In this document: piece by piece, positions 1-33,574 of the stretch
Numbering within the stretch: position 1 is the first letter of the stretch
Layout of the letters: the number at the start of each line of letters is the position of its first letter
UHGV virus genome: UHGV-0219389
Length of the DNA: 33,574 nucleotides
Strand: one strand, 5' to 3'
Source: a virus
Program-made: the position numbers and the translations under genes
Notes under the pieces: model-generated
Seen by the model: the letters and a program-made list of their open reading frames with translations, nothing else
What the model was told of the DNA's origin: nothing
The model's database searches: none

Positions 1-1479
1 GCCCCTCCCGTTCTGTTGCCCTACCAGCAGCGCTGGGTGGCAGATGCCTCTCCGCTTAAGGTGATAGAAAAGAGCCGTCGTACCGGTATTACATGGGCTG
101 AGGCATCCGATAACGTACTGACCGCCGCCTCTTCTGCGCCAGCAGGCGGGATGAATGTGTATTACATCGCTTATAACCAGGACATGACCGTCGAATACAT
201 TCAGGCGTGTGCGATGTGGGCACGGGCATTCAACTATGCGGCCAGTGAAATTGAAGAAGGATTCTGGGAAGAGGACGACGACGACAAACACATCAGGACT
301 TACACCATCAAATTTCCTGACTCCGGCTTTCGTATTGTTGCGCTCTCCAGCCGCCCGTCTAACCTGCGTGGCCGTCAGGGTATTATTGTTATCGACGAAG
401 CGGCGTTCCATGAGCAACTGGACGAACTGCTGAAAGCGGCGCTGGCGATGCTTATCTGGGGGGGAAAGGTACGCGTTATCTCCACCCATGACGGTGACGA
501 CAATCCGTTCAATACGCTTATCGGGGATATCCGTGCCGGACGTCAGGGCGGCAGCGTACATCGCATCACTTTCCGGGAAGCCGTATCTGAGGGGCTGTTC
601 CGGCGCGTTTGTCTGCGCACCGGGAAGGAATGGTCAGAGGCATCCGAGCAGGCCTGGATGGCGTCGGTGTACAAATTCTACGGTGCCGGCGCATCCGAAG
701 AGCTTGACTGTATTCCGGTCAACGGTGGCGGCGCCTGGCTGTCCCGTGCCCTGATAGAGTCCCGCATGTCCGCTGATACGCCGGTATTGCGTCTGACCTG
801 CAAGGAAGGTTATGAACTGCTGTCTGATGAGGTTCGCTTCCGCGAGACGCAGGACTGGCTTGATGAGTATCTGAAACCCTTGCTGGAGGCACTCCCCACT
901 GATGCCCGCTCTTTCCTGGGGCGCGACTTTGGCCGTAGCGGTGATTTGTCGGTGGACTATCCCCTGCTGCAGGAGAAGAACCTGGTACGACGCGTGCCAT
1001 TCGTACTGGAGCTGCGTAACGTGCCGTTCAGACAGCAGGAGCAAATCACCTGGTATCTGATGGATGGCCTGCCCGGTCTGCTGGGTGCAGCGTTTGATGC
1101 CCGTGGTAATGGTGCCTATCTGGCTGAATACGCCATGCAGCGCTACGGCTCCAGCCGGGTTCAGCAGGTTATGCCAACTGAAGGCTGGTACCGGGAGCAT
1201 ATGCCTCCGGTCAAAGCTGCACTGGAAGACGGTAACCTGGTGGACTTACCAAAGGATGAAGACACACTGGATGACCTGCGGGCCGTTCAGGTGGTGAACG
1301 GTGTCCCCCGCGTGCCGGAGCAACGCTCAAAAGCAAAGGCTGACGGTGGTAAACGCCACGGGGATTCAGCCATCGCACTGGCGCTGGCGTATTTCGCCAG
1401 CCGTGAAATTAACAAAGGGCCGGTGAAGGCAAGCTCACGCCGTCGTCGTCAGGCGGCCCGTATGCTGGAGGGATTCTGA
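1..1479 (+). CDS. phage terminase large subunit (Mu-like), probably 5'-partial
   Basis: ORF track 16..1479 begins at TTG, but the frame stays open back to base 1; Walker-B-like GIIVIDEAAF; stop overlaps the portal start (ATGA). Confidence 0.7.
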   Translation, partial: APPVLLPYQQRWVADASPLKVIEKSRRTGITWAEASDNVLTAASSAPAGGMNVYYIAYNQDMTVEYIQACAMWARAFNYAASEIEEGFWEEDDDDKHIRTYTIKFPDSGFRIVALSSRPSNLRGRQGIIVIDEAAFHEQLDELLKAALAMLIWGGKVRVISTHDGDDNPFNTLIGDIRAGRQGGSVHRITFREAVSEGLFRRVCLRTGKEWSEASEQAWMASVYKFYGAGASEELDCIPVNGGGAWLSRALIESRMSADTPVLRLTCKEGYELLSDEVRFRETQDWLDEYLKPLLEALPTDARSFLGRDFGRSGDLSVDYPLLQEKNLVRRVPFVLELRNVPFRQQEQITWYLMDGLPGLLGAAFDARGNGAYLAEYAMQRYGSSRVQQVMPTEGWYREHMPPVKAALEDGNLVDLPKDEDTLDDLRAVQVVNGVPRVPEQRSKAKADGGKRHGDSAIALALAYFASREINKGPVKASSRRRRQAARMLEGF

Positions 1480-2975
1480 TGGCGAGGGGTATCTGGGTTT
1501 CACCCGATGAATTTGTTGCTTTTTCTGAGCCTCAGAAATCACTGACCGCGCAGATTGCCTCCCGCAGCCGCGCGATCGACTTTTACGGACTGGGCATGTA
1601 TCTGCCCAATCCTGATCCCATTCTCAAGGCTCAGGGACGGGATATCCGTATCTACCGCGAACTGCGCACCGACCCGCTGGTCGGGGGCTGTATCCGCAGA
1701 CGTAAAGCAGCGCTCAAATCGCTGGAGCGTGGACTGGAGCGCGGTCACGCTTCTGCCCGGGTCTTCCGTTTCATCCGCGACATGCTCGACGATCTGGATC
1801 TGTCCCGCATCATCGGTGAGATGAGCGATGCCGTGCTCTACGGGTATCAGCCCTGTGAAATCATGTGGGGCCGTTCGGTCAGGGCGTGGGCGGTGACGGA
1901 TATTGTCGGCAAACCGCCTGAGTGGTTTCAGTTTGATACGGACAACTGCCTGCGCTTCCGGGCGCGTGATGCGGGTGTGGAGGGTGAGCTGCTGTCACCG
2001 TCAAAATTCGTGGTGCCGGCACAGGATGCCTCGTATGACAATCCTTACGGTTTCCCTGACCTGTCCATGTGCTTCTGGCCGGTCGCCTTCAAGAAAGGCG
2101 GGATGAAATTCTGGCTCCGCTTTGCCGAAAAGTTTGGCTCCCCATGGGTGATCGGTAAGCACCCGAGGGGGGCAAATGATGCGGAGATTGAAAAACTGCT
2201 GGACTCCATGGAGCAGATGGTGGAGGACGCGGTGGCCGCTATCCCTGATGACAGCAGCATCGAACTCAAAGCCGCGGATGGCAAGGCGGACAGCAGCGAG
2301 GTATTCCGCGAGCTGATCACACTGTCACGCAGTGAGATCTCCATTGCATTACTCGGTCAGAATCAGACCACGGAAGCGAACAGTAACAAGGCCTCTGCAC
2401 AGGCCGGGCTGGAGGTGACGGCTGATATCCGCGATGCGGATGCGGACATCATTCAGGCGGCAGTGAATCAGGTCATAAGAACGGTGGTCACCCTGAACTT
2501 CGGCGATGTGCCGTGTCCGGTCTGGGCCATGTGGGAACAGGAGGCCATTGATGACACCCGTGCCACCCGCGACGAAAAACTCACCCGGGCGGGTCTGCGT
2601 CTGACCCCGCAATACTTCAAGCGTGAGTACCAGCTGCAGGACGGCGATATTGACGAGACACCACCGTCAGAACGCGAGAAGAACATGCTGCCGCTGTCAT
2701 TTGCCGAGGCGATTGATGCCGATATTCAGGCTCAACAGCAGCTTGACGACGCGCTGGACATTCTGATGAACGGAGGTGTGTTAAATGGCACGCTGGAACC
2801 CGTCCTGGCACCTCTGTTTAAGCGGGTCGAAAACGGGGTTAACCCGTCTGAGCTGCTGGGCGAACTGGCGGAGCTCTACCCTCAGATGAACACGGACGAT
2901 CTGCAGGAACGGCTGGCCCGCATTCTCTTTGTGGCAAATATCTGGGGGCGTCTGCATGAGCGTGACAACGGCTGA
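1479..2975 (+). CDS. portal protein (Mu gp29 / DUF935-like)
   Basis: 498-aa ORF directly after terL, start overlapping the terL stop; size and position match Mu-type portal. Confidence 0.75.
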   Translation: MARGIWVSPDEFVAFSEPQKSLTAQIASRSRAIDFYGLGMYLPNPDPILKAQGRDIRIYRELRTDPLVGGCIRRRKAALKSLERGLERGHASARVFRFIRDMLDDLDLSRIIGEMSDAVLYGYQPCEIMWGRSVRAWAVTDIVGKPPEWFQFDTDNCLRFRARDAGVEGELLSPSKFVVPAQDASYDNPYGFPDLSMCFWPVAFKKGGMKFWLRFAEKFGSPWVIGKHPRGANDAEIEKLLDSMEQMVEDAVAAIPDDSSIELKAADGKADSSEVFRELITLSRSEISIALLGQNQTTEANSNKASAQAGLEVTADIRDADADIIQAAVNQVIRTVVTLNFGDVPCPVWAMWEQEAIDDTRATRDEKLTRAGLRLTPQYFKREYQLQDGDIDETPPSEREKNMLPLSFAEAIDADIQAQQQLDDALDILMNGGVLNGTLEPVLAPLFKRVENGVNPSELLGELAELYPQMNTDDLQERLARILFVANIWGRLHERDNG

Positions 2976-3777
2976 ACTGGCGTACTGCATGACGCTTCCC
3001 CCGAAGCGGGCAGTCAGTTACCTGAAGTCCAAAGGGTATCAGATTACCTGGGACTGGGAAGAAATGTGGCAGGAGGCCCATGCCCGCGCCTTTACCGTTG
3101 CTAAAGTGACCCGCCTGGATATCCTGGAAGATATTCGCGGGGCACTGCAGCAGGCTGTCGATGAAGGAAAAACCGATCGCTGGTTCCGGCAGGAGCTGGA
3201 GCCGGTGCTGAAGCGTAAGGGATGGTGGGGACCACGTGACACGACTGACCCGGTAACGGGTAAGCCAGTCACCATTCAGCAGGGCAGTCCGTGGCGGCTC
3301 GACACCATCTTTCGCACCAATATGTCCGTACTCTACAGCGCCGGTCGTTGGGCGGAACAGATGGAAAACGTCGACGACAGGCCGTACTGGATGTATACCG
3401 GCATCAACGACAGCCATACCCGCAGGAGCCATCTGGCGCTGCATGGTCTGGTGCTGCGCTGGGATGACCCGTTCTGGCAGGCATTTTACCCGCCGAACGG
3501 CTGGCGCTGCCGCTGTAGTGTGATTGCCCTGAGTGCGGCGGATGTACGTGCCCGTGGCCTGAAGGTTATCAGCTCCGGCTCTGCCATGGGCCAGGAACTG
3601 AAACTGGTCTCAGAGAAAACCGGCGAAATGCGGAACGTGGCCACCTTTAATACCGGCACCACGAAGGTGACCACCGACGTCGGCTGGTCTTATGCACCGG
3701 GGGCAGCATACCGTCCCGACCTGGCCCGCTATCAGGGTACGCTTCAGCCACTGGCACAACAGGAACTGAGAGGATAA
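2956..3777 (+). CDS. head morphogenesis protein (Mu F-like)
   Basis: ORF 2929..3777; ATG at 2956 preceded by GGGGG; position after portal as in Mu. Confidence 0.7.
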   Translation: MSVTTAELAYCMTLPPKRAVSYLKSKGYQITWDWEEMWQEAHARAFTVAKVTRLDILEDIRGALQQAVDEGKTDRWFRQELEPVLKRKGWWGPRDTTDPVTGKPVTIQQGSPWRLDTIFRTNMSVLYSAGRWAEQMENVDDRPYWMYTGINDSHTRRSHLALHGLVLRWDDPFWQAFYPPNGWRCRCSVIALSAADVRARGLKVISSGSAMGQELKLVSEKTGEMRNVATFNTGTTKVTTDVGWSYAPGAAYRPDLARYQGTLQPLAQQELRG

Positions 3778-3779
3778 CA

Positions 3780-4238
3780 ATGGCTTCCGATAACCTGGTC
3801 AGTATCACCATTAACGATAAATCCCTGCGCCGGAGCCTCCGTGCGCTGGATCTGGCTGCCACAGACATGGAGCCCGCGATGCGCAAAATCGCCGGAACCC
3901 TGCTGGCGGAAACACAGTTTAACTTTCTTGATGAGGGGCGTCCGGGGTGGATGCCCTCGCTGGCAGCGGAAGAACGTGACGGGCAGACACTGCAGGATAC
4001 CGGGCGTCTGATGGGGTCAGTATCAACCGACCATGACGACCGGCAGGCTGTTGTGGGGACCAACGTTGTTTACGGTGCCATTCACCAGTTCGGGGGTAAA
4101 ACGGGGCGTAATGAGTCTGTTGAACTTCCGGCCCGCCCGTTCCTGCCGGTGACGGGGGATGGAGAACTACAGCCTGAAGTGGTAATCCCCATCCTCGATA
4201 CCATTGTCCGCCATCTTGAATCAGCGGCCCGTCGCTGA
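3780..4238 (+). CDS. virion morphogenesis protein (Mu G-like)
   Basis: 152-aa ORF with GAGAGGA RBS, 2 bp after the F-like gene. Confidence 0.65.
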   Translation: MASDNLVSITINDKSLRRSLRALDLAATDMEPAMRKIAGTLLAETQFNFLDEGRPGWMPSLAAEERDGQTLQDTGRLMGSVSTDHDDRQAVVGTNVVYGAIHQFGGKTGRNESVELPARPFLPVTGDGELQPEVVIPILDTIVRHLESAARR

Positions 4239-4284
4239 GTTTTCTCTCTTCAGGCGGGTGATTTATCATTGCCAGCGAATGAGG

Positions 4285-4326
4285 GGCTGTATTACCTTTA
4301 TAAAGGCTTTACAGCCTCTGTTTTAT
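4285..4326 (+). terminator. nested hairpin (GGCTGTA..CCTTTAtaTAAAGG..TACAGCC) followed by a T-run; terminator or late-promoter regulatory dyad
   Basis: Perfect outer 7-bp and inner 6-bp inverted repeats in the 214-bp G/I intergenic gap, followed by tctgttttat. Confidence 0.35.
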
Positions 4327-4452
4327 AACCGCCTCCGGTTCACCGTATTGCTTTCCCTGTCCTTCTCCCCTGATGTTTTCTAAAGCAGATTAAAATCGCC
4401 GGGCCTGCATTTCTCACAAACTGTCTCCGACAACATAACGCGGGACAGCAAA

Positions 4453-5568
4453 ATGTCAGCCATTCACATTTTTAAAGCCGGTACTCATACCGATATGCAC
4501 GGCAAAAAACTGCCGTTCACGCCAGACGATCTTGCCGCCTGCGTGAAAGCCTATGACCCGTCCGTCCATGAAGCACCACTCGTGATTGGTCATCCCAGAA
4601 CGGAAGACCCGGCGTGGGGCTGGGTGAAAGCCCTGTCGCTCAGCGGCGTCGATCTGATGGCAGAGCCTGCCCAGCTGGACCCGCAGTTTGCTGAGATGGT
4701 CACCGACGGACGATTCAAAAAAGTGTCCGCCTCTTTCTACCTCCCGGATTCACCGTCCAATCCGAAGCCCGGCGTGCTCTACCTTCGCCATGTGGGCTTT
4801 CTCGGGGCACAGCCACCTTCCGTCAAGGGGCTGAAACAGGTGTCCTTCAGTGAGCAGGAAGAAGGTGTGGTGGAGTTCGCCGACTGGCAGGCCATCACGA
4901 ATGCCTCCCTGTGGGGAAAGCTGCGCGATTTTCTGATCGCCCGCTTCAGTCTGGACGAGGCAGAAAAAGTCCTGCCGGAATGGCAGCTCAACAGTCTGCG
5001 CGAAGAGGCGTACCGCGACACACTGTCGCAGGATGCAGCAGGTGCACAATTCAGTGAGACAGGCCCGGGGCCGTCTTCCGCAAGTAACGAGGAATCATCG
5101 ATGACAAAAGAAGAGATTGAAGCCCTTCAGGAGGAGAACCGCCGCCTGAAGCAGCAGGCTGCTGATCGCGATGCGCGTGATGCACAGGTCAGACAGGAGC
5201 AACTGCATAAGGACAATGTGGCCTTTGCAGAAAAACTGGTCGCAGAGGGCCGTCTGGCTCCCCGCGCCTCCTCCGTGGTGGTTGCCCTGCTGGATGCCGT
5301 CGCCGGTGGCGACAAGCCGGTGGAGTTTGCTGAGGGGGAAAGCCGCACACCGCTGGCCACCGCCTTCCGTTCATTGCTCTCCGACGGGGAGCCGGTGATG
5401 AATTTCGCCGAACAGGCCACAAAAGAGCGTGTCGGCGACACGGTGAAGGTGGATGTGGCAGAGTTTGCGGAAGCCGATCCTGAGCGTCTGGCCCTGCATC
5501 AGAAAGCAGTGGCCCTGTCCAAAAAAGAAGGCATCAGCTATGAGGCTGCTGTCGCACGCTGCCTGTAA
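4453..5568 (+). CDS. head maturation protease/scaffold (Mu I-like)
   Basis: 371-aa ORF between G-like and major capsid genes; Glu/Ala/Arg-rich coiled-coil-like C-terminal half typical of scaffold. Confidence 0.65.
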   Translation: MSAIHIFKAGTHTDMHGKKLPFTPDDLAACVKAYDPSVHEAPLVIGHPRTEDPAWGWVKALSLSGVDLMAEPAQLDPQFAEMVTDGRFKKVSASFYLPDSPSNPKPGVLYLRHVGFLGAQPPSVKGLKQVSFSEQEEGVVEFADWQAITNASLWGKLRDFLIARFSLDEAEKVLPEWQLNSLREEAYRDTLSQDAAGAQFSETGPGPSSASNEESSMTKEEIEALQEENRRLKQQAADRDARDAQVRQEQLHKDNVAFAEKLVAEGRLAPRASSVVVALLDAVAGGDKPVEFAEGESRTPLATAFRSLLSDGEPVMNFAEQATKERVGDTVKVDVAEFAEADPERLALHQKAVALSKKEGISYEAAVARCL

Positions 5569-5582
5569 TTTAAGGAGAGAGC

Positions 5583-6536
5583 ATGTCTGATTACTTAAAA
5601 GGTAAACGTGTCGTTGATCCGGTACTGACCAGTATCGCCCGTGGCTATAAAAATGCCGCATTCATCGGCGAACGTATTTTCCCCGTCGTGCTGACGGACA
5701 AGGAAGGCGTGCGTGTACCGACCTTCGGGAAAACCGCCTTTGTGGAATATGACACCGAGCGTGCCGTCGGGGCGGACAGCAATGTTCTGGTCCGTGAAAA
5801 AACAGGCACGCTGGACCTGGTGCTGGGTGAACACGATCTGGCTGCGCCGGTGGACTATCGCGAGCAGGCGGAGTCCATGTTTAACGAAGAGAGCAAGGCC
5901 ATCCGTCGCGCCACGAATGGCGTGAACCTGCGCCGTGAACTTATCGCTGCCCGTCTGGCTCAGGATGAAAAGGTCTACCGTACCGGGCACGTCAAAAAAC
6001 TGACAGCCAGTGATCGCTGGGCCGGTGGTAAGGGGGACCCCATCGGGGTGATTGAAGCCGGTATGGAAGCGGTCCGTACGGCCACGGGGCTGCGTCCTAA
6101 CCTGATGACCATGGGGGCCGGCGTGATGGCGCTGCTGAAGTTCCACCCGGCGATTCAGGCCGCCATCGGAGCCAACGAACGCAAGCGCATCACCACAGAA
6201 ATCCTGCAGGACCTCTTTCAGATCGAAGAGATCGTCATCGGTGCCCCGGTCTCCCTGCCGTCCATGAAAGCGGCAATGGATAAGAACAGCGTGCCGGCGG
6301 ATATCTGGGGAGACAATCTGATGCTGCACTATGTCGGCAAACCGCAGCCGGGGGCGGACAGCGCGGACGAGAACGAGCCGTCCTTCGGCTACACCCTGCG
6401 TCGTAAGGGGATGCCTGTTGCCGACAAATACGACGGAGCCGGTGGCAAGGTGAAGTACTGCCGTTATACCGATATCTACAAAGTCGCCGTGGTTGGTGGC
6501 GATGCCGGGTATCTCATTACCGGTATCAGTAAATAA
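5583..6536 (+). CDS. major capsid protein (Mu T-like)
   Basis: 317-aa ORF with GAGAGAG RBS, positioned after the protease/scaffold gene. Confidence 0.7.
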   Translation: MSDYLKGKRVVDPVLTSIARGYKNAAFIGERIFPVVLTDKEGVRVPTFGKTAFVEYDTERAVGADSNVLVREKTGTLDLVLGEHDLAAPVDYREQAESMFNEESKAIRRATNGVNLRRELIAARLAQDEKVYRTGHVKKLTASDRWAGGKGDPIGVIEAGMEAVRTATGLRPNLMTMGAGVMALLKFHPAIQAAIGANERKRITTEILQDLFQIEEIVIGAPVSLPSMKAAMDKNSVPADIWGDNLMLHYVGKPQPGADSADENEPSFGYTLRRKGMPVADKYDGAGGKVKYCRYTDIYKVAVVGGDAGYLITGISK

Positions 6537-6545
6537 GGAGGCGTT

Positions 6546-6884
6546 ATGGGAACCACTCAGCAGGTCATTCTGATCACAACCGTAACGGCAGGGGCAGCAC
6601 TGGCACAGCAGCGTTTTGTCGGGGCAGATAATACCCCCTGTAAAGCCGGTGCCGCAGCGCTCGGGGTTGCCGAAGTGGATGCTGTTACCGGCGACAGCAC
6701 GCCGGTGAGCGTTCTGGGCATTATTGCTGTCGAGGCCGGGGCCGCTGTCAGCCGTGGTGTGGCTGTTCAGTCAGATGCTCAGGCCAGAGCCGTGCCGCAG
6801 TCCGGCGACGGTAAATCCTGTGGTATTGCACTTGATGAAGCCGGGGGTGAAGGCGACGTCATTCGTATCCTGCGCGGGGTGTGA
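6546..6884 (+). CDS. small capsid-associated protein (DUF2190-like), hypothetical
   Basis: 112-aa Gly/Ala/Val-rich ORF with AGGAGG RBS immediately after the capsid gene. Confidence 0.45.
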   Translation: MGTTQQVILITTVTAGAALAQQRFVGADNTPCKAGAAALGVAEVDAVTGDSTPVSVLGIIAVEAGAAVSRGVAVQSDAQARAVPQSGDGKSCGIALDEAGGEGDVIRILRGV

Positions 6885-6885
6885 C

Positions 6886-7332
6886 ATGTACTGCACCCTG
6901 GAGGATTTGCTTGCGCAGGTGCCGGAGCGGACGCTTATCGAGCTCACCAGTGAAGAGATGGACTTCGACTCACCTGCAACAGTGAATACCCGTGTGGTGG
7001 ACAGCTGTATCCGCTATGCCGACGAGCTGATTGATGCCCATCTGCGCGGACGCTATATCCTGCCACTGGCAGAGATACCGACTGTTCTGCGGGACATTGC
7101 CATCACGCTGGTCCGTTACCGGCTCTACGCCCGCCGCCCGGAAGGTGACCTCCCGGATACGGTGAAGGATGACCACAAAGAAGCGCTGCGGCAACTCAGG
7201 GAGTTACGTGATAACAGGCTCACGCTGGGGCTGCCGTCCACTCAGAAAGATGTGCCTGAGCCTGGCGAGTTTCGTGTACGCAGTCGCCCGGCTACTTTCG
7301 GCGGTCGTGACGGTTTACTGGAGAAATACTGA
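6886..7332 (+). CDS. Mu gp36-like protein (DUF1320), head completion/neck
   Basis: In-frame ATG at 6886 just after the upstream stop (track ORF 6724..7332 starts earlier but overlaps the previous gene). Confidence 0.55.
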   Translation: MYCTLEDLLAQVPERTLIELTSEEMDFDSPATVNTRVVDSCIRYADELIDAHLRGRYILPLAEIPTVLRDIAITLVRYRLYARRPEGDLPDTVKDDHKEALRQLRELRDNRLTLGLPSTQKDVPEPGEFRVRSRPATFGGRDGLLEKY

Positions 7333-7796
7333 TGAACGTTCTGCCCGTCCTTGATGCGGTACTGGCCCGGTTACGCGAGAAGCTGCCGCAACTGCAGGTG
7401 GAGTACTTCCCGGAGAAACCGGCTGAATATCGCCTGAACCATCCGGTTGGCGCGTTGCTGTTGAGCTATGCCGGTTCGCGCTTTGACAGGCCGGATGATA
7501 CCGGTGCGGTGATCCAGTCTCAGACTATCCAGCTCTGCGTCACGGTGGTCTTCCGCCAGCTCAACGGTAAAAAAGGGGCGATTAATGTCCTGGATGCTGT
7601 CCGCCGCATTCTCGGTGGCCACACCCCGCCCGGCTGCCGCCGCCGTATCTGGCTGACCCGCGAGGTGTTTATCGGTGAAGTCAGGGGGCTGTGGCAGTAC
7701 GCCCTCGACTTCGCGACTGAAAGCGTCTTTATCGAAGACAGCGATTTACCGTCCGGCCCGCTGTTAACCGAAGTGAACTATGAGGAAAGCGAGTGA
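7332..7796 (+). CDS. Mu gp37-like protein (DUF1834)
   Basis: 154-aa ORF, start overlapping the upstream stop. Confidence 0.55.
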   Translation: MNVLPVLDAVLARLREKLPQLQVEYFPEKPAEYRLNHPVGALLLSYAGSRFDRPDDTGAVIQSQTIQLCVTVVFRQLNGKKGAINVLDAVRRILGGHTPPGCRRRIWLTREVFIGEVRGLWQYALDFATESVFIEDSDLPSGPLLTEVNYEESE

Positions 7797-8047
7797 TGAA
7801 AGAATACCGCTATTCCGGCCCGGCCAGCGGCGTCACGCTGTCGGACGGAACCGAAATCCTGCTCTGGCCGGGGAAGACGGTTTCCCTGCCGGAGGAGCAT
7901 GACTACGTGAAGGTACTGGTGGCGCTGAAACATCTGACGCCGGTACCTGAAGAGACTAAACCCGCCGGCACACCGGCTGTGCAGTCACCAAAGCGCAGAA
8001 GCAGCAGTGACAGCGAAGTGAAAACGGAGGACACCCATGGCAGCTAA
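7796..8047 (+). CDS. hypothetical protein
   Basis: Small ORF coupled between the gp37-like and sheath genes. Confidence 0.4.
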   Translation: MKEYRYSGPASGVTLSDGTEILLWPGKTVSLPEEHDYVKVLVALKHLTPVPEETKPAGTPAVQSPKRRSSSDSEVKTEDTHGS

Positions 8048-9464
8048 CTATCTGCATGGTCCCGAAACCATTGAGGTGGAAAACGGTGCCCGCCCGGTTA
8101 AAACGGTGAAATCTGCCGTTATTGGCCTGATTGGTACCGCCCCGATGGGGGATGTCAATACGCTGGTACAGTGCCTGTCTGAGAAAGACGCAGCGGCATT
8201 TGGCAGCCAGTTCACCGGCTTTACCATTCCGCAGGCGCTGGATGCGATTTATGACCATGGTGCAGGTACCGTTCTGGTCATTAACGTCCTCGACCCGGCG
8301 AAACATAAAACGGCGATCGAGGATGAGGTGGTTACCTTTGACAAATCGACAGGGCAGGCCAGACTGGCGCATCCGGTTGTCGCTAATGTGGTGGTGAAAA
8401 ACAGTGAAGGCAGCACCTCCCACACGGCGAACACGGACTACCGTGTTGATGCGCAGGCGGGTGTGCTCACGAACCTGGGCAAGGCTATTGAGGCCGGTGG
8501 CAGCGTGAAGGTGAGCTATGAGTACGCGGACCCGTCGAAGGTGACTGCGGCGGACATCATCGGCGGGGTGAACAGCGCCGGAAACCGAACCGGCATGAAG
8601 CTGCTTAACGACAGCTTCAACCTGTACGGCTATTTCGCCAAAATTCTGATTGCGCCGGTGTTCTGCACCCAGAAGAGTGTCGCAGTTGAGCTTATCGCCA
8701 TGGCAGAGAAGCTGGGCGCGGTAACCTACATTGATGCGCCTGTCGGTACCACCTTTGCACAGGCTCTGGCAGGTCGTGGCCCGGAAGGCACCATCAACTT
8801 CAATACCAGCTCCGACCGCGTCCGTCTGTGCTATCCGCATGTGAAGGTATATGACCCGGTGACAAACACAGAGCGTCTGGAGCCGCTCAGCCAGCGTGCA
8901 GCAGGTCTGCGTGCCAGAGTCGATCTGGACAAGGGCTACTGGTGGTCATCCTCCAATCAGGAGATTCTGGGGATCACCGGCGTGGAGCGCCAGCTGTCCG
9001 CGATGATTGATGACCCGCAGAGTGAGGTGAACCTGCTTAACGAACAGGGGATCACCACGGTATTCAGCAGTTACGGCAGCGGCCTTCGTCTGTGGGGTAA
9101 CCGGACGGCAGCATGGCCAACGGTCACCCATATGCGTAACTTTGAGAACGTTCGCCGCACCGGTGATGTGATCAACGAGTCCATTCGTTATTTCAGCCAG
9201 CAGTACATCGACATGCCGATTACTCAGGCGCTGATTGATGCACTGACGGAGTCGGTCAACGCCTACGGTCGCAAAATGACTGGTGATGGTGCGGTACTGG
9301 GCTTCCGTTGCTGGTTTGATCCGGCCCGCAATCCGGAGACGGAGCTGGCCGCCGGGCACCTGTTGCTGAGCTACAAATATACGCCACCACCGCCGCTGGA
9401 GCGACTGACGTTTGAGACTGAGATCACCTCGGAATACCTGTTAACCCTGAAAGGGGGCAACTGA
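8037..9464 (+). CDS. contractile tail sheath protein
   Basis: 475-aa ORF directly before the tube gene; size and position typical. Confidence 0.8.
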   Translation: MAANYLHGPETIEVENGARPVKTVKSAVIGLIGTAPMGDVNTLVQCLSEKDAAAFGSQFTGFTIPQALDAIYDHGAGTVLVINVLDPAKHKTAIEDEVVTFDKSTGQARLAHPVVANVVVKNSEGSTSHTANTDYRVDAQAGVLTNLGKAIEAGGSVKVSYEYADPSKVTAADIIGGVNSAGNRTGMKLLNDSFNLYGYFAKILIAPVFCTQKSVAVELIAMAEKLGAVTYIDAPVGTTFAQALAGRGPEGTINFNTSSDRVRLCYPHVKVYDPVTNTERLEPLSQRAAGLRARVDLDKGYWWSSSNQEILGITGVERQLSAMIDDPQSEVNLLNEQGITTVFSSYGSGLRLWGNRTAAWPTVTHMRNFENVRRTGDVINESIRYFSQQYIDMPITQALIDALTESVNAYGRKMTGDGAVLGFRCWFDPARNPETELAAGHLLLSYKYTPPPPLERLTFETEITSEYLLTLKGGN

Positions 9465-9985
9465 TGTCAAAGATTGAGATAAACCGCATCACGAATGCCA
9501 ACATCTATCTGGATGGTACTAACCTGCTGGGACGGGCTGAGGAAGTTAAACTCCCCGATGTCTCCATGATTATGCAGGAACACAAGGCGCTGGGGATGGT
9601 GGGTAAGGTGGAACTCCCGGCTGGTTTTGACAAACTGGAAGGCGAAATCAAATGGAACAGCTTTTACCGCGATGCGATGCTGTCTGCCGCGAACCCGTAC
9701 AGGTCGCTGGCACTGCAGTGTCGTTCCAGCGTCCAGCGCTACAGCTCGCAGGGGCTGATTGACGAAATCCCGCTGGTCACCTTCCTGACGATTATGTTCA
9801 AGAAGAACCCGCTGGGGACGTTCAAACAGCACGAGAACGCCGAGTTCTCCAGTAGCTTCACCTGCACGTATATCAGACAGGTACTGGATGGTGAAGAGCT
9901 GCTGCAACTGGACTATCTGGCCAACATCTTCCGGGTCGGCGGTGTTGATCAACTGACTGACTACCGTATCAATATCGGGGGCTGA
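9464..9985 (+). CDS. tail tube protein
   Basis: 173-aa ORF with start overlapping the sheath stop. Confidence 0.75.
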   Translation: MSKIEINRITNANIYLDGTNLLGRAEEVKLPDVSMIMQEHKALGMVGKVELPAGFDKLEGEIKWNSFYRDAMLSAANPYRSLALQCRSSVQRYSSQGLIDEIPLVTFLTIMFKKNPLGTFKQHENAEFSSSFTCTYIRQVLDGEELLQLDYLANIFRVGGVDQLTDYRINIGG

Positions 9986-9987
9986 CG

Positions 9988-10269
9988 GTGAGTGTTGAAC
10001 TGACGGATAAAGGAGGACGATGTGCGGCACTGGGCATGTCAAATGGTACGTGGTTTACCCTCCTTGATATTCCGGGGGTGGAAACCCTTTTTAATACCCG
10101 TAAAACCAATGACCCGATTGACTGCACACGTTCAAAGGCCCGCAAACTGGCGGATTTGATTGAAGCATGGGAGCCTCCCGACCACTGGTTCTCCGGCATC
10201 GGCAAATCTGAGGGAAAGACGCTTCTCATCGCTTTCCTGCGTAACTGCAAGGGGTTTCGCACTTGCTGA
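9988..10269 (+). CDS. hypothetical protein
   Basis: 93-aa ORF with non-ATG start; followed by a terminator-like hairpin. Confidence 0.3.
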   Translation: MSVELTDKGGRCAALGMSNGTWFTLLDIPGVETLFNTRKTNDPIDCTRSKARKLADLIEAWEPPDHWFSGIGKSEGKTLLIAFLRNCKGFRTC

Positions 10270-10275
10270 CATCAC

Positions 10276-10298
10276 AGGGGCTCCGGCCCCTTCTTCTT
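10276..10298 (+). terminator. intrinsic terminator-like hairpin (AGGGGC-tccg-GCCCCT + TTCTTCTT)
   Basis: GC stem with 4-nt loop followed by a T-rich run. Confidence 0.4.
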
Positions 10299-10366
10299 AA
10301 TCTCCTTTAATATCCGTCACGCGCTTCTCCCGACATACTGCCCTGAACTTACACAGGAGCACAATC

Positions 10367-10702
10367 ATGTCACAGACCCCATCCGATACTTTTAAATTGT
10401 CTTATCCCTTCACCACTGCTGCAGGTACCAGAATTGAGCTGGTTGAACTGAAACGCCTGACGGTAAAAGACCTGAAGCAGGTGCGCAAAATCAGCAAAAA
10501 CCCGGCAGACTGGGACGAACCGCTGATTGCCCGCAGTACTGGTCTTCTCCCGGAAGATCTCGACAATATGGATCTGGCTGATTACCTGCAGTTACAGAAA
10601 CGATTTCAGCTCATCACGGGGATGGGTGAGAGCAACCAGGGCGCTGACGCAGGCGCAGGGGCTGCTGGCGAGATGGTTCCGGTTTCAGCCGGGGGAGATT
10701 GA
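10367..10702 (+). CDS. tail assembly chaperone (E/G-like)
   Basis: 111-aa ORF between tube and tape measure; acidic Gly/Ala-rich C-terminus. Confidence 0.55.
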   Translation: MSQTPSDTFKLSYPFTTAAGTRIELVELKRLTVKDLKQVRKISKNPADWDEPLIARSTGLLPEDLDNMDLADYLQLQKRFQLITGMGESNQGADAGAGAAGEMVPVSAGGD

Positions 10703-10784
10703 TGCCCTCGATACTGACGATCTGGAGATGTGGCTGGAGCAGGCTGAAGAGCAAATAAAAAGCGAGTACGGCGACAAATCATAG
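10527..10784 (+). CDS. alternative-frame extension of the tail chaperone (E'/GT-like), reached by frameshift
   Basis: ORF overlapping the last 176 nt of the chaperone in the +1 (equivalently -2) frame and running 82 nt past its stop. Confidence 0.4.
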   Translation: MPAVLVFSRKISTIWIWLITCSYRNDFSSSRGWVRATRALTQAQGLLARWFRFQPGEIDALDTDDLEMWLEQAEEQIKSEYGDKS

Positions 10785-10859
10785 TACAGACAGCCGCCAG
10801 TAGCGGCTGTTCTGCGTTATTCCCTCACGTCTTTTCACCTTCCCCGGAGGTTAACCACT

Positions 10860-13811
10860 ATGTCGGGACAGTTTTCAGTCGGCGTTGTTATCGGCGGGAT
10901 GATTGGCAGCACATTCCGTTCTGCAATGAGCGGTACCCGCCGTGCGCTTGATTCCCTGAGCGATACCTCACGCCGCCTGCAGGAACGTCAGAACGCTTTA
11001 ACCCGTGCAACAGAACGTTATGGTCAACTGGGTTCTTCCCGGATGCAGCATCTCAACAGCGAGCTGCTGCGGGTAAGCCGCACCATGGAGCAAATTGAGC
11101 GCCAGCAGCGCCGTCTGTCAGCGGCATCCGCTACCAGTGATGCGCTGAAAGCTAACCGCATGGCGCTGTATGGTCAGGGGATTGAAGCGTATGGCATGGC
11201 ACAGACTGTTTATCATACGGTTTCCCCTGCCGTTCAGCAGTCCATGTCTTTTCAGGACAAAATGATTGATATGTCGATCACCGCAAAATATGACAATAAA
11301 ACGCGGGATGCACTTGCCGGACAGATAAAAGGCTGGGCGCTTAAATACAATCAGTATCAGGATGAGCTGCAGGAGGCGGTGGGTTCACTCATCAGCGACA
11401 ATATTGATAATGTGTCAGATATCGGTTTTCTGATGCCGGATATTGCCCGCGCGGCAACGGCAACACGCACGTCTGCTCAGGACTGGGCAAAAGTGGCCGC
11501 AGTCTGGCAAAACTCCCTGAAAGGTGCGGCCAGAGATTTTGGTGCCGTTCAGAATATTATGGCTTATGCCGGTGACCAGGGGTCATTTGAAATCCCGGAT
11601 CAGGTCAAGTGGATGCAGTCCCTGGCCCCAATGATGGCGGGTATTGCCAGTGGAAAAGAGGCTGTTGCTGAAATCGGGGCCAGTCTCCAGATAGCAAAAA
11701 TCGGTGCAGGTTCCACCGACGAAGCAGCCAATAATTTTAAAAACTTTCTTACCAAAATTTTTGCCCGCGATACTCAGAAACAGTTTGCTGATCTGGGTAT
11801 TGATTTGCAGGGATCTATTGCGAGTTATAAAGCTGCGGGGATCTCTCCGATTGAAGGGATGTTGAGTGTTATAGAACGTTACCTCAATGCCAAAAGCCCC
11901 GAAGCGCTGGCCGGCTTCAAATCAGCCATGAAAATAAAGAATGATACGGCAAGAGATGAGGCACTTCAGGCTCTGGCGAAAAACTTTGGTCTGGGCGATA
12001 TGTTCGCGGATATGCAGGTCATGGCATTTATCCGCCCGATGCTGGCCAACATGGACAGATATCGAGAGATCCGTGCCGGTGCTCTCAGGGCTGCGGATAA
12101 CGATTTGCTTGCCAGTGCTTATGATCAGCGGCTGAAATCTCCCCTTGAAGCCACTAAAACACTTATGGTCAGCAGTCGCGATCTGGCAATTACGCTGGGC
12201 GATCAATTAGCTCCATCTTTTATTTCTTTGACTCAGGAACTGCTTCCACTCATTCAGGGGGCAAAACACTGGGTAGCGACTCACCCGCAATTTGTCAGTG
12301 GGGCTTTTAAGCTCATCAGTGCGCTCCTTGCGATTAAGATAGCGACTGTTGGTCTCAAACTGGGGCTGAATCTCCTTATTTCCCCCTTTGTAAGTGTCTG
12401 GAAAAATGCTGTTTTACTTCGGGCCAACTGGCTTCGTCTGTCGCTCGCACTGGGGCAAGGCGGTAAGCTCCGCTGGCTGGTGACCGGATTTAGCGCCGTC
12501 GCCAGAGGAGCCAGAACACTGAGTGGCGTGCTCTCCGGGGGGCTGGTTCGCGGAATTATGCTCGCCGGACGTGCTGTTCTCTGGATTGGACGTGCGCTGA
12601 TGATGAATCCCATCGGTCTCGTTATCACCGCTGTCGCGGCAGCAGCTTACCTTATCTACCGCAACTGGGGGGCAGTCAGTGGCTGGTTTAAACAGCGCTG
12701 GGCAGACATTCAGGAAGCCTTTAACGGCGGCATTGTGGGAATTGGTAAGTTACTGATTAACTGGTCGCCGGCAGGCCTGCTCTATAAAGCCTTTGCGGCT
12801 GCGCTGAAATATTTCGGCGTTGCTCTGCCGGCAAAGTTCACCGACTTCGGTGGCCATCTTATCGACGGTCTGATTAACGGTATCAAAAACAAATGGGGGT
12901 CGCTCAAATCCAGTGTAACCGGAATGGGTGACAGCATCAGTAGCTGGTTTAAACAGTGCTGGGCTGACATTCAGGAAGCCTTTAACGGCGGTATCGCGGG
13001 AACTGGTAAGCTGCTGATTAACTGGTCGCCGGCAGGTCTGCTCTGTAAAGCCTTTGCAGCTGCGCTGAAATATCTTGGTGTTGATCTGCCGGCAAAGTTT
13101 ACCGACTTCGGTGGCCATCTTGTCGATGGTCTGATTAACGGTATCAAAAACAAATGGGAGTCGCTCAAATCCAGTGTAACCGGAATGGGTGACAGCATCA
13201 GTGGCTGGTTCAGCGAAAAGCTGGGCATTCATTCGCCGAGCCGCGTGTTTATGGGCTTTGGTGACAATATCGCGCAGGGGGCCGCCATTGGCCTGCAGCG
13301 GACCACTCCGCTTGCAGCTCTGGCCGGGCAGCGAATGGCCAGTGAACTGCTCCCCAGAATGCCCGTGAGCATTCAGGGGCCAGAAATACGGGATAACACT
13401 TCAGGTGTTCGCTTCAGTATGCCGTTGCCCGATATCAATGGGTTTATGTCGTCTGCTAAAAATGCGATCGGAGCCGTAATCAATAGTTTGTCTTCCATGC
13501 CCGCTATTCCGCTCTCCACCCGGGCATCGATTTTACCAGGGCAACGTCTGGCAAATGAGATGACACCGGATGTTCCCCGTATCCCCTCGCCTGAAATCCT
13601 GGCTGCCGGATATTCAGGCCGTGGTGCAACTGCAACCGGCGGTGGAACGTCTGGTGGTATCCAGGTCAGCTTTAATCCTCAGTTTTTCCTCAATGGCAGG
13701 GAAACCACAGCGCCTGCAGGACTGACTGGTGCCCTGAATATGAGTCTGCATGAGCTGGAAAAAATGCTGGAGCGTCTGCTGGCTCAGAAACAACGTAAGG
13801 AGTACCGCTGA
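10860..13811 (+). CDS. tail tape measure protein
   Basis: 983-aa ORF, coiled-coil-like N-terminus, hydrophobic central segments, internal tandem duplication. Confidence 0.85.
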   Translation: MSGQFSVGVVIGGMIGSTFRSAMSGTRRALDSLSDTSRRLQERQNALTRATERYGQLGSSRMQHLNSELLRVSRTMEQIERQQRRLSAASATSDALKANRMALYGQGIEAYGMAQTVYHTVSPAVQQSMSFQDKMIDMSITAKYDNKTRDALAGQIKGWALKYNQYQDELQEAVGSLISDNIDNVSDIGFLMPDIARAATATRTSAQDWAKVAAVWQNSLKGAARDFGAVQNIMAYAGDQGSFEIPDQVKWMQSLAPMMAGIASGKEAVAEIGASLQIAKIGAGSTDEAANNFKNFLTKIFARDTQKQFADLGIDLQGSIASYKAAGISPIEGMLSVIERYLNAKSPEALAGFKSAMKIKNDTARDEALQALAKNFGLGDMFADMQVMAFIRPMLANMDRYREIRAGALRAADNDLLASAYDQRLKSPLEATKTLMVSSRDLAITLGDQLAPSFISLTQELLPLIQGAKHWVATHPQFVSGAFKLISALLAIKIATVGLKLGLNLLISPFVSVWKNAVLLRANWLRLSLALGQGGKLRWLVTGFSAVARGARTLSGVLSGGLVRGIMLAGRAVLWIGRALMMNPIGLVITAVAAAAYLIYRNWGAVSGWFKQRWADIQEAFNGGIVGIGKLLINWSPAGLLYKAFAAALKYFGVALPAKFTDFGGHLIDGLINGIKNKWGSLKSSVTGMGDSISSWFKQCWADIQEAFNGGIAGTGKLLINWSPAGLLCKAFAAALKYLGVDLPAKFTDFGGHLVDGLINGIKNKWESLKSSVTGMGDSISGWFSEKLGIHSPSRVFMGFGDNIAQGAAIGLQRTTPLAALAGQRMASELLPRMPVSIQGPEIRDNTSGVRFSMPLPDINGFMSSAKNAIGAVINSLSSMPAIPLSTRASILPGQRLANEMTPDVPRIPSPEILAAGYSGRGATATGGGTSGGIQVSFNPQFFLNGRETTAPAGLTGALNMSLHELEKMLERLLAQKQRKEYR
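12682..13203. repeat. intragenic tandem duplication, 2 x 261 bp (87 aa), in the tape measure gene
   Basis: Near-identical protein units WFKQ(R/C)WADIQEAFNGG...VTGMGDSIS repeated head to tail. Confidence 0.85.
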
Positions 13812-14695
13812 TGTTTGCCGTACTGGGTGATATTGAGTTTGAGCTGATTACCTACTGGGACGGCTTCGAGGCCACGTTCGGCGTCGATTATGCGGAGCAT
13901 GCCCGCATCGGGGGTAAGCCTGGCCTGCAGTTCGTCGGCGACAGGCTGGACGAAATCCAGATAAGTCTGGTCTTCCATCAGCATTATTGTGTACCCGATG
14001 TGGAGCTGGCGAGACTGCGAACAACCATGAAAGCCCATCAGGCACTGGCGCTGGTCTTCGGCAACGGTGACTATCGTGGCTGGTTCGTGATTACCGATGT
14101 GACCGCAACCAGCGAGCAGACAGACAGCACCGGTAACGTGCTGGCTGTCAGTGCCACCGTGTCTCTCCGGGAATACACCGGTGATCCGAAAAATCCTCTG
14201 CAACCACCGGCAATACGCACGAAGCTCCCGGGTGTCGGGGCGGTCTCCGGTGCCATTCCTTCGCCTTCCGGGGTGGCGCAGTTCATCCGCAACGGCGTCA
14301 ACTATGCGAAACAGGCGCAGTCTGTACTCCAGACCACTATCAGCGCCGTTCGGGTGACACAGAAAATGAAGGATAACCCCGTTGTCGCACTGACCCGTGT
14401 GCCGGGGCTGATGAGCGGACTGGGTAATATCTCCGGGGCTCTGGGGAAAAGTGTTCCGGCGTTTAACGCACTCTCTGAATCCATGCCCGATGCCATCAGT
14501 CTGGCCAGAACAGCCAGCGAAGCAGCCACGTATGTACAGCAGGCACAGTCTGCGCTGAGTGGTGTGGACAAAAGAAATATTGCAGGTGCTCTGGATACCG
14601 TTTCCGGGCAGCTTAACGCCGCCGGCACAGCATTCAACCGCATGTCTCCGGGATTAAGTGCAATGGCCGCCAGAATACTGACGAGGAGTGTGTGA
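13811..14695 (+). CDS. DNA circularization protein N-like (Mu gp43 position)
   Basis: 294-aa ORF overlapping the tape measure stop. Confidence 0.5.
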   Translation: MFAVLGDIEFELITYWDGFEATFGVDYAEHARIGGKPGLQFVGDRLDEIQISLVFHQHYCVPDVELARLRTTMKAHQALALVFGNGDYRGWFVITDVTATSEQTDSTGNVLAVSATVSLREYTGDPKNPLQPPAIRTKLPGVGAVSGAIPSPSGVAQFIRNGVNYAKQAQSVLQTTISAVRVTQKMKDNPVVALTRVPGLMSGLGNISGALGKSVPAFNALSESMPDAISLARTASEAATYVQQAQSALSGVDKRNIAGALDTVSGQLNAAGTAFNRMSPGLSAMAARILTRSV

Positions 14696-14907
14696 TGTTT
14701 CTTGAACATGTTACCCGTGACGGAGAGCGCTGGGATTCGCTGGCATGGCAGTACTACGGTGACCCGCTGGGCTATCCCCGGATTATTGCCGCCAATCCGC
14801 ACGTGGCCATCACGCCGGTGCTGCCCTCCGGGCTGTTGTTACTGATCCCGGTGATTGAGGCTGAAGAAGCCCGTACAGAAGAGGATATTGCCCCATGGCT
14901 GAGATAA
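14692..14907 (+). CDS. tail protein X-like (LysM-like)
   Basis: 71-aa ORF with motif pattern W..L..YYG..........I..ANP typical of phage tail protein X. Confidence 0.55.
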   Translation: MMFLEHVTRDGERWDSLAWQYYGDPLGYPRIIAANPHVAITPVLPSGLLLLIPVIEAEEARTEEDIAPWLR

Positions 14908-16049
14908 ACAGCACTGCGCAAGTCACATCAGCGTTAACCGGCGTCAGCGATGTGCTGACACCGGTGTTCACTCTGTGGTATCTGCAGAAAAACATCACCT
15001 CTGATATCGCGCCTTATGTCACCCGTGTGACCTGGAGCGATAACATCAAAAATGAGTCCGATACCATTGAGGTGGAGCTGGACGACACCGATGGCCGCTG
15101 GCTGGATAAGTGGTATCCGGGCAAGGGTGACACGCTGACGCTGAAAATGGGCTATCAGGGCGAGAAGCTGCTGTCCTGCGGTACGTTCTCTATAGACGAG
15201 ATCGAAGTGAGTTCGCCCGCTTCCGTTGTTTCTATCCGTGGGGTGGCCACCTCGGTTAACAGTGCCCTGCGGACTAAAACCAGTCGTGGTTTTGAGAACA
15301 CCACGCTGGCAGCTGTTGCGGGGCGGATTGCCAGAAAGCACCGGCTGAAACTGGTGGGCAGCATTGAGTCCATCAGAATCGACCGGGTGACCCAGTATGC
15401 TGAAACCGACGTGGGTTTTCTGCGCCGGCTGGCCAGCGAGTATGGTTATGCAGTGAAAGTGGTCAGTGACCAGCTGATTTTTTCTCATCTGGCCACACTG
15501 CGCAGTCAGGAGCCGGTCAGGCAGTTAAAACCGCAGGATGTGGCCCGCTTTTCCCTGCGTGACACCATCAACCGGGTCTATAAATCTGCAAAGGTAAAAC
15601 ACCAGAAAAGCAGCAGTAAAAAACTGATCGTCTACGAAGCTGATGGTGGTACCCGTGAAAGCGACAAAAAGCTCAAAGGTGGTAAGGTTACCAGCGCTGA
15701 CTCACTTAAAGTTAACAGCCGCGTCAGCGACCCGGACAGTGCCCGGATTAAAGCGGATTCAGCACTGGCCAGACATAACGAATACCAGCAGAACGGCTCC
15801 CTGACGCTGACGGGAACACCTCAACTGACAGCAGGCAACAAAATTGAACTGGTGGGTTTTGGGCAGTTATCCGGGCCATGGCTCATAACCACTGCCCGCC
15901 ATGCGTTTGACCGTAACAGCGGCTACACCACAGAGCTGGAAGTGGCACGGGGGCCAGTCACAAGAGGGAAAAAACAAAAAACTCAGAAACTCACGGTTTA
16001 TCACCCGGATGGCAGTACATCGACGGTGATTAAGGAGAAGAAAAAATGA
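14895..16049 (+). CDS. baseplate hub / late control D-like protein (Mu P-like)
   Basis: 384-aa ORF in the expected position; size matches. Confidence 0.7.
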   Translation: MAEINSTAQVTSALTGVSDVLTPVFTLWYLQKNITSDIAPYVTRVTWSDNIKNESDTIEVELDDTDGRWLDKWYPGKGDTLTLKMGYQGEKLLSCGTFSIDEIEVSSPASVVSIRGVATSVNSALRTKTSRGFENTTLAAVAGRIARKHRLKLVGSIESIRIDRVTQYAETDVGFLRRLASEYGYAVKVVSDQLIFSHLATLRSQEPVRQLKPQDVARFSLRDTINRVYKSAKVKHQKSSSKKLIVYEADGGTRESDKKLKGGKVTSADSLKVNSRVSDPDSARIKADSALARHNEYQQNGSLTLTGTPQLTAGNKIELVGFGQLSGPWLITTARHAFDRNSGYTTELEVARGPVTRGKKQKTQKLTVYHPDGSTSTVIKEKKK

Positions 16050-16642
16050 CTGGTGTCACTCGTCAGGTCGGTACGGTCAGTGCCGTTGATGCCGACAGGG
16101 TTCAGGCCCGCGTTCGTCTGCCTGAATGCGATAACCTGCGCACAAACTGGCTTAACGTGCTGCAGCGCAATACCCAGGATAACAAAGATTACTGGCTCCC
16201 TGACGTGGGGGAGCAGGTTGAGGTGCTGCTCGATGCCAACGGCGAGGATGGTGTTATTCTGGGCGCGGTGTATTCAGACGTCGATAAACCACCGTTCAGT
16301 GACAAAAATATCCGGGGAACCCGGTTTGCTGATGGTGCAGAGTACAGCTACAACCGGAAGACGCACACTCTGATCATCCGGGGCGGCATTGAGCATATTG
16401 TCATTGAGTGTGGTGCTGATGTGGTATTGAAAACACAGAAAGCCACGATTGACGCACCGGAAACCGAACTTACCGGAGATCTGCGTGTCAGGGGTAAGCT
16501 GATTTACGAAGGAGGCATGGCGGGTTCTGGTGGTGAAGGTGTTACCGCGACCATCCATGGCAATATCGAGATTAAAGGGAATGCCCATGCCACGGGCAGT
16601 ATGTTGTCTGATGGCGAAAACTCCAGCCACCACTCCCACTGA
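16046..16642 (+). CDS. baseplate spike protein (gpV-like)
   Basis: 198-aa ORF with Gly-rich C-terminus, overlapping the upstream stop. Confidence 0.7.
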   Translation: MTGVTRQVGTVSAVDADRVQARVRLPECDNLRTNWLNVLQRNTQDNKDYWLPDVGEQVEVLLDANGEDGVILGAVYSDVDKPPFSDKNIRGTRFADGAEYSYNRKTHTLIIRGGIEHIVIECGADVVLKTQKATIDAPETELTGDLRVRGKLIYEGGMAGSGGEGVTATIHGNIEIKGNAHATGSMLSDGENSSHHSH

Positions 16643-16678
16643 GCTTTTTAAACGCCTTTAATATCAGCGTTCCCGCAC

Positions 16679-16696
16679 GGGGGCAATACTGCCCCC
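16679..16696 (+). promoter_or_regulatory. GC-rich hairpin (GGGGGCA-atac-TGCCCCC) ending 1 nt before the gpW-like start codon
   Basis: Perfect 7-bp inverted repeat abutting the ATG at 16697. Confidence 0.4.
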
Positions 16697-17044
16697 ATGA
16701 AAACAACCTCAGTATTCTGGCAACCAGCCCTGCAGGCTCCCGGCGAAATTGTCCGGGGGCTGGATGATATCCGGCAGGCGATTCAAATTATCCTGCGGAC
16801 TCCCCGCGGCAGCGACCCGCATCGCCCGGAGTTCGGCAGCAATCTGCATCTTTATATCGACTGGCCTGTAGACCGGGCCATTCCGCATGTGGTGCGCGAA
16901 TCCGTCGATGCCATCCGGCGCTGGGAGCCCCGCTGCCAGCTTATGTCAGTTAAACCCGCCGTCGACGGCGAACATCTTACGCTCCGGGTGAGCTGGAAAG
17001 GCTCAGACGGACAGACCCGGACTCAGGAGCTGCTATGGCGCTGA
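16697..17044 (+). CDS. baseplate wedge protein (GPW/gp25-like)
   Basis: 115-aa ORF in conserved position. Confidence 0.7.
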   Translation: MKTTSVFWQPALQAPGEIVRGLDDIRQAIQIILRTPRGSDPHRPEFGSNLHLYIDWPVDRAIPHVVRESVDAIRRWEPRCQLMSVKPAVDGEHLTLRVSWKGSDGQTRTQELLWR

Positions 17045-18138
17045 CAGAACCCGATTTTATTGAACGCGATGCCGACAAAATCACGGCAGAAATGATTGCG
17101 AAGTATGAAGCGGATACCGGCAAAACGCTGTACCCGGCACAGGCAGAACGTCTGCTGATTGATCTGTGGGCCTATCGCGAAATGCTGGTCAGGGTTGCGG
17201 TACAGGAGGCGGCGAAGCAGAATCTGGTCGCCTTTGCCCGTGAGCCGATGATTGATTACCTCGGTGAACTGGTTGGTGTATACCGTCTTGCCGCGCAGCC
17301 TGCCACCACCACGCTCCAGTTCTCCGTAGATGAGGCACTGGCCATTGATGTGCTGATCCCGGCAGGCACCCGCGTCAGCGCTTCCGACAGCGTTATTTTT
17401 GCCACCGATACAGATGTGGTACTGAAGGCCGGATTGCTGCTGGTCAATGTCACGTCCACCTGTACCGAACCCGGTACCGCTGGTAACGGCTGGCAACCTG
17501 CGCAGGTCAGTCAGTTACTCGATGAGATTGATAACGTCGACCTGCTGGTGAGCAATCTGACGGCCAGTTCCGGCGGTTCAGAACAGGAAGACGATGACAG
17601 GCTCCGGGAGCGTATCAGGCTGGCCCCGGAGTCATTCACCAATGCCGGAAGCCGTGGCGCATACCGCTTTCATGCCATGCAGGCCCATCCCAACATTGTC
17701 GATGTTGCTGTGCTTTCCCCGGTTCCCGGGACCGTAGATCTGTATCCGCTGCTCAGTACCGGTCTGCCGGACGGCGGTGTTCTCACGCTGGTAGAGAGTT
17801 TCTGCTCTGATGAGAAAGTCAGGCCACTCACTGATACAGTGCGGGCTAAAACACCAGTGAAGGTGGATTACACCATTGAAGCCAGGATTACGATCTATCG
17901 TGATCAGGATGCCAGGTCTGTAAAAGATGCCGCTAACAGCGCCATACAGAACTGGGTGGCATCACGTGCCGCCACGCTGGGGCGTGATATTGTCCCCAGC
18001 CAGATTATCAGTGCATTGTCCGTTTCCGGGGTGTACCAGGTTGAACTGGTGACACCGGCACTGAGGGTGGTGGCAGAAAACGAATGGGCAAACTGTACGG
18101 CGATCACACTTAACATGAGTGGAGTGTCTGATGGCTGA
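17035..18138 (+). CDS. baseplate J-like protein
   Basis: 367-aa ORF overlapping the gpW-like stop. Confidence 0.75.
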   Translation: MALTEPDFIERDADKITAEMIAKYEADTGKTLYPAQAERLLIDLWAYREMLVRVAVQEAAKQNLVAFAREPMIDYLGELVGVYRLAAQPATTTLQFSVDEALAIDVLIPAGTRVSASDSVIFATDTDVVLKAGLLLVNVTSTCTEPGTAGNGWQPAQVSQLLDEIDNVDLLVSNLTASSGGSEQEDDDRLRERIRLAPESFTNAGSRGAYRFHAMQAHPNIVDVAVLSPVPGTVDLYPLLSTGLPDGGVLTLVESFCSDEKVRPLTDTVRAKTPVKVDYTIEARITIYRDQDARSVKDAANSAIQNWVASRAATLGRDIVPSQIISALSVSGVYQVELVTPALRVVAENEWANCTAITLNMSGVSDG

Positions 18139-18709
18139 GCCATTACAACTCCCGCCACCGCTTGAGGGTGATACCAGTCTCAGGACGCTGGGAAGACTGG
18201 CAGGGCGGCTGGATAACATCGACCTGAGCGTACTGATGGTCTTTCTCGTCGATATCGTCGACAGTTCTGCGCTGCCATGGCTGTGCGAGCAGTTCTCACT
18301 GTCTGGCGATGGCTGGGAGCTGGCGGAATCGGACGATGTTCGCCGCATGCTTATAAAAGCAGCCATCGAACTGCACCGGTATAAAGGGACGCCGTGGTCA
18401 ATCCGGGAAGTTATCCGCCGTTTTGGCTTTGGTGAAGTGGATCTGATTGAAGGCACAGGTCGTCTCAGTTACGACGGCAATCGCAGCTATAACGGACTGT
18501 TTGTTCATGGAGATGCAGCCGCCTGGGCGGTTTATTGCGTTATTCTGAAACAGCCCATTACTAACGATCAGGCCGCGATGCTGCGTCAGACGCTCGCTGC
18601 ATTTGCACCGGCCCGCTGCCATCTGGCCAGCCTGGAGTATCAGTCTGTGGCCATTCGCTATAACAATACCGCCATCCATGATGGCAGTTATAACCACGGG
18701 AGCAGTTGA
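18131..18709 (+). CDS. tail protein (P2 gpI / Mu gp48-like)
   Basis: ATG at 18131 in frame with track ORF 18119..18709. Confidence 0.6.
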   Translation: MAEPLQLPPPLEGDTSLRTLGRLAGRLDNIDLSVLMVFLVDIVDSSALPWLCEQFSLSGDGWELAESDDVRRMLIKAAIELHRYKGTPWSIREVIRRFGFGEVDLIEGTGRLSYDGNRSYNGLFVHGDAAAWAVYCVILKQPITNDQAAMLRQTLAAFAPARCHLASLEYQSVAIRYNNTAIHDGSYNHGSS

Positions 18710-18711
18710 TT

Positions 18712-19875
18712 ATGGGAAACCTGAATGAAACAGAAAAGTGGGAAGAAAATATCTATCAACTGGAGACATCAGATCCGGTTCTGGGTGGTGCTGACGGGAT
18801 ATCAAATCGAGCCCCCCGGCAACTGGCAAACAGGACGAAATGGCTGAAGAAAAAAACGGAGGAAGCCGCACAGTCACTGGCTGAACACGTACGTTCCCGT
18901 AACCACCCGGACGCGACACTGACAGCTAAGGGGTTCACCCAACTGAGCAGTGCCACCAACAGCACCTCTGAAACGCTGGCCGCCACACCAAAAGCCGTCA
19001 AGGCTGCATACGACCTTGCAGCCGGCAAGGCGCCCGTCAGCCACACTCACCCGTGGAGTCAGATAACGGGAGTGCCTGCTGCCTCGCTGACGGCAAAAGG
19101 CACCGTACAACTGAGCAGCGCCATCAACAGCACGTCTGAAACGCTGGCCGCCACACCGAAAGCGGTCAAGGCTGCATACGATCTGGCAAACGGAAAACAA
19201 CCGGCAGATGCCACGCTCACTGCTCTGGCAGGACTTGCCACTGCAGCAGATCGGTTGCCTTATTTTACCGGAGCAGACCGCGCAGCGCTGGCAACCCTTA
19301 CAGCTATTGGTCGCGCTATTATCGCTAAGGGCAGTATAAAAGATGTCCTCAATTACCTTGGTTTGGGGGAAGGCTCTGCATTGCCTGTTGGTGTACCGGT
19401 TCCGTGGCCCACCGCCACACCGCCAGCAGGCTGGTTAAAGTGCGACGGGCGCGCCTTTACAAAAGAACAATATCCTGTTCTGGCCAGAGTCTACCCGACC
19501 CTCCGTCTTCCCGATTTACGCGGTGAGTTTATCCGTGGATGGGACGACGGGCGCAAAGTTGATACAGGACGTAAGTTGCTGTCCGCACAAGGGGCAACGC
19601 TGTTAAGAACAGCAATGCTGGATTATTATAACCAGGACACTACGGGAACCTCGGGGATAGTCGGCATGGGATTCAACAATGAAGATTCCATTACAGACCT
19701 TCGTGAGGGCAGCTTTAAAATGCCGGACGGGACAACATTCAGCGATCCTGTCATGGCAATGTCAGACAATGGTATGCAGGCTACTATTCTGACCTCTATC
19801 AGAAGCGGGTATGCGAAGGGTATCACTGTCAGACCCCGTAGCATTGCACTTAATTACATTGTGAGGGCAGTTTAA
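18712..19875 (+). CDS. tail fiber protein (constant N-part plus invertible C-terminal variant Sv)
   Basis: ATG at 18712; internal repeats TAKG(F/T)xQLSSA(T/I)NSTSETLAATPKAVKAAYDLA; C-terminal part from about 19360 lies in the invertible segment. Confidence 0.8.
   Translation: MGNLNETEKWEENIYQLETSDPVLGGADGISNRAPRQLANRTKWLKKKTEEAAQSLAEHVRSRNHPDATLTAKGFTQLSSATNSTSETLAATPKAVKAAYDLAAGKAPVSHTHPWSQITGVPAASLTAKGTVQLSSAINSTSETLAATPKAVKAAYDLANGKQPADATLTALAGLATAADRLPYFTGADRAALATLTAIGRAIIAKGSIKDVLNYLGLGEGSALPVGVPVPWPTATPPAGWLKCDGRAFTKEQYPVLARVYPTLRLPDLRGEFIRGWDDGRKVDTGRKLLSAQGATLLRTAMLDYYNQDTTGTSGIVGMGFNNEDSITDLREGSFKMPDGTTFSDPVMAMSDNGMQATILTSIRSGYAKGITVRPRSIALNYIVRAV
18921..19200. repeat. intragenic tail-fiber repeat, 2 copies about 168 bp apart
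   Basis: Duplicated 30-aa motif in the fiber shaft. Confidence 0.7.
19346..19371. other. gix-like crossover site, left (tcctcaattacc-TT-GGTTTGGGGGAA)
   Basis: 26-bp site with inner half-site matching the Hin/Gin/Cin half-site pattern GGTTTnnnnnAA; central TT. Confidence 0.55.
19358..19437. repeat. 80-bp perfect inverted repeat, left copy
   Basis: Reverse complement identical to 20883..20962; encodes the shared peptide GLGEGSALPVGVPVPWPTATPPAGWL. Confidence 0.9.
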
Positions 19876-20489
19876 TGAGTAACACTGCAGTTCTGGATGA
19901 AAACGGTATCGCCACTGTAGCGGGCGATATCACTGTATATCACTATGACGAGGAAACCCGGGAATACACCTCATCCTCTGTGGAGTATCTCGCCCTTGGG
20001 GTGGGTACTCCGGCACATTCGTGCGCCGATGCACCGCCGGAGGCAATTTCGGGTTACGTGGTTTGCCGGACTGCCACGCTGAACGGGTGGGAGCATGTGC
20101 CTGATCACCGCGGCGAGACGGTATACAGCACGGAGAACGGTAACCCCGTTCTGATTACCCAACCGGGTGATTACCCGGCGGACACCACCACAAAACAGCC
20201 TGCCACACCATGGGATACCTGGAACGGTGAAGCGTGGGTAACTGATACTGAACGGCATAGAGCCGCAGAGCTGGAGACTGCCAGACTGCAACGCCAGAAA
20301 CGGGTGGATCAGGCGATGAAGTCCATCGACCTCATCAACCTCAAACTGCGGGCAGGTCGCAGTCTGAAACCAGAAGAAACGGCAAAACTGAACGCCGTGC
20401 TGGATTATATCGACGAGCTGAACGCACTGGATATCAGCAAGGCACCTGAAATCAGCTGGCCGGAAGCGCCACTGGCGCTTGCCGGCTGA
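19875..20489 (+). CDS. tail fiber assembly protein (Tfa/U-like)
   Basis: 204-aa ORF, start overlapping the fiber stop. Confidence 0.75.
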   Translation: MSNTAVLDENGIATVAGDITVYHYDEETREYTSSSVEYLALGVGTPAHSCADAPPEAISGYVVCRTATLNGWEHVPDHRGETVYSTENGNPVLITQPGDYPADTTTKQPATPWDTWNGEAWVTDTERHRAAELETARLQRQKRVDQAMKSIDLINLKLRAGRSLKPEETAKLNAVLDYIDELNALDISKAPEISWPEAPLALAG

Positions 20490-20495
20490 ACGGTA

Positions 20496-20962
20496 TCACG
20501 CCGCCCTCACGATATAGTTAAATGCGATATTGCGGGGGCGAGCTGATACATAAGCCCACCAGTCATATCTTTGTGCACCTTTAGAGGATGCATCAAATAT
20601 CCACTTTTTGCCATTTATGACCCCCAGTTGATTAGAGGTTAAAGCGTCACCAAATCCGTATTGTGTAGAGCCGAGCGAACTGATATCTCCGGTATCATTA
20701 TCATCAAAACCGGATACGATAGTCCCTTCCTGAAATGAAAGTAGCGCACGCCCGGTATCAACCTTGCGACCACCGTCCCATCCACGGATAAACTCACCGC
20801 GCAAATCGGGAAGACGGAGGGTCGGGTAGACTCTGGCCAGAACAGGATATTGTTCTTTGGTGAACGTAGCTCCGTTGCACTGTAACCAGCCTGCTGGCGG
20901 TGTGGCGGTGGGCCACGGAACCGGTACACCAACAGGCAATGCAGAGCCTTCCCCCAAACCAA
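20496..20962 (-). CDS. alternative tail fiber C-terminal segment (Sv'), promoterless
   Basis: Minus-strand frame whose N-terminal 26 aa equal residues of the + strand fiber at the inverted repeat, then diverges; both variants end ...NYIVRA. Confidence 0.7.
20883..20962. repeat. 80-bp perfect inverted repeat, right copy
   Basis: Reverse complement identical to 19358..19437. Confidence 0.9.
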
Positions 20963-20974
20963 CGTTTATCTCTC
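20949..20974. other. gix-like crossover site, right (TTCCCCCAAACC-AA-cgtttatctctc)
   Basis: Inner half-site TTCCCCCAAACC matches the invertase half-site pattern; central AA is the reverse complement of the left-site TT. Confidence 0.55.
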
Positions 20975-21029
20975 AAATCCTCCCCACATTATCTCAGTAC
21001 TTTAACCACTCAAAAGGGAGTATTTTTAA

Positions 21030-21601
21030 TGCTGATTGGCTACATACGTGTGTCAACAAATGACCAAAACACAGATTTGCAACGCAAAGCATTAATGTGC
21101 GCAGGATGTGAACAGATTTTTGAGGACAAAATGAGCGGAACCAAGTCGGAACGTCCAGGCCTGAAACGCGCTTTAAAGTGCCTTAAAAGAGGGGATACAT
21201 TGGTGGTCTGGAAGCTGGATCGGTTGGGTAGAAGAATGAAACACCTCATTGCTCTCACAGAAGAGCTACGCGCAAAAGGTGTCAATTTTCGCAGTCTGAC
21301 GGATTCAATCGATACCAGCACTCCGATGGGAAGGTTCTTTTTTCATATGATGGGTGCACTGGCAGAAATGGAGCGTGAACTGATAGTTGAGCGCACGCTG
21401 GCAGGACTGGCTGCTGCGCGAGCACAAGGGAGAGTTGGAGGACGTCGCCCGAAACTGACGAAGGAGCAGCATGAGCAGATCGCAAGATTGCTCCAGAAAG
21501 GGTATGACAGAAAGCGGCTGGCAATTATCTATGATATTGGACTGTCAACGATCTACCGCTACCACCCTGTTGGGACTGTCATAACGCAACCTGAAATGTA
21601 A
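21030..21601 (+). CDS. gin: DNA invertase (Gin/Pin/Cin/Hin family serine recombinase)
   Basis: N-terminal MLIGYIRVSTNDQNTDLQ catalytic-serine motif and C-terminal HTH; start at ATG 21030 inside track ORF 20900..21601. Confidence 0.85.
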
Positions 21602-21679
21602 TTCTTTTTCAAATAATGAAACGCCGCGTGGATGCCATTTATCGCACAAGATAGAGTGCATTTATCGCGCGGCGCATCA
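21602..21679. repeat. putative Mu-type right end with repeated transposase-binding-like motifs
   Basis: Direct repeats CATTTATCGC at 21636 and 21659, GAAACGCC motif at 21618, sequence ending ...GCGCGGCGCATCA; resembles the Mu right end from memory. Confidence 0.45.
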
Positions 21680-21741
21680 TACAGCCCTTTAGCCTCCAGT
21701 TCTTCCGCTTTGCTGTCTTTAATCATGCTGTACCTCACTGC

Positions 21742-22167
21742 TTAAAACGGTATTCCGTCCCCGTACGGATCATCGTGCTGGCCTGTCTGTTGTTTTGCCC
21801 TGTTCAGTGCGTCAGTAGCCTGGCCCTGCTGGCCTTTTTTGCCGCCCGGTCGCGCCGTTCGCGCACTGATTACGCTGTCTGCGATGACCTGCCAGCCCTG
21901 CCGCGTTTCGCCGTTCTGGCCTGTCCACTGGCTTACCTGCATGTTACCCGCCACGCTCACCAGTTCGCCTTTCTGGTGTTTTGCCAGTGCGTCGGCCTGT
22001 CTGCCAAACGCCAGGACGGATAACCACATCGTCGCCGTTCCGTCATCTGCCTGGCTGCATGGCAGGGGAACCGCCATACTCGCCATCGCCATTTGTGTTC
22101 CCTTGCTGGTGGTCTTTAACTGCGGGTCAGCCACCAGCCGCCCGTAAGCCGCTATCTGTGCTGTCAT
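21742..22167 (-). CDS. SSB-like single-stranded DNA-binding protein
   Basis: 141 aa with Gly/Gln-rich linker and C-terminal acidic tail ending DGIPF, as in SSB (DDDIPF). Confidence 0.55.
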   Translation of the reverse strand: MTAQIAAYGRLVADPQLKTTSKGTQMAMASMAVPLPCSQADDGTATMWLSVLAFGRQADALAKHQKGELVSVAGNMQVSQWTGQNGETRQGWQVIADSVISARTARPGGKKGQQGQATDALNRAKQQTGQHDDPYGDGIPF

Positions 22168-22227
22168 GCTGTCTGTTCTCCGGTTTTAACGTTGATTGTT
22201 ACGCTTGTTTACACCCTTATGGTGAAA

Positions 22228-22376
22228 TTCTGCGGGTTATAATCGCACTTTTGCGGGTTATAACTGCCGTTTTGCGGGTTATTTTGGGTATTTTACGGGT
22301 TACGATTTTCCTGCCATTCCTTTAATAATCATATGGATACTGATTTATCCACAGAAATAACCCGCATAACCCGCAA
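22228..22376. repeat. iteron array (candidate replication origin)
   Basis: Four direct copies of (T)TTTGCGGGTTAT spaced exactly 21 bp (22231, 22252, 22273, 22294), an AT-rich spacer, then two inverted copies ATAACCCGCA (22357, 22366). Confidence 0.7.
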
Positions 22377-22403
22377 AATTTTCACCCTACACGCGAGAAA
22401 AAA

Positions 22404-24530
22404 TTAATCTTCTTCGCTTTCTGGCTGGAACATCAGCACGTAAAAAACATGCTGCTTCCCCCCAATTTTGCCGAGCGCCTTTTTCTTGTAACGGCGATCG
22501 TTACCCGCTTCCAGCATTCCGGCAGCACTCAACGCGCGGGCAAAGTGAGACGGATTAAATCCCTGTGCTATCTCACCCTCAAATACATGCGGGAACGTGT
22601 AAAAACGGAACTCGTCATCTTCGTTTCTGATACTCCCCTTTCTGTATCCGGCAAGCTCTTTAATCGGTAAATCACGCTCGTCAGAGTTGGGCCAGGGAAG
22701 GTATCTGCTGAATCCGAACGACGCTAAAAAAGCCTCTGCCTGTTCAACCATCTGTTTAAACTCCCTGTTACCCGTGCCGAACTCCTTCACCCAGGCATTA
22801 AAATTATGCTGTATGGCATCGCGGCATTCCTGCTCATCCCAGCCAGTAACATGACCTGAAAGCACAAGCGCGGCCTCCAGTATGGCAAATCGCTCCCCCA
22901 CACGGTGAACCTGTTCGCCGTAGCTCTCCGGTATCAGGTTGCGCCACCGCTCACGGCATGTCCTTACCGTGTCCTTTGCCTCCTGCTGGTGTTCTGCCAG
23001 CCATTTAACCCACTCACGACCCGCCGCCCCGTGATTTGCTGTCCAGGCATCCTTTAACGCGTCTGCGTGCGCCTTTCCGGTGCTGTATTCGTGAAATTGC
23101 GTGGCTTTTTCCATCGGAACGTTAAGCAGGCGGACAAGCTGCCCCGCTTTGACTTTTATCCCCTCCGTTTTGAGGAATGTCTCAACGTCCATTTCTCCGG
23201 TGCTGATTGCCACCGTTCGCCAGTGTTTTATCTCCCTGTTGCCGCCGTCCTTTGCCCCCTGTAATTTCCCGGAACCGTTAAACAGCGTATAGGCTGACGT
23301 GGACACCTCCCGCGCGTTTCCGGCCTGGCCTATTTCATCCAGGGGTAAAAGCCCGTCATTGTGTGCCTCTGCTTCGTTGGCGATACCTAACGCTGTGCCG
23401 TACCAGGTCAGCCGCTGCGCGTCCGGCTCTCCCCATAAACTTGATGCGATGTTCTGCGTTGTGGTCTTACCTGCCGATGACTGTTCGAAAAGATGTACCC
23501 CGAAGCCGTCAGCGCCCACCAGCCCGATTAATGGTGCGGATAACGATACCGCCACCCCCAGCATCATGGACGGATTACCACCAGCCAGTCGCGCCACGGT
23601 GTCGCGCCAGCCCTCCGCCGTTCCTGCCACGGAATAGCCATTAACAGCAGCAGTTTTTCCGGTAAACAGGACTGGCTTTTCGCAATCACCAATGACCGAA
23701 CCGTCCGGCATGATGTACGCGCCAAAATGCCAGCCCGTTGTTGTGCTTAACTGCCATTCCTCATGGCTTCCGCTTAACTGCATCCAGTCAGCCAGGATTG
23801 CCCTGTATTTACCGTTGGTTGTTACGTTCAGTCCGTGGTCTTTCAGCAGCCGCCAGCCGTCACGGTCGCCAATGCCACCGCACGGAACCGCCATTGTGAT
23901 GACTTCATGATTTGCTGGCTTTTTCCAGCGCATCACGCGGTAATGTTCTTTGCCGATTGTCCCCGTTCCCAGCAGTTCAAGCGGGGAACATAACCACGTC
24001 TCAGGCCGGATAATTTCGCCTGACTGCTTGTCCACTTTTGGCGTAACCCAGAAAACACCATCGGCGCGGCTTTCAACGCGGGGCTTTAATTCATCATCAC
24101 CCGGGCTTTCTGTGATTTTTTTCTTTAAGGGCAACACCAGACTTTCCCCGCGCTCGTATTCGTCTTTGAGGCGAGGCAACTGGTCGGATAAATCCGCCGG
24201 GCTGGTGTCAGTTATCCCCGCGTATTCGTATACGGTCTTCACGCCAGCCACAGCCAGCAACGTGACGATCTGTGTAAGGCTACGTTCAGTGATGTGCCCT
24301 GCGCGGTAAATACGCACACACTGACGGCTATCATCAATAATTTGATAACCGGTAATATCTTTCAGGTGTTCATCTGACAGAACGACAGGCGGCACATTGT
24401 CGGCGGCAATATGCTTACCTGCCCATTCCTGCCACTCTTTCGCATGGCTCCACGCATCACTACCCGCAAAGATGATAACCTCCGTCATTTTGTCGGCTGG
24501 CTGGTGCTTTAAGTTTGGTGCGCGCTTCAT
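22404..24530 (-). CDS. primase-helicase-like replication protein (P-loop NTPase)
   Basis: 708 aa with P-loop-like FEQSSAGKTT; placed beside the iterons as replication initiators are in P4-like and PICI-like elements. Confidence 0.55.
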   Translation of the reverse strand: MKRAPNLKHQPADKMTEVIIFAGSDAWSHAKEWQEWAGKHIAADNVPPVVLSDEHLKDITGYQIIDDSRQCVRIYRAGHITERSLTQIVTLLAVAGVKTVYEYAGITDTSPADLSDQLPRLKDEYERGESLVLPLKKKITESPGDDELKPRVESRADGVFWVTPKVDKQSGEIIRPETWLCSPLELLGTGTIGKEHYRVMRWKKPANHEVITMAVPCGGIGDRDGWRLLKDHGLNVTTNGKYRAILADWMQLSGSHEEWQLSTTTGWHFGAYIMPDGSVIGDCEKPVLFTGKTAAVNGYSVAGTAEGWRDTVARLAGGNPSMMLGVAVSLSAPLIGLVGADGFGVHLFEQSSAGKTTTQNIASSLWGEPDAQRLTWYGTALGIANEAEAHNDGLLPLDEIGQAGNAREVSTSAYTLFNGSGKLQGAKDGGNREIKHWRTVAISTGEMDVETFLKTEGIKVKAGQLVRLLNVPMEKATQFHEYSTGKAHADALKDAWTANHGAAGREWVKWLAEHQQEAKDTVRTCRERWRNLIPESYGEQVHRVGERFAILEAALVLSGHVTGWDEQECRDAIQHNFNAWVKEFGTGNREFKQMVEQAEAFLASFGFSRYLPWPNSDERDLPIKELAGYRKGSIRNEDDEFRFYTFPHVFEGEIAQGFNPSHFARALSAAGMLEAGNDRRYKKKALGKIGGKQHVFYVLMFQPESEED

Positions 24531-24841
24531 TTTGCCTTTCTCCGTTCACGAATAATTTCACGTACTGCCTTAATGCGTTCCATACCTGTAACGCGCATGA
24601 TTCTGTCGATGTCGCTTAAGTTCGCTGGTGGTGCTTTGCTTACCAGGGTGAATTCACTCTCAAAACGCATATGTGACGACACGCAGGGATGCGCATAACC
24701 TTCGCGGATATAGGTCACGCGAAAATCATCGACGGTTTTAATCGTTATCGTGCTGCCGTATTTATCCTGGAAAATATCGCCGGGGCGGATTTCAGGCCGA
24801 GCGGAGCCGCTGGCAGTAAAGCCAGAATTTTTCTTTTTCAT
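24527..24841 (-). CDS. hypothetical protein, coupled to the primase gene
   Basis: 104-aa ORF overlapping the primase start by 4 bp. Confidence 0.45.
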   Translation of the reverse strand: MKKKNSGFTASGSARPEIRPGDIFQDKYGSTITIKTVDDFRVTYIREGYAHPCVSSHMRFESEFTLVSKAPPANLSDIDRIMRVTGMERIKAVREIIRERRKAK

Positions 24842-24847
24842 GTTTTT

Positions 24848-25066
24848 TTACTCCAGAGGCCGCTTTTTAGCGAAGAGTTCAATATCAGATGTCAGAGAAA
24901 CCTGTGTATTTGCCAGGTCTAACAACAAAGAAATAAGAATTTCCTCTCTGCTATCTGATTTATCGGTGCTAAGGCTGTTCATCCACATATTGACGACTTC
25001 CCTGATTTTTTTCGCAGAGTGCATGGCTTCAAATGCCAGGTCTTCAATATCATGTTTATTTCGCAT
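24848..25066 (-). CDS. hypothetical small protein
   Basis: Internal ATG of track ORF 24848..25132, chosen to limit overlap with the upstream gene. Confidence 0.35.
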   Translation of the reverse strand: MRNKHDIEDLAFEAMHSAKKIREVVNMWMNSLSTDKSDSREEILISLLLDLANTQVSLTSDIELFAKKRPLE

Positions 25067-25268
25067 AATCGCCCCCGCGTAACTGGTCTGCACTAACACC
25101 CGATTTAGTGAGCATTTCAGAAAATCCCGCAAGAGTGCTGATAAATTCGTTTTCCATTAAACGGCACTGGCATTTAACCCGGCCTTTTTCCAGATACACC
25201 AGTACGCACCCCGTATAATCTGACGGCACATTCAGCACTACAGATAAGTGCGCTTCATTATTATTCAT
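25056..25268 (-). CDS. hypothetical small protein
   Basis: 70-aa ORF in the same operon. Confidence 0.35.
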   Translation of the reverse strand: MNNNEAHLSVVLNVPSDYTGCVLVYLEKGRVKCQCRLMENEFISTLAGFSEMLTKSGVSADQLRGGDYAK

Positions 25269-25497
25269 GGCTCACCACCTCCATATCAGCCATGATAATT
25301 TTGCTGGCCTCATTCAGTGCCATATCAGCACTAAGTTGCATTACAGCCAGTGAATGAGGAACGAAAGCCCCGGCATATTCTGTTTCGCTGGTGGCGTGCT
25401 TATGCGCCTTGTCTGCGATAACAGAAATATCAATCAGCGCGTGCATCAGCGTTTTGATGGCTTCGGCGGCTGCGTCCGGACGGGTGTTATTGCACAT
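25261..25497 (-). CDS. hypothetical small protein
   Basis: 78-aa ORF overlapping its neighbours at both ends. Confidence 0.35.
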   Translation of the reverse strand: MCNNTRPDAAAEAIKTLMHALIDISVIADKAHKHATSETEYAGAFVPHSLAVMQLSADMALNEASKIIMADMEVVSHE

Positions 25498-25693
25498 GGA
25501 GCACCCCCTGACGAATACGGGCGGCGAATACCATCACGCAGCCAGCCGGGGATTGCTGGCGTGCTTCCTGTTCGCTGGTGGCCACGATGTGAATCACGCG
25601 CGGTTGTGCGGTGCTCAGGGCGATAAAACGCCAGATGTATTTATTCAGGTTGTGCGAGTCCCGCCCTTGCGGGTGTGTGGTATGATTTCTCAT
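25487..25693 (-). CDS. hypothetical small protein, first gene of the leftward operon
   Basis: 68-aa ORF from ATG 25693 with GAGG RBS; this is the C-terminal part of the 301-aa track ORF, whose upstream part crosses operator palindromes. Confidence 0.4.
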   Translation of the reverse strand: MRNHTTHPQGRDSHNLNKYIWRFIALSTAQPRVIHIVATSEQEARQQSPAGCVMVFAARIRQGVLHVQ

Positions 25694-25770
25694 AGCTACC
25701 TCGATACTCTTGCTATCGTTGGTGGTTAGACGCCCTGCATGTGTTGCGAGCACTGCGGGGCGTTGCTTAA

Positions 25771-25826
25771 TTTGAGTGACAAAACTCAAACTGTGCGCAC
25801 AGATTAAAATCATGTGTGCGCACATG
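25771..25826. promoter_or_regulatory. divergent promoter/operator region with palindromes
   Basis: TTTGAGT-N6-ACTCAAA at 25771-25790; perfect palindrome TGTGCGCACA at 25792-25801 and again at 25815-25824; half-site TGTGCGC near 25862. Confidence 0.6.
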
Positions 25827-25898
25827 TCAATACTTAACATCTCATTTTTTTTGCTGTATTGTGTGCGCCCATAAAGTCCATTTAAGTGAGGTGCATCA

Positions 25899-26096
25899 AT
25901 GTCTAGCGGTAACACAAACAACAAATCAGCAAAGAAAAATATTCGATTCCCACATGAGCTTATAGATGGGATTGATGCCAGCGTTGAACAAGAAAAATTA
26001 ACTAATCCTAGTGCTAATTTTTCCGCATGGGTCTTAGATGCCTGTGGACGCAAATTAAAATATGAACAGCGCCGGAAGGCCAAAGAATCAGAATAA
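25899..26096 (+). CDS. ribbon-helix-helix (Arc/Mnt-like) putative repressor
   Basis: 65 aa; segment KNIRFPHELIDGIDASVEQEKLTNPSANFSAWVLDAC has the beta-strand/helix/helix pattern of Arc (RWPREVLDLVRKVAEENGRSVNSEIYQRV, from memory). Confidence 0.5.
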   Translation: MSSGNTNNKSAKKNIRFPHELIDGIDASVEQEKLTNPSANFSAWVLDACGRKLKYEQRRKAKESE

Positions 26097-26138
26097 TCAC
26101 TATCAGCGCCGTGGTGTGAGTAACTACGGCGCATTGCT

Positions 26139-26327
26139 ATGCAGGACAACACAATGACCGATAAAGAATTGACCAAAACATTATCACCGACACGGAAAAG
26201 ACGGCGCAGAAAGATAGAGCATGAATCAGAAAGATTCGCACCTTGTTCGTTTGCTCTTGAGAAATTCCTTAAAGAGCGCAGGAAAAAGCTCTCGTTGCAA
26301 ACCTTGGAACGAACCAAATCTGACTGA
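26139..26327 (+). CDS. hypothetical basic protein
   Basis: 62-aa Lys/Arg-rich ORF downstream of the RHH gene; weak RBS. Confidence 0.25.
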   Translation: MQDNTMTDKELTKTLSPTRKRRRRKIEHESERFAPCSFALEKFLKERRKKLSLQTLERTKSD

Positions 26328-26460
26328 TCACATTGCCCACCAGCCGCAAATGTGGCATTGTTGGTGATGCTTTTGTTTTCCCTTGTTCCCACTGGCTACC
26401 CTTTTGCGGTCGCCTTTGTTTTGCCTGTTATCCGGCAATAGTGGCGCTTCGTCACCTGTC

Positions 26461-26549
26461 TGATATAATTCCACTGCTTATATTCATTTTTTGCGCAGTA
26501 GGTTAATTGTTCGCAAGGGCGCTCCGGCAACGGGGCGCTTTTTGTTTTT
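26461..26549 (+). ncRNA. candidate small RNA (extended -10 promoter to intrinsic terminator, about 70 nt)
   Basis: TGaTATAAT at 26461-26469; stem-loop TTGCG..CGCAA; terminator GCGCTCCG-GCAA-CGGGGCGC + TTTTTGTTTTT at 26519-26549; no ORF with RBS between. Confidence 0.35.
26519..26549 (+). terminator. intrinsic terminator (8-bp stem, GCAA tetraloop, U-tract)
   Basis: GCGCTCCG / CGGGGCGC stem with one G-U pair, followed by TTTTTGTTTTT. Confidence 0.6.
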
Positions 26550-26707
26550 ACCCACCAGCACAATAAAAATCTTCATTTTCCATTTTTGTAAAATTTCATG
26601 CTTTCCGGACGACTGGTCATATGTCATTTTTTAGCAGAAGATTTTGCCTTGCTGGTGGGTAGCTTCCCGGTCAACACGATGTACCGTATAATCAACACCG
26701 CGTGTGG

Positions 26708-27292
26708 TTACTGAATACGCTCACCAAAGTAAAACTCAGGCTGGTATTCACGTATCAGCCTTTTTTCTTCTTCCTCCAGCTCACGCTTTTTGCGCTTACA
26801 TGCCTGTAGCTCCCTCCCCTTCTCGCTGGCACTTATCTGATATTGCTCTTTGCGGCGGGAAAAATCCTGTAATGCGCCCCACGGGATACCATAAGCCCCC
26901 GTTTTTCTGATACCCGGTATCACATTTCTGAATACCCAGTTACTGAAACGATGGGCGAACGTGCCAGGAGTAGCAGCTTTGCGACTTCTGGCAATCAGCT
27001 TGTAAAAGCCAGATTCAGAAACGACGCTATGATTTGGATTTCCGCGAATACCGTAAGTTAAAGTTACGGTATTACTTTCATCATCATCCAGAGCTTGCAA
27101 CGCCATGCGTGAATTGGATAATTCAAGCGCCGCACAAACATCCTTTGCAACAAACCACGGATCGCCGTTCAGATACACCACACGAACATCCACGCCATCA
27201 AAACGTAGAACGACCTGATCACGAATATCGCAGAATTTTTTCACTGGACGTGCATTCCCCTTGCCCATCATGGCAATATTTTTATTCATCAC
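26708..27292 (-). CDS. Bro-N domain antirepressor-like protein
   Basis: N-terminal motif DGDPWFVAKDVCAALEL characteristic of Bro-N; 194 aa; GAGG RBS. Confidence 0.65.
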   Translation of the reverse strand: MMNKNIAMMGKGNARPVKKFCDIRDQVVLRFDGVDVRVVYLNGDPWFVAKDVCAALELSNSRMALQALDDDESNTVTLTYGIRGNPNHSVVSESGFYKLIARSRKAATPGTFAHRFSNWVFRNVIPGIRKTGAYGIPWGALQDFSRRKEQYQISASEKGRELQACKRKKRELEEEEKRLIREYQPEFYFGERIQ

Positions 27293-27308
27293 TTTCTACC
27301 TCACATAC

Positions 27309-27336
27309 AAAAAACCCCGCATTGCGTGGTGCGGGG
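27309..27336 (-). terminator. intrinsic terminator after the AlpA-like gene
   Basis: Minus-strand stem CCCCGCA / TGCGGGG followed by TTTTTT. Confidence 0.55.
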
Positions 27337-27346
27337 TTGTCGGTAA

Positions 27347-27625
27347 TTACTTATTGGCGTTTTTGTATGGGCTGTTTACTTCCTTTACTCCTGGCGGATG
27401 CATAACCCACCAGAGCACATCAGAGAGCAACCAGGAAACAGACACTTTCCCTAAATGAGCACGAGCAGGAAATGCTCCCTCCTGTTCAAGTACCCAACGT
27501 CTGCTTCTTGAAAGCCCGGTACGATTGGCACACTCATGTTCGCGTATACGGCGATCATACGGTTCGCCATGCTCTTTCAGAATCTGAATGCGTTCTTCGG
27601 GTGTAGGATAAATAAATTTTTGCAT
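27347..27625 (-). CDS. AlpA-family HTH regulator
   Basis: Start at internal ATG 27625 (MQKF...) with AGGTGA RBS; TGLSRS..W HTH pattern. Confidence 0.55.
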   Translation of the reverse strand: MQKFIYPTPEERIQILKEHGEPYDRRIREHECANRTGLSRSRRWVLEQEGAFPARAHLGKVSVSWLLSDVLWWVMHPPGVKEVNSPYKNANK

Positions 27626-27637
27626 AAAAATATCACC

Positions 27638-27665
27638 TATAAAAAAACCCGCCAAAAGACGGGTT
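27638..27665 (-). terminator. intrinsic terminator-like hairpin between the two AlpA-like genes
   Basis: Minus-strand stem AACCCG / CGGGTT followed by a 7-nt U-run. Confidence 0.45.
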
Positions 27666-27688
27666 GATTATATCTCATTTAATTTAGC

Positions 27689-27910
27689 TCAGGGTTTCCA
27701 TTCACCCTTTACCCATTCCAGCACCTCAGATAAGCGCCAGACTTTTGTTTGTGGGCCAATACATATTTTTCGTGGAAATTTTCCTTCCTTTTCAAGTAAC
27801 GATCTGTGTCTCCTGCCAAGAGCGGTTAACCATGCACATTCATCTTCCTTAATCATCCTGTCGATTGTTTTATCATTTTCAAGTTCTTCACGCGTAACTA
27901 TTTGAATCAT
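27689..27910 (-). CDS. excisionase/AlpA-like HTH protein
   Basis: Small ORF overlapping the integrase 3' end; AlpA-like pattern (ECAWLTALGRRHRSLLEKEGKFP). Confidence 0.5.
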   Translation of the reverse strand: MIQIVTREELENDKTIDRMIKEDECAWLTALGRRHRSLLEKEGKFPRKICIGPQTKVWRLSEVLEWVKGEWKP

Positions 27911-29111
27911 TACCGTCACCACTAATTAGCTTATTCAGATAGTCATACCACCAATTCATAGCTTCTTTTTTTCTGTCCATATACTGGCTTCTGTTATAAA
28001 CCCCGGCAACACCGCCTAATGTGTGCCCAAGCAACTGTTCAACCACATTATGTTCAAAACCATGATCACTTAGCTTTGTGGCAAACACTCTTCGCATATC
28101 ATGCGCCGTCCATTTCTCCGAGTGTTTCATCCTTTTCCATGTCTTACCGATAGTTACGCTTGCCGTACACTGACGCATATCAAACCCAATCACATTTTCT
28201 TTGTTACCTGTTATTTTTTTTAACGTAACTAACCAGTTAAACATGCCATCAGGAATCGGTCTGATTATTTCCCTGCCATTTTTGCTATGATCAGCGGGAA
28301 CGCGCCATAATTTCTTATCAAAATCCCACTCTCCCCAGGAGGACAGTAATACTTCTGACAGTCGACAACCAAAAACTACCAGGAAACGTAAAATAATTCG
28401 GTTTTCATATGATAATTCGTGATTGTCATAATCAGTATTAATACTTCGCCATAAATCTCTGATTTCATCATCTGTTAAAACCCTGCTTCTTCGCGCAGAC
28501 TTTTTTCCCACATCACAGACCTCAAGATCATCAATTTCATGACTAATCGCGTATTTTCTTACCCGACAAAATTTAAGCGCCTGTTTTGATATACGCAACA
28601 AAGCTCCGGCCTGTACAGGTGCTACTTTTTTTATTTTGTCAAAACACTTGATCCACATAGATATAGAGCAATCACTAAGTGGTACATGACCAATCACCGG
28701 ATAAATATGTTTACCAAAGCACTGCCTGATATGTTCTGCTCCCCTACGCTTATCCATTGCATAATTATCAAGCCAGTATTCAAGTGCCTCACGAACGGTA
28801 ACAGGTTGCAAGGTGGCTTCCCGTTCAATTTTTATCTGAATCCGTGGATCTCTGCCCTCCGCAAGCCAGGTTCGACACTGATCGCGCATCTCTCTCGCTG
28901 ATTTGAGACTCAGATCAGGATATTTCCCAAGTGTCAGCCAGATGGGCGCGGTTCCCCTTCCCGCCAGTCTGTAAAAGAAAACAAAACTAACACATCCGTA
29001 TTTACTGACCCGTACCGAAAGCCCGTTACCATCAGCGATGGTTTCCTGCCTCTCACTCCTGCGCCCAAGCAGGGAACGAAGTTTTTTATCGCTCAGTTTG
29101 TTTAGCGCCAT
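27888..29111 (-). CDS. int: tyrosine integrase (P4-type)
   Basis: N-terminal MALNKLSDKK...GNGLSVRVSKYG resembles P4-family integrase; C-terminal HDMRR...LLGH...Y catalytic region; start taken at ATG 29111. Confidence 0.85.
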   Translation of the reverse strand: MALNKLSDKKLRSLLGRRSERQETIADGNGLSVRVSKYGCVSFVFFYRLAGRGTAPIWLTLGKYPDLSLKSAREMRDQCRTWLAEGRDPRIQIKIEREATLQPVTVREALEYWLDNYAMDKRRGAEHIRQCFGKHIYPVIGHVPLSDCSISMWIKCFDKIKKVAPVQAGALLRISKQALKFCRVRKYAISHEIDDLEVCDVGKKSARRSRVLTDDEIRDLWRSINTDYDNHELSYENRIILRFLVVFGCRLSEVLLSSWGEWDFDKKLWRVPADHSKNGREIIRPIPDGMFNWLVTLKKITGNKENVIGFDMRQCTASVTIGKTWKRMKHSEKWTAHDMRRVFATKLSDHGFEHNVVEQLLGHTLGGVAGVYNRSQYMDRKKEAMNWWYDYLNKLISGDGNDSNSYA

Positions 29112-29116
29112 GTGAT

Positions 29117-30310
29117 TTATAACCCGTTTTTGCAATACACAGTGCAATACACAAATGATGAAAACAGCCAGAACCTTCCAGAAAAAACAAAAACGACGAA
29201 CAAGAAAAAATCTTTTTCTTTCATTTGGTTACTAAAAAAATCAGGACAGGTCGCACTGTTGTTACGGCGTGATGTTACTTTCTTGGTAAAAAAATTCACC
29301 CGCGCAGAGACCTGCTCCTTCGCTTTTTTCGCCAGACGACGCAGATCATCCCAGCGTTTACAGATGCCCAGGCCAGGATTCGCTTTCTGCCAGACCGTTT
29401 CATCAAACGGATCATCTCCCTCATCAAGCGTGTAAATGATCGCAAAGTAAGAGTCGTCTTTTACAGCGCCCTCCACGTCGCTGTTATAGCCTCGCAATAC
29501 CTTGATGGCGTAATCACGCTGCTCGTAACAAATCCCTTCCTTGTTAAAGCCAGCCGTGGTGATACCAAATAACAGGGACTGCAGACGGGCACCGGTTGCC
29601 GTTTCCAGAACGTCCCACACGTCGCGGGTTTTATGTGCATGCAGCTCATCAATAATGGCGCAGTGGATGTTCAGACCGTCCAGGTTGTTTGCATCCGAGG
29701 AAAGCGGTTCAAATTTTGATGCGCTCTGCTCCTGGTAAATCGCCAGCTTGTTGAAATCAAACAACCGCCCGAGTGTCGACCGGGCTTTTCTGACCATATT
29801 TTTGGCGTCTTCAAACACGATTCTGGCCTGGTCAAGCGTGGTTGCGGCTGAATACACCTCAGCTCCGCCTTCACTATCTGCCCCCGTCATATACAGACCG
29901 ATACCCGATGACAGGGTTGATTTTGCGTTTTTACGGGCAACTTCGTTGTATGCTGTCCGGAACCGGCGCACCATCACCGGGCGTCCACTGCCATCGCTGC
30001 GCATGACAACTTCCCCGGTTTCTTCATTCACCAGCGGAATGACAAAACCAAAAATATTAATGAGGATAAACACATGCCAGTCCATCAACTCAATGGGCTG
30101 ACCTGCCAGCGCCCCTTTCACATGGGGTACAAATTTGTAGAAATTAAGGATGTGCTGTGCACGAGGTTCACTGAAATAAATCCCCCGCTCTTCGCCGTAC
30201 TTCAGATCATCAAGAAAACGCTGGCAGGCCAGACGGACAAATTCGCCAGCAACAATTTCTCCTGCAACAACACGTTCGGCGTAGCGGATCCCGTCAGCCA
30301 CTTTTGCCAT
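29117..30310 (-). pseudogene. terminase large subunit, 3'-truncated (ATPase domain only)
   Basis: terL-like sequence through about residue 340 (..WQKANPGLG..), then low-complexity tail from AT-rich DNA abutting the integrase start. Confidence 0.65.
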
Positions 30311-30792
30311 CAGTCTCTCGCTTTTAAAAGCTCTGCCAGCGGATCAACATCATCCGGTCCGGCGGTATTTACTTTCGCCCGGCTTGCCGGTGACATACCA
30401 AACTCTGCAAGCATCGCCCGAATCCGCTTCCAGGCATCAGCCTTCATCGCAGCAGCCGGGTGTGCCTTGATCAGCACATCGCCATTCTGCGTTTTCGTGC
30501 GGTAGGTATAACCCTCAACATCGAGTATTTCGCAGTGATGCCGGTATTCGGTGTAGGCTTCCACCAGTAACTCGAGCGCACGTGCATCGAGCTGAGAAAT
30601 GATCCCTTCCGCATTCAGCTCTTCCGCCATTCGCCTGAACCAGTACTTCCCCTGCGCCCCTAAATGTTGCGGAATTTTAGGGAGACCTTTTTCATCCTTT
30701 TTAGCGGTTTTTTTGAGGTCTTTAACTGGCCGCTTTGAGGGGTTGCCTCGTATCAAATGCAGGCGTGGCGGGATTTTCGGGGGTCCAGACAT
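30310..30792 (-). CDS. terminase small subunit (P27-family-like)
   Basis: 160-aa ORF with stop overlapping the terL start; position between HNH and terL. Confidence 0.65.
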   Translation of the reverse strand: MSGPPKIPPRLHLIRGNPSKRPVKDLKKTAKKDEKGLPKIPQHLGAQGKYWFRRMAEELNAEGIISQLDARALELLVEAYTEYRHHCEILDVEGYTYRTKTQNGDVLIKAHPAAAMKADAWKRIRAMLAEFGMSPASRAKVNTAGPDDVDPLAELLKARD

Positions 30793-30939
30793 AATCGGTT
30801 TTACCTATCAATCATTTAATCACATTCCAAAAAAAAGTTTTCGAACCTGCGGCGATGCGAGGAAAGGTCAGGCGGCGGTACTGAGCAGCCAGGGTTGCAG
30901 AGATTTGACCTGCCCCTCCCCTACAGATGGGAACTGTTA

Positions 30940-31290
30940 TCAATTGATGCGTTCGCGCGCTGTTTTTGCTTTATGACAGGGCCAGCACAGACTCTGCAGG
31001 TTACTGTCTGCATCCGTGCCACCATGAGCTTTCGGAATGATGTGGTCCACAGTTCTGGCTTCAACGGCTCTCCCATTGCGCAGGCAGTTCTGACACAGAT
31101 GATTATCACGCTTCAGTATGCGCGCACGTATGGCATCCCATTTCGAGCCATAGCCACGCTGGTGGCGGCTCAGTCCGCGTTGATGCTGTACCCATCCTTC
31201 GCCACGATGTTTATCGCAGTAACCAGAACTGTCTGTGGTTGTACCTGCACATCCACGCTTACGGCAGGCGCGTGGGATTCGTGGGGGCAT
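30940..31290 (-). CDS. HNH endonuclease
   Basis: Motif CQNCLRNGR...DHIIPKAHGG...NLQSLCWPCH; start at ATG 31290 (MPPRIP) with GGAG RBS. Confidence 0.8.
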   Translation of the reverse strand: MPPRIPRACRKRGCAGTTTDSSGYCDKHRGEGWVQHQRGLSRHQRGYGSKWDAIRARILKRDNHLCQNCLRNGRAVEARTVDHIIPKAHGGTDADSNLQSLCWPCHKAKTARERIN

Positions 31291-31410
31291 ATGTACTCCA
31301 ATGAAGAAGCCACCGACATAGCCTCCTCCATTCATAGTGAAACTATTTTCATCTACCCAGTAATGAATTCTTTGTAGAGTTGTGATCAATACAACTCACT
31401 AATGGAGAGG

Positions 31411-31445
31411 CTTGTCCAACACGTTGGACAAGTTTCCTGTTTGAT
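31411..31445 (+). terminator. 10-bp inverted repeat (CTTGTCCAAC-ac-GTTGGACAAG) followed by a T-rich run
   Basis: Perfect arms at 31411-31432, then tttcctgtttgattt. Confidence 0.35.
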
Positions 31446-31815
31446 TTACTGGACACTATAGAAGGACAGAATGCCTTCATCACTCGAATAACATCAATTA
31501 AGGAGGTTCAACATGTTTCATTCCACAAATCATCAGGCTGTAATTATGGCTGCATCAGCTTGTGCCACAGACCTTTTCCGCTTCACTTTGAGCCTGATTC
31601 ATTTCTACCTGACCGGCTCGCCTCTATCTTTTTAATCCCCGCTTTATCCAAATTGCATTGCCAGAATGCCGACAACAGACTGACATTCAAATCCTGACTA
31701 CCTCCAATAGGCTGAGCATCCACCTATATAGTTTTAATTTTCATCAATCCATTTAACTATCGTTTAATTGTTGTCACATAGGATTCTGCCATTTTTAACA
31801 ATGCAGGATAATAAG

Positions 31816-32109
31816 ATGAAAAAAATGTTGTTTTCTGCCGCTCTGGCAATGCTTATTACAGGATGTGCTCAACAGACGTTTACTGTTGGAAACAAACCGA
31901 CAGCAGTAACACCAAAGGAAACCATCACCCATCATTTCTTCGTTTCGGGAATTGGACAGGAGAAAACTGTTGATGCAGCCAAAATTTGTGGCGGCGCAGA
32001 AAATGTTGTTAAAACAGAAACCCAGCAAACATTCGTAAATGGATTTCTCGGTTTTATTACTTTAGGCATTTATACTCCACTGGAAGCGCGTGTGTATTGC
32101 TCACAATAA
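31816..32109 (+). CDS. bor: Bor outer-membrane lipoprotein
   Basis: 97 aa; MKKMLFSAALAMLITGCAQQTFTV... with lipobox ITGC, nearly identical to lambda Bor as remembered; opposite strand to Rz as in lambda. Confidence 0.85.
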   Translation: MKKMLFSAALAMLITGCAQQTFTVGNKPTAVTPKETITHHFFVSGIGQEKTVDAAKICGGAENVVKTETQQTFVNGFLGFITLGIYTPLEARVYCSQ

Positions 32110-32140
32110 TTGCATGAGTTGCCCATCGATATGGGCAGCT

Positions 32141-32602
32141 CTATCTGCACTGCTCATTAATATACTTCTGGGTTCCTTCCAGTTGTTTTTGCATAGTGAT
32201 CAGCCTCTCTCTGAGGGTGAAATAATCCCGTTCAGCGGTGTCTGCCAGTCGGGGGCTGGTTGCATTATCCACGCCGGAGGCGGTGGTGGCTTCACGCACT
32301 GACTGACAGACTGCTTTGATGTGCAACCGACGACGACCAGCGGCAACATCAGCGCGCAGAGTTTCATTTTCAGCTTTCGCATTGGCTAATTCTCTCGAGT
32401 ACTTTGCATCGAGTGCAGCAACATCACGCTGACGCTGCTGCATGTCAGCGATGGTGGCGATCGCCTGCTTCAGCTCACTGACTTTTTTATCACGCTGTTC
32501 TTTGTAGGCGATGGCGTTATCACGGTAATGATTGACCGCCCACGACAGGCAGACGATGATGCAGATAACCAAAGCATAAATAATCGCGGCGACTCTGCTC
32601 AC
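32141..32602 (-). CDS. Rz: i-spanin Rz
   Basis: N-terminal transmembrane segment and coiled-coil periplasmic domain, near-identical to lambda Rz as remembered; probable GTG start at 32602 overlapping the endolysin stop. Confidence 0.8.
32200..32382 (-). CDS. Rz1: o-spanin Rz1 lipoprotein, embedded in Rz in the +1 frame
   Basis: 60 aa, lipobox VVGC, proline-rich KPPPPPAW, ends ..SPSERG, lying entirely inside Rz. Confidence 0.85.
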
Positions 32603-33132
32603 TGCTCTATCCCCCAACAGGCTAATGCGCTTTCCTGGTCACGACGAATAACCTGTCCATAGCAGTTATTTGAACGTATGCGGCAATCGCGCCCACCATC
32701 TTTTATCCACCAGCGAATCGCCTCGCATGCGCCCTTACGATCACCGGCATTCAGCCGCTTATAAAACGTCGACGGGAAACACTTACCGGGGCCAATGTTA
32801 TAGGGACAGAATGACGCTATACCCGCTTTTTGTGGTTCGGTCAGTGGTACTTTAATATTGCGCTCCACCCATGCCAGCGCCTTATCACGCTCAATGGCGT
32901 TGACCTGGTCGCATTTTTCCTTCGACAGTTTCATACCGGGAAAAACGGGTTTTCCATCCACCATCGTGGCACCCCGACAGATGGTCCAGATGCCGGACCC
33001 ATCGCGGTATGCCGTTGTGTGGTTACCTTCTTTTTCATCCAGAAACTGGTCGAGAATATCAGGCGCGGGCGCACCGACGGCAATCAGTGCCAGAACGGCA
33101 GCCGACAGGCCGTATCTGATTTTTGCGTTCAT
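32599..33132 (-). CDS. endolysin (lysozyme), SAR-type
   Basis: 177 aa with N-terminal weakly hydrophobic segment [16 protein letters not shown]; resembles prophage RrrQ/RrrD-type lysozymes from memory. Confidence 0.8.
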
Positions 33133-33195
33133 GGATATTTATCAGGATTTATCGGTTTCTGCCCACGGACAGGTTTATCTGTTCCGGTCAGTGAC

Positions 33196-33546
33196 TTAAG
33201 GTTGTGATTCCGGAGGAGTCTTCAGAGAACCAGTAATTCTTCCCGGTAGCTTTCCTTTGTAGGTTATCCATACATTCTGCGCCTCTAAAATTACGGGGCG
33301 CTTTTCCGGCGACTGCTCATCCCCTTCACATAACCCGGCAGCAACATCCAGGAAGACCTGTCTGATGCTCATTCTGGCTGCTGCCTCATAAAACTCCAGC
33401 GCGGCACCTTCAACACGGTCCAGCGAGATGTCCAGGTCAAAAATTTCACCGTCAAAGCGTTTTTTGTCCCGTAACGCTAAAGTTACCGTAACTTTATTCT
33501 CAAAATTGCGGATCCCTTTCACAATCAGTTCATAGTTTTGAGTCAT
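33196..33546 (-). CDS. DUF1327 (YdfR-like) phage protein
   Basis: 116-aa ORF immediately upstream of the endolysin; placement between holin and lysozyme as in Qin-type cassettes (from memory). Confidence 0.4.
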   Translation of the reverse strand: MTQNYELIVKGIRNFENKVTVTLALRDKKRFDGEIFDLDISLDRVEGAALEFYEAAARMSIRQVFLDVAAGLCEGDEQSPEKRPVILEAQNVWITYKGKLPGRITGSLKTPPESQP

Positions 33547-33574
33547 TGAATTACTCTCCCCGTGCAGCCTTACG

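What the first reader, a model, noticed from the sequence alone, without database searches (positions are those of the whole stretch)
26461..26549. Candidate small RNA between the regulatory region and the antirepressor gene
A perfect extended -10 (TGaTATAAT) is followed about 55 nt later by a strong intrinsic terminator (8-bp GC stem, GCAA tetraloop, 11-nt U-tract), with a second stem-loop TTGCG..CGCAA between them and no ORF with an RBS. P4-type elements use an RNA as their immunity factor, so a roughly 70-nt structured RNA here could be regulatory.
Basis: partly seen in the sequence, partly recalled or inferred. Interest (0 to 1): 0.5.

Follow-up and report, generated by a model that had tools for sequence, protein, structure and literature searches.

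The report
Unannotated small RNA in phage satellite
A roughly 73-nt non-coding RNA gene with its own promoter and terminator sits where two opposing operons meet in a phage-satellite island of E. coli; relatives in about 8% of complete E. coli genomes keep both signals, so it is probably real, but it is undescribed, untested and has no known target.

Summary
The sequence features are there. TGATATAAT lies at 26461-26469. A strong + strand intrinsic terminator lies at 26515-26549 (-20.4 kcal/mol, z -4.6). No credible ORF lies between them.

The window alone would not prove a gene. The comparison with relatives makes the case:
- 112 related loci fall into five sequence classes. All share the terminator and the 11-20 nt before it, but have unrelated 5' parts.
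- Every class keeps a -10 hexamer at the same distance from the terminator.
- Classes without a TG extension have a TTCAC[AT] -35 box at 17-bp spacing.
- A separate terminator (T1) for the upstream operon lies just before the promoter.
- Conserved G.U pairs make the hairpin strong on the + strand only.

The RNA is not a P4 CI/C4-type immunity RNA, not IsrK and not Esr41, and it matches no Rfam family.

It always lies between a rightward repressor-like operon and the leftward int-alpA-(antirepressor) operon of PICI/P4-like satellites. It was found only in Escherichia.

My favoured mechanism is inferred, not shown: antisense pairing with leftward read-through transcripts, with T1 and T2 insulating the two operons. 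A trans-acting role is nearly as likely. No expression data could be examined.

The parts
25899..26327 (+). Rightward operon upstream of the RNA: a YlcI/YnfO-family (DUF3950, ribbon-helix-helix-like) protein at 25899..26096 and a basic 62-aa ORF at 26139..26327.
   Evidence: ORFs. Pfam DUF3950 E 1.6e-6. NCBIfam YlcI_YnfO_N E 3.5e-16. PHROG 949 and PHROG 21027. A rightward small ORF of some type lies upstream of the RNA in essentially all loci where the flank is available.
26328..26393 (.). Conserved non-coding block ('unit 1') directly after the ORF62 stop codon. It also occurs upstream of the PLE-like promoter in true P4-type relatives. On the - strand it reads ..NNATFAAGGQC.., probably a gene remnant.
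   Evidence: blastn hits over query 1-95 in many contexts. Alignment A1. The - strand ORF is broken in the window.
26394..26423 (+). T1, the intrinsic terminator of the rightward operon: GGCTACC-CTTTTGC-GGTCGCC followed by TTTGTTTTG. The window copy has one internal mismatch.
   Evidence: Present in 72 of 74 class I loci in two stem versions, GGCCACC/GGTGGCC and GGCGACC/GGTCGCC, which differ by a compensatory change. The terminator scan finds it in L009. It folds weakly in the window.
26441..26455 (.). Imperfect palindrome GTGGCG-CTT-CGTCAC at the -35 position of the RNA promoter. It is a possible operator, or a hairpin in read-through RNA.
   Evidence: Relatives have GTGGCGCTTCGCCAC. A sub-group has TGGTC-ATTTC-GACCA at the same place, so the palindrome is kept with a different sequence. 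It is not repeated elsewhere in the satellite.
26461..26469 (+). Extended -10 promoter element TGATATAAT.
   Evidence: It is invariant in 27 distinct class I sequences while both flanks vary. A -10 hexamer matching at least 5 of 6 lies at the equivalent distance in all 31 distinct RNA variants.
26476..26549 (+). Predicted small RNA of about 72-74 nt. The start at G26476 is inferred from the -10 position. The 3' end lies in the U-tract.
   Evidence: Fold -24 kcal/mol, z -3.25. No ORF. No Rfam family. Family alignment A2 and model R1.
26500..26518 (+). Conserved, predicted unpaired segment AGGTTAATTGTTCGCAAGG just 5' of the terminator. GTTCRCAARGG is shared by all 27 distinct variants aligned; note that this motif was the retrieval pattern, so its invariance is imposed by the search (the 8-9 nt before it are moderately conserved on their own). 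It is a candidate seed or chaperone-binding site.
   Evidence: Alignment A2 invariant columns. The RNAalifold consensus leaves it unpaired.
26515..26549 (+). T2, the intrinsic terminator of the small RNA: stem-loop 26515-26542, GCAA loop, tail TTTTTGTTTTT.
   Evidence: There are 11 consensus pairs: one has a compensatory G-C to A-U change, and three are conserved G.U pairs. The - strand version folds at only -12.4 kcal/mol (z +1.0) and lacks a U-tract.
26708..27292 (-). Convergent BRO-N (antirepressor-like) gene, the last gene of the leftward int-alpA-alpA-BRO operon. No - strand terminator lies between its stop codon and the RNA gene.
   Evidence: Pfam Bro-N E 1.7e-17. The terminator scan shows no - strand site in 26328-26707.

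Best explanation
Positions 26461-26549 are an autonomous small-RNA gene. It has a sigma-70 promoter with an extended -10, a start near 26476, about 40 nt of largely unpaired RNA, and its own intrinsic terminator T2. It belongs to an undescribed family carried by PICI/P4-like phage satellites of Escherichia.

The gene always sits where the rightward repressor-like operon, which ends at its own terminator T1, meets the leftward int-alpA-(antirepressor) operon.

The mechanism I favour is cis-antisense action, and it is inferred, not shown.
1. Leftward transcripts have no terminator of their own, so they must run through the RNA gene.
2. The constitutively made RNA is fully complementary to those 3' extensions. 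Pairing, and the head-on transcription itself, would trim or destabilise them.
3. This would keep leftward transcription from reading antisense into the repressor operon.
4. T1 and T2 would keep rightward transcription out of the antirepressor, alpA and int genes.

My estimates: about 0.75 that a discrete RNA is made, and about 0.4 that this cis mechanism is its main role.
For: - **Family and classes.** The conserved block ends exactly at the terminator. There are 112 loci and 31 distinct RNA variants in five classes. They share the 3' module but have unrelated 5' parts.
- **Promoter kept in every variant.** Each has a -10 matching at least 5 of 6, placed 39-48 nt before GTTCRCAA. Classes I and V have a TGn extension and a poor -35. 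Classes II-IV lack TG but have TTCAC[TA] at 17-bp spacing, with three unrelated spacer sequences. The independent scan finds TTCACT-17-TATAAT in L009.
- **Selection on the -10.** TGATATAAT is invariant among 27 distinct class I sequences while both flanks vary.
- **Upstream operon has its own terminator.** T1 shows a compensatory stem change.
- **Strand asymmetry.** T2 has three conserved G.U pairs. It folds at -20.4 kcal/mol on the + strand and -12.4 kcal/mol (z +1.0) on the - strand.
- **Constant position.** The arrangement RHH> (orf2>) [RNA>] (BRO or Ant<) AlpA< Int< holds whatever the terminal leftward gene is.
- **Leftward read-through is forced.** No - strand terminator lies between the leftward stop codon and the RNA gene. 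In relatives that stop codon is only about 13-30 nt from T2.
- **No trans target.** None was found in the satellite or the neighbouring prophage DNA.
Against: - No transcript data of any kind could be examined.
- All homologues come from Escherichia and many are close relatives, so part of the conservation is shared ancestry.
- In this window the -35 is poor and T1 carries a mismatch. T2 may therefore also be the working terminator of the upstream operon here.
- The RNA does not overlap any coding sequence: the BRO-N stop codon is 159 nt beyond its 3' end. Any antisense effect would fall on a 3' UTR only.
- A purely antisense RNA needs no sequence conservation. Yet the unpaired segment before the terminator is conserved in all classes (part of this, GTTCRCAARGG, is the retrieval pattern), which fits a trans-acting seed or a chaperone site better.
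- More distant satellites with the same gene order lack the cassette, so it is not essential to this architecture.
Confidence: 0.4

Rival explanations
1. It is a real small-RNA gene that acts in trans. The conserved unpaired segment (AGGUUAAUUGUUCRCAARGG) together with the terminator and U-tail would form a seed and chaperone (Hfq or ProQ) handle. It would pair with host or helper-phage mRNAs, as other island- and satellite-encoded sRNAs do. The variable 5' parts could be alternative targeting regions.
For: - The unpaired 11-20 nt before the terminator are kept in all five classes while the 5' parts are unrelated; GTTCRCAARGG itself was the retrieval pattern, so only the neighbouring bases count as independent evidence.
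- The RNA has an intrinsic terminator with a U-rich tail and an A/U-rich upstream stretch.
- There are precedents. A satellite-encoded sRNA regulates both satellite and phage genes in V. cholerae PLE (abstract of 10.1101/2022.04.08.487710, seen). Esr41 from an EHEC island regulates core genes (PMC5286369).
Against: - No complementary stretch above chance was found in the whole 33.6-kb window: nine 9-mers were found and about nine are expected (my estimate from sequence lengths).
- Duplex scores against the translation-initiation regions of all satellite genes are no better than for shuffled RNA, with mean z near 0.
- There are no phage hits above chance.
- The host genome could not be searched.
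- The U-tail is interrupted (U5GU5; U3CUCU5 in other classes).
Confidence: 0.3
2. There is no functional discrete RNA. The hairpin is a back-up (tandem) terminator for the rightward operon and a conserved module junction where satellite segments recombine. The -10-like sequence would be incidental or would give only abortive, unstable transcripts.
For: - One TGNTATAAT per window is expected by chance about half the time.
- The -35 is poor here and T1 is weakened in this window.
- The 3' module sits exactly at mosaic boundaries between different right-hand flanks: BRO-N, AntA/B, alpA and a truncated BRO.
- More distant satellites manage with a single hairpin between the same genes.
Against: - Promoter elements are kept at a fixed distance in five classes whose sequences are otherwise unrelated. 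The pattern is complementary: a TG extension or a good -35, never neither.
- The -10 is invariant while its flanks vary.
- A mere junction or terminator would not need a promoter 47-55 nt upstream, nor a conserved unpaired leader.
Confidence: 0.2
3. It is a diverged homologue of the P4 CI / P1-P7 C4 immunity RNA, and so the satellite's immunity factor in the P4 sense.
For: The element is P4/PICI-like and has an Icd-like gene. A true P4-type relative has C4 and isrK-like RNAs nearby.
Against: - No C4 hit appears in the window even at E up to 10, while P4 and L004 score 75-76 bits.
- The RNA is on the opposite strand, about 800 nt from the Icd-like gene.
- It has its own promoter and terminator instead of being cut from the operon leader.
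- The consensus structure is a single terminator hairpin.
- It has no complement in the leftward leader.
- In this lineage the C4 position is occupied by a protein (RHH) module.
Confidence: 0.02
4. The region encodes a small protein: a - strand 47-aa or 30-aa ORF through the hairpin as a type I toxin, or a + strand micro-ORF.
For: The - strand ORF 26484..26627 reads through the RNA gene and contains a short hydrophobic run, MKIFIVLVG.
Against: - It has no Shine-Dalgarno sequence.
- The hydrophobic run is too short to span a membrane.
- The ORF's upstream half is absent in loci where alpA or Ant abuts T2.
- Single-base indels occur within the RNA region (L065).
- The + strand has no ATG in class I.
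Confidence: 0.02

Closest known systems
Phage lambda OOP RNA (77-nt antisense RNA; from my own knowledge of the literature, not tested here)
   Same: It is a short RNA with its own constitutive promoter and intrinsic terminator. It is transcribed convergently to a regulatory gene of a mobile element, and pairs with the 3' part of that gene's transcript.
   Different: OOP overlaps the cII coding sequence. This RNA overlaps only what would be a 3' UTR or read-through of the BRO-N, Ant or alpA transcript. There is no sequence similarity. RNase III dependence is untested.
Phage P22 Sar RNA (about 69-nt antisense RNA of the immI region; from my own knowledge)
   Same: It is a small antisense RNA next to an antirepressor gene in an immunity region, with its own promoter.
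   Different: Sar covers the ant ribosome-binding site. This RNA lies at the 3' end of the antirepressor gene, and is also present in loci that have no antirepressor.
P4 CI RNA / P1-P7 C4 RNA (Rfam RF01695)
   Same: It is an RNA encoded in the regulatory region of a P4-like satellite that carries an Icd-like gene.
   Different: There is no covariance-model match (versus 75-76 bits in P4 and L004). It is on the opposite strand, is a primary transcript with its own terminator, has a single hairpin, and has no target repeats in the leader.
SviR sRNA of the Vibrio cholerae PLE satellite (bioRxiv 10.1101/2022.04.08.487710; abstract seen)
   Same: It is a satellite-encoded small RNA. It is the only other described case found of an sRNA playing a role in satellite-phage interplay.
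   Different: The host, the satellite family and the sequence are unrelated. SviR has experimentally mapped targets; this RNA has none.
Island- and prophage-encoded sRNAs of pathogenic E. coli (Esr41 RF02676, AgvB, AsxR, Pas sRNAs, STnc100)
   Same: They are about 70-nt RNAs, ended by an intrinsic terminator, on horizontally acquired DNA of E. coli.
   Different: None matches. Esr41 lies in SpLE1 next to iha (PMC5286369). The Pas sRNAs lie in lambdoid late or structural regions (10.64898/2026.05.13.724894). This RNA lies in the switch region of PICI-like satellites.

Membership tests
C4 antisense RNA / P4 CI (Rfam RF01695) | Match to the family covariance model at or above the gathering score | tested here: not met
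   No hit in the window at the gathering score or at E up to 10 over 25400-27400. The same search gives 74.9 bits in P4 and 76 bits in L004.
C4 antisense RNA / P4 CI (Rfam RF01695) | Lies in the leader of the leftward (replication) operon, on the same strand, upstream of the icd-like gene | tested here: not met
   The RNA is on the + strand, and the Icd-like gene (25693..25490) is on the - strand about 800 nt away. In L004 and P4 the C4 RNA is on the operon strand directly upstream.
C4 antisense RNA / P4 CI (Rfam RF01695) | Loop sequences complementary to repeated target sites in the same leader (seqA/seqC in P4, a2/b2 in P1; from my own knowledge) | tested here: not met
   No complementary stretch above chance was found anywhere in the window or in the initiation regions of satellite genes.
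isrK-like leader RNA (RF01394) and Esr41 (RF02676) | Match to the family covariance model | tested here: not met
   No hit in the window or in six further carrier loci. isrK is found in P4 and L004 by the same tool.
Free-standing bacterial sRNA gene (generic) | Own sigma-70 promoter, conserved in position among homologues | tested here: met
   A -10 matching at least 5 of 6 lies at a fixed distance in 31 of 31 variants. Each has either a TG extension or a TTCAC[TA] -35 at 17 bp. The -10 is invariant among variable flanks. The scan tool hit in L009 matches 10 of 12.
Free-standing bacterial sRNA gene (generic) | Own intrinsic terminator, strand-specific | tested here: met
   -20.4 kcal/mol, z -4.6. 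Eleven consensus pairs with one compensatory change and three G.U pairs. The - strand version folds at -12.4 kcal/mol with no U-tract.
Free-standing bacterial sRNA gene (generic) | Non-coding | tested here: met
   No ATG in the class I RNA. ORFs on both strands are not conserved across flank types, and a 1-nt indel occurs in L065.
Free-standing bacterial sRNA gene (generic) | A discrete transcript is detected | not testable with these tools
   No expression data are available. The sequence was not found in the text of any held paper.
Cis-antisense RNA of the OOP/Sar type | Overlaps a transcript made from the opposite strand | tested here: inconclusive
   There is no overlap with any CDS: BRO-N ends at 26708. 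Overlap with a leftward 3' extension is inferred from the lack of any - strand terminator in 26328-26707 and the weak - strand hairpin.
Cis-antisense RNA of the OOP/Sar type | RNase III-dependent processing of the target, or a regulatory effect on it | not testable with these tools
   This needs experiments.
Hfq-type trans-acting sRNA | Conserved single-stranded seed plus a terminator with a U-tail | tested here: inconclusive
   A conserved unpaired segment is present at 26500-26518. The U-tail is interrupted by G or C.
Hfq-type trans-acting sRNA | An identifiable mRNA target with complementarity | tested here: not met
   None in the window, in satellite genes or in the phage collection. The host chromosome was not searched.

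The most novel reading that the evidence does not exclude
The RNA could be a modular regulator, built from a constant 3' handle and an exchangeable 5' targeting part (five classes so far). In that reading it would be the specificity determinant of a second, non-C4 kind of RNA-based control in Escherichia phage satellites. It would decide whether helper-induced alpA/antirepressor transcription can flip the satellite's switch, or it would target helper-phage transcripts. It would be analogous to, but evolved independently of, the P4 CI and P1 C4 immunity RNAs.
Probability: 0.15. Interest if true: 0.7.

Novelty: new member of a known kind. Interest (0 to 1): 0.45.

Why it matters
- **Regulation of these satellites is poorly known.** Gram-negative PICI/P4-like satellites are common in E. 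coli. Beyond AlpA as the master activator (PMC11773190), little is known about how they stay quiet and how they are switched on.
- **The position is suggestive.** This is a conserved, unannotated RNA gene at the point where the repressor-side and activator-side operons collide. It occurs in 444 of 5,426 complete E. coli genomes, with up to six copies per genome, including pathogens such as E. coli 042 and O104:H4. That makes it a concrete, cheap-to-test candidate for a missing control element.
- **Annotation is wrong here.** RefSeq currently lays spurious 'hypothetical' or over-long 'Icd-like' ORFs across the region.
- **If it is only a terminator cassette,** the result is ordinary.

Tried and rejected
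- **Rfam.** Four searches covered the window and 12 related loci. Nothing matched at the locus.
- **Esr41.** I suspected this roughly 70-nt EHEC sRNA. It is rejected: it lies in SpLE1 next to iha, is in Rfam, and does not match.
- **Pas sRNAs.** Rejected because they sit in lambdoid late or structural regions.
- **Text search.** The hairpin sequence was not found in any held paper. Literature searches for satellite sRNAs found only V. cholerae PLE.
- **Trans targets.** The first duplexfold scan on 60-nt windows was uninformative, because energies are inflated by long loopy duplexes. The k-mer complement search came out at the chance level. Scores against initiation regions were no better than for shuffled RNA. 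The one apparent signal, 'ORF105' at z -2, came from loopy duplexes involving the promoter region and was not convincing. A 7-nt match of the RNA's 5' end to the BRO-N start codon region was noted by eye and judged to be chance.
- **'ORF105'.** This is a - strand ORF through unit 1 that is intact in L009. It matches no Pfam, NCBIfam or PHROG family. Only 30 mostly partial database entries resemble it. I treat it as a remnant or shadow ORF.
- **More distant homologues.** The exact-pattern scan of species genomes found only E. ruysiae. Covariance model R1 found nothing in 54 more distant satellites.
- **Coding strand under the RHH genes.** The codon-position test was uninformative because third codon positions coincide on the two strands.
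- **Type I toxin-antitoxin idea.** Rejected because the - strand ORF is not conserved.

Full report
**1. What is in the sequence**

TGATATAAT lies at 26461-26469 on the + strand. It is the only TGNTATAAT in the window. One such match is close to the chance expectation: 0.55 are expected, and 43 of 100 shuffles have at least one. The -35 position reads GTGGCG, so the generic promoter scan does not report the site.

The terminator is the best terminator-like site in 24.5-28.5 kb. Its stem-loop spans 26515-26542 with 12 pairs (7 G-C) and a GCAA loop, and the tail TTTTTGTTTTT runs to 26549. It folds at -20.4 kcal/mol, z -4.6, and none of 200 shuffles folds as well. The 74-nt RNA 26476-26549 folds at -24 kcal/mol, z -3.25.

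There is no ATG. The only + frame is a TTG-started ORF that reads through the terminator. On the window alone, only the terminator stands out.

**2. Context**

The region belongs to a PICI/P4-like phage satellite lying on the - strand. Its genes are:
- integrase, 29147..27888
- two AlpA-family genes, 27922..27689 and 27655..27347
- a BRO-N antirepressor-like gene, 27292..26708
- an Icd-like gene, 25693..25490, after the interval studied here
- DUF4222, a DUF927 primase and SSB

Between the BRO-N and Icd-like genes, two small genes point rightward. One is a YlcI/YnfO (DUF3950) protein that looks like a ribbon-helix-helix repressor, at 25899..26096. The other is a basic 62-aa ORF at 26139..26327. 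They diverge from the Icd-like operon at a region holding TGTGCGCACA palindromes.

The satellite is inserted in a prophage terminase large-subunit gene, as it is in E. coli 042 and other strains. In a true P4-type relative (L004) and in P4 itself, the position next to the Icd-like gene holds the C4/CI RNA and an isrK-like leader. The window has neither.

**3. Comparative evidence for a gene**

blastn against complete E. coli genomes shows a conserved block, window 26328-26550, that ends exactly at the terminator. The block is mosaic.

Alignment of six loci revealed a first terminator, T1 (26394-26423 in the window). It lies between the ORF62 stop codon and the -10. T1 is recognisable in 72 of 74 loci of the window's class. 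Its two stem versions, GGCCACC/GGTGGCC and GGCGACC/GGTCGCC, differ by a compensatory change. The window copy (GGCTACC) has one mismatch. The upstream operon therefore has its own terminator.

Together with the E. coli loci, this gave 112 genuine loci and 31 distinct RNA variants in five sequence classes.
- All classes share the terminator and the 11-20 nt before it. Because the loci were retrieved with the pattern GTTCRCAARGGCGCTCC, the sharing of that motif and of the 5' arm of the terminator is partly imposed by the search; the promoter, the 5' parts and the rest of the RNA were not selected for.
- Their 5' 25-35 nt are unrelated.
- Every variant has a -10 hexamer matching at least 5 of 6 (TATAAT, TAAAAT, TACAAT or TAGAAT), placed 39-48 nt before GTTCRCAA.
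- Classes I and V have a TGn extension and a poor -35. Classes II-IV lack TG but have TTCACT or TTCACA exactly 17 bp upstream, with three unrelated spacers.
- The independent scan tool reports TTCACT-17-TATAAT (10 of 12), T1 and T2 in L009, all on the + strand.
- Within class I (27 distinct sequences), TGATATAAT has no substitution, while the columns on both sides vary.

Either a TG extension or a good -35 is present, never neither, and always at a constant distance from a shared terminator. This pattern is the strongest argument that these are working promoters of a short transcription unit.

**4. Structure**

RNAalifold on 27 distinct variants predicts only the terminator hairpin. It has 11 pairs, one with a compensatory G-C to A-U change in two sequences, and three conserved G.U pairs. 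Because of those G.U pairs the hairpin is much weaker on the - strand (-12.4 kcal/mol, z +1.0), and there it is not followed by U's. So the + strand is the selected one.

It is paired in 75% of cells. Individual pairs are broken in 5-12 of the 27 variants. One pair does show C-G to U-A changes in five sequences. It is at best a weak, class-specific feature. The segment 26500-26518 is conserved and predicted to be unpaired.

**5. Distribution**

The 89-nt cassette matches 444 of 5,426 complete E. coli genomes (547 places, up to six per genome). It is never annotated as an RNA. Among 185,579 species-representative genomes, the 30-nt degenerate 3' pattern occurs only in Escherichia ruysiae.

A covariance model of the family finds the RNA in close relatives only. 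It finds nothing in 54 satellites whose DUF4222 protein is 51-56% identical, and nothing in P4 beyond an unrelated hairpin. In those more distant satellites the RHH gene abuts the BRO-N gene with a single hairpin between them.

In all 112 loci the order is DUF4222< Icd< | RHH-type gene> (second ORF>) [RNA>] (BRO-N or AntA/B<) AlpA< Int<.

**6. Is it known?**

No Rfam 15 family matches the window or six further carrier loci. Esr41 is in Rfam and lies elsewhere, in SpLE1 (PMC5286369). The Pas sRNAs lie in lambdoid late or structural regions (10.64898/2026.05.13.724894).

The hairpin sequence occurs in no held paper. A study of the related PICI EcCIMP1 describes AlpA as master regulator and mentions no RNA (PMC11773190). 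The only described sRNA with a role in satellite-phage interplay that I found, apart from P4's CI RNA, is in the V. cholerae PLE (10.1101/2022.04.08.487710). Papers outside the held library could not be checked.

**7. How it might work**

I found no trans target.
- Complementary 9-mers in the whole window are at the chance level: nine were found and about nine are expected (my estimate from sequence lengths).
- Duplex scores against the initiation regions of all satellite genes equal those of shuffled RNA.
- Phage hits are at chance.

On the other hand, no - strand terminator lies between the BRO-N stop codon (26708) and the RNA gene. In relatives, the alpA or Ant stop codon is only about 13-30 nt from T2. 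The - strand hairpin is weak. Any leftward transcript must therefore run through the RNA gene and be fully complementary to the RNA.

I therefore favour an OOP-like cis role. The RNA, and the head-on transcription itself, would trim or destabilise leftward 3' extensions and stop them from reading antisense into the repressor operon. T1 and T2 would shield the antirepressor, alpA and int genes from rightward transcription. All of this is inference.

The conserved unpaired segment is not explained by a purely antisense role. It keeps a trans-acting (Hfq or ProQ type) role nearly as likely, and the two roles are not exclusive. A plain tandem terminator at a recombination junction, with an incidental promoter, remains possible at about 0.2.

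**8. Verdict**

This is most likely a new, narrowly distributed family of satellite-encoded small RNA: a new member of a known kind. Expression and function remain untested.

Noticed in passing
window 29117-30792 (-), with satellite about 21700-29150: The satellite is inserted inside a prophage terminase large-subunit gene. The TerL ORF keeps its ATPase domain but only 68 of 286 positions of the nuclease domain, and it abuts the satellite integrase. The same insertion site is seen in E. coli 042, SCU-125 and an O157 strain.
   Followed up: partly
window 26694-26770 (+): A second possible OOP-like unit. A perfect TATAAT at 26694-26699 is followed by a 10-pair hairpin at 26738-26761 and T6. It would give an RNA of about 60 nt, antisense to the last ~20 codons of BRO-N. 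A G/A polymorphism in the stem keeps G.U or A-U pairing on the + strand only. The relatives are too similar to judge conservation.
   Followed up: partly
window 25487-26392 (-); L003 1696-2973 (-): A - strand frame starting ..NNATFAAGGQ.. stays open for 300-425 codons. It runs antisense through the RHH genes and the divergent promoter into the Icd-like domain. It is open for at least 184 codons in most of the 62 loci that carry this motif, across several unrelated rightward modules. RefSeq sometimes annotates it as a 305-aa 'Icd-like protein'. Third codon positions of the two strands coincide, so the substitution test was uninformative. Whether it is a shadow ORF or a real protein is unresolved.
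   Followed up: partly
window 26333-26344, 26548-26560, 26650-26661: A direct repeat, TTGCCCACCAGC and TTACCCACCAGC, brackets unit 1 plus the RNA cassette. A perfect 12-bp inverted repeat (TACCCACCAGCA / TGCTGGTGGGTA, 89 nt apart) follows T2. In L009-type loci the cassette lies on the other side of the homologous segment. This suggests the cassette has been rearranged by recombination at these repeats.
   Followed up: partly
window 25790-25872: Three copies of a TGTGCGC[AC]CA palindrome lie in the divergent promoter region between the Icd-like and YlcI-like genes. They are likely operators of the RHH-type protein. A TTAACA-17-TATTGT rightward promoter overlaps them.
   Followed up: no
window 26441-26455: A palindrome, GTGGCG-CTT-CGTCAC, sits at the -35 position of the RNA promoter. 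A sub-group of relatives has a different palindrome (TGGTC-ATTTC-GACCA) at the same place. It could be an operator that makes the RNA promoter regulated.
   Followed up: no
window 18706-21601: A Gin-like serine invertase (20900..21601, +) lies next to opposed tail-fibre and collar ORFs (18706..19875 +, 20496..20957 -). This is an invertible tail-fibre segment of a second, Mu/P2-like prophage that abuts the left end of the satellite.
   Followed up: no
L004 2245-2433 (-); L006 (P4) 8420-8692 (-): The Rfam isrK family matches the first about 77 nt of the P4 PLE transcript and of a P4-type E. coli element, directly upstream of the C4/CI RNA. The window's lineage has replaced this RNA-based module with a protein (RHH) module.
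   Followed up: no
L001 17379-17568 (-): An STnc100 sRNA (132 bits) lies in the prophage that hosts the satellite in E. coli 042, near iraM and tRNA genes. It is outside the region covered by the window.
   Followed up: no

Follow-up and report, generated by a model that had tools for sequence, protein, structure and literature searches.

A helper-embedded satellite in the large terminase gene of a lambdoid Escherichia coli prophage, interrupted by a Mu-like prophage

Elements that reside within a protein-coding gene and divide it include the skin element in sigK of Bacillus subtilis and the phi10403S prophage in comK of Listeria. Among phage satellites, the helper-embedded PICIs (HE-PICIs) were defined by Tommasini, Mageeney and Williams in 2023 (NAR Genom Bioinform 5:lqad036; PMC10111431), with 491 HE-PICIs assigned to 14 sites within counterparts of the lambda late genes. 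Supplementary File 1 of that study lists, for E. coli 042, the entry 'Eco33.15.A_Terminase_1_246, FN554766.1/2250958-2235714' at locus A_Terminase_1_246, with Eco33.57.zinT|mtfA as helper, 'ttaccaa' as the att identity block, and the note 'reannotate term_int fusion' (PMC10111431). A doubled motif, tgTGTATTGCantgTGTATTGCa, was reported as unique to HE-PICI attP sites, lying 81 +/- 2 bp upstream and 132 +/- 2 bp downstream of the centre; C4/isrK immunity RNAs occur in some HE-PICI Bro zones, many of the helpers appear truncated, and the integrases show off-target insertions, a case published for A_246 being an insertion into yeaN (PMC10111431). The same authors proposed that excision is triggered by helper late read-through, and showed experimentally for the element 11capE that the whole composite excises and replicates after induction, the satellite itself excising later (PMC10111431). 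A second relevant group, the capsid-forming PICIs (cf-PICIs; prototype EcCIEDL933), characterised by small capsids of their own and the use of helper tails only, has been described at six chromosomal attB sites (Alqurainy et al., bioRxiv 10.1101/2022.09.08.507074).

The DNA considered here, referred to as the window, is a stretch of 33,574 nucleotides from the virus genome UHGV-0219389, and all positions without further label are those of the window. In all probability it records a ~15-kb HE-PICI of cf-PICI layout that integrated site-specifically in the terL gene of a helper prophage and was later split by a Mu-like prophage. The element is assigned, from its sequence, to site group A:Terminase_1:246, and both the phenomenon and the exact site have therefore been known since 2023. 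A first-pass annotation had regarded a satellite within a helper's packaging gene as an unusual interference strategy, and in this respect it was anticipated by the published site group (PMC10111431). The addition beyond that group is the Mu-like insertion in a perC-like gene, a curiosity.

The interrupted terminase gene and its att site

The features of the helper flank and of the junction are as follows.

30940-31389, minus strand: helper HNH endonuclease
30310-30792, minus strand: helper small terminase subunit (P27 family; Pfam Terminase_4, E 1.7e-25), with the same annotation in 042 and IHE3034
29282-30310, minus strand: 5' part of helper terL, codons 1-343 of 585 (341/343 against intact IHE3034 TerL)
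29283-29289, minus strand: att core TTACCAA (crossover/identity block) of attL, common to attL, attR and attB
29115-29282, minus strand: P' arm of the satellite attP, 36% GC; its translation is what was earlier taken for a 'low-complexity tail' on the terL' ORF
29132-29151, minus strand: doubled arm-type motif TGTATTGCACTGTGTATTGC, HE-PICI attP-specific, with one exact match in the window
attB: GTGAATTTTTTTACCAAACACATG
attL: GTGAATTTTTTTACCAAGAAAGTAAC
attR: GAAATATTCTTACCAAACACATG

On the minus strand, genes for lysozyme, Rz, the HNH endonuclease and the small terminase subunit, with bor on the plus strand between Rz and HNH, lead to a 397-aa ORF (29117-30310). Its Pfam TerL_ATPase domain is complete and its match to the TerL_nuclease profile is confined to positions 2-68 of 286, such that the truncated gene, terL', keeps the ATPase domain and the first ~60 residues of the nuclease domain. 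Alignment to the intact 585-aa TerL of E. coli IHE3034 gives 341 identities in 343 positions as far as Lys343 and no relationship beyond, the last 54 codons of the ORF being drawn from 36%-GC DNA; GC content is ~52% in terL and 36% between the core and the int ATG (29115-29282). The alignment bears out the first-pass annotation, which had described terL as truncated at the integrase junction, and fixes the breakpoint at the core TTACCAA. Of the earlier breakpoint claim, the change from terminase to tail holds, whereas the position given (29300, after EQVSAR) does not, as genuine terL extends six codons further (VNFFTK) to reach the 7-bp core at 29283-29289, which overlaps codons 341-343 (F-T-K). 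Intact homologues are of 585 aa, not 343, which argues against a naturally short gene, and the break falls precisely at an att core and not at the edge of an unrelated deletion.

The core is common to attL, attR and attB when the window is compared with loci L001, L004, L033 and L002; the junction sequences expected on excision are GGGTGAATTTTTTTACCAAACACATGAATG for attB and ATATTCTTACCAAGAAAGTAAC for attP. Between the core and int, the arm is the same in the attL sites of 042 and UMNF18, except for a 1-nt difference in a T-run in 042, and that of OkiPb01701 also has one substitution relative to the window. Reverse-complemented, the AT-rich stretch gives the attL arm sequence published for the A_246 group, and the doubled TGTATTGC motif has one exact match in the window and none in 100 shuffles. 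The start of this motif lies 135 nt past the core centre on the downstream side (133 nt when the tg prefix is counted), and an upstream copy ends 79 nt from the centre in 042, OkiPb01701 and UMNF18, the corresponding position being outside the window here. Because both the arm sequence and the doubled motif match the published HE-PICI group, the 'low-complexity tail' is identified by sequence as the P' arm of the satellite attP, translated through in the terL frame. Comparison of terL' with the arm shows that the latter supplies no replacement for terL.

OkiPb01701 (L003) carries a variant core, TCACGAA, at both attL (17518 region) and attR (2501 region), with a synonymous terL allele, which points either to a separate integration event, into another terL allele, or to an attP that carries the same variant.

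The first-pass annotation had further described the tail as AT-rich DNA holding the integrase promoter region and had seen no tRNA-like sequence at the junction. The base composition is as described, whereas the promoter was not recovered, with zero sites found across 28900-30900 by a simple, crude scan for the sigma-70 consensus; an equally crude scan gave no terminator-like sites between terL' and int, and its two matches in 28900-30900 are within terL coding sequence and at chance level. ARAGORN found no tRNA anywhere in the window, and Rfam gave no match in the window at gathering thresholds, C4/isrK immunity RNAs included. The earlier statement on tRNA is thus upheld, and a tRNA or other RNA was rejected as the target at the junction.

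The proximity of terL' and int raised the question of translational coupling. In the window (where a TAA precedes the ATG at 29112-29114), OkiPb01701 and UMNF18, no stop closes the terL' frame until 5 nt before the start codon of int, and in 042 (L001 20312-20519) one extra T fuses terL' in frame to int, giving a RefSeq integrase of 445 aa. Coupling or fusion as a conserved feature was nevertheless rejected: 2-6% of shuffled arms are equally open (p ~0.02-0.06), the T-rich half of the arm has no stop codon in any of the three frames, and in an Arsenophonus attL of the same site group our translation of the published sequence meets a stop 19 codons after the core. The open read-through frame is probably compositional rather than selected, and it is unlikely that translational coupling of Int to the truncated TerL is under selection.

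The satellite and its relatives in E. coli

Downstream of terL', the following satellite features lie in the window.

27888-29114, minus strand: tyrosine integrase (P4/PICI-type, HE-PICI clade), 407 aa; Pfam Arm-DNA-bind_3 and Phage_integrase
27689-27910, minus strand: first alpA-like gene (excisionase/regulator); Pfam Phage_AlpA, E 1.9e-9
27347-27625, minus strand: second alpA-like gene; Pfam Phage_AlpA, E 7.2e-10
26708-27292, minus strand: Bro-N domain protein ('Bro zone'); Pfam Bro-N, E 1.7e-17
24527-24841, minus strand: DUF4222 protein (replication zone); Pfam DUF4222, E 2.2e-18
22404-24530, minus strand: primase/helicase (DUF927); Pfam DUF927, E 5.4e-46
21742-22167, minus strand: SSB; Pfam SSB, E 3.8e-16
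21680-21726, minus strand: first 47 nt of a perC-like gene, cut by the Mu-like prophage; the alignment to 042 begins at 21680

The satellite nature of the inserted element, assumed in the first-pass annotation, is supported by its integrase, which is identical at 403 of 407 positions to that of Eco33.15.A_Terminase_1_246 from E. coli 042; the assignment to the HE-PICI clade is made by this 99% identity to a catalogued member and not from a tree. The int, alpA and primase genes are all on the minus strand, downstream of and co-oriented with terS-terL'. The integration, Bro and replication zones follow the published order, and the late zone is cut off at 21680, where the Mu-like prophage interrupts the satellite; an isogenic relative, GCA_046707385.1 (L017), has this zone.

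The variable Bro zone also holds a 301-aa ORF (25487-26392, minus strand) with no Pfam match, annotated as a gene in several assemblies, which overlaps a plus-strand gene of the DUF3950/YlcI family (25899-26096). Part of the adjoining ~24180-25495 has no alignment to the 042 element.

Among 5426 complete E. coli genomes, a survey for the same int beside terL found 36 with the full-length 901-bp junction (28800-29700); the occupied junction was also seen in 10 contigs of IMG/VR and in 13 others. The uninterrupted site, reconstituted by joining the two 042 terL halves, which yields an open frame, is present in 905 of the 5426 at identities of up to 99.9%. In 042, two alpA genes and those for Bro-N, DUF4222, the DUF927 primase, SSB and PerC come after int in the same orientation. 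Next are genes for a major capsid protein, prohead protease, portal, connector, HNH, terS and a complete, different terL, and lastly there is a 'TerL endonuclease subunit, missing N-terminus', beyond which the surrounding prophage continues with its own portal, protease and capsid genes. Equal nests are found in OkiPb01701 and UMNF18, whose host prophages differ in their lysis and early regions; OZ039488.1 holds the fourth complete nest.

These four genomes, 042, OkiPb01701, UMNF18 and OZ039488.1, contain the attR core as a direct repeat at the other end of the element together with the terL 3' part, confirming the first-pass proposal that the integration target is a site inside terL. From core to core the complete relatives measure 14,978-15,851 bp, and in-silico removal of the 15,851-bp element from OZ039488.1 gives a 585-aa ORF again. 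Between the satellite's own TerL and that of the helper, identity is only 32%. No cf-PICI head and packaging genes are visible in the window; they are present in relatives with an identical SSB and primase backbone.

An identical SSB and replication/capsid backbone (DUF927 or D5-type primase, and major capsid protein to terL) also sits at rcnR|thiM and cspD|clpS, in copies (L025-L034, e.g. L025 3850-18213) that carry different integrases. From this occurrence at chromosomal sites beside other integrases, cf-PICI-type satellites appear able to exchange their integrase/att module.

A Mu-like prophage within the satellite

The remainder of the window consists of a single feature.

1-21679, plus strand: transposable Mu/BcepMu-like prophage (right-hand 21.7 kb), with 98.7% identity to Escherichia phage PhiKM

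This part carries terminase, portal, head and tail genes, an invertible tail-fibre segment and a Gin-like recombinase, and its end at 21679 reads ...GCGCGGCGCATCA. From 21680 onwards the window matches 042 (L001 13144, in the PerC CDS), placing the insertion 47 nt into the perC-like gene, and TACAG (21680-21684) is the expected 5-bp target duplication. Mu-like prophages related to PhiKM are common in E. coli; in KE54 the same Mu-like end adjoins aroA, and the prophage encodes a DDE transposase, Gam and an ExeA family protein, the last of which we read as a MuB-like ATPase.

The Mu-perC junction was found in no complete E. coli genome of the collection, nor in any IMG/VR contig. An identical junction is present in four independent assemblies (L016, L018, L020 and L022), all of whose contigs bearing it end inside the Mu-like prophage; its recurrence in independent assemblies argues for a propagating lineage and not an assembly error. 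In L017, 11.9 kb are 100.000% identical to window positions 21680-33574, and there perC is intact and followed by the capsid gene. Since the flanks are 100.000% identical to this uninterrupted relative, the Mu-like insertion is taken to be recent.

As judged from these comparisons, the window is a three-level nest, of a Mu-like prophage in an HE-PICI in a lambdoid prophage. With the Mu-like prophage inserted in perC, the late module of the satellite, attR and the 3' part of terL would lie on its far side, out of the window. Beyond the Mu-like prophage, ...CTCTCCGGTACAG would join the Mu-like left end, to be followed by the rest of perC and the satellite late genes, which would in turn lead to ...ATATTCTTACCAAACACATGAATG and the 3' 242 codons of terL. 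The satellite in the source genome is probably no longer packageable as a 15-kb unit, because int, alpA and the replication genes are split from the capsid/packaging module and attR.

The Mu-like insertion is most simply a random transposition. That the nesting is more than an accident, the insertion either locking terL 'off' or making a mobile, excisable composite of ~50 kb bounded by Int sites, is unlikely; were it true, a third phage would control both the satellite and its helper.

Two features of the Mu-like prophage stand apart from the nesting. Inverted repeats of 229 nt (19355-19583 and 20737-20965, 90% complementary) flank alternative fibre C-termini and a tail-fibre assembly gene, with the Gin-like recombinase at 21029-21601; contig L016 has this segment inverted relative to the window, which shows that both states of the switch occur in nature. 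The tape-measure gene (10860-13811) contains a 261-bp tandem duplication (12676-13210, 2.0 copies, 92% identical), and encodes a protein of 983 aa, compared with 883 aa for the homologue in KE54; a longer tail might result.

Proposed mechanism, rival explanations and comparison with known systems

It is proposed that a P4/PICI-type tyrosine integrase recombines the satellite attP with TTACCAA in terL of an HK97-type lambdoid E. coli prophage. The insertion separates the ATPase domain from most of the nuclease domain. As attP carries no replacement sequence, the helper would be unable to make TerL while the satellite is integrated, and would remain without it until the satellite excises. Helper late transcription probably enters the satellite and drives Int/AlpA-mediated excision; such read-through is suggested by the co-orientation of int, alpA and the replication genes with terS-terL' and by the lack of a terminator-like site in the crude scan. 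Precise recombination at the core would then restore terL exactly, a form of 'regulated gene integrity' serving the satellite. Excision and its timing are predictions for the terL site, modelled on the related 11capE, for which alone they have been seen experimentally. To judge from the relatives, the satellite's own TerL would sit in a full head-and-packaging module, the layout of cf-PICIs.

Two rival accounts of the junction itself were considered. The truncation could have been left by an unrelated deletion or an illegitimate recombination event as the prophage decayed, which by chance placed a chromosomal integrase island beside the terL 5' half, as only one junction lies within the window, and the rest of terL and the pairing core repeat do not; yet the break is exactly at a 7-bp core that is common to attR and attB elsewhere, it recurs in the 36 complete genomes and in the IMG/VR and other contigs counted above, its carriers are prophages with different lysis and early regions and include a variant core, removal of the element restores the ORF, and the missing end is accounted for by a Mu-like insertion with a defined end, all of which make a deletion scar scarcely credible. 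An accidental secondary-site integration by a PICI whose usual attB is chromosomal (a tRNA gene, fis, hpt or rcnR|thiM) would be in keeping with the backbone of identical SSB that occurs at rcnR|thiM and cspD|clpS with other integrases, and with the off-target insertion of HE-PICI integrases (PMC10111431). The chromosomal copies, however, have different integrases (406 or 412 aa, with other neighbouring genes), the integrase type of the window is at terL in all cases examined, the published off-target event runs in the opposite direction, from A_246 to yeaN (PMC10111431), and the arm motifs have the HE-PICI-clade spacing; an accident of this kind is very improbable.

Site-specific integration of an HE-PICI in terL being by far the preferred account of the junction, a separate matter is whether the switch still works in the source genome. 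It is a serious possibility, held tentatively, that the element is now a dead relic and that the Mu-like insertion leaves the helper terL permanently knocked out. The Mu-like prophage splits the satellite after SSB, a circle formed by Int would comprise ~15 kb plus a Mu-like genome (34.7 kb in PhiKM) and far exceed a 15-kb capsid load, the insertion has persisted into four independent assemblies, and many HE-PICI helpers look truncated (PMC10111431). Set against this, int, both alpA genes and attL are intact, the insertion is recent, with 11.9 kb of flank 100.000% identical to an uninterrupted relative, and excision requires only int, alpA, attL and attR, so that repair of terL may work if attR is intact.

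Satellites embedded in late genes alter the view of phage-satellite conflict, a point made in 2023 with a catalogue that includes this site (PMC10111431): an embedded satellite would exert control in cis over an essential helper gene, and would be replicated and transcribed together with its helper. For annotation, a 'terminase pseudogene' beside an 'integrase' can be recognised as one attL of an HE-PICI, and the window should be treated as a composite of three mobile elements and not as a single prophage, which prophage and satellite callers will mis-delimit. The Mu-interrupted element and its isogenic uninterrupted relative provide a natural pair for asking whether terL repair needs an intact HE-PICI.

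The closest described system is Eco33.15.A_Terminase_1_246 of E. coli 042, which shares with the window the target gene, the core TTACCAA, the arm sequence, the doubled motif, a 99% identical integrase and the order int-alpA-alpA-Bro-DUF4222-DUF927-SSB-PerC. Most of the DNA common to the two is 94-97% identical, and a stretch of ~1.3 kb in the Bro zone diverges. Unlike the 042 element, the window copy is split in perC by the Mu-like prophage and has its late module and attR outside the window, its arm T-run is one base shorter, and terL' stops 5 nt before int where 042 has an in-frame fusion. The experimentally studied 11capE is likewise a satellite in, and co-oriented with, a helper late gene, with an integrase of the same clade, the same arm motif and a target disrupted without replacement sequence. 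It differs in targeting the capsid gene E, in having a 10-bp block as core and in its length of 11 kb; moreover, 11capE lacks terS and is presumed to use helper cos packaging, whereas the terL-site elements have their own HNH-terS-terL and head genes.

With the cf-PICIs, the relatives of the window element share genes for capsid protein, protease, portal, connectors, HNH, terS and terL, and the uninterrupted relatives, like cf-PICIs, are without tail genes, have PICI-type int, alpA and primase and are ~15 kb long, a likeness of gene content; the window backbone differs in carrying an integrase/att module for a prophage terL. P4-like and other classical satellites that enter the 3' end of a tRNA gene, with a replacement sequence in attP, differ from the window, which has no tRNA and whose attP arm holds no terL-restoring sequence. 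The locus also resembles the regulated gene integrity and active-lysogeny switches, in which a gene is split without replacement and precise excision restores the ORF, as found here in silico; in contrast to these, the interrupted gene belongs to the helper phage and not to the host, and its regulation is presumed to serve the satellite.
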